Assembly: GCA_964019335.1 (NCBI GenBank)
Contig: OZ025668.1
Coordinates: 638,525 to 702,524, forward strand
Direction: 5' to 3'
From: Diplonema japonicum
Lineage: Eukaryota; Protista; Euglenozoa: Diplonemea
Length of the DNA: 64,000 nt
The position numbers were made by a program, and so were the translations under genes. Under the pieces are notes generated by a model. It made no database searches, was not told where the DNA came from, and worked only from the letters and a program-made list of their open reading frames with translations. This document shows, piece by piece, positions 1-64,000 of the stretch (the first letter of the stretch is position 1; each line of letters begins with the position of its first letter).

Positions 1-42
<42 letters not shown>

Positions 43-345
43 GGTGGACGTTTGAGCGTGCACCGTGCGGAACAAAAAAAATTTTTACTTTTTCTTTTTT
101 TTTTTTTTTTCTTTTTGTGGTTTTTTTTTTTTTTTTTTTTTTTTTTTTGTGCTTTTTTTTTTTTTTTTTGTTCGTTCCTTCTTGGTTTCTCTTTTTTGTT
201 TTTTCTCGCTTTTTTTTTTTTTTTTTTTTTCCTTCACTTCTTTTCTCACCCGATGTTAATGTGGTTAACGCGAGGGGAGAAAAAAATAAAGCGTATGCAG
301 GAATGTCGTGGGGGGGGGGGGGGGGGGGATGCTTCACCTTTTCAC

Positions 346-897
346 CTACATATAATAGCAGGAAAGGAACTCAATGGTAGGATACCCCGAGTAGGGCTCA
401 TCCTCTGAGGACACAGTAGATGAGGACTCCTCTAGATCAGAGTGTTCCGGCGTGGCAAAGGAAGGAAGGGGTGTAGCATTGGAAGGGCAAGGCGCTGAGA
501 TGTAAGGGTAGCAAACAGTGATCAAATACTTGACGATGTCATTAAGAACAGGGTGGGCTCCGTTAATGTCGAAGTGCAAAGTAGCACAGGCCGTATCAAT
601 CATACTGGGCACGTCACTGGCTGTGAGTGCCCTGCCACACATCTTGCTGATCTCTGAGGCAACCATGTCGCCACCTCCTTCCTTCTCGATTTCCTTGAAC
701 GCTGTCTTCAGCCCCTGGACAAGCGTCTTCTTATCCTTCAGCATCAGGTTTGGCATCACTCCCAGCACACCTGCGTAGTGGTCCTCCAGGTGGCCGTAGA
801 TACAGTCCACAAAGGTACAAGTCCTCTTCATAACAAACCTGCACCACCTCGAGATCGGGGCCTGTGGGCTGGTCGTGGTCTGCTCCGTGATTGTCAT
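346..897 (-). CDS. CCCH zinc-finger protein (putative RNA-binding)
   Basis: 183-aa ORF with CRFVMKRTCTFVDCIYGH = C-x7-C-x4-C-x3-H near the N-terminus; same strand as the gene array. Confidence 0.6.
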   Translation of the reverse strand: MTITEQTTTSPQAPISRWCRFVMKRTCTFVDCIYGHLEDHYAGVLGVMPNLMLKDKKTLVQGLKTAFKEIEKEGGGDMVASEISKMCGRALTASDVPSMIDTACATLHFDINGAHPVLNDIVKYLITVCYPYISAPCPSNATPLPSFATPEHSDLEESSSTVSSEDEPYSGYPTIEFLSCYYM

Positions 898-908
898 TTT
901 GTTAAAGT

Positions 909-949
<41 letters not shown>

Positions 950-1274
950 AATTAAAATACGGGAAGCAGCTGTGTGAGTGATGTTGGGATGAAGAAAAAA
1001 TAAAAGAGAGAGAAGAGAGAGTTTTTTTTTTCCCCAACACCGCTTATCTGCAGGAGAGGGGAAAAAAGGGGGGGAGACAGAGCAGCTATATTGTGGTAGT
1101 TGTTCGTTGTCTCGAAAGGAGGGATCACACTGCTTACTTTTTTTTCCATTCTTTTTTTTTTTTTTTTTAAATTTAACTTGCACATTGTCTTTCTTGTAGC
1201 ATTTTTCTTCATAAAACGTTTGTTCCAATGGCCTCCTTCTCGCTGTGGTGCCCACTCTTCCTTCTCTCCCCTCA

Positions 1275-2492
1275 TCACAGCTTTGAAGAGGGTTCGGAGA
1301 CGCGCTCGATGATAGTGGCGTTAGCTGTGCCGCCTCCCTCGCAGATGGCCTGGATGCCGTACCTGCCGCCTGTCCTCTCGAGGGCGTTGACGAGGGTGGT
1401 CATGCAGCGGGTGCCTGTGGAGCCGAGGGCGTGGCCGAGGGCGATGGCGCCGCCGTTGACGTTGAGCTTCGCGGGGTCGCCCTTGAGGGCCTTCAGCCAG
1501 GCGACGGGGACCGGGGCGAAGGCCTCGTTCACCTCGTACAGGTCCATGTCGTTGATGGTGAGGCCGCTCTTCGCGAGCGCCGTCTGCGACGCCGGGATGG
1601 GCCCCTCCAGCATGACGATCGGGTCGCTCCCCGCGAGGGCCAGCGTCACGATCTTCGCCCGCGGTTTCAACCCGTACTTCGCGAGCGCCTTCTCGTTGCA
1701 GACCAGGACCGCGGACGCCGCGTCCGTGATCTGGCTGCTCGTCGCCGCCGTCACCATCCCCCCGGGAGCCAGCACCTTCAGCTTCTGCAGCGCCTCCACC
1801 GTCGAGGTCGGGCGAATCCCCTCGTCCTTGTCCACCACCACCTTCTCCCCCGTCTTCGGGTTCGTCCCCAGCACCGGCACGATCTCCCTCTTGAAGGCTC
1901 CCTCCGCCGTCGCCCGCGCCGCCTTCTGGTGGCTCGCCGCCCCGAACGCGTCCAGCTCCGCCCTCTCCAACCCGTACTTCTTCCCCAGAAGCTCCGCTCC
2001 CCCGAACTGCGACGGCATCGTCATCTTCCCATCCTTCGAGTAGGTCCCCTGGAACCCCTCCGAGGCGAAAGGGTTCCCCCTCTTCGCCTTCAGCCCGTCC
2101 GCGATGTTCGACCCGATCGGCACCAACGACATCACCTCCACCCCCGCCGCGATCACCACGTCCTGCGTCCCGCTCATCACGGCCTGCGCCGCGAAGTGCA
2201 GCGCCTGCTGCGAGCTCCCGCACTGCCTGTCCACCGTCGTCCCAGGAACAGTCTCAGGAAGCACCTTGCTCGACAGCACCATCGTCCGCCCGATGTTCCC
2301 CGCCTGCGACCCGATCTGGCTCACACACCCCACCACCACGTCGTCCACAGCAGCAGGCGGCACCCCGGAGCGCATCACAACCTCGTCCAGCACCTTCGCC
2401 CCCAGGTCCGCAGGGTGCCACCCGGACAGCTGACCCTTCTTCTTCCCCCCTGCAGTCCGCACGCACTCAACAATGTAGGCTGTGTGGGGCAT
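1275..2492 (-). CDS. Acetyl-CoA acyltransferase (thiolase), peroxisomal/glycosomal (PTS1)
   Basis: Thiolase motifs DRQCGSSQQ (active Cys), VNEAFA, GGAIALGH, CEGGG; C-terminal -SKL; intronless. Confidence 0.95.
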   Translation of the reverse strand: MPHTAYIVECVRTAGGKKKGQLSGWHPADLGAKVLDEVVMRSGVPPAAVDDVVVGCVSQIGSQAGNIGRTMVLSSKVLPETVPGTTVDRQCGSSQQALHFAAQAVMSGTQDVVIAAGVEVMSLVPIGSNIADGLKAKRGNPFASEGFQGTYSKDGKMTMPSQFGGAELLGKKYGLERAELDAFGAASHQKAARATAEGAFKREIVPVLGTNPKTGEKVVVDKDEGIRPTSTVEALQKLKVLAPGGMVTAATSSQITDAASAVLVCNEKALAKYGLKPRAKIVTLALAGSDPIVMLEGPIPASQTALAKSGLTINDMDLYEVNEAFAPVPVAWLKALKGDPAKLNVNGGAIALGHALGSTGTRCMTTLVNALERTGGRYGIQAICEGGGTANATIIERVSEPSSKL

Positions 2493-2587
2493 GTTGTGTC
2501 GTGTTAGTTAGCTGGTGACAGTTAGCGGTGAGATAGGAAGGCAAAGAAAAGGCAAGCTTAAAGTTGGTTCAAGTTCACTGTTTTACT

Positions 2588-2618
<31 letters not shown>

Positions 2619-3289
2619 TGAGTTCTCCAGACGCAGGAACTGAGCAGCACCACCACCTGGACTGGCTGCCAAGGAACAGTCTACAGAATGAAAAAAGAAT
2701 GAAGAAACGAATGAAGAGAAGAATGAAGAGAAGAATGAAGAGAAGAATACAACAAAGGAAAAAGAGAGAACAAAACCATCCACCCGGCCCATATAAATTA
2801 TCGCAGGGCACAATAGCGAATAAGAGAAAGACAGCAGAGCACGTGAAGTGAGTGCTCGAGCAAGACGGGGTGCAACAGTCGCAAATTAGTTTCTTGGTAA
2901 AAAGAATTTCTCGCAGCTTGAAACACATCAACATTTCTTTCTTTCTTCGGTTTCGTTTGGTAAAAGGAAAACACTAAACTAGAACTGTACTGAACTGAGC
3001 TAAAATGTGGTGGGAAATGGGGAGTTATTCTTTAGTATTCACCCCCGCCTCCCATTTTTCAAACGGTTGCCCTTTTAGATTTTTTTTTTTTTCTCTCGCA
3101 CAGTGGCCTCCCTTTACTGTAACAACAAGTGGTTATTTTATTCAACAAAGGAGAAGAACCATATTTCAGGTCCAAAAAAAAAAATCGTTAAAACTTGTTT
3201 CTTTTTTTTTAACGGGGGTGGGGTGGTGTAGGGTGGTGAGAAGCGTTTGCATCCCATCGAGGGGCCAGAAGAAACCCACCATCGCACTT

Positions 3290-5239
3290 CTAAACATTGA
3301 TACAGGACCGTATCTCCTCGACAGGCATACCCAGTTCCTGAAAGGCAGAGGCCTTCTGGGAGAGGAGGGTCTTGAGGTGTGGGCGTATATTCGAATCTTC
3401 GTCCTTCATGATGGTGCCATGCTTCGATTGAGAAAGGACATAGGCCACGAGTGCAGGGACATAGGAAGGGTCGTACTCCGGTAGCTGTATGCTGGGGTCT
3501 GTGATGTCGCCAGCAAGGCCTAAGGGGCAGTACGAACTGTCGCCACCAATGTCGTACTGCTTGTCGTGGATGAAGGTGTGCCTCATCGTTGTGAACAAGA
3601 GAAGGTATCTACAGAGCTGCGTCAGGTTCTCGATGTTCTTTGCTCTGTTCTCAGGAGTGATGGTTTGGTCAGTCGTGATGGGCGACACCGCCGCCTGCTG
3701 CCCCAGCTTGTTCACCCCTCTTGGTGATGTTGTTTTGTTCAACTCATTCTCATCCTGCCACCCCTCCCCTGGCTCCTTGTACGCCACGCTGTTCAGCACT
3801 AGCTCGTCGGAGAACATCTTGACCTCCGCCCACTCTCGCTCGATCCCATCCTGGTGCTCTTTAATATAACACTCCACATATTCCCCCGCAATTTCCCAGA
3901 ATAAACACTGCAGCCTTGCGAACTTGTGTCCCTCGTATATCGGGTCCCTTGGGGAGAACCCATGCCAGTTCAGCTCCCCGAATGCACGATGGATCATGTC
4001 ATGACACGCGCCAGGTGCTGGGGGAGCATGCTCCCTGAAGATCCCTGTATCGTTGGTAAGGGTGGCGTCCGCGATCTTGTTGATGCTCACAGTGCCCTGT
4101 TTGTGTGGCGAGAGGAGCGCGAAGATGGGGTTCAGCCTCACATGCTTGAAGAAGGGCACCACATATTGCTCGATGTTGAAGTGGCACGTCCCGAGGTGCG
4201 TCACAATCTGCCCGACCATCAAGTAACTTGTTCTGAATAGTAGCTTCACTCTGCCCCACATGTCGCTGTCGCCGTCTGCTGTGTGCACTTCCGGTTCCTT
4301 CGCGTACATCGCATCGGGACTTGATTGGAAGCCTCCTACCCGCTTTGTGATGTGCACCTCCTCCAGTGTGAAGGCACCTCCTGCCAGTTTGAAGTATCCT
4401 GCAACGTTGGGTCCCCAGAATCCATCGACACTTACACCCTCGTACGCGAACTCGGCGCAATACCTACCCGAAGCGTCTTTCTTCAGCAGGACCGGGTTGA
4501 AACCGTTGAGCACCAGCTCCCCGTGGAAGGTGTCCGACGTAGTGGAGCCAGGTTGGGCTGCCTCCATCTTCATGGTGTAGTTCTCAGGTAGGCCACCCAA
4601 GGTTGACCCGAGCTTTTTAAGCACCGTGACGACGTTGCCCATGTCGGTGTCCTGCACAAGCTCGTCGCCGGGCCCGTGGTCTGCCCTTGGTGTCGGCCAT
4701 TCACTTCTGTCAGCGTACTCCCACAGGTGTGCCTTCACGTCGCCCACGTTGACGTTGTCGGTGACATTGTGCATCGTCGTCACCGTCTTTGGAGCTTTGG
4801 AGAAGCGTTGGACCAGCACCCCTTCTCTGGTGTACCTTGTCTTCGGGAGGAAGGCCTCTATCTTGAGGTCCGGTTTGTCCAGAAGCCCTGCTGAGGAGGG
4901 GTCGTAAGTCAAGCAAAAGTTCCCGTCACTGTCCGTGACACCCTCCCCCAGCCTGTCGTCCAAGACGAGGTCATCGTCAAACAGCTTCAGCTTCAAGTTA
5001 CCTATGGGCTTGCCTGCTAAATCGACGACCCTCCCCTGCACAGACTGCTGCTTCTTCCCCTCCCTTATCACTTCTGACGCAGACGCCACCACTATGGCGG
5101 GGTTTGAAAAGTTCTGTTTGCCGCCAGGAGGCTGGGGCTGATTCTCCTTCGGAGGCTTTGCTGCTGGTTGCTGTTGCTTTTTTGTGTCTTTTTCCGGCGG
5201 TTGCTGCTGTTGCCCTTGCTTGCCACAAGCTCCACCCAT
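3290..5239 (-). CDS. Lipoxygenase-family dioxygenase with N-terminal acylation motif and transthyretin-like beta-sandwich
   Basis: Metal-ligand motifs HLGTCH, NPIFALLSPH, HTFIHDKQ and C-terminal SCINV; likely start MGGACGK at 5239. Confidence 0.75.
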   Translation of the reverse strand: MGGACGKQGQQQQPPEKDTKKQQQPAAKPPKENQPQPPGGKQNFSNPAIVVASASEVIREGKKQQSVQGRVVDLAGKPIGNLKLKLFDDDLVLDDRLGEGVTDSDGNFCLTYDPSSAGLLDKPDLKIEAFLPKTRYTREGVLVQRFSKAPKTVTTMHNVTDNVNVGDVKAHLWEYADRSEWPTPRADHGPGDELVQDTDMGNVVTVLKKLGSTLGGLPENYTMKMEAAQPGSTTSDTFHGELVLNGFNPVLLKKDASGRYCAEFAYEGVSVDGFWGPNVAGYFKLAGGAFTLEEVHITKRVGGFQSSPDAMYAKEPEVHTADGDSDMWGRVKLLFRTSYLMVGQIVTHLGTCHFNIEQYVVPFFKHVRLNPIFALLSPHKQGTVSINKIADATLTNDTGIFREHAPPAPGACHDMIHRAFGELNWHGFSPRDPIYEGHKFARLQCLFWEIAGEYVECYIKEHQDGIEREWAEVKMFSDELVLNSVAYKEPGEGWQDENELNKTTSPRGVNKLGQQAAVSPITTDQTITPENRAKNIENLTQLCRYLLLFTTMRHTFIHDKQYDIGGDSSYCPLGLAGDITDPSIQLPEYDPSYVPALVAYVLSQSKHGTIMKDEDSNIRPHLKTLLSQKASAFQELGMPVEEIRSCINV

Positions 5240-5316
5240 CTCAAAAGGGATGCCTGTTTCTCTAAGTGAGTAACTGACCAACGTGTAAAAAATATTATAA
5301 AAAGAAGTAAAAAATA

Positions 5317-6201
5317 CTATTTCTTTATCGCAATGCTACCAACCCCCTCATCGCTACTCTCGCTTGCCTCTCGATCCTTTACCTTCAACATTTTTTCGAA
5401 CGCGTCTTTGCTTGTCGTGTGTTTGGGTGTTGGTTGTGCAGCTACAGGTGCATCTGCTGCTCGGCTTCTCTTCACATCACTGAGAGGCTCTTCACAAAAA
5501 AGCTGCCTTTTAGTAGAAGGTGCACTAGAGACGAAGGGGACAGGGACGGAGGCAGGGGCAGATACGACAACCTTCTTTGGAGGTTCCTGAGAAGCTTTTG
5601 AGGTGATCAACGGTGCTGTGAAGACAGCACGGAGATACTCGATCTTGCCAGTGCCAATGCCGGGTATGCCGGCTAGGGACTTGGCTGGCGTTTCAGTGAG
5701 TGTGGCGATGTTGTTGTAGGTGGCAAGGAGCGTCTCTGCATCCTTCTTGCGGAGGGGCTTCATGTGTGCTGTAAGAATACTTACAGGGGTTTCATCCTGT
5801 CCCTGATCCTGCCATTTCTTGAGCTTCTCCCGGTGATGGGTCTTCTTCCTAATTCCCTCTATCCACCTCGCGCACTCAGCGAAGTCCCACGCCACTAGCA
5901 GCCTCAGGCCGTACCGGAAGCACAGCTTGTTGATTTCTTCCATGCCCCCCATCCCCGATTCGTCCTTTGCATCGTACATGCACACAAGGCATCCCTGCCC
6001 CCCTCCAGCCACACTGCGTAGCTTCCCCTCTAGGTACCCACTCTTCGTCATGTGGTACCTCACTGTCACGAACAGCACCCCTGTACCAGCACTCGCTACG
6101 TAGTAGTCCCAGTTCATCGGGTGGTCCCGTTGGATAGGTTGAGACAAACTCTTCAACAAAGGGTTCCCATTCTGACTGGGGCTGGCCTGCACCAACGACA
6201 T
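5317..6201 (-). CDS. ERCC1: DNA excision repair protein ERCC1/Rad10
   Basis: QNGNPLL, DYYV, VLFVTVRYH, LLVAWDFAECARWIE and HhH motif LAGIPGIG. Confidence 0.85.
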   Translation of the reverse strand: MSLVQASPSQNGNPLLKSLSQPIQRDHPMNWDYYVASAGTGVLFVTVRYHMTKSGYLEGKLRSVAGGGQGCLVCMYDAKDESGMGGMEEINKLCFRYGLRLLVAWDFAECARWIEGIRKKTHHREKLKKWQDQGQDETPVSILTAHMKPLRKKDAETLLATYNNIATLTETPAKSLAGIPGIGTGKIEYLRAVFTAPLITSKASQEPPKKVVVSAPASVPVPFVSSAPSTKRQLFCEEPLSDVKRSRAADAPVAAQPTPKHTTSKDAFEKMLKVKDREASESSDEGVGSIAIKK

Positions 6202-6434
6202 GTGCCCTCTGGCTTCCCCCTTTTAGTATAGTGCTACAATCGGACAGAAGGGAACTTGGAGGTGCGGCGAGAAGTTGTGCTCCACACTGCACGGCTGGTG
6301 GGTCCCATTAACGAACGACTTTGCTCTTGCAAAAAAAAAATGAAAAAGGAGCCACTCCAAAGAACGAACACTGAAGGAAAGTAACTCTTGGAGAAGAAAG
6401 AAAAGACTAAAAAAAAAATGCAATATGGTGTTGC

Positions 6435-6766
6435 TCATTCTGGTGTGTCTTTGACTGGATCGCGAGCGATTACGAGCGTATGGCCTGCGTGTGTGTGTGT
6501 GTAAAGGAAGTCGTACCATGTTCTTTTCTAAGGAATATTGTTCGCTGGTCCGTGGAGATGCACACCACCCCTGGTTCCCTATTAGGAGCCAGGCTCGCCG
6601 CTGCCGTAGCCAAACTACTCATCATTTCCTCCTTTCCGATGGGCCCCATGCCCGCCCGATTCTTTCTTGCAAGCAGCAGCCCGCAAGGGTCCACCAACGC
6701 CGCCCCCTGCACGCTCGCGTCGGAGGTAATAATATTCTGCAGCGAATCCTTCAACCCTGACTCCAT
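6435..6766 (-). CDS. LAMTOR5: Ragulator subunit LAMTOR5/HBXIP-like; 32-nt intron at 6485-6516
   Basis: Roadblock-like sequence VQGAALVDPCGLLL...SLATAAASL...VVCIST; removing GTACGA...CGCAG restores EHGHTLVIARD...PE*. Confidence 0.7.
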
Positions 6767-6945
6767 CTTGTGTCCTGCGGTGGTGGTAAAGGGATAGCAA
6801 CAACTCAACAAGTATTTTAGAAAGAAAAACAAAAAACGGTTTATAATTTCCTTCCCTTTTTTTTTTGTCTGTTAAAAATAAATAAAGAAAATAAAAGAAA
6901 AAAACACTACACCCTGCCCCCCGCCTCGTATGGTGTAAAGTGCTG

Positions 6946-7773
6946 CTACATGTCGACAGCCAACTGCCGCCTCACTTCGCTCATGACGCAGTGGAGGACT
7001 TTGCTGAAGCTGTCCTCTGAGGACGTGGCACGGGGTATTGGCATAAGTGCGGGTTTTGTCTCGCGTTTAAATTCGCTTTTCGGTTCGAGCATGGGCATGG
7101 GCATGGGTTCCGGTTCAGCCTTGGCCTTCTTGTGCGGGACGGTGGGGACGTCGTCAGCATCAATATCGATGAAGGTGACTGTGGAGCGGCGGGGTGCGGG
7201 AGGGATGTCGAGGATGCGCTTGCGCACTTTCCGTGGGCTTGGGGTGCATGGCAGCGGTTGGGCAACTGGGGTGGGCTGGTCCTCGGGGGCCTGCGGGATG
7301 TCATACCGCCAGAGCTGAGGCTCCGCAGCAGTACGGGTGACGGTTTCCAGTGTTGCCATTCGTTCGCGCGCCTCGTGTGTCGAACGGTCCTTGTTGAGAA
7401 GGTCCCTAGTGGCCTTGTTGATTCTGTAGACAAGCACCTGGCGGGGGTTCTCTGCACTGCGCACGTTGCCCTGCGATAGAACCGTCTTCAGCACACCTTC
7501 TTGCTGAGAGTTCAGTAGCATCACTGTATCCTCGTCCAAGTCGTTGTCCCTTGCGAACACACTCACAGGCGGGCACAGCGGACCGCCATTCGCAGCCACC
7601 ATCCTTGCCTCAAGCATCGCGCTCGGGTTGATCGCATCGGTCAACGTGCCCTTGCTCATCACCCGTCCCCACAGCTTGCTGTCAAGCCATGTTAAAAACC
7701 TGCTCTTGGCGTTCTCGTCAACCGCCTCTAGGAACAGCGCGACATCAGCTGAGAGGGCAGACGGGCTTTCCAT
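6946..7773 (-). CDS. Hypothetical protein with two tandem ~50-aa repeats (V..F....D......L.......V.S.G......NP...L..R)
   Basis: Probable start MESPSAL at 7773 after a pyrimidine tract and AG; the longer ORF call runs into homopolymer DNA. Confidence 0.6.
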   Translation of the reverse strand: MESPSALSADVALFLEAVDENAKSRFLTWLDSKLWGRVMSKGTLTDAINPSAMLEARMVAANGGPLCPPVSVFARDNDLDEDTVMLLNSQQEGVLKTVLSQGNVRSAENPRQVLVYRINKATRDLLNKDRSTHEARERMATLETVTRTAAEPQLWRYDIPQAPEDQPTPVAQPLPCTPSPRKVRKRILDIPPAPRRSTVTFIDIDADDVPTVPHKKAKAEPEPMPMPMLEPKSEFKRETKPALMPIPRATSSEDSFSKVLHCVMSEVRRQLAVDM

Positions 7774-8963
7774 CACCTGGTCGGTCGTGAAGGCAGGTAG
7801 AGAGTTGACGGAAAGAAGAAGGAAAACAGAGCAATGAAGGAGAAAAAAAAGGGGGGGGGATGGACGTTTGTAAAGAAAAAGGGGGGTGGATAAAAAAGCA
7901 GGGGGATAAAAAAAAATGTCGTTGTAAATATATTTTGGCAAAAGAGATGGATAAGACCGGAGGCCGGAGGTGGGGTATTCCTGCGTAAGGGTTACGAATA
8001 GACCCCGCGCCCCTGAGGTGACAGAACTCATTGCAGCATATATTTTCAAATGATGGTACAGAAAAAAAAAAAAAAAAAAAAGAAGAAGAAAGCCCGGTGA
8101 AATGGTCCTTTTTTTATTTATTTTTTTTACAGCTTTCTTATCAAAAAAAAAAAAAAACTTTTGTGTGATGATCATCAAATTGGCATTGTAGAAAGAGGGG
8201 ATGAGAACAAAACGAAGATGAGGGCGGGGGCGGCTTCTTTTTTTTTCTTTTTTGAAGTAACCCAGCACACTCATGCACCTACATCTTATCCAGTAGCAAC
8301 TGTTACATGAAAGATACCTAAAGAAGAAATGTGGTGTAAGTCTGTAGACAGACTAACAAGCCGATACTCTTCTGTTTTAGGGGAAATGAACAAGGAGAGA
8401 GGCTGCAAGAGGGGGGGGGGGGGGGGGGGTAAGGGATAGGAATGGAGGAGACGCCGAGTTCAGCAATCCTACTACACTTATTTAAAAAGAGAAGAAAAAA
8501 TACACCCCCCCCTGCCATTTAAACCCACTTCCTTTCCTACACCACTCCCAATACCCCATGAAAAAAAAAAGAAATTCATGTTTGTTACTTTATTTTTGTT
8601 AAGACTGCACCCAGAATACAAAAAGCTTTTTTTTTTATCCGAACCTCAACCTCTTACCCAATGAAACCCAGAGGAGTGAGGGAGAAAAGAAAAAAAAGGG
8701 GGGGATGAGGGGGGGGGGGGGGGGGGGAAGAGACAAAAAAAACCGCCTGATCCTTTGAAGAGAAGTGCGAGATAAAAAAAAGGGGGTTTTTTGTCAGGTA
8801 TATCACGAGGGGAGGGGACATAAAACCCCATTTCCTGGCCCTCCTGTCTCCCTGAATAAACCTCCTCTTTAGGTAACCCTCCAGTGGCAATCGAAGCGAA
8901 GGGAAAGGGAATAAAAAACACTTGGGGGGGGGGGGGGGGGGGGATCTTATAAATTTACGGCTT

Positions 8964-9119
8964 TTAAACACCTTCCTCCTTATCATTCGAGCGATAGGCA
9001 TCAATGATATCTTGGACGAAAGTTTGATTTTGCGTTCGGGTGTAGATGGTTTGCGGATTAAGGAAGTCCTGGTTGTCGAAAATGATGCACATGTCAGATC
9101 TGTTGTTGTTGTTGGTAAT

Positions 9120-9154
<35 letters not shown>

Positions 9155-10209
9155 CTTCTTTCCCCCCCACACCTTGTAGGGTCCATGAAGTATGTGATTG
9201 CGCTCATCGCGGACTCCCACTTCTTCCACGTCCCATCGTTCCACCTCCCGTTCTCATGTGCCCTGTTCAATGCTCTAGCACGTGCTTCCTTGTACGACAC
9301 CACAAGGCCGATCACGTCCACACGGTAGCCTTGCGCACGGACATCTTCGACTTCCTTCTTCAGCTTCTCCATATTGGAGCCTGTGCTGGGCAGAATGATA
9401 TTCTTCTTCTCCGATATGGCGTGTTCTAAGAACCGTTTTTTCAGCTTCCGTGTGTAGGGCAGCAGCACGTTGAGCGCCTCTCTGTACCCTGTGGTCTTGT
9501 CGTTGTTCAGTACCGACATCCACCCCTCGTGCTTGTTCCTGAATTCATCGCCATCTATCTCCACGTACTCGTCCAGTTTGATCTGTAGCATCTCTTCTGT
9601 TTTTGGCCGCACTGCCGACTTCCCGGCTGCTGCCGGGCCTATCACAAAGATCGCTCTGGGGTCGATGTCTGTCTGCGGTGGTGCTGAGTTTAAATGAATC
9701 GCCTCCTCGATCGACAGCACCTCCTCTGTGGTGAACTCCCTGTCCACCTTCTGTCTTACGTCTTCGGGCATCTTGTCCTGCCACACTCGGCCTGGTAGGC
9801 ATTTTTTCGTTTTGAAGTCCCAATATATATTCCCGCACGGGTGGTTCACACATGCATGCAAGCCATTGATTGACGACAGCCCCGCCAGTAGTGCGTGGTA
9901 CGCCTTCACCTGCTCCTCTGTTATGAGGTCCTCTGGGCGTTTTGATGTCGACTTCCACACCGACATGGCGTCCTCGTTCTCCCTCCGCGACGCCAGAGCC
10001 AACGAGGTCATCCTCTTCACAGCGAACCACTTCCCCCTTGTGCTGCCTTGCTTGCCCTCCTCGTCGTTGTACCCTTTCCTCCCGCTGCCCCCCACGCTTG
10101 CCGATAGCCTTCTGTCATCTTCTTTCTCACCGAAGTCCGTTTTCTTCACCGGTAGGGTCTGCACTACCTCGTCTTTGCTTTTTTCCTGCACTGGGACTTT
10201 GAATTTCAT
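8964..10209 (-). CDS. Zeta-toxin-like P-loop kinase; 73-nt intron at 9100-9172
   Basis: Walker A GPAAAGKS, IDGDEFR, ARARALNRAHENGR; splicing joins DPTR to SDMCIIFDN. Confidence 0.8.
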
Positions 10210-10349
10210 ATTCCCCTCCCCCCCCTCCCCTGGCTTACTCCCTGCGGTGTCTGCTTGCAGACTGTGAGAAAATATCAGCAATAGCAGACCATGGGCAAGA
10301 GCGCAAGAGGCGCTTTATGACGAAATCAAATATATTGTACAGTGAGCTT

Positions 10350-11049
10350 CTATGACCAGTCAGCCAGGGCATCCCAGCCTTCCTGGGGGGTTTTGTTGAC
10401 TTCCCCATCAGAGCTTTGACCAGGCTCGGCTTCCTGGAGTGTGGTACTAGCATCTGCGCTGAGTTTCTGTTCGAGACAGGCAATTCTTTCCTTCAGGATT
10501 TTGTTCTCGGCACGGGATTCTTTTAGGAGCTTCATCAGTAGCTGCGGGTCGGGTTCTGCGTCCCATTCGCTGGCCTGCTCGTCGAGACTGGCCTTGCTCT
10601 CGATGGTTTTGATAAGTGCTTGCCTGTCGTGATCCCTGTGCGTGTTGTGTTGAGGTTGAGGTTGGAGCATACTTCTTAAGCTCGTCGATCCTGTAGAAGT
10701 ATCTCTCCCAGAAATCGTTTTCCTCTACCTTCTGCGGGCATAACTCTTCATAGAACGTCCTCACCCTTACGCTCTGTTCTAGCACCTCTGCGATTCTCTT
10801 CTTCTGGCTCTCTTCATCCCGCACAGCATGCTCCGCCCATGTCACGTAAGCAATCTCTTCTGTGTCAATCGGTGTCGTGTAATTGCTGACATCCTCCTCG
10901 AATGCCTCTAGCGGGCTGACCCTCTGGTTTTTCTCTTCCTTCCCTTCCGACTCCTTCAGTATGCCTGTCGTGTCTTTCTTCACCACAGTCGCAAACTCCG
11001 TCAAGTCCTTCTCCAGCACCTGCGCCTGGGTCTTCACCCACTGCAGCAT
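10350..11049 (-). CDS. BSD domain-containing protein; 37-nt intron at 10636-10672
   Basis: KDLTEF...D N-terminal motif and YEELCPQKVEENDFWERYFY BSD signature; spliced into the 10350..10670 frame. Confidence 0.8.
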
Positions 11050-11307
11050 GTTGCAATTCCTTCAAGTGGGTTTACTGATGCAACTAATCGTAAACTGAAC
11101 AGGGCTACATTGAGGAAAGACTGCTCGCCAGAATGATGTCAGGGGAGAAAAAAAAACAAAGCGAAAAGAGTCTGAACTTTTTTTTTCCATTCTTATTTTC
11201 ATCGTTGTCCAAATACATAACGCAAATGCAGAGCGAGAACAAGGGGCAAACACAAAACATAGAAAACAGAAGCAAATTTAAGAGGAAATAAATTGAGGAT
11301 GACCTTG

Positions 11308-14300
11308 TTACAGCACGTACTCCTTGACATTGGTGTCGTTCTGCTTGCTGCGGAAAGGCGACGTGAAGACGGGTGAGGTGGGTTTCTTGTGGAAGCTCCC
11401 GTCCTTTAAGGGACTGGACGCGCCTGGATCCTTCTTCTTGACGAGATTCCTGAGCCACGTACGTGGACGGGATCCCTGTGTTGCTTTGTGTTGCTGCTGT
11501 GTCATACCTCTTCGATTTGCTCTACGCTGCTCTCCCTCTGTCCTATCTGCGCCCTCAGCTCTTCTGCTTCATTCTCCATCACCGCCAGCCTCTCTGCCGT
11601 CTGTTGCACTTCTTCGAACCTCTGTTGCTCTTCCTTTTCTAGTGTCTCAGCGTTAACCTTCAGTTCCACCACCTCCACCTAAGAGGGTTTGCTATCAACC
11701 AACTTGCATACCTGTGCAGCCACAAGCTTCTTCGTCAGAACTGCAATCTGTTCCTTCAGGTGCACGTTGCGCACCGCTAGCTCCGACGGCGTTGCACCCA
11801 GCATCACCTGATGTGAATACAACATAAGGCAACATGCATACCTCGCGTGCCTCCAAACGGATCACTGCGTCATCGGTGCCCTCCTGCAGTGTGAAGGCCA
11901 CGTCCCCCCGTGCCAGGGCCTGCACCACCGTTGTCAGCGTCGTGAAGGGCTTCCCGTTGACGTACTTGATGATCATCCCTTCACGCATCCCTGACCGCTC
12001 GGCAAAGCCACCAGGTGTCACCTTGCATATCACGTTGCCGTCAATCTGCATATCGAGGGACGCAAGGCCCTTCTCAAGGGTGAAGGTGTACTCCGACTTC
12101 CTGAGCGAGTCCTTCGTGTCGTGCAGGGCCTTCTTCAGGTCGATATAAGTCTGCATCAGGCGGTCCTGCAGCGCGAAGGCATCCACTGCGGGCTGCTCCG
12201 CAGGTGATCCTGATCCGGATAGTTTCGTACTGAGGACGTCAACTTCGGTCTGCAGCATCACAACCTTCTGTCTGCTGTCATGTTCGCTCACCTTCAGCGT
12301 TGCGGCCTCATCTCTCGCACGCTGCAGCTTCCGCTGCCACATGTCCCTCTCATCGGCGAAGCGTTCAAATGCGTTGGCGTCAACATCTACCATCCTTGCA
12401 AGCCTGTCCTTCTGTTCTTGCGCCTGCCTGCCCACGGTAGACAGGGCCAGTGCAAGCTCGTCTTTTTCTTTCTTCATTTTCAATAGTTCCTTGCTCTCAT
12501 GGCCATTGCCTGGTGTGTTTAACATGTCTGCCAACTCAGCCTTTGCAGAATCATGTTCCTTCTGCGTCTTGCTGAGCACCTCTTCCAGCGTTGCAATGCT
12601 GTGCCGTGCGCTTGTCAGCAAGGCCTTCAACTCCTCAACCTCGGTTCTTGCAGCTTCATCTTTGGCTGGATTGGCTTCTGCCGCTTCATGGTCCGCTTTG
12701 GCGCTCGTCAGCTGCCTCTCGAGATCATCTATCGTAGTTGCTGCATTGTTCGCTTCTCTCGAAGACTTACTTATCAGCGCTTGTATTTCCTTCGCATGTA
12801 CCTCCACTTGTTCCTCAAGTCCTACCGCTCCTTCCTGCCTTTTACTGAGCTCGGTCTCCAGTTCTGTTATTTTCTTCCCGAGGTTAGCAAGCTCGTCTTG
12901 TAGTGTCAGCACCTCTCCATCCTTCTCTCCCAACTGCGCAACAAGCCCTTTCGCTACTTCCTGACCTTCCCTCAGCTCCGTCTCAAGATTGCCTACTTTA
13001 CTTTCAAACTCAGTGGCCGTTTCTTGAAGTTGGTTCTTCATGTCCGTTTCAGCCACCAAAGATGCTTCAATGCTCTTAACTTTTGCCTCAAGTCCTTCGA
13101 CAACTGCCCTTGAACCTTCTGCCCCTTCAAGCTGGGCCTGCTTAAGGATGGTAAGCTCTTCTTCGAGTGATGTGACCTTCGCTGTTTGCAACTCAGAATC
13201 AGAAATCAGTTTTGCAGATACCGCTTCTTTTGCTTCCAGTTGTTCTTTTAGTGTAACTACTTCAGTGTTCCGTGTGTCAGTTTCCTCTTTCAGTGTTGTC
13301 ATCTCTGCTTCCGCTGCTTCAAGTGCCGCCCTCTTCTTGGATACTTCTTCCTCCAAGTCACTTATCTTGCTGGCCATGTCACTTGAGGCGGTTTCCATGT
13401 CTGTTAACTTCGCTGACAGCTCTCCCTGGGTATCAGCACTGCCCATCAAAGCGGTCTTCTCTTCCTCCAGTGCAGCAATTTTCACTTCCTGTTCTGCGAC
13501 TGTACTTTCCCTTGTCAGAATAACCGCTTTCAAGGATGCCACATCCTCTGACAGTTGCACGTTGTTGCATTTCACCTCCTTCAGGTCTTTTTCCAATTGG
13601 GTGCACTCTGCTTGCTTGGTGCTGGAGGCACCCTGTGAATCCAACTCCTTCGCCTCCAGTTCTAAAAGTCTGTCAGTTAATGCTTGAACTTCTTCGCTGT
13701 GTCGTGTTTCCTTATCCCCCAACTGTGCAATAAGCCCTTCTGCCACTTCCCGACCTTTAGTCAATTCAGTCTCAAGGTCACCCACCTTACTGCTGTATTC
13801 GGTCGCCTTTTCTTCCAGAGACGTTTCAATGCTCTTAACTTTTGCCTCAAGTCCTTCGACAACTGCCCTCGAACCTTCTGCCCCTTCAAGCTGGGCCTGC
13901 TTAAGGATGGTAAGCTCTTCTTCAAGTGATGTGACCTTCGCTGTTTGCAACTCAGAATCAGAAATCAGTTTTGCAGATACCGCTTCTTTTGCTTCCAGTT
14001 GTTCTTTTAGTGTAACTACTTCAGTGTTCCGTGTGTCTGCTTCCTCTTTCAGTGTTGTCATCTCTGCTTCTGCTGCTTCAAGTGCCGCCCTCTTCTTGGA
14101 TACTTCTTCCTCCAAGTCACTCATCTTAGTGACCATCTCACCTGAGGCGGTTTCCATGTCTGCCACTTTTGCATTGGATGCAGTTAACTTTGCTGACAGC
14201 TCTCCCTGGGTATCAGCACTGCCCATCAAAGCGGTCTTCTCTTCCTCCAGTGCAGCAATTCTCGCTTCCTGTTCTGCGACTGCACTTTCCTTTATCGCTA

Positions 14301-16217
14301 TATCCGCTTTCAGGGATGCCACCAGTTCCTCGTTGTTGCATTTCGCCTCCTCCAGGTCTTTTTCCAATTGGGTGCACTCTGCTTGCTTGGCATCACAGGT
14401 CTTCACTAAAGCGTCCGTCTCCTTTGTCTTGCTTTCAAGTTCTGATTTCAGTGTCAGCACCTCTCCATCCTTCTCTCCCAACTGCGCAACAAGCCCTTTC
14501 GCTACTTCCTGACCTTCCCTCAGCTCCGTCTCAAGATTGCCTACTTTACTTTCAAACTCAGTGGCCGTTTCTTGAAGTTGGTTCTTCATGTCCGTTTCAG
14601 CCACCAAAGATGCTTCAATGCTCTTAACTTTTGCCTCAAGTCCTTCGACAACTGCCCTTGAACCTTCTGCCCCTTCAAGCTGGGCCTGCTTAAGGATGGT
14701 AAGCTCTTCTTCGAGTGATGTGACCTTCGCTGTTTGCAACTCAGAATCAGAAATCAGTTTTGCAGATACCGCTTCTTTTGCTTCCAGTTGTTCTTTTAGT
14801 GTAACTACTTCAGTGTTCCGTGTGTCAGTTTCCTCTTTCAGTGTTGTCATCTCTGCTTCCGCTGCTTCAAGTGCCGCCCTCTTCTTGGATACTTCTTCCT
14901 CCAAGTCACTGATCTTGCTGGCCATGTCACTTGAGGCGGTTTCCAGGTCTGCGATCCTCGAAAGTGCTGCCTTCGCTTCTTCCACATCAGCCACGAGCAC
15001 AGCGTTGGCGGATGTCTGTGTTGGTGATGTGCAGTTGCGCGCATACCAAAGACTGCATCTGCTCCTGCGACTCCTCAAGATCTAGCGCGAGGGCATCCAC
15101 CTTGTCGTTGCTCTGCAAAGAGTATTTGTGATTGCGCGTGATACCTTCTGCAAGTCCTGTTTGGTTGCTTCTAGCTGCTCTGTGATGCCCTGCAGCTTTG
15201 TTGCACTCTCCTCCCCACCTCTGAGGTGTTCATCGTGGTCGGATTGAAGGTTCGTGAACTTGATCTTCAGCTCACGGTGGAGGGCATCCTGTGCTGCGTT
15301 TATTAAGAATGTACACACACCTTCTCGCCTAGTTCGGTGTTCACTGCTTCGAGTTCTGAGTTTCGTGTCTTCAGCAGCTGTTGACATTGGGTAAGTTCTC
15401 TATCCAAGACATCTAATTGCTTCCCTTTCTCAGCAATGCTTGCCCATAGCTGTCTGGTGGCTTCCGCGGTCTCATTCTCCGCTTCAGTGTTGTTGTTCAC
15501 TCGCGCCTCGAGCATCGAGACTTGCATCTTATACTCGTCAGACTGTTCTAAGGTAGCCTGTAGTTCCTTATCCATCTGTTGCACGTGCTTTTGTTCTGAA
15601 TCTAACTTCACTTGCAGGCTAGCAATGTCATCCTGGAGTCCTTCCATCTTCACAATCGCTTCTCTAGCTTGCTTCAACTCCGACGAGAGGCGTTTCTGTT
15701 GCTGTTGCGCGCTCCGCTCAGCAATCATTCTATCTGTTTCGCTCGACTCCACGTTCCGTGTCATCTCTGACAGTTGTTGCTGCAGAGTGCTGTTCAGGGC
15801 CGTCGCCGCAGCCAGCCTATCGGACAGGCCTTCAGGCGTGCTTGTTGCAGCCTCTCTCAACACCTTGTTCTCCACTTCAAGCATGTTCAGTTGCGCTCCT
15901 AGTTCTTCCTTCGACAGTTCAGAGATGTCCCTTGAAGCAGCCTGCTTGCTGCCCTTCAGTGCTTCTGTCAGGGAGGCCAGTAGTTTTGAGTTTGAGTTTG
16001 TAAGAATGTACGGATGTTTCAAATCCTTCCCTGCAAGCACCACCTGCGATGCGTCCCCATCCACGCTCACTGCCTCCAAGTCTATGACTCCTAAGGGCTT
16101 GTCGTTGTAGTACACGAGCTTCGTTCCTCTCAACTCAAACCACCGCTCTCTGTCTCTGCTGAGGGCACCCCTGCCGCTCTTTGTCAGGTTTCCCTGCCAC
16201 ATGGCACCGCTATTCAT
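11308..16217 (-). CDS. Large PH-domain/coiled-coil/PDZ-like protein; six phase-0 introns (11476-11507, 11679-11711, 11808-11841, 15016-15046, 15113-15144, 15289-15320)
   Basis: N-terminal PH (WQGNLTKSG...ERWFEL...LVYY), heptad coiled coil, PDZ-like (VTPGGFAERSGMREGMIIKYVNG); removing the introns joins four ORF-track pieces plus three short exons in frame. Confidence 0.8.
12903..14945. repeat. Internal ~760-790-bp tandem repeat (~2.6 copies) in the coiled-coil CDS
   Basis: Near-identical blocks at ~13065/13824/14613 and 12903/14451. Confidence 0.9.
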
Positions 16218-16293
16218 TTTGCTGTCTTGTGATGCCTGTAACTACTGTAACTACTGCATGTAGGCTGCAAGATATAAATCACGGTCAACATGT

Positions 16294-17022
16294 TCATTTT
16301 ATAACTTTCTTCTTCGCCCGTCTCGCCTTGTAACGGTAGATGCACAACAGGGCACCCACTACACCGCCTACAGCAAGGTGGGAGTACCAAAGGGGTTCTG
16401 AAGGGTCAGTTCTTCGTTGAGGGAGCTCCATTACAAAGCGTTTTTTTGGTTTCTCGGTAGAGGGGGTTGAGGGCTCTTCCTTGGCAATAGGTGGCACGGG
16501 CGGCTCAGGTGTAGGTGGTGCCGGTGAGCTCCTATACTTGTACATGAGTGCTGCCGCTTCTTTGAGAGTTATTTCTGGGCGTGTTTGGTTACGGTGCCCT
16601 GCAATACACAACAGGTTGATGCAGTGTCTGCTACCTTGTTCGTCAGGGATGTCGTGTCCTAGATGAGTACCACACGCGCTCCGCACCTCCCCATCGGGGT
16701 CGCGGATCACGTTGCCCCAGTACACTTCAGCGTCTCTGAAACTTGGCCACCCATGCGCTAGTGACTCTTCCCACCAATCCTGGAGGGACCTGTTCACTTT
16801 GTACAATGGGATTCCGCAGCTGGAATCATAGAATACATGCTTGTCCTTCACCTTCTGTATCAGTTTGAAGTAGTAATGCAACCCTGCCGGCTCTGCTAGA
16901 TCCTTATTCCCTCCACAGCACACCCATCCTACCTTGTCAGCAAGATTGTCCAACTCAAATTTTAAGTGTGGTTGCATAACACACGCCTGTGCAGCAGCTG
17001 CTGCTAGCACCAATAGCAGCAT
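16294..17022 (-). CDS. MsrB/SelR-like methionine sulfoxide reductase with signal peptide and C-terminal TM anchor
   Basis: GWPSF, GEVRSACGTHLGH, RHCIN motifs; hydrophobic N-terminus; LAVGGVVGALLCIY followed by a basic tail. Confidence 0.8.
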   Translation of the reverse strand: MLLLVLAAAAAQACVMQPHLKFELDNLADKVGWVCCGGNKDLAEPAGLHYYFKLIQKVKDKHVFYDSSCGIPLYKVNRSLQDWWEESLAHGWPSFRDAEVYWGNVIRDPDGEVRSACGTHLGHDIPDEQGSRHCINLLCIAGHRNQTRPEITLKEAAALMYKYRSSPAPPTPEPPVPPIAKEEPSTPSTEKPKKRFVMELPQRRTDPSEPLWYSHLAVGGVVGALLCIYRYKARRAKKKVIK

Positions 17023-17083
17023 ATCCCAACCCTTCCTAAGTGGAATGAATGAATACTACGGTATAATACTACGGGCAAGTGAA

Positions 17084-17734
17084 TCATCCTTTCTTTTCCT
17101 GCAGCTCAACATCATTGTCATTGTCCGCCTTGAGGGGCGCTTGAGGTGCATCTAGCTTATGGTATGTCTCGGCTTGCTTCTTGAGTGGGATATGGGCGAT
17201 GTAAGACAGTCCAATGTCATGTATTCCGTCTGTGAGGGCGTAGAGGATGAATCGGTATGGAGGGTGCAGGAGGGTCCATTGGATGATGATGACAGGCGGC
17301 CAGAGGAGCCAGTCAAGAATGAGGACTTTGTTGAAGTCTTGACGGAGCTTGTGTGACACTGTAGCAGTAGAGGATTTGAGCATCGTGTGGTTGGCACCGA
17401 TGACCACGTTGTTTGCTAGCACAGTCCCAATGCACTTCCTAGCGAGCTCTATGCAGATGATGTGTGCCGTAGACAAGCCTCGATGCAGCATGCCAAACCA
17501 CTTCGAGAGCGACCATCCAGCTAACACCCCAAATCCTGCAAACCTCGCCGTCCGCCTCGGGCAGTATAGCCTCCCCTCCACTCCATCATCCCCGTCGGTT
17601 ACCTCCTCTTCCTCTTCTCCTTCATCCATTTTCCACTTCCTTCGCTCGATCCCAAACTGCGCCACAATATCTGCAGTCGCCATAGTGCAGCTCATCAACC
17701 CTGCACATCCCAGTATCAGCGGCCAGCTTGGCAT
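17084..17734 (-). CDS. Mpv17/PMP22 family membrane protein
   Basis: ADIVAQ, RRTARFAGFG, WLLWPPV, PPYR motifs. Confidence 0.8.
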   Translation of the reverse strand: MPSWPLILGCAGLMSCTMATADIVAQFGIERRKWKMDEGEEEEEVTDGDDGVEGRLYCPRRTARFAGFGVLAGWSLSKWFGMLHRGLSTAHIICIELARKCIGTVLANNVVIGANHTMLKSSTATVSHKLRQDFNKVLILDWLLWPPVIIIQWTLLHPPYRFILYALTDGIHDIGLSYIAHIPLKKQAETYHKLDAPQAPLKADNDNDVELQEKKG

Positions 17735-17793
17735 CGTCAGTGTAACTGTCAGCAGTGAGCATAGTGAGCAGGCTAAAGCTAACTGATCAAATA

Positions 17794-18840
17794 CTAAAAA
17801 CGGCTCCTTCGTAAGTAAGGACGTTGTAAGGAAAATTGTGAGATGCTGTCTGCAGCTGTAGCACGAGCTGTCGCTGAGGGCGTCGAATGAGCATCGGGGG
17901 TGCGCTTCAGAACCTTGCCACCTCTGCGCAGCATGAGAGGGATCTTTGGGGCTTGGGAAGCAGGAATGAGGGCAGGGTTTCTTGCATAGGTGTAAAACCT
18001 TGTAAATGGCGGTGTAGGTAGAAAGCCCATAGCATCTGTAACTGCGTAGTAGTGTGCAGCGGCCTTATCCCGCTTGTAACTAAGAGCGTAGACCGTCATC
18101 AGTAGCTCGTGGAGAGTCATGCTGCTCGCATTACAACACTTGCTGTGCACCTCTTCGCAGAACGTAACATAACTTTCAATCTCATCGTTCGTCAGGATAC
18201 CAGCTTTAATGGCGTCCCGCACACCTGTCAGGCAGAGGGCACCTGTGATAAGTGTCGGTTGCAGGAGGTCTGTGCAGAACATCCCCCACACTTCCTGAAC
18301 ACCCTTTAAAAACATCTGCTTCTTAAACGCGGTGATAGCACTGTTCCAGAAAGGAGGGTCGGCGACAACGGAGAGGTCGACACGCCACTGCAGTACTTCA
18401 TAAATCTGATGCACGGTGTCGCACTGCGTAAGAAGCTTCGCAAGGCTCTTAATGTCACATGTCACGTTGTGTTCTAACTCAAAGCGCTTGATCACGATCG
18501 GTAAGCGTTCAAAAGGTTCTTGCACCAGACATGCCTCCAAGGTGCGCACAGTGGGCTTCAGGCCTTGTTGGATCATGCTGAGCAAGAGGGTATCCCCAAA
18601 CTTCTTATTCCCCGCCTCGCGCCAGCCTTTAATCAAGATGTTGTACACAACAACCGGTACTGGCACCCGTGCCCTCCTCATAGCGCCCAGGACATCCCCG
18701 CACGCTCGCATGTTCCCATTCTCGTATTCAAACAAAATCGCCTGCTTCCACGCCTCTCTCTCTGTGAAGTTCTTTCCCTCCAACCTCCTCGCCAGTGCTG
18801 GGCTCCCTTTTAATAAACGCAGCACCCGTTGACTCGCCAT
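17794..18840 (-). CDS. Pentatricopeptide-repeat (PPR) protein
   Basis: VVVYNILIKGWREAG...MIQQGLKPTVRT and FWNSAITAF PPR-like motifs. Confidence 0.7.
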   Translation of the reverse strand: MASQRVLRLLKGSPALARRLEGKNFTEREAWKQAILFEYENGNMRACGDVLGAMRRARVPVPVVVYNILIKGWREAGNKKFGDTLLLSMIQQGLKPTVRTLEACLVQEPFERLPIVIKRFELEHNVTCDIKSLAKLLTQCDTVHQIYEVLQWRVDLSVVADPPFWNSAITAFKKQMFLKGVQEVWGMFCTDLLQPTLITGALCLTGVRDAIKAGILTNDEIESYVTFCEEVHSKCCNASSMTLHELLMTVYALSYKRDKAAAHYYAVTDAMGFLPTPPFTRFYTYARNPALIPASQAPKIPLMLRRGGKVLKRTPDAHSTPSATARATAADSISQFSLQRPYLRRSRF

Positions 18841-18942
18841 CTGTTATTTTACTTAATGTGCATCGCAACAACAACAACAACATGCAAAGCAGCAAAGATC
18901 TCAAGAGGGTAAATAATCTCAAAGGAAGGGAAAGGCTAAGAT

Positions 18943-19773
18943 CTAGGAATCCGTGGGTTTCGGGATGTCGAAGACTATAGGGGGTCTGAGGGGGAGCTGG
19001 AAAGGGATGCGCGACAGCGCAGCATTCACGAAATGGGTGTGTACATCAGGGTTCACGGGGGAGACACCGTAGGACTGGTGGTAATGGCCGTGAATATGGA
19101 TAGTGGGCTTAACATCAGTGATGACCTTGTTGTAAAGGAAACGGTTCCCCACTGACGAGTGTGAGGGAATGAACGGCGAAGTGTGCGTCACCAGCACATC
19201 CACAGGTGGAATTTGCTCCAATTTGCTGTGCAGCTCGTCATTTGTGGCATGCTGCCAAGCGTTGTTGTTTGACGGCGACTTCTCAGAGTGGGGTGTGCCA
19301 TAGAAGGAAAGCCCTTCTATCACTGTAGAGCTGTCCTCCAGGTACACACAGGGGTCGAAGAACGCTTCTCTTTCTTCCGCTGTTTTGTATATCTCTTTCA
19401 GCATACTGTCATGATTGCCACCTATCACCACCTTGTGCGTCGCTTTCTGCCTGCAGAGCCACTCTTTGAACTCCGGCATTTCGTTGCCGCCGTCCACTGT
19501 GCAGATGTCACCGCAGTGCACAAGAATATCACACTCCGGCAGATCCAGTGTCTCATGCCACCCATGCGTGTCAGAAATGCACACAACCCGCAGCCCAGTT
19601 GATTCTTTTGCATAATACGCATCGGGGCACAAGTCCTCTGTCGTCCGTGTCTTCAAGTCATAAAACAAGTACCTCTGCGGTGGTTGGAGGACATTCAAGC
19701 TCCAATACATCATCCTCCTCAGTACTTTCATAACTATTCGGGCTACTTGCTTTATCCACCTTGAACCGAACAT
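18943..19773 (-). CDS. Calcineurin-like metallophosphoesterase (MPPED-like)
   Basis: ISDTH, HCGD, GNHD, LVTH, HGHYH motifs. Confidence 0.9.
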   Translation of the reverse strand: MFGSRWIKQVARIVMKVLRRMMYWSLNVLQPPQRYLFYDLKTRTTEDLCPDAYYAKESTGLRVVCISDTHGWHETLDLPECDILVHCGDICTVDGGNEMPEFKEWLCRQKATHKVVIGGNHDSMLKEIYKTAEEREAFFDPCVYLEDSSTVIEGLSFYGTPHSEKSPSNNNAWQHATNDELHSKLEQIPPVDVLVTHTSPFIPSHSSVGNRFLYNKVITDVKPTIHIHGHYHQSYGVSPVNPDVHTHFVNAALSRIPFQLPLRPPIVFDIPKPTDS

Positions 19774-20133
19774 ATATTTATGGTGGATTGTTCACTATTT
19801 ATCATTTGTGGCATTTTTTTTCTGTCCCCCATTTGAAAAAGTCAAGACAACAGGTTTTTTTCAGCATCAGATACGAGCATCACAAATCTTAAACCCCGTG
19901 TGACGTGTCTGGGTCACCTCCCAAGAACTCCCGCGTTGAGGCGTACTGGCAAGTACCCCCTTTTTTTTCATTCCACACAGCGCCCATCATCGTCCTGTGT
20001 GCAGTGCGCAGTTCAGGGGATTAATCAACATAAGGATCAGACCAGACCATAAGGACCATATAAAGAAACATGGAACGAAACCAAGTGTAAATAACAACAC
20101 GGAATGTCAGTGTACATGAAGGATACAATATTG

Positions 20134-20610
20134 CTAAGACTGGTTCAGAGGTGCCAGCAACCGTCTCTTCAGTTTGTTCTCCCTGTCGTTCGAGTGCATG
20201 GATGCTATGGTGTCGTGGTACTTCAGGAGGTCCGCTGTGGTGTACGTCTTCGCCTGTTTCGGGCGCGAGTGAGGCACCGCAAGGATTTTAGAAGCTGTGA
20301 CAGACACGAGGTTCTCCTGCTTCCTGTTTGGGAATCTGATATCGGGGATGTCTAGGTTGCGACACAGAGGTGTATCTCGGCTCACAACTACACTGCTGTT
20401 CCATCCTCTTTCAACAATTTTCGGCACCGGCTTCTTCCTGCTTTCCGACAGCACAGGTGGCACAGGTGTCGTCTTTCTCTTAGGCACCTCCTGCGTGTGC
20501 AGAGTCCCCTTCATGAACATACTACGTAGGACTTTAACATCATCGCTCATCAGCCCCCCACCTGTTGGATTGTTGGCATGAAGCATGGACCACTCACAGG
20601 TTGTATTCAT
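20134..20610 (-). CDS. Hypothetical basic protein (start uncertain)
   Basis: Complex-sequence ORF on the array strand directly downstream of the TFIIE-beta-like stop codon. Confidence 0.45.
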   Translation of the reverse strand: MNTTCEWSMLHANNPTGGGLMSDDVKVLRSMFMKGTLHTQEVPKRKTTPVPPVLSESRKKPVPKIVERGWNSSVVVSRDTPLCRNLDIPDIRFPNRKQENLVSVTASKILAVPHSRPKQAKTYTTADLLKYHDTIASMHSNDRENKLKRRLLAPLNQS

Positions 20611-20614
20611 CAAC

Positions 20615-21739
20615 TTAATCTTCCTCCTCTTCTTCTTCTTCTGCTGCCTCTTTCTTCTTTTTCTTCTCTTCTTTGTGTGTTTTCTTGCGCTCAAACCTCC
20701 GCACTGACTTGACGCGTTCAGCCACTTCTGTGAAGTTGAACGGTTTTCCAAAGTCATAGGTCAGCCCCCGCTCGTCGGGGGTCTTCATGTGCTCGTTGAG
20801 TTCTGCCTTGATGAACCGTGCCTTCTTCGCCGCTTTCTGGGAAGCGGCATTGGAACCAATCTCTATGTCTGACCTCTTAAAAGGTGGGAATGTCTTGTCT
20901 TCTTCCATCTGTCTTGCAATGCGCCTCTTGTCGTCAGTGTTTGCAGAGCACCACAGCCGTCGTGCGTTCTTGGAGAGACTTCGCATGGAGTCGAGGAGTT
21001 TCGCTGCTTGCGCGTCGCCATCACCGTGCGTCTTGTACAGCACCGCATTGGCTCTCTTCGACTTGTCTGTGATACTGGAAATCATCTCCTCTACACGTTC
21101 TTCATTCGTTTTTTCTTGGTCCTCCTCTGGCTTGTTGCCGAGTGCTATATTCTTCACGCCAAGCAACACACCACTCCTGAGGCCTTGCATCACATCCTCC
21201 TCCACATCTGGGTACATCCTTTCGAGTCTTCTAACCCCCACGCCCACTGCTCTTGCGCCGTTTGGGTTTATCACCGAAGGCAAGAGGGACAGCAGCGTCG
21301 GCCAGTCGTGAGCATTGTAGTCCCAGATGTACTTGAACACAAGGTACGATTTGTTTCTGTCCTGTCGTTGTTGTACCTCTACGCTAGGGTGGTGTTTGAG
21401 GTAGTGCAATAAGTTATGACCTGTGCCCTCCTCCGTGATCCCCTCGTCCCCTTCTGGGGTAAGATGCAGCTTCACGCTGTCCTCGATCTCCTCCTGCCGC
21501 ACTCCATTGTTCCGTGTTGTGTCTTGCAAGTAGTCCAGTATTCTGTTGCATGCTTCGTTCCACGTTTCATCCCTCCGCTGTGGGGTTTCCCATGACCGGG
21601 CAACGACAACCTCTTCCCCGCTCTGCGTGGGGGGAGGTGTCCGCCGACCTTGCTGGGAAACAGGGACCCGTCTTTTCTGCTTTACTGCTTTTGCCTCGCG
21701 CTTATTGTTTTTTTTAATAGCATTTTCGAATGCAGACAT
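20615..21739 (-). CDS. Transcription factor IIE beta-subunit-like protein
   Basis: RILDYL, LKHHPSV, F-K-Y..Y.....LL.LL, L...YP....D, LW and C-terminal NEHM follow the TFIIE-beta/Tfa2 motif order. Confidence 0.6.
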   Translation of the reverse strand: MSAFENAIKKNNKREAKAVKQKRRVPVSQQGRRTPPPTQSGEEVVVARSWETPQRRDETWNEACNRILDYLQDTTRNNGVRQEEIEDSVKLHLTPEGDEGITEEGTGHNLLHYLKHHPSVEVQQRQDRNKSYLVFKYIWDYNAHDWPTLLSLLPSVINPNGARAVGVGVRRLERMYPDVEEDVMQGLRSGVLLGVKNIALGNKPEEDQEKTNEERVEEMISSITDKSKRANAVLYKTHGDGDAQAAKLLDSMRSLSKNARRLWCSANTDDKRRIARQMEEDKTFPPFKRSDIEIGSNAASQKAAKKARFIKAELNEHMKTPDERGLTYDFGKPFNFTEVAERVKSVRRFERKKTHKEEKKKKKEAAEEEEEEED

Positions 21740-22545
21740 TCCCCCCGTGGCTGCGATGGCGATGCAACGGAAGCAAGATACTAATAGGAATAGTACATCA
21801 ACTACAACAAAGGAAATGCCGCGCTGTGGGCTTTAAAGCCGAACCAGAAGAAACAAAAAAAGAATATATATACGTAGGGAGGCGGCCAAGAAGTCACTCT
21901 ACTTCTTGTTACCGACAACATGCGCCTGGGAGACAGAACTCAAAGACCCTGTACTATTCCCATGGCGCACGAGGAAAGGACTAACCATATAGGTGATGCT
22001 AATTCAGCATCACGCACCCTCAAAATCAATTCAAGATGCACAGGTGTTACTTCGTTCAGGTATACGTTTCTAAGGGAGAACAGAAAGAAGGGGAAATAAG
22101 AAAAAAAACGGGTGTGATGCATTCAAAAACCCAACCGATTCCATATTCATGCCGACAGGTTTGTCCTGCTTTTTCAATCAAGATTCTCTTTTTAAGAAGA
22201 AGAGAGAGAGAGAAAAGAGAAAAAAGAAGAGAAAAGTATGTTTTCACTTTTTTGTCTTTTTTTTTTTAACTCCCTCGGCGGCCCTGCTTCGCAAGGGAGA
22301 GTGCCTGCTATTGTTCAGCATGCGACCCTGCTTCAAGTGACACAGGCTACCGCCGAAGGAAGATAATGATGTTTGCGCGGAACGCGAACCAAGAAAAACT
22401 GGCATGCCACGTGTCAACTGGCACGAGGAAAGCCAAGCGGGGGGGGGGGGCAAAATAAAAAGAAAAATGTCTTTAGTTGCAAAAGAACAACGAACAACGA
22501 ACAACCTACCACTAAGACTAAGGCTACAAGGACGGCGTGGTCGGA

Positions 22546-25500
22546 TCACGTCACCACTGTCCCAAAGACTTGGCTGTCACTATGGCCAAGGTTATTTTGG
22601 CTGAGGCTCCGCTGGCTTTCAAAGCTCGAAGACTTCCTGCGTGGGGGTGGTACTCTAAGAGAGTTGGACGCCAAAGGTGTCCGAGGGAAGGGGTACTGCC
22701 TGGGTGTCGTGCTGAAGTCTGTCCCCGTAGGGAACAACCTCGGCGACCGCCCGCCCGACGTGTCGGTGTGCGCAGAACAGAATTCGTCCTTCGACGACGA
22801 CGCGCCCATAGGCATGCCCCTCATCAGCGATGCAGTCATCATTTCCTCTTCTAGCGGCTCCGCACGCTCATATCTCATTCCGCCCGTTCCTACACCACCC
22901 GATGCCTGCACCGCCCATGTAGGCGGCCCTAAACACGGCGTCAGGAACCATCTTAAGAAACCCCCACAGCCACCGTCACTCCTCACGTTCTTGTACTTGT
23001 CCCATTCATCCCAAATGAACACAAAGAAATCAATCAGGAACTTCACCATTGTCCCCCACATGCACCCTTGGGCAATGTACCCTGCCGCCTGCGCCGCATT
23101 GGATTCAATGGGAGTTTCTGCCTTGAATGCAATAAGAATCAGAATCAGTGCGAGAGTCTCGCCACCCGCTAGGAGGATCTCAGTTACGTTTTCGTAGGGT
23201 GCGATGTATGGGCGAAAGATGAGCAACACCAAGAAGAAGACAACCATCAGAACCATCATCAGCCAGACTTGCATGGTGCAGTACTCTTTTGTGTTCGGTT
23301 GCCAAGCAGACACCAAAGACATAACAGAAATATGTGTAAGCTCGAAGGCAAGGAAGTAAATACAGTATCCCTTTCTGAAAGCATCAAAGGACAAACGGTT
23401 CAAGGAGAGCCACTGGTCAGAGTCGTACTCGTTCTTCTCTATCCATTCATGATCCCCCCAAAGTGCCCACACGACATGCTTCAGCTTTGTCTCAAAGGGT
23501 ACGAACCGGGAAAACTCGTCGGCCTCTCCTGCGCTAACGCCCACACGGTATGGTATCAATAAAGTGAACAGTATGAGGACTGGAACGCTTAGGAGTTTGA
23601 AGCTGATGGCACTGGAGTAGATGAGAATTGTGGATGCGGACACAGTCGCACTGCCCTGCAGGAACATGATGGGGATCAACAGCCACCCCGCCCTCGCGCG
23701 TGCCCACACACCCCGTGTTGATATTTTGTTGACGTTCTCTTGCACCTCCTCAGTGATGGTCTTGATGTGTCTTCGCGCCTTGCCGCTCGAGTATATGTGA
23801 TACGCAGCGCCACCTATGAGCAGCCCCAGCACGCTGCAGATGATCACAACACCTACCAGCGCGCCATGGTATTGTCTGTAGTCCCCCCCTATGGCCATCC
23901 CCAAAGGGTTCATCATGACAGACAGCTCTTCAGGGCCATCACCGGGACACATCATAGCTTCCATCACAAATGTCAATCTGGTAAGCGAACCGCCTGCCCT
24001 AACAGAAGCAGGGTTGGGGGGGAGCATTGCAGATGCACCAGCTACCAAAAGACCTCCAGCTGCGGCGGTTTCTGCTTCACTGGTGCCGTCAAGAGTTTGC
24101 ACCTCACCGTGCAATTTGCAAGTGAACACACACCACTGGCCACCGCTAAACACATGAACAGCCACATCTTCGCTCTGTGCTGTTGTCGCGTAATAGCCTT
24201 CATGCCTGAACGTGACCTGCAAGATAGTTTCGTTCATCTCTGCTTTAACGACCCCGTTCACTGCAAGAAGACCTCTGCTAGAGGTTTTCACAGATGTCGT
24301 GATCCATATCGCACTGGTATCAGACGGTGCACTCCCAGTGGAGTGCGACACCACCACACTCAAAACTCCCCGCGGTAAATTAGGGATAGTGAACTGCAGC
24401 AGCGTGCCTGTTGTGCGTATGTTTTGCGAGGTCAGCTTACTGTACTCTTCAGCAGTCGGCTCTCCGAGTGAGGCGCAGTGGTCTGGGGCAGCTGGTGTAG
24501 TGGTCGGTGAAGAGGATGGTATAAAATTGGGAACGTCAGTAGTCGCAACACTGGGTGGAACTGTTGGCGACGTAGTTGGTATAGCCGTTGCTACTGGGAT
24601 CGGCACAGGTGTCGGGGAAACAGTGGGCATGGCAGTGTACCCAGGAGGAACTACTGTTGGTGTGGCTGTGACGACAGATGTCGCGGGTATTTGTGTGGGA
24701 CCAGCTGTTGGTGAAGCTGTAACAGGAAGCGCCGTGGGTGCTCCTGTCAGAGGGGTTGTAGGAGCGCCAGTTGGCGTCACCGTTGGCAAGTGAGGAGGAA
24801 CAGCCGTTACTGGCGCATTAGTAGGTATTGCCGTTGGAACTGCTGTGGGGGGAGCAGTTGGAACCGTCATAGGAACTGACGTGGGTTCGGCTGTTGCAGT
24901 ACCAGGGGATTGGGTATCAGGAGCAGAAGTGCTAGGAGCCGTGGTCAACGGCACTAAAGTGCTCGGTGCTTGTGTGTCAGGAAGAGGCGTGCTGGGTGGC
25001 AGCGTAGGAATAAATGTATTTGGTGGAGTAGTATCAGGGGCTGAAGAGTCAGGTTCAAGAGTCACAGGCGCGGAAGTTGCGGGAACCAGCGTACCAGGTG
25101 CTGGGGTATCGGGCGCAGAGGTTAGAGGGGATAATGTGTCTGGCGCAGGGGATGCGGGTGCTAGTGTGTTTGGCACAAGAGTTACAGGGACTAGGGTATC
25201 TGGAGTAAGAGTAACAGGGAGAGATGTTATCGGAGCTGACGTATCAGGTACAAGGGTTGCAGGAGCAGGGGTCGCAGGAACAAGTGTGTCAGGTGCTGGT
25301 GAATTCGGAGCAGAGGTTGCAGGTGCTGGAGTATCAGGTGCCGGTGTAGGAGGTGCACCTGTGGAGGGGGCAGTTGTGGGAACAGCTGTGGGCGGTGCTG
25401 GAGTACTCGGAGCAGAGGTTGCAGGAGCAGGGGTCGCAGGAACAAGTGTGTCAGGTGCTGGTGAATTCGGAGCCGAGGTTGCAGGTGCTGATGTACTCGG

Positions 25501-26991
25501 AGCAGAGGTTGCAGGAGCTGGCGTACTCGGAGCAAGGGTTGCAGGTGCTGGTGTATTCGGAGCCGAGGTTGCAGGTGCTGATGTACTCGGAGCAGAGGTT
25601 GCAGGTGCTGGAGTATCAGGTGCCGGTGTAGGAGGTGCACCTGTGGAGGGGGCAGTTGTGGGCGGTGCTGGAGTACTCGGAGCAGAGGTTGCAGGAGCTG
25701 GTGTACTTGGAGAAGGGGTTGCAGGTGCTGGTGTACTCGGAGCAGAGGTTGCAGGAGTCGGCGTACTCGGAGCAGGGGTAGCAGGAGCTGGTGTGCTCGG
25801 AGCGGAGGTTGCAGGAGCTGGTGTACTCGGAGCAGGGGTTGCAGGAGCCGGCGTACTCGGAGCAGGGGTTGCAGGTGCTGGTGTATTCGGAGCAGAAGTT
25901 GCAGGTGCCGGCGTACTCGGAGCAGAGGTCACAGGTGTTGGTGTGCTCGGAGCAGGGGTTGCAGGTGCGGGAGTATCAGGTGCCGGTGTAGGAGGTGCAC
26001 CTGTGGAGGGGGCAGTTGTGGGAACAGCTGTGGGCGGGGCATTTGTTGGGGTGGCGGTGGGAACAGCTGTTGCTGGTGCCTCGGTTGGCGCGTGCGCCTT
26101 GCACTCCCACGTTACCTTGTACCCATATGGAACAATTGAAGCGCTGTTTGTTACTTTAATAATTGAGTCGCCTTTGCCACCCTTTGGAAGAGGCTTATTC
26201 GTGTTAAGGGCACTGAACGATCCCCCATGCACCGGACCATATTCACCAGCATCGTCCATGAAGATCACAAAGTCGCCGTCCACACAGTGTGCACCCATGC
26301 AGTTGGTAGGCGGGTCTGAGAACCAGAACTTATCCCACGTGAACTCAGCATACGGGCACACAATGCGATCACAGATAATCTCGTACGCCCCGGGTTGCAT
26401 CCCCCCAGAGTGGTCGATGGTGCCTGTCTGTCCCACAGTAGCCATCACGTCGCTCTCGTAGCCGTTGGGACAAGGCGTGACGGACTGGGGGGCACTGAAT
26501 TCTACGTTCCAAGGAACAAGAGCTGTGACGCCGGTACTCACTAAATTGTGACAAATGTTCGCGCCTGACTTACATGTGTATTGCGTGTTGCCATTGAGGA
26601 CTACGTTGTTGCATGCATTGTTCCCATTGCAGTAGAGGTCGCATTGCTGGCCACTCTGTGCTTGCAGTGAGTCACGACATGACAGCTGTAACCCCGAGCA
26701 TGTGTTAGTACCGTCGCACTTGACGCTTATAGACCCGAGGTACGCACTGTCCGACGCATCAATGACCCCTCCAGTGCACCCAGTGTCGCCACACAACACC
26801 AGACACGAATAGTGAGAACCTCCCATAATGGGGCAGTTGATAATCCCTGAGGAACATGCACCGGTGGCCGTGCAGTCAACAACACAATCATCGTAATTAG
26901 AGCACCCATTGATCGGGTCGGTGGTAGTCACTACGCACTGCGCATGTTGGACGGCAAATAGCAACAGGGCTATGTGCAATGCCTGCTCCAT
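22546..26991 (-). CDS. Large surface membrane protein: signal peptide, Cys-rich domain, Pro/Thr/Ala mucin-like stalk, multi-pass TM C-terminus
   Basis: 1481-aa ORF; (TPAP/TSAP)n repeats; about seven hydrophobic helices near the C-terminus. Confidence 0.85.
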   Translation of the reverse strand: MEQALHIALLLFAVQHAQCVVTTTDPINGCSNYDDCVVDCTATGACSSGIINCPIMGGSHYSCLVLCGDTGCTGGVIDASDSAYLGSISVKCDGTNTCSGLQLSCRDSLQAQSGQQCDLYCNGNNACNNVVLNGNTQYTCKSGANICHNLVSTGVTALVPWNVEFSAPQSVTPCPNGYESDVMATVGQTGTIDHSGGMQPGAYEIICDRIVCPYAEFTWDKFWFSDPPTNCMGAHCVDGDFVIFMDDAGEYGPVHGGSFSALNTNKPLPKGGKGDSIIKVTNSASIVPYGYKVTWECKAHAPTEAPATAVPTATPTNAPPTAVPTTAPSTGAPPTPAPDTPAPATPAPSTPTPVTSAPSTPAPATSAPNTPAPATPAPSTPAPATPAPSTPAPATSAPSTPAPATPAPSTPTPATSAPSTPAPATPSPSTPAPATSAPSTPAPPTTAPSTGAPPTPAPDTPAPATSAPSTSAPATSAPNTPAPATLAPSTPAPATSAPSTSAPATSAPNSPAPDTLVPATPAPATSAPSTPAPPTAVPTTAPSTGAPPTPAPDTPAPATSAPNSPAPDTLVPATPAPATLVPDTSAPITSLPVTLTPDTLVPVTLVPNTLAPASPAPDTLSPLTSAPDTPAPGTLVPATSAPVTLEPDSSAPDTTPPNTFIPTLPPSTPLPDTQAPSTLVPLTTAPSTSAPDTQSPGTATAEPTSVPMTVPTAPPTAVPTAIPTNAPVTAVPPHLPTVTPTGAPTTPLTGAPTALPVTASPTAGPTQIPATSVVTATPTVVPPGYTAMPTVSPTPVPIPVATAIPTTSPTVPPSVATTDVPNFIPSSSPTTTPAAPDHCASLGEPTAEEYSKLTSQNIRTTGTLLQFTIPNLPRGVLSVVVSHSTGSAPSDTSAIWITTSVKTSSRGLLAVNGVVKAEMNETILQVTFRHEGYYATTAQSEDVAVHVFSGGQWCVFTCKLHGEVQTLDGTSEAETAAAGGLLVAGASAMLPPNPASVRAGGSLTRLTFVMEAMMCPGDGPEELSVMMNPLGMAIGGDYRQYHGALVGVVIICSVLGLLIGGAAYHIYSSGKARRHIKTITEEVQENVNKISTRGVWARARAGWLLIPIMFLQGSATVSASTILIYSSAISFKLLSVPVLILFTLLIPYRVGVSAGEADEFSRFVPFETKLKHVVWALWGDHEWIEKNEYDSDQWLSLNRLSFDAFRKGYCIYFLAFELTHISVMSLVSAWQPNTKEYCTMQVWLMMVLMVVFFLVLLIFRPYIAPYENVTEILLAGGETLALILILIAFKAETPIESNAAQAAGYIAQGCMWGTMVKFLIDFFVFIWDEWDKYKNVRSDGGCGGFLRWFLTPCLGPPTWAVQASGGVGTGGMRYERAEPLEEEMMTASLMRGMPMGASSSKDEFCSAHTDTSGGRSPRLFPTGTDFSTTPRQYPFPRTPLASNSLRVPPPRRKSSSFESQRSLSQNNLGHSDSQVFGTVVT
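25000..26090. repeat. Coding 15/30-bp minisatellite (ATSAP-STPAP)
   Basis: Repeated ggagcagaggttgcaggtgctggtgtactc units. Confidence 0.9.
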
Positions 26992-29900
26992 GTCCTGTGG
27001 TGCGGTGCAATAATAGAAGAATTAAGTAAAATGGAAAAGAAAGAGGGATGGGAAACATTACAACTTACTACGATGCCTGATGCTCCGTCGGCGGGGACGG
27101 CTGTCAACAAGGTTGTGAGGGAAGCCTAATGCACTGCTACAGCATGCCCTTCGTCTGAGGAGCAACAGGACACGTCGAGAACAAAGCACGAGAAAGGGCT
27201 AGTAAAGGTATTTATTATGTGGAAACACTGTGCAGTCCTGACATTGGGCAGCCCGACAAGGCCGTCCACTGCCATTCCACATCAGACGCTGAAAACACTG
27301 GAACAGGAATGGAATGGGGTTGTGTTTTCTTTCTTCTTTTTCTTTCTTTTTTTCATTCTTTTTTCTTTAATACAACTGGCACATTGTTGCCCTACTGCCC
27401 TTGGAGACTCTCTTCCGTGTCATCCAGAGGGCCTCCTGTGCCATTAGCTGTTCGGGAAGTCATCTTGCGATTGAACCCACACAACATGAGGAGACTAATT
27501 TGATTTGGCTGACAGATGGAAGTTGTTCTTTGCAGGAAGAGCTTCTAGGTTGCCACGACGGCTTTGTTCTCTCTTGGTTTTCTTCTTCTTTCCTCTCTTG
27601 TTTTCTTCGAAAAAGAAGAAGGAAGGAAGAAGAAAAATAAGGGGTCGAAAGGGGGGTTGGGTTGGTGTTTTATTTGTTTCCTTCTTGACCATGGAAGACG
27701 CCCATCACCTAGGGCACGTCTTCAATGGCGCAAAGGAAAAAGGGAGCGCATCGAGCTTTCCTCTCCATCCAGGGAAGGAAGCCTTTTGGAAGAACAATTT
27801 TTTTTTTCTGTTTGCTCCATCTGAGGCAAAGCATTTCCACTACAAAATCAGCCCAAACAACTCACGCTGTGAAGTGACGGTGCAGACCTCAGGAGGGAAA
27901 AAAAAAGCTTGTGAGGAAGGGCTGAGCCCTTCCTGCGCTCTGGAGAGATGCAGGCGGGGGGTGGAGAAGGGAAAGACAGACAGTTAAAGAAGGGGGGGGG
28001 GGGGGGGGGGGGGGGGCAGTCATTATGCAACACACACGATCACAAACAGGGAAAGGAAAAGATAAAGATAAAGAAGACGTTTAAATGGAACAAAAAATAA
28101 AACCAGAAAAAAAAGGGGGGGGCCCCTCTTGACATGTTGTTTAATAAGCTTCACGAAGGCGCGAAAGAGAGGTGGGGGGAAATATTTTTCAGAAAAAAAA
28201 GGGAGAGAAAAAAAAGGGGTGGGGAGGGATTGTTCAGAAAAGGTGGTGTGTCGCAGTGGCAAGATAAACCTTCACTTCTACGGTGACACAACCTATAGCT
28301 GCACTTGCACACAACAAGAGGGAAAACGAAAAGAAAAACGGAAAAGAAAAAAGAAGCGAAGACAACGTACCACACCAGTCGCTCGTTGGGTCCCAGTGCA
28401 GTAGTCGCTTCAGGGGGTAAATGGATGAGCGCACCTACAGCCTCTTCCAAATCAATATCCTTTTTTACTTTACTTTAGTTCCCTTCCCAACCTCAGACGG
28501 GGCGGCTCGGTGGGGCGGTAGGGGCAGCTAACATGAAAGAAAAGAGGAAGGGAAAGGGGAAGGATCGTACCGTGGCAGGACGTGAACTGCCTGAAGGAGA
28601 AGCAAAATGTCTCATGTCACAGGCAGCTCACTCAAATTACCACTTTTTTTTACAAAGGCATCCCAAACTTGGCGTATGCGAAAGTCTACAACAGAACCTT
28701 TGGGGAAGTTGACCCTCGAAAGGCCCTACACGTACACAGCAATCGGCCAGTGAAAGGGAAGGTCCTTTGTGGGTTGGGGCTAAAGGGGGGGGGGGGGGGG
28801 GGGTTTGAAGGGAACTTGACACGTAATAACAACTGGTGTCACGTACCGATCTACTGGAGCTCAGCCAAGCAGGGAATAGAAAAGAAAAAAAAAGGGGGGT
28901 CGTAGAGGCTATTCTCTTGTATAAATATTAATTTATTATTTTGTCTCACATCTCTTGGTCTTCTCGCAGTTGGAAAGACCCTGCAGTACTGACATGAGGG
29001 AGACTTCTTCTGCAGCGATGACTCTTGGCTATAAAACCATCAATGTGATACCCCCCAACAAGGGAGAAACTAAACCAAAGAAAAAGATTGAAAATAAATT
29101 TAAGGACGAAATGGAAGAAGTTACAACAAAGAAGCCCCCTTTGAAAAAGAAAGGTAAGACAGCATACGTAGTTGTAAAGCGCTGAGCAGCGAGCCCTCCT
29201 GCCAGGAGCCCGAAGGCACCCTTCCCGGAAAGTTGCAAACCAGGAATTCTTTCCACTTTTTTCTTCTTCTTTTTTTTACAACACTATTTGGGGTAGAAAA
29301 AGGAAAGAAAAAACCTTTGAAAGTGTCAGGCGAAGGGTGGTAACAAGGGAAAAGAGAAAAAAAAAGAAGAAGAAGAAAGTGAAAAGGCGACACGGATACT
29401 CGGCAGTGCCTTGCCGCACTAAATAAAATAAAAGAAGAAGAAATGCTTGTTGAAAGGAGCCACGACACCACTCCTGTTGCGTCCGTGGGTGTGCCCAGGC
29501 AGTGTCCAGTAGGAACGCTCGGTGTGTGCTCTTGCCTTTAGCTCAAGGAGAAAGAAAGAAGACTTTCAAGATTTCTCATAAAAAACGGGGGTAAAACAAA
29601 TGGATAGGAAGGAACAAGTAGAAGGGGAAGGGATGGGGCAAACAAAGAAAAGGGGGGACGAGGAGGAAGAGTAGAAGGAGAAAGAGAAAGAATGAAATAT
29701 AGAAATACTGGTGCATTTTTTTTTTTTTTCTTCTTTTCTTCTTTTCTTCTCCTCCCCTCTCCTTTTTAGCTGGTGTTTACAGCTTGGTAAAAAGGACACT
29801 GAAAATTTCCGGTGAAAATCATCTTCTTCTTTTTTCAATCATATTTTCCTTACCGAGCAAGACGAGATGGTAACTAGTGTCTTTGAATCTTGCTCAGTGA

Positions 29901-30213
29901 TAGTTTTCTGCAAACCAGGGGGGGGAGGTGGGAAACTACAAGCAGTGTGCATGCTCGTGTTTCCGCAGAAACCTCTAATAAACCAATCAAAGCTGTGCGC
30001 TTACTATTTATTTCAACAACAGTGTTATTAAACAACATGTACCCATGACGCTCGCAGAGCGACAGAGGAACAAGACTAGACAGCGTGTCGCTGCATTAAA
30101 CCATAACGGGTTGGGCCTGTGCGCAACTGAAGGTGCTAGGCATACCAAGAAAAGAGGAGGAGGGAAGGAAAAAAAGGGGGGTAAAACAAGGGGAGTGCCA
30201 GCTGCATGGCGGT

Positions 30214-31286
30214 TTAGTGGAGGACATCCCTCCAGTTCCCAGGTAGGCTGTGAGTATGAGTGTGTTATTCGTTTTCCCTTTTCCCTCTTGTTGTCCATAC
30301 ATGTCTGTGACCCTGTTGGCGAGCTTGTCGAAGTCGATCTCCGCAGCGGATGGACTGTCCAAAGCATTCCTACTTTCTGATATCAACAGCTCCAACCCGC
30401 TGGGTTCGTTGAGCCTCTCTCTCCTGTAGAAAGAAGCAATCTCGTACAACGTGAGCCCCTTGTTTGCAGCGATCTTCAGGCATATGTTCGCAGCCCTGAA
30501 CAGGTCCACTGCCTCGTTCTCGATGCCTGCCTCGTGCAGCATCTCAACCTCTGCCTCGATGTCGATCGAGTTGATGTACTCCAGAGACGCCTCTGAGAGT
30601 GGCTCCTTCACTTGCTTCCACAGCTGCCACTCAAAGTCGAGATCCTCAATGGACATGGGGAATGTGTAGCCGTGGTCGATGGGGATCAATCTAGTGGAGG
30701 AGGGCTCCTTGCGGATCAGTATGTTCCCTCCGTGTCTGTCGCAGTTCAGGATCCTCAGGTCGAGGATAGCTATTTTGTGCGTGTCCTCGGTGTCGAAAAG
30801 AGCGGGACCGCAGTCCCACGACTGCCCGTCGTTCTGCACGAATCTCTGAACGGAGCACGTCACTGGTGCACTGCTGTCCCTGCTAAAGTACCTTGCCGGT
30901 AGCTCTTGTATCACTGTTTCAGGGACTCCTGCATGCTTTCCCAGCTGGTATGCCAGCTGTTCTCTGAGGTACCCCGTCCCGGGGTTGAACCCATTCTTTG
31001 CGACACTCCCTTCTTCACCGTTGGGGTTCCTTGTCATCCCTGCCTCCTCGTCGGCAGGCTTTACAACTCCCACCTTCTCGTACATGCGCTCGATGAAGTA
31101 GGTTCCGTTGACAGTGTCCTCATCCACACTTGCCAAGGACCCGCCAGCCGCCAGCACAAGGTCCACCTCGGTTTTAAGAGGCATCTTCAGTGTCGCGTCC
31201 AATCCAGGTGATGTACATCTGCTGGTTGCCTCAGAAGTGAGCCCCTCGGACTCACTTACAATGTCGACCTCCCTGGTGAACTTCAT
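30214..31286 (-). CDS. Phosphatidylinositol 4-kinase type II (gamma-like); 53-nt intron at 30248-30300
   Basis: GTYF, VVKPADEE, REQLAY, SVQRFV, NCDRHGGN, PIDHG motifs. Confidence 0.85.
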
Positions 31287-31399
31287 ATTGTGTAGTGTAT
31301 GTTGTAGTGGTGCAGCTATAAAGATAGCCAACCTGGAGTGTGATCTTAGTGTCAAGACGTAAAGCGCAGAATTATATAATACAAGACAGGATACAACGC

Positions 31400-33336
31400 C
31401 TACGACACAGGCGGGGGTGGAGGGGGTGCTGTTTTTGGTGCAGGGGGGGGAGGTGCCTTTGGTGCAGCAGATGGTGCCGGAGGGGGTGCTTTTGGTGCAG
31501 GGGGGGGAGGTGCTTTTGGTGCAGCAGATGGTACCGGAGGGGGTGCTTTTGGTGCAGCAGGAGGAGGTGGTGCAACGGGTGCTGCTGGAGGAGGTGGCGC
31601 TGCCTTTGCCGCAGGTGCCTTAGGTGCTTCTGATGGCTGAGAAGCATCAGTTTGCTTACTTTCCTTGTTGCTTTCCCACATTTCCGCAAGAGTATCCTTC
31701 TGTACCGTTTTGACACTCTTGAGCTGTGATGCATTGTATGGGTTGACTTGCCTGCAAAATAGCATACCTTTATCCCAGCTTTGAGATCGGCAAACAATGC
31801 ACCCATATCTGCCTTCGGCTTCTTTTTTGGAGCAGCTGCCTTCGCTCGGGGCGGCGGCGGCGGTAGTGGTGCCCCTTTCCCAGGGGGTGGCGGAGGGGCA
31901 CCCTTGCTCTGAGGCGGCGGCGGCGGCGGTGCTTCTTTCCCTGCAGGGGGCGGTGGTGGCAAGCCCTTAGCTGGTGGCGGAGGGGGTGTTGTCTTCACAG
32001 GAGTGGGTGGTGCCCTAGCCGGTGTTGGAGGCTGTTGGCTACGAACACTCGCCGACATCGGAGGGTGCGCGGGCGGGGGTGGCACAGCTGTGTTAGACAA
32101 GGTCGCACCCAGCCCTTGGCGTGTAATCTCCAAACCCCACGATGATTTACTCATTTCCAAATCAGGTGTTGTTCTCAAGAAGTCCGTGTGTGTGTGCTTG
32201 TTCCTGTCCTCGCCCCTTGGTGTTGGCAAAGGTGTGTTACCAACCTTGGGAGTGGGCACTGGGTTGGTGAGCGATGTGTGAGGCATCTTCTTTGAAATTG
32301 TTGACTTCGGTGGGAGTGCTGGCGGTTGCGTTCTGTTCCTGTTGCTCTTCTCGGCAGCGGTTCTGAAGTTGCTTGACGCAGCAGGGGCTTTCAAGATAGC
32401 TATGGCACGTGCCACAACAGCGCGATTGACTAGCGATCCGACGGGTTTGAGCTTTTTTGGATGCAGATTTTTGTCGCACCTTTCGTTAAACAAAGCATCC
32501 CACTCCGTTTCGATCTCAGAATCAGTTTGATGTTTGACCGAGCTTCTCTCCATAAAGTAACCTTCAAAAGAAGAAGAAGAATAACCTCCACTAGACCTGC
32601 CTAACCTGACACCTGCTGTACGGCTGCCTATCATGTTAGGCGGCGGTGCGTTGTGTGTGCGAGAGCGTGGTGAATGCACGAGGGTGCGCATGTGCGTGTG
32701 TGTGCTGGTGTAAGGTGTCAGGTTCGTGGGGGGTGCGGGTGTCTGTATTGAAGCACCCGTTGGTGCATCTTTTTCGAAATCCAATGCATTAACCAGGGCT
32801 TTAGAAAAGCTTCTCACAGCACCACCTGTGAAGACTATGGGGGAGCTCACCGTCGTGGAGCACGTCAACGATATGACTAGCTGGCTGTCAAGCACTGCAA
32901 GGTCGCCGATTATGTCATCCTCGATTGATAGGAAGATGTCCCCTTCAGGTCTGGTCACCACTGTGAAGCCACCACTGGGCGACAGGTAGGCAGAGACGTT
33001 CTTCTCGTGAGAGTTCACGGTCAGTATCTGAAGGTCGAAAACTTTGCCGCTGGGTTCCTGCTGCCTGGTTGCCTGCCGCTTCTCCTTCCTAATCTGTCGC
33101 AGGTCTTCCTCAGCCTTTTCCAAATCTCTTCGCATTTTGCTATTTTCTCGCCTTTCCCTCTGCAGATCTAAATAGTGTTTGGGTGACGATCTGGTAGGCG
33201 AAGCGTTCTTCGGCGAACTCTGGACAGGCGGGCTCCTGACCTGTTTGGGAGGTGCTATTTCGGTAAGCTGTGGTATGAAGGCCCACGTCCACTCTCCAGA
33301 GTTGCACATCACCCATTTCCACTCCCCAGCGGCCAT
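31400..33336 (-). CDS. Proline-rich WH2-domain actin-binding protein; 44-nt intron at 31724-31767 (5' part of the gene model uncertain)
   Basis: Poly-Pro tracts; splicing creates WH2 motif LFADLKAGIK|LKSV. Confidence 0.65.
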
Positions 33337-33485
33337 TTTAACCTGAGTTGACTTGAATAAGTTGCTAGCAAGCACAAGGTTTACGTACTGGCCTCAGCAC
33401 GAAAAATCTCGCAAGGTGCCCGTCGCTGTGAATGACAGAAGACCGTGTCTATAAAATGTGTAAGGGGTGGGGGTTTCTTTTAAAT

Positions 33486-33531
<46 letters not shown>

Positions 33532-34147
33532 GCCATTCTTAGTCACAGTCGGGACCGAAGCACCTATGCTTTGTGTAGATCTTGGGAGGGAGGGTGTCTC
33601 TGACCTCATCGGCCTTGACCATCCTGTGGGTGGAGTAAGTGGTTATTTGGTTTGAAACATACAGCTCGAACCCGAAGCTCCCAAGGAAGTCTAGTGTGTT
33701 AGGCAGAAACCCAGCGGTCTGAGTTAATGGTATTTTAGTTGGGCATGACAGACCTTCGCGAACCTGTTGTCCATCGTGTTCCACGTGTCGCCGCCCATGT
33801 TTATGTACTGAGGTTGTGTGTGTAACCTGTCATGTCGTGTTAATCGTGGCAGATAAACAGCTTATGTAACGTGTATATATTCCACAATAAGAGTTCAAGG
33901 CGCAGAAAATGTGAAGGTGGCCTTTTATAGGAGCTTTGCTGTCAGCTGCCTTCGGGAAGAACAGACAAAAGAAACAGGAGAGGCAGAAAAAAGTAATCGA
34001 AAAGAGAAAAAATAGAAAACACAACACTCGAAGGAAGACAGGTGGTTTTCAGTAAGGTGACACCAGTCTTCAGGAAGATGCCGCAATGACAACAACGTGT
34101 TCGAATAACAAAAGAGAAACCGAATAACAAGAGAGCACAGTGACTGC

Positions 34148-35433
34148 TCACATGACGTAAAGGACTTCCTGGAGCCACACGAGCATGGCCTGGTAGATCT
34201 CCTCACCAGAAGGGACAATCTGGTCGGGGGGGAGGACAAAGCTGGAGCCTGTGCGCATTAAATATTGTTTACAGGTTACATACCACGGAGTTCGAACGTG
34301 AAGCCACTGTACTCAGTGGTTTGCTCAGCAATCCAGTCCACAGCAAGGCCCGAGCAGCAGTACAGGTTGTACGCCTTGATGTTTTGGTATACCTGACCAG
34401 ATTGCTGCCTGATAGCCTCGACCATCTTGGCACCACGGGCACCTTCGATCATGTCGTTGTTCGAGGGTTGCGCTGTCCAGCCGTACGGACGGAGGAGCAG
34501 GTTGCCGTAGGAGTGGAAGTCGTGCCCACCAAGAATGTGCTTGTTCTCAGACTTCAACTTCTCGAAGAAGTCCCTGACAACTGCCGCCTCAGTGCCGGAG
34601 AAGGCGGCTGTGCCACGGTAGGTGTCCGAGGACGGAGCGGTCGATGCACCACACCCACCCCATGCAGAGTCCCAGTTCCTGTTCAAATCAGTACCAATGT
34701 ATGAAGAACCGGCATTAGGCTGCCTGTTCTTCCTCCACATCCTGTTCGTCTCCCAAGAGTACTCGTACCCATCCCTGTTCAGGACAGGGGTCATGTACAC
34801 CTGCGTATCGTGAAGGATTTTGGACACTACGGGGTTGCTGACCCTCTCTTGGAGGAGCTTCTGGGTGTAGTACATGCAGGTCATGGGGGCAATCCATTCC
34901 CTTGCATGGATACCACACTGGATCCACACAACGTGCTGGCTATCTTTGTTCCCGAAGTGAATGGCGTTGATGGGCTTTTGGAGGTTCGTCTGACCGATAG
35001 AGATCAGCGACACGTTAGCGTAAGTCTGGGAAATAGATTCAAGCTGCTTGTAGATCTCGTCGTAGTTGCGGAAGTCCTCGTAGAAGGTGGCAGGGTCGGC
35101 CACATCGAATACGGCCTTTGAGATCCTCTCCCTCTCCCTCTTGATGTCCTCCTCGAAGTCTGAGTGAAGAATCGTGTGGTTGAACTTCTTCAGAACAGCC
35201 CTCAGCTCATCCCCACCTCTGACGTCAACGTTGCCCTTCCACCCCGCTGGAACATACTCTGCCTCCATTGCATCGGGGTCCCACATGTCAACCTTGCCGT
35301 CGTCCTTCTTGCAATCCTTGCACGGGACTTGTGCGATCTCCTTCAAAACAGCAGCGCCAACATCCTCCAAGTGGGCGACAAAGGTAGAACTACCCACAGT
35401 GGCGAGAGCTAAGAGCAAGCCTGTTCTCAACAT
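34148..35433 (-). CDS. M14 zinc carboxypeptidase A/B-like, secreted; 35-nt intron at 34249-34283
   Basis: GIHAREW, WRKNR, DLNRNW, DFHSYG, FELRG; the last exon supplies FVLPPDQIVPSGEE. Confidence 0.93.
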
Positions 35434-35714
35434 TTTAATGAGGCAAATAAGGTGACTATAGGAATTGAACAGAACGGTAGAGCAAAGGAAGAAAACTAAA
35501 AAAAAAGAAGAAGGGTTAAGGTTACTATTTATGTCTTATTTCAAAGAAGGGGTAAGTATTATATCTTCACGTGGGATGTGAAGGTAAAAGGTAGGAACAC
35601 TTTAAGCATATTTGTACCCAAAACCTCTATTTATAGGCTGCCGGTTGCCTTGTACTTATACCTGTGACTTGTTCAGGTATATAATCTATTGAGAAGGTGT
35701 ATCCCTACACCTCC

Positions 35715-37528
35715 CTAGGGGAGTAAAAAGTCTGTGAGTGGCATGTTCACAAGGGCCGTGATAATAGGAACTGAAGACGAAGAAGAGCAGACGTAGACTC
35801 GGATCACGTCGGAGCCCGCTGACTCGTCAGTGCACCGCACAGCTACTTCATAATGGTAGACAAGAGAAGGTACCAGAACGGGGATCACCTGTGTTCATAC
35901 ATTTGAAACAGAAAGCATACCATGGATGGCTTCCACATATGATAGATAGCCTTGTTGTAAGTAAACACAATCGGGATGGCCGTCAAGGACTTCAAGCCGG
36001 TGTTCTGGATATTGAGCTTAATTTTGAACAGTGGCCCCAACCCTTGCACGTGGGCTGTGAGTCTCAGGCTGCTCCCTCCTGTGTAAGACAGAGGACCCTG
36101 GCCGTCAGTCAGAATCTTCACGTAAGCACGGGCAGTCTGCAACCTCAGTTTGCAAAGATCTCTTTGGAACACTCGGTGCATCTCGATACCGAAGTCCTTC
36201 TCGCGCTGTGTCTGCTCAACGTACAAACGCGTTTTCTTCGGCACCTTAAGTGGGATGTCCTGCTCAGGAGGCGGACCTGCTTGCTGTCCTTTAGTTACCT
36301 CTAAGGAAGCCAAACGGGGAAGCATCTTGATGATGATCGCTCCTGACTTCGTAGTGATAATCAGCGTGGTGTCCTCTCTACCGTAGCGGCCGAACTTCAT
36401 ACCTGTTACCACGTCACGCACCTGAATGCTGTTGATCATAGTCCTGCCGTTGTACACACGTACCTCGCCGTTTGCAAGGGCGACGATGCACGCCTTGGTG
36501 CCCCTCATCGTCTCGAGTTGCACAGCAGTCATGTTCGTGATAGCAGCAGGCAGGTACACAGAGTACTGCTTCTTGCCTTTCACATGGTAGGCGTGTATCA
36601 CGTTCGCCATAGTTCCCACGATGATACTCTTGTCTACTCGCACCATGCCGCAGGGTTGTGACTCCAGCTCAATGGACACCCCTAGAGGCTCGCCGTTCTT
36701 GATGGTGTAGATGTTAGCATTTCTACAAGAGATCACAATGCGGTAATCAACATCGTAAAGGCCACTGGCACACATAAACACAGGTGTTGCTGCAAGCTGT
36801 ATTTTTCGCAGAATTTGGAACTGCGAGTCGAGAATGAGCACTCTTGCATTTTCCGTGCCTACAACAAGATACCCCACACCAGTAGCCTCCTCCTTGTCCT
36901 TCTTGAGGACCGTCATGCACGTAATGACTGTTTGCTGGATCAAAGGAGCATTTTTGCACTCACTGACAAACCTTTCCCTTTCTTCCGCCACCTCTAAACT
37001 CAAGAACTCCATGCTCCGTGAACTCAGCGGCACACCATTCTCCTTCGCATGCTCCAGCACCTCAGTTGCTGCCGTTGTTGTGACCTTGCCCTGTCTTATG
37101 TTAGACCACACGTCAGCTTCAATCGGGTTGATTTCGATACACGGCAAAAAGAACTTGTAGAAAGCCTTCAGATTTTTGTAAATATAAATGCTCGGTCCCG
37201 AAGCGACGGCTACTGCTGGTCTGTGTACAGGATCGCTGTAGTCGGTATAAAATGAACACAGAGCACACGGCGTATCAAGAAGTGGGTTCTCAAGCACCAG
37301 GTCAGTGCCGCTGTACACCTTGAGCTTCCTCTGTGCATCTGCGATTAACAGCTTCCAATCGCCATTTCCGTTCAAATCAGCTAGTTCGATACACGCGCTG
37401 AATGCTCTCACGCCGGCCAGGGGGTTCAGCCACGCATCCAACCACAGAGGCTCCGGTTCAGGTTGTGTAGAGGACTTAGCCACTGGCTTGACAACATCCT
37501 CTTCCACCGGCAGTGCGTTGTCTTGCAT
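35715..37528 (-). CDS. BBS1: Bardet-Biedl syndrome 1 protein (BBSome); 32-nt intron at 35889-35920
   Basis: WLDAW..P.AG, FGRYGRED, PKKTRLYVEQTQRE, MHRVFQRDL; the last exon ends ITALVNMP. Confidence 0.93.
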
Positions 37529-37622
37529 TTGACCCTGTAGCGGTATGGTACCATGAATGAAATAAACACTTTTGATTTAACTAACCATAATAAGCTAACA
37601 CAGAGGTCTGGAAAGACCCTGG

Positions 37623-40600
37623 CTACATCCACACACTCATACGCTGTTCAACACGCTCTCTACAGAGGGGGCAGAATTGCACTTTCATAGCACATTCGCT
37701 GCAAACGCATAAATGGCGGCATGGGATGAGTACCGTGGATTTTGGATTTGTCAAGCAAACGCAGCACTCCAGAGCAGCCGAGGGGTCGATGACTATAGCA
37801 ATGCAGGGGTCGGGATTATCCAAACCACCTTCAACTTCACCGGGAAGACCGCGTTGCATATGCAGCGTGCCGTCGTTCGCATGAACAGCAGCATCAGCCG
37901 TCTCGTCATCTTCTTCGGGAGACGGAAGGGGGAAAGGCACTACTGGTGGCGGGATGTCCCAACTGTTTCCTCGTTCCCGCTGTACACCTTGAGCACCTTC
38001 TCTAGCAGGCTCTGACACGTCTGTCTCTTCTTCCATCCACCGCTTCCTGCGCATTTTGTACACAAGCAACACGCTAAGCCCCAGGACAATGGGTACAGCT
38101 CCAAGAACTGCTAAGAAATACAACGAAGATATCCCCCGAGAAGTGTCCGTAATGACCTCATCGTCTTGCAGCACCAACATCTCACCAGGGAAACTCTCCC
38201 AGTTAACTTTTGATAAGTGGGATTTTGCACTCTTCCTTGTTGCTGCTACTATTTGGAGAGACAGCGTCTGCTGAACCGTTTTGCACCCAGCCACAAAAAT
38301 CTGTGAATGGATGAAAATGTCCAACAGAAGCTTAAGCGAGACCGAACTCGATGAAGCAGCCCATTCGCGGCCATTGCTTGTTTGGAATAAATGGAAACAC
38401 AAGTTTTCATTAACAGAACCCCAATCCATCGTCAAGTTCCCAGTGTAGTCCAACGCAGCTGGCAGGGGGGTTGTTCTGCAGTATCCGTATGAACCTCCGA
38501 ATGTCACTTTTATTGTGCGGTGTCCATGAGGCACTGAAAAGTCAGACCTAGTTGACACCCAAGGGTACTGTTTTCCTATGATCAGTTCCTTGCTCATGTG
38601 TACCGTAGTTTTGTAGTGCGAAACGTGATACATGCTCACAAGCACAGGGCAGTCCTCGATGCATAGTGGCAATTCTATCTCGCAAGCTGGAGCGTATATG
38701 TAGGTAGAGATAGGAGCGACGGTCGATGGGCTAGTGTCACACACAGAAATAACACTAAACCCTTTTAGATCTGCAACCCTGACCCGAACGCTGGGCGAGA
38801 TCGAAGGTACATATCCTACTATTTGCCTGGTATGTGAGACTATCGACACCTTGGTGCTGTTGGCAATAGCAAACGCATCGTGTACAGCTGTAAATCCCTT
38901 TTCTTTCGAGTGCATCGTGTATTGTGTAGTCCAGTTCCCAACTGTGATCTCGAAACTACCGGGTGTTTGCGCCATGAGCTCAAGGTAAAGGTAACCTTCC
39001 CTTGCGGCATGTACTTCCAGGTACAAAAAGCAATATAGCAAAGAGCAATTCATGCTTGCTGTTTTCCAAGACCTGCTTGTCTTCGGTACTCCATTGATTT
39101 CGCACTGGTCCTCAGGCGTGAGTTCCGTGCCTGCAACAGTGAGAGTAGATACGCGCATCAGCAGGTTAGCATACATGCCATCAACCTGCAGCGCAACGTT
39201 TATCGTGTCAAGGAAAGCTACTGTTACATTGTCGATCCCAACCATCTCCCAGTCGAAAGTGGGTGCTTCAAATGCAGCATGCCAGTGCAGTCTTGGTACC
39301 ACGCCATTGAGCATCACCTTTTCGACTGTGACGGGGCTTTCGATGAAAAGCTCGACGAAAATAGTGTGAGTGCCCTCACTCTTCAGAACATTTACACTGC
39401 AAGTTTCTCGGTTGCACTGACAACCTGTTGCTTGAACGGCCCCTAAAGGCGCAGGTCGTGCCGACGGCATTGGCGTAGGTGGTGGCACTTCACACCAACT
39501 GCTGCATGCCACAGGACAGAGGAGCAGTCCATAAGCTAATGGAAGGAACGCGTCGGAAGTGAAACTAAGATCTACATCGCAAATAGACGGCGCGCACAGT
39601 TTTCCTGTTCCTTTCAACAGCAACTCTGGGTCATCACTACAGTCGCCAGTCTTACAAGGCGTGCTGCAACCGATGCATTGACTTAAAGGCGCATGCTTGC
39701 ATGTGCACATGTAGTCACCGGTACAGTAATACTGCTGATCAACGCAAAAGCTCTCGGTGCATGGACTGTTACTGCACTCGTCAAAGGGCTTAAGGCTAAA
39801 CGGTGCACCATCAGGACAGCGGCGCGTGTCTTTGTAAGTTCTGCATATGCAAACATCCGCATCACAAAAGCCTCCCTTGAAGTTGCAGTATCGTGCTACC
39901 GGGAAGCCGAATCCAACTTCAGCATCCTCGCACTCTGCTTGCGTCAATCGGAAACACTGCTCGCCTCGTATTTTTTTTGCATAAGGCCGCAACAGTTGGA
40001 TGTCTGCAAAAGGCCAAGAAAGATTGACTGTGCCGATGTTCAACCTGGCCATCGCATGCCCACCGTCTGTGGAGATGACAGTTCCCCATGTGCCGAAATA
40101 TTTTGCGTCCGAGCTGCTGGACGTAAGATAAGCTAGCCTGACGGTATCACCTATGCTCATCTCTAGAGGTGTCTCCGGAGAGCTGTAAAGGGGGTGCGCT
40201 GTTCTGCACAATTTTTGATTGCCGTGGTAACACTCATTGTTTCGAAATACAAATCCATGCAAGGGCAACCCAAGAGAGTTGCCATCGACACATTCAGAAG
40301 ACGAAACCCAGTCTCCCATGCACTGACTGCTCAGCTCTATCCTACTGTCACTTACGCTAACGCTGAAAGTTCCCTTGCCGCGGACCTCGATGTCAAATAG
40401 ATCGTCTTCAGCTGCGTGATAACCTGTATACAGCACGAAGTGGCGTATTGTGCTCACCTGTCTCTGAGCAACCAACTGGCCGTTAATCCACAAGGAATAC
40501 GCTTGGATGCCATTAGGAATCGAAACCTTGACGTAACAGAATAAGGCACAGCTGCTACTCGGCTTGACAGTTAGCAAAGTACCAGTCGGTGATGACCATT

Positions 40601-41228
40601 CCCCTCCTGGTGGCTGAAGTAAAGGTACTGGGAGTATGCTGGAGACTGTTCGTGCAGGACAGGCACCGGATACATCAAAGCTTAATCTTATCTTGGTCTC
40701 AACAGACGGAAGACGGCCTTCATAGATGCGCAGCCAGGATGAGGGGTGCGGTGGGTTGGCAAAGACGGGGAAATCTTCGCTGTTGACGCGAGAGCTGCTG
40801 TCATTGACTTCTATAGCTACGTAAGTTCCCATTGGATCTATGGAAATGAAACACTCTGGTGAAGAGCACCTTGTGACTTTCCAGTAGTTGTCGCAGGTGG
40901 AAGCAGAAACATGGCCACCTATACTTGCAAGAGCCCGCGTCATTACAAAGGTGCACGTACCCCTGCTGGGATTCCACTCACAGCACGCTGCACCTTTTTT
41001 GATGCAAGAAGTTCCACAGTCTTGTGGGGTTGTTGCATAGACAAGGGACCTGTTGCCAACACACATTCTCCCTTCTATGAAAACGCCGCAATGTTTCTCG
41101 TGTGACACGAGCTCTGGTGCACCAAGTGTTAGAGTCAGTGTAGCTTCCTCAGGAACCGTTGCAGTGATGTTTCCGTCACTGACATGACATGAAACGAGAA
41201 TGAAAAGCTGCCAAGGTGCGCGCATCAC
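37623..41228 (-). CDS. Type I membrane protein with large Cys-rich ectodomain and cytosolic C3HC4 RING (putative E3 ligase)
   Basis: Signal peptide; TM LYFLAVLGAVPIVLGLSVLLVY; CCVC...PCRHLCVCSEC...CPLCR. Confidence 0.85.
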   Translation of the reverse strand: MMRAPWQLFILVSCHVSDGNITATVPEEATLTLTLGAPELVSHEKHCGVFIEGRMCVGNRSLVYATTPQDCGTSCIKKGAACCEWNPSRGTCTFVMTRALASIGGHVSASTCDNYWKVTRCSSPECFISIDPMGTYVAIEVNDSSSRVNSEDFPVFANPPHPSSWLRIYEGRLPSVETKIRLSFDVSGACPARTVSSILPVPLLQPPGGEWSSPTGTLLTVKPSSSCALFCYVKVSIPNGIQAYSLWINGQLVAQRQVSTIRHFVLYTGYHAAEDDLFDIEVRGKGTFSVSVSDSRIELSSQCMGDWVSSSECVDGNSLGLPLHGFVFRNNECYHGNQKLCRTAHPLYSSPETPLEMSIGDTVRLAYLTSSSSDAKYFGTWGTVISTDGGHAMARLNIGTVNLSWPFADIQLLRPYAKKIRGEQCFRLTQAECEDAEVGFGFPVARYCNFKGGFCDADVCICRTYKDTRRCPDGAPFSLKPFDECSNSPCTESFCVDQQYYCTGDYMCTCKHAPLSQCIGCSTPCKTGDCSDDPELLLKGTGKLCAPSICDVDLSFTSDAFLPLAYGLLLCPVACSSWCEVPPPTPMPSARPAPLGAVQATGCQCNRETCSVNVLKSEGTHTIFVELFIESPVTVEKVMLNGVVPRLHWHAAFEAPTFDWEMVGIDNVTVAFLDTINVALQVDGMYANLLMRVSTLTVAGTELTPEDQCEINGVPKTSRSWKTASMNCSLLYCFLYLEVHAAREGYLYLELMAQTPGSFEITVGNWTTQYTMHSKEKGFTAVHDAFAIANSTKVSIVSHTRQIVGYVPSISPSVRVRVADLKGFSVISVCDTSPSTVAPISTYIYAPACEIELPLCIEDCPVLVSMYHVSHYKTTVHMSKELIIGKQYPWVSTRSDFSVPHGHRTIKVTFGGSYGYCRTTPLPAALDYTGNLTMDWGSVNENLCFHLFQTSNGREWAASSSSVSLKLLLDIFIHSQIFVAGCKTVQQTLSLQIVAATRKSAKSHLSKVNWESFPGEMLVLQDDEVITDTSRGISSLYFLAVLGAVPIVLGLSVLLVYKMRRKRWMEEETDVSEPAREGAQGVQRERGNSWDIPPPVVPFPLPSPEEDDETADAAVHANDGTLHMQRGLPGEVEGGLDNPDPCIAIVIDPSAALECCVCLTNPKSTVLIPCRHLCVCSECAMKVQFCPLCRERVEQRMSVWM

Positions 41229-41305
41229 GTACCAAAGTGCATGAGCCCACTAACCTGAAATACGTATTGCACAGAGGAAGGGAGGGGAGGGGGAAGTCTA
41301 AACAA

Positions 41306-41740
41306 TCACCAACTTACTTTCTTTGACGCCCGTGTCGTTAGTATCTGAACAACTTCTATGAGGGTAGATGGTAGGATAAAGACGAAAAAAATATGCCAGA
41401 ATCTCACGTAATGAGAGGATAAGTAGTGGACGTTTAAGAGAAGAGCGGCAGCTACAGAGTGAAGGGGTATTTGGAGGAAAGAAGAAGCGGTGTTCAGCGT
41501 AGTGTAACCAATCATCATGCCGCCAAGGCATATAAGAACGCATGCAATGCTTAACCCAATTGCTGCTTTCGCACTCAAGGTAGTGTTGCTCGGTATTGTA
41601 GCTCCTTGCACAAACGAAGCTTGCAGATTACTGTCAACACCATCCATGCACATCAGTAGTGCCACAAGGTCGGAAATAGTGGCGATAAATCTAACCGGTG
41701 TCAGCACTTCCTGCAGCTTCCACCCAAACCCCGCAGGCAT
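41306..41740 (-). CDS. TMEM107: Ciliary transition-zone protein TMEM107-like
   Basis: 144 aa, four TM segments, P.RF...I, H..AA, FW.IF...LP...E pattern. Confidence 0.7.
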   Translation of the reverse strand: MPAGFGWKLQEVLTPVRFIATISDLVALLMCMDGVDSNLQASFVQGATIPSNTTLSAKAAIGLSIACVLICLGGMMIGYTTLNTASSFLQIPLHSVAAALLLNVHYLSSHYVRFWHIFFVFILPSTLIEVVQILTTRASKKVSW

Positions 41741-41818
41741 ATTCCCTCTTTAGATGTGATAACAACGGTCAATGAAGGCAATAGAATAGAACAATCTAAA
41801 CATAAAACAAAAATAGAA

Positions 41819-43009
41819 CTAGTGTGAAGGGCTCGAGGAGAGTGACAGCTGAGACCTGTCTGACATGTAGAGAGAGCGGCCTTTGCGACGGGCTTCTGAG
41901 AAAACGCGTTCAAAAAGCTCTCGTTCACTTACATGGGAATAGGTAGACTCTCCTTGAGAGTGACTGTCCTGTCTCCATCTTGCCTGTCCTGCTGGTCTTT
42001 CTGTGCTCTGGGGGCTGTCATACGAAGCACCGTCGCTTGTTGGTGCTCTCAGTTTCTTAGGGGTAAACCTCGAGATGTATTTCTTAAGTTCTTTGAGACT
42101 CGTTCTTTGACCAAACCTTCCTCTCATCCAGTGGGCAAGCTCTAACCATTGGCCATCCAAATAGTTATCATCCTCTTCTTCCAGTTTTTGCTCAGGAACG
42201 TTTAGCGGGGCTTTCATGTCGGGGTGTAAGTACTTCTCAGAGTCCCGTACATGCAACGCACGGTCGACATCCTTCTCCAGTGCTGTGAAGTGTCTCAGCC
42301 TGCTGCGGTACTGCTCTTTCAATTGAATCAATTGGTCGATGTCATACTCTTCCGGTGCACCGAGTAGCTCGGGGTCGTGTGCCTTGCGGTCACTCAATGT
42401 GCTTAGGAGATCCAGGGGACGTGTTGATGGTGAATCTTTCTTGTCAAGTTCTGCTTGCATCTTCAATTCTGCCAACTCTGCTTGTAAACCCAACAAATCA
42501 TCTTCCACCCCCTTCCTTGCCCGTTCGGCTTCTGCAGCTTTCGCCTCGAGTAGTGCAGTTGACTGATTTGATGAGGGTGGCGCCTCTTTGTTAGCTTTCA
42601 GCTTACTATTTTCTATTTCTAGCGTTGCAACTTTACCGGCTAGCATAGACAGCTTTGCAGAGAAGACCGTCTCCTTTTCATCTAAAACACTCATCAAATG
42701 TTGTTCACCTTCTTCCGATGTTGTTAGCCGTGCCTCCAGATCTTTGATTACGACACCCGCTTCGTCTATTTTCTGCCGCAGTAGCTCCACTTCACTCTCA
42801 TCGATATTAAACATTGGTGAGCTGACAAGCATTTCCTTGTTTTTCAATCTGCTAAGCTCGTCATCAAGAGCAAGCGAGTGACGCCGTTCTCTCTCCAGCT
42901 CGTCTTCATATACATCGAGTTGGCTCACAAGCTCTGATCTTTCCTTTTCGAGCAGGGCGACAAGCCCTATAAGTTCCCTTGCCTCTGCATCAGGGTCCAG
43001 TCCGATCAT
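41819..43009 (-). CDS. Coiled-coil hypothetical protein
   Basis: 396-aa E/L/K-rich ORF on the array strand. Confidence 0.7.
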   Translation of the reverse strand: MIGLDPDAEARELIGLVALLEKERSELVSQLDVYEDELERERRHSLALDDELSRLKNKEMLVSSPMFNIDESEVELLRQKIDEAGVVIKDLEARLTTSEEGEQHLMSVLDEKETVFSAKLSMLAGKVATLEIENSKLKANKEAPPSSNQSTALLEAKAAEAERARKGVEDDLLGLQAELAELKMQAELDKKDSPSTRPLDLLSTLSDRKAHDPELLGAPEEYDIDQLIQLKEQYRSRLRHFTALEKDVDRALHVRDSEKYLHPDMKAPLNVPEQKLEEEDDNYLDGQWLELAHWMRGRFGQRTSLKELKKYISRFTPKKLRAPTSDGASYDSPQSTERPAGQARWRQDSHSQGESTYSHVSERELFERVFSEARRKGRSLYMSDRSQLSLSSSPSH

Positions 43010-43205
43010 ATTTGTACCTTTGTGCTACTATATGTGGTGAATGAAAAAGAGGAGAAAGGATCGGTAAGAATGTGTTTTGCCATTTGTTCACGAGAAAAAA
43101 AATAGAATGGACGCGTTACCTTTGGGGCGTGCAGGATTTTTCTTTCCTCTTTACTCTTCAGTGTCCTTTTTTTTTTTTAAAGGAAATCGAAAATGGCCCT
43201 TTTTG

Positions 43206-43250
<45 letters not shown>

Positions 43251-43381
43251 CTAAACGCCCTTCCCTTAAGGATTAATGTGCGATAACAATAAGGGAGTAC
43301 CTATACTCATAGAAGAAACACTTTACGTTTACATTTACGAAACGTTTCCAAGTCTCCAGGTGCAAACGAATCACAAAGCCT

Positions 43382-45127
43382 CTACACACCAGTCAAAGAC
43401 CGGTCAGAAGAGGGGCGGGCTAGAATGTGTATGCCTTTGACTGAGAGGTTCATGGATAAGGAAAGCTCTGGCGACAGGAGGAGGAGCGGTGCAACGAAAT
43501 CAACTACACTGTCAGGCGTTGTTTCCTGTGGATCGACAAGGACAATGAGTCTAGCAACAGATGGGAAGTCATCAGTATACCTGGGTGCTTGCATCCCCAA
43601 TAGAACATTGGCAATCTTGGACTTTGCCTCTTCGGCATCTGTTGGAAAGGAGACATGACCCACACGAGACAGGCAGTTCTGCAGCAACCAGTCATTATTA
43701 ATGTTCTGCGTGTATGAAATCAGGAAGGCAACCTTCCTTCCTCTAGGCATTGCCTGTGCAAAAGCACTGTCACACATGACAGCCCTGCCCCCAGGGTCAC
43801 CGTTAGTAGAGTCGTAGACCACATGTGTCGTCTGAGAACCAAGTAGGTTAAGCACTGCAGCGTGTGTGCTCCGCTTAGCAGTCTTGAGGGACTTCCCCAT
43901 TTTACGTTCATTTGTATAAATTGAATCACGTTCTACAACAGCTGCCTGGTTTCTGCTCTTTAGTATTGCGGCAAAAGTGCTTTTTCCACTACCCGGTGGC
44001 CCAATAGGAATTATTGCACACCGCATCTCCCGCCTGAAATCAAAAACCTGCATCCTGTACTCTGTCCCCGGCATAAAATCGTAACTTTTGTACGAATTGA
44101 TATAGAACGCATCTGCGCCTGTTAAGAGCACTTCAGCATCCTGGTAGCATGTTCTCTCGTTGCAGGACACATAGATGATCTGCTGCACTTGCTTCATGTT
44201 ATATAACGACATTGCCGTTTCCTTAGCAAGTCCGCCTCTTCCAGAGTTTACAAGCACAACCATTTCTCTTTCGCTCTTCAGGTTGCACAGTTCTCTTGTG
44301 TAGTCCCACTTTGAAGCGACACGTTTCAGAGTGACTGTCTGGTCCACGTGGAGATTTGCTTTAACAGTACGTTCATAGTTCTTAGTAAGATCCTCGAAGA
44401 CGCGAGGGCAGTGCGGTAAGCAAACTATATTTTTAATACAGCTACTCATCTTATGTGGCATGCTGGCGAACACGGCATTCGAATCTCTTCCCATCAGCAG
44501 GAGGTCTCTTGCCCGATTCGCCTCTAGCAATGCATGCATGAATGCCCACAATTTGTTTTCCATGTCGTGGTTTACTTCTGAGAATGTGTCAGGTGATATG
44601 AGGTACTCATCACCCCATGGTGTCTTCTCTGTCAACCACTTACCGTGGACAATGATGTAAGCATCATCTTTCTTCGGTTTCACTTTAGATTCACTGTGCT
44701 GCAAAGCCATGCATTCTATCCCGCAATCCATAAGATCATGTACAAGCTGTTGCACCTCAGTGTCAATGAAGTCGGCGAGTTTTGCCTTAGAGCAGACAAT
44801 TAAGAATTTCACCATGAACATGCCTTTTCGGCTGCACTTCACACTCACTTCGTGCCAATAGTCAATCGAGATTGGGGATGCTGCTTGTATCCATTTACAC
44901 AAGCGCATGCACAAGTTGTTACACTCCTTAACTGCCAATGGAGACGTTTTCACTTCTCCTTTTTTAATGCTGTATGTCACCTTGTTCCGATATGCCGTTT
45001 CTTCACCTTTCTCTAATCTGGCTTCATCCGCCAGCAGCAAGTCAACTACATGCCGCACACGCTCCTCAACGTCCTCAGCTTGTGCCCGCCTGTTATTTTT
45101 CATCGTTTCACAAAATTTTCTTTTCAT
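43382..45127 (-). CDS. TrmA/RlmD-like RNA m5U methyltransferase fused to a C-terminal P-loop (AAA_33/PNK-like) kinase
   Basis: YRNK, ISPDTFSEVN, NSGRGGL, IYVSCN (catalytic Cys), DFMPGT; then IGPPGSGKST and VYDSTN. Confidence 0.75.
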   Translation of the reverse strand: MKRKFCETMKNNRRAQAEDVEERVRHVVDLLLADEARLEKGEETAYRNKVTYSIKKGEVKTSPLAVKECNNLCMRLCKWIQAASPISIDYWHEVSVKCSRKGMFMVKFLIVCSKAKLADFIDTEVQQLVHDLMDCGIECMALQHSESKVKPKKDDAYIIVHGKWLTEKTPWGDEYLISPDTFSEVNHDMENKLWAFMHALLEANRARDLLLMGRDSNAVFASMPHKMSSCIKNIVCLPHCPRVFEDLTKNYERTVKANLHVDQTVTLKRVASKWDYTRELCNLKSEREMVVLVNSGRGGLAKETAMSLYNMKQVQQIIYVSCNERTCYQDAEVLLTGADAFYINSYKSYDFMPGTEYRMQVFDFRREMRCAIIPIGPPGSGKSTFAAILKSRNQAAVVERDSIYTNERKMGKSLKTAKRSTHAAVLNLLGSQTTHVVYDSTNGDPGGRAVMCDSAFAQAMPRGRKVAFLISYTQNINNDWLLQNCLSRVGHVSFPTDAEEAKSKIANVLLGMQAPRYTDDFPSVARLIVLVDPQETTPDSVVDFVAPLLLLSPELSLSMNLSVKGIHILARPSSDRSLTGV

Positions 45128-45370
45128 TATTCCTTTATAGGAGATTAGGTTGATGAGTGAAGATCTAAAGAAATAAAAGTTAGTTTTTGAACTCTTTTCT
45201 GCTTCCTTGTGACAATGTGACAAAACCCAACTTGCGATGCAATGATGCAATGTCACACCGTGTATTCCTGTGGAATGAGTGCTTTGGCAGAACGAGGCAG
45301 AACATGGCAGAACAAGGAATTCCTTACCTTTTTTTATTTTTTCCTTCTTTTTTTCTCTTTCTTTTTTCAA

Positions 45371-46919
45371 GGCAAACTTATAGATAAAGACCCCACATTG
45401 GGCCACAAATGTGTGGTGAGTTGCTCACCCCCTACCCAAAAGTGAGTAAAGTGTCTGTTAAAGAAAAGCAATGATAGCAGTGTTGGGTTGTTCCCTTGAG
45501 GGAATTTGAGGGAATCCAGGGGAACAGAGGGAACTGAGAGAACAGAGGGAACGAAATTTTCAGAAGTGCCAAAAAAAGTGTTGGCATTTTCGTCCAGACA
45601 AGCTCATATAAGAAAAACATCAGATGTGTTTGCTGCTGACCTCCTTGAGTCATACACCTGTAGTGCCTGAACTGCCTGAAGTGGAAGAACAAATTGCAGA
45701 TGCTCAGGGTGACAAACAGGCAGTAAACTGCATGAGAACAGAATCTTGGTTACCCAGGGCACCAGCTGGGGTTGAGCTGCACACTGTATGCATTAAGGAC
45801 ACAACGTGGAACACAAAAGTGGCCAAGGTGCACCCCCTGTCACTGGTGACTGAGTCCCTCAAGGGTCTGGACCAACACTGCCACAGGTGGTGTGAGAGGT
45901 GTGAGAACACCACTGCAAGTTGAATGTGGCTGTGAACAATGCAGCTCTTCCTGGAGATTCTTTATTTTCTCCTCTGCAAGACACAACTTTGTTTGTGTGT
46001 CACACAGTAGATTTTGGGCTGACATGGTTTGTTTCTTCGAGTGCAAACACCTTCCATCACACACTGGAGGGAAGAAGTGCATGTCACCAGGATCCTGTGC
46101 ATACTCAACTGCTGCACCTGCCCAGCAAGGTTACCAATAACAGTCCCATCCCATGCATTCAGGACATCATTGTCATTGATTCAATGCCTGTCATCCAGCT
46201 TTTTCCAGAATTGGACTTTAAAGGTGGACCCCACACCTTTGTCAGCAATAAATGCTAGCATCTCTGCATATGCAAAGCCATTCTTCTTGCTAGTCTGCAT
46301 AAACATAGCAGCCTTGCAGGGTGTTTGGCTACACAGTTCACCAACTTTCTGGCTAAGCTGGGGTGAAGGGCTTCTTGATACTGATCCACTCCTTTTCTGC
46401 TTTTGAATAGCCTGAGAATTCTTCGGTTTTGGTTTTGGATCCAGTTTGTCCTTTTTAACTGGGTTTTTTTCTTCTCATGGAGGATAGTTCCTTTCTAAAA
46501 CAAGCACTCTCCTGCTCATAATGTTTATCTGCACATGTGTCACCATGTGCAGAACTGCCCTTGTCTCCATCTGGTGCAGCAAGGGCAGTTGAAAACATAC
46601 ACAATATTGCTACAAGCATAATCATCTTGTTTATAGTTTTTATCCTGTGGGCCTATCCTGTTGCTTTGGTTTGTAGCTTTTGCAAAAGGGTTCACCACCT
46701 GTGTAAGGAACTGCAGATCTGAGATGAAGGTCTTTTGTTTGTAGGAGGGGGTCTGAGAGAAGAAAGAGGAAGAAAAAAAAAAGTTTGTGAGCAGCAGCCT
46801 TATCTATCCCATTCACCCAAACAACCCAACTCGTTTACCCCCAGAAAAGAAGAAGAGGAAAAAAAGAGAACAAGTGTGAAATGGGAGGGAGAAAAAGAAA
46901 GGAGAGGGCTTGGCCAGCC
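45371..46919 (+). mobile_element. Degenerate ~1.55-kb element with GGC...GCC termini (long member)
   Basis: The first ~100 bp and last ~40 bp match the reverse complement of the two ends of 47914-48139; interior is CpG-depleted. Confidence 0.5.
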
Positions 46920-47254
46920 AAAAAAAAAACTTTTGTCAGATTGACCAGTTTGACTACCCAAGGCATGTTGAGCAGCTGGCTTGTGAGGGGCCCAACTTTG
47001 GTGCTGACACCCCTGGCCAGCTCACCCCTGAGATAAACTCCTTACACTGGCCCAGTACAAACCCCTGATCACTGTTGTCTCACAGTGCTTGAGTGCCATC
47101 TCCAGGGCTGTCAGCTCTGCCTGGCAGCTGTCACCATATTGGCATGAGTCTCTGATCAGGTACCTGTGTAACATCTTTTCTTGTAGACATCTGTTTATAT
47201 GTTTGAACTCTGCAGCAAAAAAAAGGGGGGGATGTGGTGTTGTGGTTGTATCTT

Positions 47255-47388
47255 GTCTGGTCCGGTTCAGTCCAGTCCAGTCCAGTCTGGTCTGGTCCAG
47301 TCCAGTCTGGTCAGTCTGGTCAGTCTGGCATAATTGGGTCGAAATTCACACCAGATCCGGTCCGGTCCAGTCCAGTCTAGTCTAGTCC
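47255..47388. repeat. Decayed (TCCGG)n pentamer microsatellite
   Basis: Mixture of tccgg, tccag, tctgg and tctag units in register. Confidence 0.8.
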
Positions 47389-47399
47389 TAATTAGGATT

Positions 47400-47880
47400 C
47401 ACCCATCACTGCCTGTGGCAAGATACACCCTTGGAGTGTATGGACCCACCCTGACAGCCAGAGACATTGCAACGTTGGAAGTAGCACACAACACAGCAGC
47501 ACACATCATAACAGGCTGCCTTCCTATGACACCTATCCAAGACCTCCTGAAAATAGCAAGGCTATGGCCAGTACAGGAGATGATAAAATACGAGACATCA
47601 TCTATGTATGTAGTGATGGGGCAGGAACAGCAACACTGGCTCTTTGAGGCAAGGAGCAGGGCAATCAAGGAGAACAAATTGAAGAAATACAAAAGAGCAC
47701 CTCTTCACCACTCGTCACCCTTTCCCCCATGGGAGTGGAGTCTGCTGGCACAACTGGATGTTGGAACAGAAGGGCAAGGCATTAAGAAGAAAAAGAAGGA
47801 TGAACAGAGGACATACAGAGAGGAAGTACTCCAGAAGCTGCCCAAAGCTGACATCACCATGTACACAGACAGATCTGTGG
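47400..47880 (+). pseudogene. Ingi/L1Tc-like non-LTR retroposon fragment (RT thumb to RNase H start)
   Basis: LEVAHNTAAHIITGCLPMTP...LL, PPW, YTDRSV (degenerate RNase H YTDGS). Confidence 0.75.
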
Positions 47881-47913
47881 ATTTTTTTTTTTAAATAAAC
47901 CTCTTTTTTTTTA

Positions 47914-48139
47914 GGCTGGCCAGACCATTCTCTCTTCTTTCTTTTTCCCTCCTCCCAGCCAGGGGGGTGTGGGGGTGGGTGGGGGAAAGGGAAAACAGAA
48001 ATCAAAGAGTCAAAAAAAAGAAGAACACAAGCAAATCATAGCTTGCTAGTTTTTAACAGGTGCTTTCTCACCTTTTGGGGAGGGGGGGGTGAGTACTCAT
48101 ACCACAAAATTGTGGGTCCTTTATCTACAAGTATTTGCC
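47914..48139 (-). mobile_element. 226-bp internally deleted (MITE-like) relative of 45371-46919, inverted
   Basis: Reverse complement begins GGCAAA...TAGATAAAG...CCCACA...CTCACCCC...CTGTTAAA and ends GGCCAGCC; flanked by T/A tracts. Confidence 0.5.
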
Positions 48140-48329
48140 AAAAAATAGAAGTGGGTTTTTTACCTCTCTCCTTTCCTTTTTTTTTCTTTCCCCTTTTCCT
48201 CATAAAACACTGATAAACACAAATGATAGAGGGAGGTAGGTGGGAGGGAGATGTTTTTTACACTTGTGAGGGGTTCCAATTAAAGGAGTGAGCAACACCT
48301 GGTCTGCCTTGGCAGTCAGAGCAGAGGAA

Positions 48330-48835
48330 AAAAATTCTTTGGGCACTTTTTTTTTGACCCATGACCATCTCACTTTCACTATTAGCCTCATTAAGGTCTA
48401 GAATAGGTATTTTTGAGGGAATTTTTTTTTTTTTTTGAGAAAAAATCAATTTAAGGGTGTTTTTGGCCACTTTTTTTTGGGAGGAAAAGCAATTTTTTTG
48501 GACACTATTTTTTTTTTTTTTCCAGCACCCCATGCACCCAATAAAGTACAGTAAAAAAAAGGGGGTCAATACAAAGAATGAGAAGGGTAAGTCATAAAGG
48601 AGAGAAAACCAACAGATAGACCATTACTAGGCCTGATATAGGCACCCTTATGGAAAAAAATCAATTTTTCTGAGGTAAAAACCACTTTTCAGGTGTTTTT
48701 GACCACTTGTTCATGTGAAAAATAGTTTTTTTTTTGGGCACCTTTTTTTTTGACCCCCAAACATCTCACTTTCACCCCACTTCACTAAATGCCTCTATTG
48801 AGGCCTAGGATAGGTACTTTTGAGAAAAAAAAATT
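48330..48835. repeat. Degenerate ~100-bp direct repeats (probable transposon relic)
   Basis: tttgggcac(t)ngaccc...catctcactttcac...ctag.ataggta.ttttgag at ~48338 and ~48733. Confidence 0.6.
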
Positions 48836-48836
48836 A

Positions 48837-49248
48837 GAGAACCGTTCAGCTGGAGGAGCTTGAGAGCTCAGAAGTGGTTTCAGAGCTTGAGGAGCTTGTG
48901 ACAGCTGACCCTGAGCTGGTTCTGGTGGTGGAGGTGGGGAACTCGCCAGCTGTCGAAGTCTTGTCCATGAAGACGATGGTCCTTCCTTCCGGACTTCGGT
49001 TCCTCGTTGTCACCGACTCCATAGGCTGTGTTACAAGGATAGGCTCTTGGTTTCTTGAAGAGTGTGACCACCTGACGTCTGTTGATCTCATCCTCCCCAA
49101 TGTTTCCACCATTGATGAAAATCTTTTATATGAGTGCAAAAAACTAGAAACCATCAACTTGAATGCGATGACCAATCTTTCTTCCATTGGTGATGGCTTC
49201 TTGTTTGGGTGCGAAAAACTAGAAACCATCGACTTGAATGCGATGACC
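48837..49248 (+). pseudogene. Partial duplicate of the UBL-LRR gene
   Basis: Near-identical to ~49828-50236; lacks the start and ubiquitin-like domain; breaks off in the second 72-bp repeat. Confidence 0.85.
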
Positions 49249-49564
49249 GGAACGCATCACTCGACTTCGCAAGACGCTCACAGCCTCGATTGGGATGAAA
49301 GCAATGCTCCAGAAGGGGAGTATTAACAGATAGACCCCCCCCTCCCATAGGGCGGCCCTCTAGCGGGGGCTTGTCCTGTACTCTGAGTTTAATAAATAGT
49401 TATTCGTCACCTTTTTCTTAAGATGTTCGTTTCACAGTAGGTTTTTTTATTTTCTGAGGTTCTTCTTCTTCATTTGACTCCTGCAGCCTTTGAGACAAAG
49501 CACACAGGGAAAATACATTAGAAAAAAAGAAAAAGAAAGAAAAAAAAAACAATATTAAAACAAC

Positions 49565-51904
49565 ATGAATGGAAAGAGAGAGGGATCAGGTGAAGAGGTG
49601 AACGATATGACAGTGTTCGTGAAGACGGGAGGCGGGGTTCACGATGTGGAAGTGTCGGGGAAGGAGACGGTGGGGATCCTGTACAAGAAGGCGGGTTGTG
49701 CTGCTTGTTTACTCGAAGGCAAGTTCGAACTGGTTTGGGAGGGAGAGGTCCTGGACAGGAACGGGGGTGAAGATATCCAGGAACTCGGGCTCGTGGAGGG
49801 CAGCGTGGTCCATGTGGAGGCGAAGATGAGAACCGTTCAGCTGGAAGAGCTTGAGAGCTCAGAAGTGGTTTCAGAGCTTGAGGAGCTTGTGACAGCTGAC
49901 CCTGAGCTGGTTCTGGTGGTGGAGGTGGGGAACTCGCCAGCTGTCGAAGTCTTGTCCATGAAGACGACGGTCCTTCCTTCTGGACTTCGGTTCCTCGTTG
50001 TCACCGACTCCATAGGCTGTGTTACAAGGATAGGCTCTGGGTTTCTTGAAGAGTGCGACCACCTGACGTCTGTTGATCTCATCCTCCCCAATGTTTCCAC
50101 CATTGATGAAAATCTTTTATATGAGTGCAAAAAACTAGAAACCATCAACTTGAATGCGATGACCAATCTTTCTTCCATTGGTAATCGCTTCTTGTTTAGG
50201 TGCGAAAAACTAGAAACCATCAACTTGAATGCGATGACCAATCTTTCTTCTATTGGTGATTACTTCTTGTCTGGGTGCAAAAAACTAGAAACCATCAACT
50301 TGAATGCTATGACCAATCTTTCTTCTATTGGTGATTACTTCTTGTCTGGGTGCAAACAACTAGAAACCATCAACTTGAATGCGATGACCAATCTTTCTTC
50401 TATTGGTGATTACTTCTTGTCTGGGTGCAAAAAACTAGAAACCATCAACTTGAATGCTATGACCAATCTTTCTTCTATTGGTGATTACTTCTTGTATGGG
50501 CGCGTTAAACTAGAAACCATCAACTTGAATGCGATGACCAATCTTTCTTCCATTGGTGATTACTTCTTGTCTGGGTGCAAAAAACTAGAAGCCATCAACT
50601 TGAATGCGATGACCAATCTTTCTTCTATTGGTGATTACTTCTTGTCTGGGTGCAAAAAACTAGAAACCATCAACTTGAATGCGATGACCAATCTTTCTTC
50701 TATTGGTGATTACTTCTTGTCTGGGTGCGAAAAACTAGAAACCATCGACTTGAATGCGATGACCAATCTTTCTTCTATTGGTGATGGCTTCTTGTATGGG
50801 TGCGTTAAACTAGAAACCATCAACTTGAATGCGATGACCAATCTTTCTTCTATTGGTGATTACTTCTTGTCTGGGTGCGAAAAACTAGAAACCATCGACT
50901 TGAATGCGATGACCAATCTTTCTTCTATTGGTGATTACTTCTTGTCTGGGTGTAAAAAACTAGAAACCATCAACTTGAATGCGATGACCAATCTTTCTTC
51001 TATTGGTGATTACTTCTTGTCTGGGTGCAAAAAACTAGAAACCATCAACTTGGATGCGATGACCAATCTTTCTTCTATTGGTCGTTACTTCTTGTTTGGG
51101 TGCAGAAAACTAGAAACCATCAACTTGAATGCGATGACCAATCTTTCTTCCATTGGTAATGGCTTCTTGGAAGCGTGCGTAAAACTAGAAACCATCGACT
51201 TGAATGCGATGACCAATCTTTCTTCTATTGGTCATTGCTTCTTGTATGGGTGCGTAAAACTAGAAACCATCGACTTGAATGCGATGACCAATCTTTCTTC
51301 TATTGGTCATTGCTTCTTGTATGGGTGCGTAAAACTAGAAACCATCGACTTGAATGCGATGACCAATCTTTCTTCCATTGGTAATCGCTTCTTGTTTAGG
51401 TGCGAAAAACTAGAAACCATCGACTTGAATGCGATGACCAATCTTTCTTCTATTGGTGATTACTTCTTGTGTGAGTTCGTAAAACTAGAAACCATCAACT
51501 TGAATGCGATGACCAATCTTTCTTCTATTGGTCGTTACTTCTTGTTTGGGTGCAGAAAACTAGAAACCATCAACTTGAATGCGATGACCAATCTTTCTTC
51601 CATTGGTGATGGCTTCTTGTTTGGGTGCGAAAAACTAGAAACCATCGACTTGAATGCGATGACCAATCTTTCTTCTACTGGTGATAGCTTCTTGGAAGGG
51701 TGCAAAAAGCTAGAAACCATCAACTTGAATGCGATGACCAATCTTTCTTCCATTGGTGATCGATTCTTGTTTGGGTGCGAAAAACTAGAAACCATCGACT
51801 TGAATACGTTGACCAATCTTTCTTCCATTGGTGATGGCTTCTTGGAGGGGTGCGTAAAACTAGAATCTGTCGACTTGAATTTAAAAAGAAAAGTCGGTGT
51901 TTAG
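49565..51904 (+). CDS. Ubiquitin-like domain + BspA/TpLRR-type leucine-rich repeat protein
   Basis: N-terminal MTVFVKT...ETVG.L...LVWEGEVL...LGLVEGSVVHV; ~24 x 24-aa LRR CxKLETIxLNAMTNLSSIGxxFLxx. Confidence 0.9.
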   Translation: MNGKREGSGEEVNDMTVFVKTGGGVHDVEVSGKETVGILYKKAGCAACLLEGKFELVWEGEVLDRNGGEDIQELGLVEGSVVHVEAKMRTVQLEELESSEVVSELEELVTADPELVLVVEVGNSPAVEVLSMKTTVLPSGLRFLVVTDSIGCVTRIGSGFLEECDHLTSVDLILPNVSTIDENLLYECKKLETINLNAMTNLSSIGNRFLFRCEKLETINLNAMTNLSSIGDYFLSGCKKLETINLNAMTNLSSIGDYFLSGCKQLETINLNAMTNLSSIGDYFLSGCKKLETINLNAMTNLSSIGDYFLYGRVKLETINLNAMTNLSSIGDYFLSGCKKLEAINLNAMTNLSSIGDYFLSGCKKLETINLNAMTNLSSIGDYFLSGCEKLETIDLNAMTNLSSIGDGFLYGCVKLETINLNAMTNLSSIGDYFLSGCEKLETIDLNAMTNLSSIGDYFLSGCKKLETINLNAMTNLSSIGDYFLSGCKKLETINLDAMTNLSSIGRYFLFGCRKLETINLNAMTNLSSIGNGFLEACVKLETIDLNAMTNLSSIGHCFLYGCVKLETIDLNAMTNLSSIGHCFLYGCVKLETIDLNAMTNLSSIGNRFLFRCEKLETIDLNAMTNLSSIGDYFLCEFVKLETINLNAMTNLSSIGRYFLFGCRKLETINLNAMTNLSSIGDGFLFGCEKLETIDLNAMTNLSSTGDSFLEGCKKLETINLNAMTNLSSIGDRFLFGCEKLETIDLNTLTNLSSIGDGFLEGCVKLESVDLNLKRKVGV
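50125..51880. repeat. 72-bp coding tandem repeat (23 complete + 1 partial)
   Basis: aaactagaaaccatc(a/g)acttgaatgcgatgaccaatctttcttc(t/c)attggt core recurring every 72 bp. Confidence 0.97.
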
Positions 51905-53092
51905 AAGAGGAAGAAAAAAAGAGGAAAAAAAAAGAAGAAAAAAAAACACCCTAGCGCTGAGAAACATCTTTGTGGAAAAACCAACGGAAAGCAATCCAAT
52001 ACCTCGAAGACACCGGGGACCCCCTCCGCAACAACTCCACAACAACCATCTAACCTGCTGAAGTAGCATGCCGATCAGAAGGCGGCTGAGGCACTTGTCA
52101 TTTAATCAGAATCCCGAGATCCCATCCCTGATCCCCAAATAGAGAGTGTACCATCCTGTTTCTCGCAGAAACAGAGAACCTACCCCCTCCCCACCACAGC
52201 ACCCGACCAATCAGATGCAGCAGTGTGAAAAAAAAAAAGCCCCTCTCCCCAAACAAAACAAACAAACAAACATTTCCCCACCCCCGATAACGTATAATTA
52301 AGAATAAAAATTATGGGGGGGAAGGATACTGAGGTCTGGCACCAGCGGATGAGGATGCGGGAAAGGGGGTTGCACTGCTTTCCCTGCCAAAGCTAGTCGA
52401 GGGTGCACACCTTGCGACATATGGGGCCCGACGGCACATGGTGACGACAGGAGACCACTTTTCTCCTCGAGCCAAACAGCCCCTTACCTTGCATGACTCC
52501 ATGTAATGTTCCTCGCCCAGATGCCGTCCATCTCATCACGACAAACAGCCACCGCAGGCACCAGACAGCAACCGCAGTACGGTGACCGATTAGTGTGGAT
52601 TTCTACTTGAACAGTGAACACTCCCCTATGTGCACTGAAGCTTTATCGATTTTTTTAATTTTTTTTATTTGCTTCCAAGCTTTCTCTTGAAACTTTTGAT
52701 TGTTACCTCAAGTTAGTTACCGTTCTTGCTGAGCGCCGTTTGGCTTTGTCACCTTGATGTTAAAAGATCGACCTTTTTTTTTCTTCTTCTTTTTTTATTT
52801 TTTATTTTCTTCTGATGACCGTGGTGGTCGAGCTTTCTTTACCTCTCCACTTTCGGGGCGAAGTTTAACAAGGGTTACCGCTGTGTCACATTCCGCATGG
52901 CACCACTAAAATCGAGTCCCCCCTCCCCCTTCTTCTTCTTCTTCTTCTTCCTTTTTTTCCTTTTTTTTTCCAGTGTGTCTTCTCTTTTTGTTGTTCTTCT
53001 TTCACAAGCATTATTATTGTGCGCCTGTGGTGTGGGTTTACCTTCAACACGAATACAGGGGGGGGGGGGGGGGGGGAAAGAAGAAGAAAAAA

Positions 53093-53845
53093 ATGGCGCC
53101 GGTGGGAGCATCAACGCCAACACAGTGCAAGTACCTGCCGATTTGGCATCAGAGGATAATGGAAGAGTCGGAGCTAAGCCGGGAGAACAAAATGCTCATA
53201 TTTTTCAAGGGGCTGTTGGTGGCTCTCCTGCGGTGCAAACCGCGCAACCCCATCAGCTTCTGCGAGAAGTACGTTGAAGAAAAAGTAGAAGGCGACGAAC
53301 TAGAAACCAGCCTGTGCAGAAGCTGGAGGGGAGACTTCAACACCTACGACTTCACCAGAGACACCTCAGACGTGTTCCAAGTAAATAACCGAGATGTCTA
53401 TGGGGAGTACGAGACTATTAGAAAAACCCTCGACTTCAACTACCACGGTAACTACTCAAAAACCCGACAAGCAGTCCAAGACATAGCGGTCTCCGACGTT
53501 GTCCTGGGCGGTGAACTCAAATCCGAACCCTGGCTCGTCTACACAGCAGGAGCAATGGGGGCTGGGAAGTCCCATGTTATCAGGTGGATGTCCGACCACG
53601 GGTATTTCCCACTACCGGACATTGTTCAAATAGACCCCGATCGGTTCAAAGAAATGCTCCCAGAATGGCAGGGCTACGTGGAGCATGACCCCATGCAAGC
53701 TGGGGGTAGAATGCGCAAGGAATCCGGGTATCTAGTTGAAATCGCACAGCACAAGGCAATGGACATGGGCAAGAACGTGTGGGTGGACGGGTCCCTGCGG
53801 GACGGGGTGCGCTTCACATTGTGGAGCTGGGCACCCTTGCCATAG
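53093..53845 (+). CDS. Zeta-toxin-like P-loop kinase with N-terminal Dpy-30/RIIa-like docking motif; C-terminus missing or unresolved
   Basis: LLVALLRCKPRNPISF; TAGAMGAGKSH, IDPDRFK, ESGYLVE, VDGSLRD; the fold stops shortly before the SL relic. Confidence 0.75.
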   Translation: MAPVGASTPTQCKYLPIWHQRIMEESELSRENKMLIFFKGLLVALLRCKPRNPISFCEKYVEEKVEGDELETSLCRSWRGDFNTYDFTRDTSDVFQVNNRDVYGEYETIRKTLDFNYHGNYSKTRQAVQDIAVSDVVLGGELKSEPWLVYTAGAMGAGKSHVIRWMSDHGYFPLPDIVQIDPDRFKEMLPEWQGYVEHDPMQAGGRMRKESGYLVEIAQHKAMDMGKNVWVDGSLRDGVRFTLWSWAPLP

Positions 53846-53909
53846 GCGGGGTTGGCATACAGCTGGAGCTCGGAAAGATTACAGGCGTGCACACTGTTCC
53901 TCTGTTATT

Positions 53910-53946
53910 CCAACGATTCTAAAGCTACAGTTTCTGTACTTTATTG
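53910..53946 (+). other. Spliced-leader (mini-exon) relic, 37 of 39 nt
   Basis: CCAACGATTCTAAAGCTACAGTTTCTGTACTTTATTG; conserved euglenozoan 3' half ACAGTTTCTGTACT.TATTG, diplonemid-type 5' half; not followed by the GT donor of an SL RNA gene. Confidence 0.93.
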
Positions 53947-54233
53947 ATCCCCTCCCCCCAACACACACTGTAAAAAAAAATTAAAAAAAATAAAAAATGG
54001 ATCCAAGACGAAACGCAAGAGGAGGTGACCGTGCAAACCGCAGGGAGAAGGAACCCCGACAGGCCGCCAGGCTGCACACGACGCCAGGGCCGACCCAACC
54101 AGACTATCTGGTTGGGCAGTATGAATCCCCACCCCCACCCCCTAGATCCCCCCACCCCCCTTTAGAAAAAAAAATAAAATAAAAAAATCACTAGCAGAGA
54201 CCGCGGTTTTGACCGCCGCAACCAAGGGAGCAT

Positions 54234-54306
54234 GGGGGACAAAATCCAACTCACAGCCTTCACGTGGCGTCCCCTGTAAGTAAGCTTCGGCTGAAACTAA
54301 TGTGAG
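54234..54306 (+). ncRNA. HDV-like self-cleaving ribozyme
   Basis: P1 GGGGGAC/GUCCCCU (G1-U wobble), P2 CUCACA/UGUGAG, P3 GCC/GGC, L3 UUCACGU, P1.1 C54261-G54276, P4 AGC-UUCG-GCU, J4/2 CUAA with catalytic C54297. Confidence 0.88.
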
Positions 54307-54322
54307 AGGTACCCAAGCTGTG

Positions 54323-54323
<1 letters not shown>

Positions 54324-54351
<28 letters not shown>
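54324..54351. repeat. (TG)n microsatellite
   Basis: About 14 TG units. Confidence 0.9.
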
Positions 54352-54353
<2 letters not shown>

Positions 54354-54762
54354 CCTTGCCGGGGCTAGATTTAGAGCGGGCCCTGTTACCCATTCGCCCT
54401 GTCCTTGGTATGCCTTGATGGTCGGAGGGGGTAAGGTAGCTGGTGTGTGCGTGGTTCCCCCCTGTGCTGTGTATCCGCTTTCGTTGTGACCGTTGCCGAA
54501 TACGAAGTAGAAAAAAAAAAGTAAACAAAACAAAAAAAGAAAGCAACAACAAAAAAATGAAAAGAGGTTTTTTTTAATTCAAAGTATCTTTTTGTTTTTG
54601 ATGTTGGCAGGCACTAAAACAACCTTCATTCGCTAACCACATCAAAATCAAAATCTATATCTTGGACTAAAAAAAAAACACCCACTCTTCGGAGTTAAGG
54701 GAGCTTTTTGTGCGACTCCCTCTTTTTTGGGCAGCACCTATCTATACCTTTCCTTTTCCTTT

Positions 54763-55219
54763 TCCAAAGGCTCGCTGGCCAGATAGGCCAGCGGGGGTGT
54801 GGGGGCTGGTCCCCCCCCCCCCCCCCCCCCCCCGCCATAGGAAGATGTGAAACTTTTTTTTTTTCTGAGAAAAAAAAAAAGGGAAAAATAAAAGAATAGG
54901 GAACAGGTGCTACAACGGCCAGGCTAGATAGAACCACTTAGATTTTTTTTTTTTTTTCCTTTTTTTTTTATTTTTCTGTTTTTCTGTTTTTCTTTTTCTT
55001 TTTGAAGTGGAACCATCTCGGTCGACGTTTTTTTTTTTTTTTCTTTTTTCTTTTTTCTTTAGTGGTGATGTGTTTTTCCTGTTTTTGATTTTCTTCTTCC
55101 CCCACTCTATGCTTTTTCGCATGGACATTGGTCACTCTGCCCCTTTCCCCTTTTTTGATTCTCCCTCTTTCCCCCTCCTAAATTTTACCCCCTGCCCCAC
55201 TCATTCCTCCCTAGTATGT
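54763..55219 (+). repeat. Upstream copy of the retroelement's subterminal 3' region (matches 62551-63030)
   Basis: Near-identical from tccaaaggctcgctggcc to cctagtatgt, apart from homopolymer lengths and a few substitutions. Confidence 0.95.
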
Positions 55220-56224
55220 CCCCATTTGTCCCCCCCCTTTTTCTTTTATAGAGCCCTCTCCAGAGGGACCCTCCACGGAGGTGAAAAACAGACCCTCTTC
55301 GGAGGAAAAAAAGGCAGAGGGAGAGACAGCACGCCCGAGAGAAGGTAGTGCCCCTCCCTCTCTGCCCCCCATTTTTTCTGGACCCTCTACGGAGGTGTAC
55401 ACCCTGGTCCCCAAGGGCCGGGGGCTTTTTTTGAGGGTGGAAGGGAAAGAAAAAAAAAAACAAACAAGGAGGAACCTTTTTTCTTTTCAAACAACCAGGG
55501 GGACCCAGCACCCACCCCCACCGCCCGCCTAGGTGTGGTTGGGGCGGAGGCTGCGAGCGACGTGAGAGCACCACTGCACACCCTTGTGAGAAGACAGAAA
55601 AGAGCCCCCTGGATTGCCATGGGTGGCAGGGAACCTAAGCCAGCGCCCAAGCGGAAGAAGAACAGGAGGAGGCACAGGAGCGAAACGGCCCTTCAGAGGC
55701 GTCGGGAGAAGAGGACCAAGGCGAGGGAGGGGGCGAGGGAGGCTGCCAGACAGGAGAAGAAAAGGCACCGTCGTGCGAGGAAAGAAGGGAGGAGGAGGGC
55801 CCGCAGAGAGGAACACGAGGCCGCCCTGGAACAGAAGCCAGATGACCCTGCAATGGGGCTGAAGCGGACCGAGGTGGGAACGCCTGGAGCCCAACCCCTG
55901 GCACCCAGAATCCCGGCACCTGGGGCTGCAACCGGCACAAGGAGGCACCGCAGACGGACGGGACACAGCAAGGAAGGGGTGAGATGGGAGCACCTGGGGG
56001 CGTGGGCCTGGGTCGCCCTGGTCTCCCTCTTGCTGATCCCAGGGGTGAGGCAGGTGCTGGGGGCGGGCATCGGGATGGCCCCCTCCTTCCTGCATGCGGC
56101 AGTGTTGTGGAAGAGGCCGGGGAGCGACAGGAGGACCACCCGCAGGTCAAGGGTACAGGTGGGGCCCCGAGGGGATGAATGGTCCGCCGGGGAGCTCGCT
56201 TGGCTAGCAGTAGGGGGCACTCTG

Positions 56225-56294
56225 AAAAAAAAAAAACATTCTCAAGTCCCCCTTTTTATTTATTTTCTCAAGTCCCCCTTTTTATTTATTTTCT

Positions 56295-56333
<39 letters not shown>
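56225..56333 (+). mobile_element. Nested 5'-truncated copy of the element's extreme 3' end with ACTCTG target-site duplication
   Basis: (A)n-cattctcaagtccccc... repeats + poly(A); ACTCTG at 56219-56224 and 56334-56339; removal restores GGTL|VGSTS. Confidence 0.9.
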
Positions 56334-56338
<5 letters not shown>

Positions 56339-57727
56339 GGTGGGAAGCACTTCAGTTTGGATAGGGGGGCTGATGTCGCTCTGGGCCATGTCGGAAGTGA
56401 TGGTGGGGAAAGCTGGTGCTGACCCGACCCAGAGATTCGGACCGGTAAAGCTGAGGAAGACAAGACGCGGATCGAGAGGTCACTACCTGCCGGTGTACTT
56501 GGGCCCGCCTAGAAGCTCAAGACGCAGAAAAAAGAAGGAAGACGCCAAGCAAGCGGCGAAGGAACGAGCCGAGACGGAGGATAAGCTCTTTCAGGCCGAA
56601 CACCTGGACCCCTTTGCGGACTTGACGCTGGCAGGGGACGCGTTGCAAGGAGGTGGTGACCCTCCCCCCATGGATTTGGATGATGAGCACACGGAGGCGC
56701 AGAAGGAGGGGGAAAAAGAAGGAACAGACAAACATCAATGCCGGATGGAAGGCTGCTCTTTCCGCACCAGTGTGGCAAGCTGTCTAGTTAAACACCTCAA
56801 TGCGGTCCACCATCATTTTGTGAAACAAGAGCAGGCGAGGAACATGAAGGTGAACCTCTGTGGAACGTGTGCTGCGGCGTGCTCGTCGAACCAGACGCAC
56901 TGTGCACTACACAGGCAGCGGAATCTGTGGAACCCCGACAAACAACCCAGGGCCGGCAAGTCAGTGGACGAGATCATGAAGAGCTTCAAGCTGACGAGGA
57001 GATCGACGGAGAAGGACGGGAACTGCATGTTCCACGCCCTGGCCGGTTCGCTCGGGGAAGCCTACGGGGACCACACCCACATCAGGAGCGAGGTTGTAGA
57101 ATGGATGAAACACCGGGAGGAGCACTATGCCCCGTTTTGCAGCGAGGGTTGGGACCGGTACTTGGAAGGGATGGGCACAGCGGCGACGTGGGGAGACCAC
57201 TTGTGCCTGGCAGCCGCAGCACACCTGGAGAGTGATGAGATCCCGGAGAGCGTTCTGAGGAGACTGGACCTCGAGAGGTGCCTGGTGTGCAGGGGCTGTG
57301 TGTGGAAGGGTCAGGGGTGCCACGACGAGTGCAAAAAGGCGGTGCGAAGGGAAGGGGAATACACGACCCCCCCGCCGGCCCCGACGAGGACCGAGTTACC
57401 CAGCCTGGAAGCCATAGCCGCCATGAACGTCACGACCATGGGGTCGATCCCGACGAGCCTTCAAAGACTGTGGGGGCTTACCCTTAAGCACACTCTGGGC
57501 CGGGCGGTGAAGGACAACACAGAGGAGGCTTGGCTGCTGGTGGCGATGCTCCCCAAAGCCTGTGGAAGAAGAGGGGAGGGAAGAAGCGGGACAAGGAGAC
57601 GGAGCTGAGTGTCCAGGCCAGATTGGAGGAGTGGGAGAAGGGAAATTACATGGCCCTCTGGAATAAGCTGGAATCAGGTGAGAAGGGGGAACCTAAGAAC
57701 GACGAGGTCTCTAAGGTCGCCAGGGCA

Positions 57728-58064
57728 TGGACATTGGTCACTCTGCCCCTTTCCCCTTTTTTGATTCTCCCTCTTTCCCCCTCCTAAATTTTACCCCCTG
57801 CCCCACTCATTCCTCCCTAGTATGTTTTTGAATTTGCCTCTTCTTCTTTTAAGCCTTTTTTGAGATTTTTATTTTTGAATTTTTATCATTTGGAGTTGCT
57901 TCTTCTTCTTCCCCTCTCCCTCCCATAAAGAAAAAGAGAAACCCATGCCTTCCTCCCAGGTTGGAACTTGATTGTCTGTTTTGGAATATTTTTATTTTCT
58001 CTTAAGATTTATCGTGCCTTGTGTGTCTTTTGAAGAAAAAAAAAAAAAAACATTCTCAAGTCCC

Positions 58065-58111
<47 letters not shown>
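57728..58111 (+). mobile_element. Nested 5'-truncated copy of the element's 3' UTR + poly(A)
   Basis: Matches ~62933-63280 plus poly(A); removal restores KVARA|TELCSKGRFS; GCA microhomology at the 5' junction; no clear TSD. Confidence 0.92.
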
Positions 58112-58113
<2 letters not shown>

Positions 58114-61100
58114 GGAACTGTGCAGCAAAGGGAGGTTCTCGGCAGGAAACGAGGCGCCTTGTAGCCCAGGGGCTGGCGGAAGACAATGAGGATTGCTGGA
58201 GAGCGCTGCAGAGCAAACATCCAGAGCCACTACACCCCCAATGGGACAACCCGGCGAAGACGAAGGAAGCGGTAGAAGTCTTGCCGGAAGAAGTGCTGGA
58301 CGCAATCAGGGACTTCCCGAGGGGGACTGCTGCGGGACCGACTGGTCTGAGAGCCCAGCACATCAAGGACGCGGTGGACGGAGCTTTTGAGTCTCAAGGC
58401 TGTTTGATGTCGGTGACGAGGGCAGTCAACGCATTAGCTAGAGGCACGGCCCCTAGGGAGGTGGCTCCGCTGATGGCAGGGGCGAACCTTGTAGCCCTCA
58501 AGAAGAACGACAGGGACGTGCGGCCCATAGCCGTTGGGGATGTGCTGCGTCGGCTGGTGGGGAAATCCCTTGTGAAGAAGATCGCTCCGGAAGTGGCCTC
58601 TTCGTACCTGAAGAAAGGCGGCCAGGTGGGGGTATCGGTCCCTGCTGGAATGGAGGCGGCTATACACACCATCAGGCAGTATGTGGACAGGGAACGGGGC
58701 AACAAGCAGGAAAACAAGGTGATCCTCAAGATCGACTACGCCAACGCCTTCAACAGTGTTTGTCGGAGGCAGCTGTGCTCACAGGCCTATGAGCAAGCGT
58801 CGGGGCTGTATGCGTGGGCCGATTGGTGCTACAGGGTGCCCTCCCAATTATACTACAACGGAAAGGTGATTAAGTCCCAGGAAGGGGTGCAACAGGGGGA
58901 CCCGATGGGACCGCTGCTGTTCTCTCTGGCCATCCAACCCCTGGTGAACAAGATAAGTGAAGACTGCAACCTGGACATCCTCCAGTTCTACCTGGACGAT
59001 GGCGTCCTTGTGGGGAATGTGGATGAAGTGAGAAAGGCGTACAACATCTTGTGTGAGCTGAGCGGAATGATAGGGCTGAAAGTGAAACCCCAGAAGTGCG
59101 AGCTCATATGGGTTAGTGGCGACCTCCCCCAGACAGTGGAGGACACAGGCTTCGATGGCCTGACAGAAGAGAATTTCCACAAAGAGAGGAACTTCATGCT
59201 CCTGGGGGCGCCGATAGGATCGCCGGAGTACACGCAAGCCTTTCTGAACAAACGCTTGGACGCGCTGGAAGAGAACTTCGACATGCTGACCAAGGTGGGG
59301 AGGCAGACAGGGTACACACTTCTCCGGTATTGCAGCTCATACAGCAAACTGGTGTTTTACATGAGAGTGGTCCCAGACTCGCATGTGGGAGGGTCATGCA
59401 CAGGTTCGACGAGATGGTGCGGAAGACGATGGCGAAGGTGTGCGGCATGCAGTTCGAGAACGGGTCGAAAGAATGGCAGCAGGCGAAACTGTCCGTAAAA
59501 GTCGGTGGGCTTGGGATGAGGAGCTGCCAGGAGCACCTGCGCGCGGCCAACATGGCTTCGAGGGCGTCGACGATGAAGCTGTGCAAGGAGCTGGATCCCA
59601 AATACGAACATGGGCTGGAAGGGGGTGTATGGGGGAGCTGGCTCGAGTGGTTCAACAGGACGAAGGGCGGCATGCAGATTACACCCGACATGGTGGCCAA
59701 GGCCCCCCACATCTGCAGCCAGAGGTGGCTCTCTAGGGTGCTTAATGAGAAGGCGCTGGAGGACCTCTTGGCGAAAGCAGATGCACGCTCGAGGGCGAGG
59801 TTGATGTCGGTGTCAATGCACTATGCGGGGGCGTGGTTGACGGCGACGCCTGACTTCTACAACCAGCTGTCGGACAACGAGTTTGGGGCTCTGATCAAGT
59901 GGTGGTTGGGGGCTCCGGTCTACAAGCAGGGTGAGAGCTGCCACGACCCGAGGTGCAAGACTGAGGGGATGGACGTATGGGGTGACCATGCCCAGGGATG
60001 CGGCAACGCCAGGATTGCGAGGCACGACCGGGTGAAGGAGACCATCCACAGACACTGTCAGTGGGCCGGGGTGAGCGCAACGATGGAGAAGACGGGGCTG
60101 ATCCCGGGGTCGTCCCAGCGCCCGGCGGACGTGTTCTTCCCAGGGGGGGTGGGGGGTTCCCGCCCAATGGCTATGGACGTGGTCATCGTGCACCCGAGGA
60201 ACGAGTCTTGTGCCAACCAGGCGGCGAAGACTGCGGGGTACGCAGCGGCGAAGGCGGAACACTACAAGCGCCAGAAGTATGAGGCGGAGCTCGCCAAGAC
60301 ACGCGTGGCCTTTGTACCTTTCGCGATGGAGACCTTTGGGGGGTTCGGGGAGGCAGCAGTCTACCTCACGAAGAAACTGTCCAGGAGCATAGCTGCGCGG
60401 GCTCACGGGGACAGAGTCTCGATACACAGGCGTGTGGTCCAAGAGGTGTCAACGGCCATGATGAGATCGATAGCAGGGGCGCTGTTAGTCAAAGGGCCTG
60501 TACAGTTGGATCCAGGGCCCCCGGTACCGGACGGCGAAGAGGAAAAAAAGGACAACGAGGAAGCGAACAACGAACCCAACACTGAATCCAACACTGACCT
60601 CACAGAGGACTCCTTCGGCAATGAAAAAACCACCGAAGCTGAGGAGTCGTCCGAGAGGGAAGTGAAGGGACAGGGAGGCGGACCCCCAATCACGGTGGCC
60701 CACCAGCTGGATGCCCTTCTGGAGCAGACGAAGAAGGACCTGGACGCCCGAATGCAGCAGCAGCGAAAGGCGGAACCGGTGGAGGGTGGAACACAAGGGA
60801 AAGCGGGAGCAGGACTCGAAGCAGCCTCGCCGGGAGGAGAAGACACGGAGATGGCCGGAACAGGATCCAGCGAGAGGGCTGGGCAGGGAGGGGGGCTTGA
60901 CCCGAAGGCCCAGGAAGATGGGAAGAGACAAGGGGCGACTGACGCTGCGGTGAACCAGACCTTGGACGAGTGTCCTAAGGGGGATACGGAGGCCCAGAGG
61001 GACTCGAACAAGGGGGACCAGAGTGCGACAACTGCTACGAGGAAGATGACCGTGAGCGAATTCTGTAGGGAACAAGCTGCGAAGAGACAGGGCGGTGGGA

Positions 61101-63261
61101 GGACTCTGAAGCCGCAGGCGGATGACGCCCCCGAAGGGACCAAAGAGGGCGGGAACGCACCGAGCGGAGGCAGCCAGTCGGGGCCTGACACACCTAGGGG
61201 TGGGATCCAGACGCCGGAGGGAGATCAGCTGATGGGAGTCAGGGCACCGGAAAGGGAACAGCAGGTGGAAGTAGGGGGAGACTTCGTTCAGCTTGACCCG
61301 ATTGATGTGGTGATGGGCATCCCAATTCCGAGAGCGATGGTGCCACTGAGGGCGAGGCCGGGGGACCGACTGCCCAAGTTCATCATCCAGTTCGAGGGCC
61401 GGGTGGAGATCATCCTTGAAGAAGGAACGGACCCTGGAAGGGAGAGGACTGAGGAGATGCTTCTTGCGAAGGCCGAGTCGCTGGGTGTTCCACTGGAGGT
61501 GGCTATGGCTGGCCAGATTGGTATCGCTGGACTTGGATACATGATGGTAAAGCAGTACTTCGCAAGCTTGGAAGGTGGGTCGGACGGAGAGCGCCGCAGC
61601 CGCATTGTGGGTTGTGAGGTGCAGAAGTCGGAAACATACCGCGAGTTCGAGTTCCCGAGGACGGTCCAGGATTTCCAGATCACGTACGCGTGTGGGTGTT
61701 CGGCGGTGCAACCTGTTCGTTTCAAGGGTGGCGTGCTCAAGGGGACTCTGGAAACGGCATGGAGGGTGGTCAAGTTGCAGACCCGGGGGTGCAGACACCA
61801 CCCGGCACCGGGGAAGGAAGGGGTAGTGGGCATTGCGGCGGGAGCCGGCGCTACCAAGGTGACACTACGTGAGTTCTTGGAGAGGTGCGACGCAAGGATA
61901 AGGGCCCCAGTGGGAAAAGTCAAGGACCTGATCAAAGTGAAGGCGTGGGTGAGGGATGGAAGGAAGGTCACCCTCGACGTCTACGAGGGGAGGGGGCCCT
62001 GCGAGAAGGAGACGAGGCGCACTGTCCAGGACCATCTGCGGAAGATGGGTGTTGAAGAGGTCGACCTGCAGTCAGCGGTGGTGACGGTCCGGGGTTGTTC
62101 GAGGACGTCTCCTTTGAGAGGTACCTTGGGCTGTTGGCCCGGAAGAAGGAGGAAGACAGGGAGAGGCGGCCTGAGGTGGTTGCCACGGACCTCCCCACCC
62201 TGGAAGAGCTGAAGTGGAGCAAGAAGGACAAGAAGCGGGCCCGGGCCCGATCGGCCAGTACTGACTCGGATTGTGTGGAGGGTGGCTACATCTATCTGAA
62301 GGGTACGGGGGCGGATGGCACCGTGGTCGAAGCCAACATATGCAGGGGTGAGCTCAAGGGGATGACCGGGCCCCAGTTCAAATTCTTGGCGGAGCACAGG
62401 TTGATGGAAGAGCTGGGGAGCGACGACCTGGTGCGGGACACGGTCAAGGTGCGCAACAAGGAGAACTGGGCCCCGGTGAACAGTGCGGTGGCTTGGCTGC
62501 AGCTCGAGTCGGGGAGGGCACGGGTGGGGCCCATACCCCACAAGAAGAGGTCCAAAGGCTCGCTGGCCAGATAGGCCAGCGGGGGTGTGGGGGGCTGTTC
62601 TCCCCCCCCCCCGCCATAGGAAGATGTGAAACTTTTTTTTTTTTTTTTCTGAGAAAAAAAAAAAGGGAAAAATAAAAGAATAGGGAACAGGTGCTACAAC
62701 GGCCAGGCTAGATAGAACCACTTAGATTTTTTTTTTTTTCCTTTTTTTTTTTTTTCTTTTTGTTTTTCCTTTTTTTTTTTTTTTTTTTTATTTTTCTGTT
62801 TTTCTTTTTCTTTTTCTTTTTGAAGTGGAACCATCTCGGTCGACGTTTTTTTTTTTTTTTCTTTTTTCTTTTGTGGTGATGTGTTTTTCCTGTTTTTGAT
62901 TTTCTTCTTCCCCCGCTCTATGCTTTTTCGCATGGACATTGGTCACTCTGCCCCTTTCCCCTTTTTTGATTCTCCCTCTTTCCCCCTCCTAAATTTTACC
63001 CCCTGCCCCACTCATTCCTCCCTAGTATGTTTTTGAATTTGCCTCTTCTTCTTTTAAGCCTTTTTTGAGATTTTTATTTTTGAATTTTTATCATTTGGAG
63101 TTGCTTCTTCTTCTTCCCCTCTCCCTCCCATAAAGAAAAAGAGAAACCCATGCCTTCCTCCCAGGTTGGAACTTGATTGTCTGTTTTGGAATATTTTTAT
63201 TTTCTCTTAAGATTTATCGTGCCTTGTGTGTCTTTTGAAGAAAAAAAAAAAAAAAAAAACA

Positions 63262-63325
63262 TTCTCAAGTCCCCCTTTTTATTTATTTTCTCAAGTCCCC
63301 CTTTTTATTTATTTTCTCAAGTCCC

Positions 63326-63332
<7 letters not shown>
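63262..63332. repeat. 26-bp terminal tandem repeat before poly(A)
   Basis: ctcaagtccccctttttatttatttt starting at 63264, 63290 and (partial) 63316. Confidence 0.9.
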
Positions 63333-63365
<33 letters not shown>

Positions 63366-63366
<1 letters not shown>

Positions 63367-64000
63367 GCAAACCCGCAAACCCGCAAACCCCGCAAACCCC
63401 GCAAACCCCGCAAACCCGCGCAAACCCGCGCAAACCCGCGCAAACCCGCGCAAACCCGCGCAAACCCGCGCAAACCCGCGCAAACCCGCGCAAACCCGCG
63501 CAAACCCGCGCAAACCCGCGCAAACCCGCACAAACCCGCACAAACCCGCACAAACCCGCACAAACCCGCACAAACCCGCACAAACCCGCACAAACCCGCA
63601 CAAACCCGCACAAACCCGCACAAACCCGCACAAACCCGCACAAACCCGCACAAACCCGCACAAACCCGCACAAACCCGCGCAAACCCGCGCAAACCCGCG
63701 CAAACCCGCGCAAACCCGCGCAAACCCGCGCAAACCCGCGCAAACCCGCGCAAACCCGCGCAAACCCGCGCAAACCCGCGCAAACCCGCGCAAACCCGCG
63801 CAAACCCGCGCAAACCCGCGCAAACCCGCGCAAACCCGCGCAAACCCGCGCAAACCCGCGCAAACCCGCGCAAACCCGCGCAAACCCGCGCAAACCCGCG
63901 CAAACCCGCGCAAACCCGCGCAAACCCGCGCAAACCCCGCGCAAACCCGCGCAAACCCGCGCAAACCCGCGCAAACCCGCGCAAACCCGCGCAAACCCGC
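63366..64000. repeat. 10-bp satellite (GCAAACCCGC)n with an internal (ACAAACCCGC)n block; runs off the window
   Basis: Direct reading; variant block at ~63530-63670. Confidence 0.97.

What the first reader, a model, noticed from the sequence alone, without database searches (positions are those of the whole stretch)
53910..54233. Genomic spliced leader fused to a 5' UTR and short ORF, directly upstream of the ribozyme
Seen: 37 nt of SL exon followed not by the SL-intron GT but by an mRNA-like leader, an ATG at 53997 (61-aa ORF) and an A-rich tract, then the ribozyme. Known: SL is normally added only at the RNA level. Inference: a trans-spliced RNA was reverse-transcribed almost to its cap and integrated. 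SL plus ribozyme on one unit suggests two alternative ways of making a retroelement 5' end (capped and translatable versus self-cleaved template). CRE/SLACS elements classically target SL RNA genes, so an SL lying just upstream of a CRE element may not be chance.
Basis: partly seen in the sequence, partly recalled or inferred. Interest (0 to 1): 0.8.

Follow-up and report, generated by a model that had tools for sequence, protein, structure and literature searches.

The report
Spliced-leader relic heading a chimeric retro-insertion
In a marine flagellate (Diplonema), a DNA copy of the short leader that cells splice onto messenger RNAs heads a fragment of a multi-copy transcript, which is likely fused by accident to an unrelated, predicted self-cutting RNA and a broken jumping gene, so this is likely a reverse-transcription patchwork of a known kind, not one element with two alternative starts.

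Summary
The sequence facts hold: 53910-53946 is SL exon nt 3-39 without the GT intron, and a predicted HDV-like ribozyme lies at 54234-54306. The 'SL plus ribozyme on one unit' reading does not. In read contigs the leader/ORF (53947-54232) behaves as a roughly 11-copy repeat that elsewhere runs on into an Ala-rich frame (a 129-aa Diplonema japonicum transcript ORF; the '61-aa ORF' is its frameshifted stub). The ribozyme heads another repeat, whose contigs begin exactly at 54234 behind mixed sequences. The CRE-type element starts 1.3 kb downstream and ends in a GCAAACCC-type satellite, not an SL gene. The locus is a same-strand chain: broken host gene | SL-mRNA 5' end | ribozyme-element 5' end | CRE 3'UTR piece | CRE-poly(A), likely made by reverse-transcriptase template jumps or by piled insertions plus deletions. 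Against: no listed contig in 7 runs bridges the SL junctions, there is no target-site duplication, and the one parent allele seen has GG, not AG, at the junction. SL relics are known (dinoflagellates, flatworms); this scan noted SL-headed retroelements before in euglenid, dinoflagellate and comb-jelly DNA and elsewhere in this genome.

The parts
53093..53807 (+). 5' part of a host gene (zeta-toxin-like P-loop kinase domain, PF06414; relatives carry a C-terminal glutaredoxin domain), cut just after the DGSLRD motif
   Evidence: Pfam hit E 7e-15; homologues continue about 150 aa further; the intact continuation after 53807 is in X4
53806..53910 (+). Glutaredoxin-domain piece of the same host gene, brought here by an internal deletion (about 155 codons, 2-nt overlap at 53806-53807); it ends at the SL junction
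   Evidence: 48% identical to residues 331-360 of P0001, E 9e-8; only this frame of six hits zeta-glutaredoxin proteins; deletion junction in contigs of X2 and X3, intact context in X3, X4, X5, X12
53910..53946 (+). Spliced-leader exon nt 3-39 (diplonemid type), no intron; first base shared with the host gene
   Evidence: SL-gene context in reads
53947..54232 (+). 5' UTR (50 nt) and first part of the ORF of a multi-copy, transcribed, Ala-rich family; frameshifted in the A-rich tract and cut at 54232
   Evidence: phmmer hit P0241, a Diplonema japonicum transcriptome ORF of 129 aa; frame change at about 54165-54180; contig depth about 11-12 times that of the single junction contig, and continuation into other sequence after 54232
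54233..54233 (+). One base (T) belonging to neither side; likely a non-templated addition
   Evidence: leader contigs end at 54232, ribozyme contigs begin at 54234
54234..54306 (+). Predicted HDV-like ribozyme: P1 54234-40/54269-75 (G1-U wobble), P2 54250-55/54301-06, P3 54256-58/54266-68, L3 54259-65, P4 with UUCG loop, presumed catalytic C54297
   Evidence: descriptor hit, 0 in 10 shuffles; weak Rfam HDV-like hits; family contigs start at 54234 and a diverged copy in X12 stops matching at 54306
54307..54765 (+). Non-coding body of the ribozyme-headed repeat, with a (TG)n tract; cut at 54762-54765 (3-nt overlap with the next piece)
   Evidence: X3 record 22 and X5 record 30 match to 54765 and then run on elsewhere
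54763..55219 (+). Internal piece of the CRE-type element's 3' region (copy of 62551-63030), without its end and without poly(A)
   Evidence: self-BLAST; loose ends in X1, X3, X11
55220..63365 (+). Broken CRE-type non-LTR retrotransposon (OTU, RT, restriction-like endonuclease, long C-terminal extension, 3' UTR, poly(A) 63333-63365) with frameshifts near 57600 and 59390 and two later inserts of its own 3' end (56225-56334, with a short target duplication; 57725-58112)
   Evidence: Pfam OTU and RVT_1; best hits are D. papillatum proteins annotated SLACS, 46-47% identity; RLE motif at 59939; self-BLAST
63366..64000 (+). Satellite of 8-10-nt GCAAACCC-type units directly behind the poly(A); likely the CRE target
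   Evidence: the D. papillatum relative P0121 ends in the translation of the same repeat

Best explanation
The SL is likely a fossil of an ordinary trans-spliced RNA that was reverse-transcribed to within two bases of its cap, and it sits on a different repeat family from the predicted ribozyme, the two being likely joined only at this locus as pieces of one composite retro-insertion. Shown: the order of pieces, all on one strand; the separate continuations of the leader and ribozyme families; the host gene broken at the SL. Inferred mechanism: a CRE-type reverse transcriptase primed at the satellite on its own poly(A), copied its RNA, then jumped three times: to a CRE 3'-UTR fragment, to the ribozyme-headed RNA (copied to its predicted self-cleaved first base, plus one extra base), and to a fragment of the SL-capped Ala-rich-family RNA (copied to SL nt 3). 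The cDNA end was then joined to the already deleted host gene through one shared base. The product is dead: truncated, frameshifted, no complete unit but the broken CRE.
For: Leader family continues elsewhere after 54232 in X2 (3 contigs), X3 (3), X11 (1); ribozyme contigs start at exactly 54234 in X2, X3, X4, X12, with other upstream sequence in X1 (6 contigs), X2 (3), X12 (1). The leader/ORF is transcribed with a longer frame. X11 holds the leader behind 151 nt of non-SL sequence; X1 holds a second SL joint to the same leader, 4 nt apart. Three inner pieces lack 3' ends and tails, and no 3' remainder of the host gene, leader or 3' UTR follows the poly(A) in the window, which simple nesting would leave. 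Two pieces end at natural RNA 5' ends (cap-proximal SL; ribozyme G1). Junctions show 1-3 shared bases or one extra base. Template jumping needs non-templated addition in R2 RT (PMC8857657, abstract); microhomology joins and deletions are usual at R2 5' ends (PMC3774820, passages); tripartite LINE chimeras exist (PMC2104539, abstract).
Against: No listed contig in 7 runs bridges gene-SL, SL-leader or leader-ribozyme; in X2, X3, X4, X12 the depth at 53880-53899 equals that of the one intact-gene contig, so none was laid there, although X2 and X3 carry the deletion allele. No target-site duplication, and the 3' flank is satellite rather than the rest of the host gene; the Magnaporthe tripartite chimera had 14-bp repeats. 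In the X11 parent allele the bases before the junction are GG, not AG. The CRE copy has frameshifts and two later self-inserts, so the site was hit more than once and the chain may have grown in steps. That 55220 is the natural CRE 5' end is not shown.
Confidence: 0.55

Rival explanations
1. Same parts, built in steps: an SL-headed retrocopy landed in the host gene, the ribozyme element and CRE copies landed in it later, and deletions or recombination next to the satellite removed each 3' remainder.
For: The site is demonstrably re-hit (two self-inserts in the CRE) and rearranged (internal deletion in the host gene, another break at 53798 in X3 and X4, 5' half about 4-5 times deeper than 3' half). 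An insertion also leaves a ribozyme starting at G1.
Against: It needs a separate loss for each of four missing 3' remainders; the CRE poly(A) is followed by satellite, not by the rest of the 3' UTR piece it would have interrupted.
Confidence: 0.22
2. One or more of the SL junctions is an assembly or library chimera.
Against: The neighbouring deletion junction at 53807/8 is in two studies (X2, X3). A single-copy link into an SL hub over 200 times deeper can be pruned from contigs, and the tables were cut. A DNA assembly cannot invent an SL-leader joint from SL genes without overlap, and X1 holds a similar joint.
Confidence: 0.1
3. The SL was not trans-spliced onto this RNA; the reverse transcriptase jumped from the leader RNA onto a free SL exon or another SL-capped RNA.
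For: No AG at the junction in the X11 allele; the second joint in X1 also does not follow an AG in that allele.
Against: Essentially all Diplonema mRNAs carry the SL (PMC10161547, passage); the junction is exactly at the SL's last base, 50 nt before the ATG; the family is polymorphic, so other alleles may have the AG.
Confidence: 0.07
4. One reading: one retroelement family carries both an SL-capped translatable 5' end and an internal ribozyme that cuts the template.
For: The two lie 287 nt apart on one strand; an RNA read through this locus would be predicted to self-cleave at 54234.
Against: Every listed contig of either family leaves the window's sequence at the junction; X11 holds the leader but showed no ribozyme cover; the ORF is cut there.
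Confidence: 0.04
5. The SL is a remnant of an SL RNA gene targeted by the CRE element, as with SLACS/CZAR/CRE1.
For: Trypanosomatid CREs insert in SL genes (PMC12278014, passage); 3 contigs in X2 show an A-run just before an SL.
Against: No SL intron, no SL-gene flank upstream, no split SL, 3' junction in satellite.
Confidence: 0.02

Closest known systems
Relict DinoSL retrocopies ('recycled' processed cDNAs) of dinoflagellates (PMC5585692, passages read)
   Same: DNA copy of the SL exon upstream of an ATG, marking a reverse-transcribed mature RNA
   Different: Here a diplonemid 39-nt SL; a truncated, frameshifted fragment inside a composite insertion, not a living retrogene
SL fragments beside LINE/LTR elements in parasitic flatworms (PMC12582326, passage read: 597 loci)
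   Same: Intron-less SL next to mobile elements, read as integrated trans-spliced transcripts
   Different: Here the SL heads a separate transcript family, not the adjacent retrotransposon itself
Bi- and tripartite chimeric retrotranscripts of Magnaporthe and mammals (PMC2104539, abstract read)
   Same: Pieces of different RNAs fused in one orientation 5' of a LINE 3' end, explained by template switches
   Different: Four templates inferred here, a CRE-type rather than APE-type enzyme, no flanking direct repeats found
HDV-like ribozymes at 5' ends of R2, RTE, L1Tc/ingi and SIDER elements (PMC3774820, PMC4035085, passages read; Rfam drz-agam-1, CPEB3)
   Same: Fold, G1-U pair, loop and J4/2 bases; element boundary at G1; J1/2 letters as in the drz-agam-1 consensus
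   Different: Activity untested; the element it heads is unidentified; it does not head the CRE here. A D. papillatum ribozyme drz-Dpap-1 is recalled only; one search did not find it
CRE group: SLACS/CZAR/CRE1-2 (SL-gene targeting) and MoTeR/FoTeR/Cnl1 (repeat targeting) (PMC12278014, PMC12857005, passages read)
   Same: RT plus C-terminal restriction-like endonuclease, poly(A) tail
   Different: Carries an OTU domain; 3' end in an 8-10-nt satellite, so it behaves like the repeat-targeting members, not the SL-targeting ones

Membership tests
SL RNA gene | SL exon followed by GT donor and SL intron | tested here: not met
   AT follows 53946; SL genes show GTA
SL-relic retrocopy | Exact SL exon, 5'-trimmed, fused to the 5' part of a transcript | tested here: met
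   nt 3-39 exact; ORF identical over its first residues to a D. japonicum transcriptome ORF
SL-relic retrocopy | Other DNA copies of the transcript lack the SL | tested here: met
   X11 record 11: 151 nt of other sequence before 53946 (run judged DNA by inference, one contig)
SL-relic retrocopy | Parent has a pyrimidine tract and AG acceptor at the junction | tested here: inconclusive
   The one allele seen ends in GG with no T-rich tract in 30 nt; about 10 other copies unseen
SL-relic retrocopy | Junction present in independent DNA data | tested here: inconclusive
   No bridging contig listed in 7 runs; tables cut; contigs drop rare variants
Chimeric retrotranscript (template jumps) | Pieces of different RNAs fused in the same orientation upstream of a LINE 3' end with poly(A) | tested here: met
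Chimeric retrotranscript (template jumps) | Whole chain flanked by a target-site duplication | tested here: not met
   No repeat of the 5' flank behind the poly(A) at 63365
Chimeric retrotranscript (template jumps) | No 3' remainders of the inner pieces downstream | tested here: inconclusive
   None in the window; beyond 64000 not readable
HDV-like ribozyme | Nested pseudoknot P1-P4, G1 wobble, L3 and J4/2 with catalytic C | tested here: met
   descriptor, 1 hit, 0 in 10 shuffles; descriptor written after seeing the sequence
HDV-like ribozyme | Reaches a curated Rfam family threshold | tested here: not met
   0 hits at gathering; 19.6-21.8 bits against 35-44
HDV-like ribozyme | Self-cleavage 5' of G1 | not testable with these tools
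   indirect only: family contigs begin at 54234
CRE-group retrotransposon | RT followed by CCHC and RHD-E-PD restriction-like endonuclease; poly(A) | tested here: met
   (motif pattern adapted from PMC12857005)
CRE-group retrotransposon | Groups with SLACS/CRE/CZAR in an RT tree | not tested
   similarity only: top hits annotated SLACS in D. papillatum; no tree built
SL-targeting CRE (SLACS, CZAR, CRE1/2) | Inserted inside the SL exon of an SL RNA gene | tested here: not met
   3' junction in satellite; SL unbroken and 1.3 kb from the element's 5' part

The most novel reading that the evidence does not exclude
The chain is the record of one integration in which a CRE-type reverse transcriptase copied four RNAs end to end, leaving one template at its ribozyme-cut 5' end and the last at its SL cap, and such jumps regularly carry SL-capped RNA 5' ends into the Diplonema genome (further SL joints behind element sequence appear in X1), giving diplonemids their own form of processed-cDNA recycling.
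Probability: 0.3. Interest if true: 0.6.

Novelty: new member of a known kind. Interest (0 to 1): 0.33.

Why it matters
It removes a tempting 'dual 5'-end' retroelement design and replaces it with a checkable record of how a CRE-type enzyme behaves in vivo. If the junctions are real, intron-less SL copies in diplonemid DNA tag retroposed RNA as they do in dinoflagellates, the stop at SL nt 3 hints at where the modified cap blocks reverse transcriptase (inference; diplonemid cap structure not examined), and a four-template chain would exceed the tripartite chimeras of the paper whose abstract I read. Such genomic SL copies can also mislead SL-based gene annotation. I did not find SL relics or HDV-like ribozymes described for diplonemids in searches or in the passages and 7 supplement files of the D. 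papillatum genome paper; that library lacks most subscription papers and the paper's main supplementary text may not have been among the files.

Tried and rejected
No whole genome is held, so no genome-wide count of SL copies. Rfam at gathering: 0 hits. Minimum-energy folding of 54225-54320 gave z 0.27 and cannot show a pseudoknot. No RNA holder listed; X5 looks like RNA by its many SL joints, an inference. Its SL joints to 54239, 55119, 55225 and 55440-55446 rest on 20-25 letters, mostly low-complexity, and were set aside. X11 showed no cover over 54233-55008; not used as proof of absence. Rejected ideas: an intron starting at 53807 (the intact allele reads straight on); 53808-53909 as a foreign template (it is the same gene's glutaredoxin part); the A-rich tract as a poly(A) tail; module 54146-54190 as a second 5' UTR (it is in the parent's frame). 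None of 123 metagenome SL loci resembled 53947-63300, and none of 10 internal-SL loci matched the 120 RT relatives. P0241 has no Pfam hit and no other relative among 1.84 billion representatives, so whether its family is a host gene family or a mobile element stays open. No look-alikes in earlier findings by sequence. No RT tree, structure prediction or covariance model was built. 7 of 24 listed runs were laid; output tables were cut (20,891 and 536 pieces, 240 and 36 loose ends not shown).

Full report
Observation. The stretch 53910-53946 is 37 nt long, occurs once in the window and is followed by AT; an ATG at 53997 opens 61 codons. Of 19 exact internal copies of the 37-mer in these 127 loci, all are preceded by AA and 10 are followed by GTA, the layout of an SL RNA gene. 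So the window holds SL exon nt 3-39 without its intron. D. papillatum has a 39-nt SL exon and essentially all its mRNAs carry it (PMC10161547, passages). The only relative of the short ORF among 1.84 billion representatives is a Diplonema japonicum transcriptome protein, which places the window in Diplonema.

The ribozyme. 54234-54306 folds on paper as an HDV-like double pseudoknot. A descriptor that I wrote after seeing the sequence gives this one hit in the window and none in 10 shuffled windows. Rfam gives no hit at gathering, but drz-agam-1, CPEB3 and HDV-F-prausnitzii match here weakly (E 0.12, 0.01, 0.57). Activity is untested.

The ORF. P0241 (129 aa) matches the window in one frame to 54173 and in another from about 54150 to 54220, then runs on as an Ala/Thr/Pro-rich stretch. 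The 61-aa ORF is therefore a frameshifted stub, and the A-rich tract is part of the parent's frame. P0241 has no Pfam hit; the family may be a host gene family or a mobile element.

Reads. Twenty runs hold part of 52900-54800, none on record as RNA; I laid 7 of the 24 listed, all contigs. Kinds are my inference: X1, X2, X3, X4 show few, mostly GT-starting sequences behind the SL (DNA-like); X5 shows the SL joined to many leaders (RNA-like). (a) Leader: contigs over 54001-54106 are about 11-12 times deeper than the single deletion-junction contig (3220 against 296 in X2; 274 against 23 in X3; a rough ratio, depth is not copy number). After 54232 seven contigs (X2 3, X3 3, X11 1) run on into the Ala-rich frame, not the ribozyme. 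(b) Ribozyme: contigs begin exactly at 54234 in X2, X3, X4 and X12, with other upstream sequence in X1 (6), X2 (3) and X12 (1); one X5 contig matches from 54229 and differs before that; a diverged copy in X12 stops matching at 54306, the last base of P2. The ribozyme thus heads its own multi-copy family. (c) Upstream of the leader: X11 has 151 nt of non-SL sequence, ending in GG before the junction, with no T-rich tract in the 30 letters shown; X1 has a contig joining the SL to the same leader with four more leader-side bases. (d) Other SL joints in X1: behind CRE 3'-UTR sequence and behind ribozyme-element sequence at 54686 (depths 426 and 445, as against 4,237-10,095 for host-gene contigs, so rare alleles or library chimeras are possible); 3 contigs each in X2 and X4 leave the SL at 53945 into non-GT sequence. 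These are leads only. (e) Against: no listed contig bridges gene-SL, SL-leader or leader-ribozyme. In the four runs the depth at 53880-53899 equals that of the one intact-gene contig. X2 and X3 do carry the deletion junction at 53807/8, so either they hold the allele without the insertion, or the link into the SL hub (over 200 times deeper) was pruned, or the junction is not real.

The host site. 53093-53807 encodes a zeta-toxin-like P-loop domain cut after DGSLRD; X4 shows the intact continuation. 53806-53910 is the same gene's glutaredoxin part in sense, so an internal deletion of about 155 codons precedes the SL, and the SL is the 5' end of everything inserted. No other part of the gene lies in the window.

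Downstream. The ribozyme element's body ends at 54762-54765, a piece of the CRE 3' region follows (54763-55219, copy of 62551-63030), then a broken CRE-type element (OTU, RT, RLE) with two later inserts of its own 3' end, a poly(A), and a GCAAACCC-type satellite to the window's end. A D. papillatum relative abuts the same repeat. Repeat-targeting CRE relatives are known (PMC12857005, passages); trypanosomatid CREs target SL genes (PMC12278014, passages), which this copy does not.

Mechanism. Shown: four same-strand pieces behind a broken host gene, three without 3' ends, joined through 0-3 shared bases or one extra base, two ending at natural RNA 5' ends. Inferred: one target-primed reverse transcription with three template jumps (0.55). 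R2 RT jumps between templates and needs non-templated addition to do so (PMC8857657, abstract); R2 5' ends join by microhomology, with deletions, and one putative jump is noted (PMC3774820, passages); tripartite LINE chimeras occur in Magnaporthe (PMC2104539, abstract). The missing target duplication, the satellite as 3' flank and the later self-inserts keep stepwise piling with deletions alive (0.22).

Comparison and verdict. This scan noted SL-headed retroelements earlier in euglenid, dinoflagellate, Perkinsus and comb-jelly DNA; those notes are unchecked and are not support. I found no diplonemid case in searches or in 7 supplement files. It works like an SL-relic retrocopy inside a chimeric retro-insertion; membership in the template-jump class is not secured because the target duplication test failed. 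New member of a known kind; interest 0.33.

Noticed in passing
L124-L127 (one 237,777-nt IMG/VR contig), matches at 1501-1537; also L049, L053, L095, L103, looser L114: A large viral contig carries four exact, full 39-nt diplonemid-type SL exons without intron, each about 15-20 nt behind an AAAA(A/T)TGA motif (resembles the mimivirus early promoter, recalled) and 35-65 nt before an ATG of a 186-481-aa ORF. It suggests a giant virus of diplonemids that hard-codes or captured the host leader. The scan noted the same for dinoflagellate and kinetoplastid leaders; search 50 and PMC13393146 passages did not describe it. Virus class not verified.
   Followed up: partly
L057, L059, L076, L089 (metagenome contigs): 5'-trimmed euglenozoan SL copies without GT inside longer contigs, before an ATG; candidate SL relics in other euglenozoan DNA. 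No RT match.
   Followed up: partly
window 53093-53910: The host zeta-like/glutaredoxin gene seems to exist as several partial 5' copies: 5' half 4-5 times deeper than 3' half in X2, X3, X4, with a second break at 53798.
   Followed up: partly
window 56225-56334 and 57725-58112: The CRE-type element has been hit twice by short copies of its own 3' end; the first has a 5-6-nt target duplication, the second none.
   Followed up: partly
window 63366-64000: Satellite grading from 8- to 10-nt units (GCAAACCC type), C-rich on the element's sense strand; the same repeat abuts a D. papillatum relative. Whether it is telomeric was not established.
   Followed up: partly
window 49565-51904 (and partial copy 48838-49250): 779-aa ORF with a ubiquitin-like N-terminus and about 23 tandem 75-nt BspA-type leucine-rich repeats, preceded by a truncated duplicate.
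   Followed up: no
window 3290-5281 (-): 663-aa ORF with a weak lipoxygenase domain hit (E 2e-7).
   Followed up: no
window 9094-10281 (-): A second, distant zeta-toxin-like P-loop ORF (18% identical to the broken one).
   Followed up: no
L002, L004, L007, L012, L021 and others; L118, L122: Metatranscriptome-like contigs with tandem, 5'-trimmed SL repeats at their ends; probably primer concatemers, not examined.
   Followed up: no
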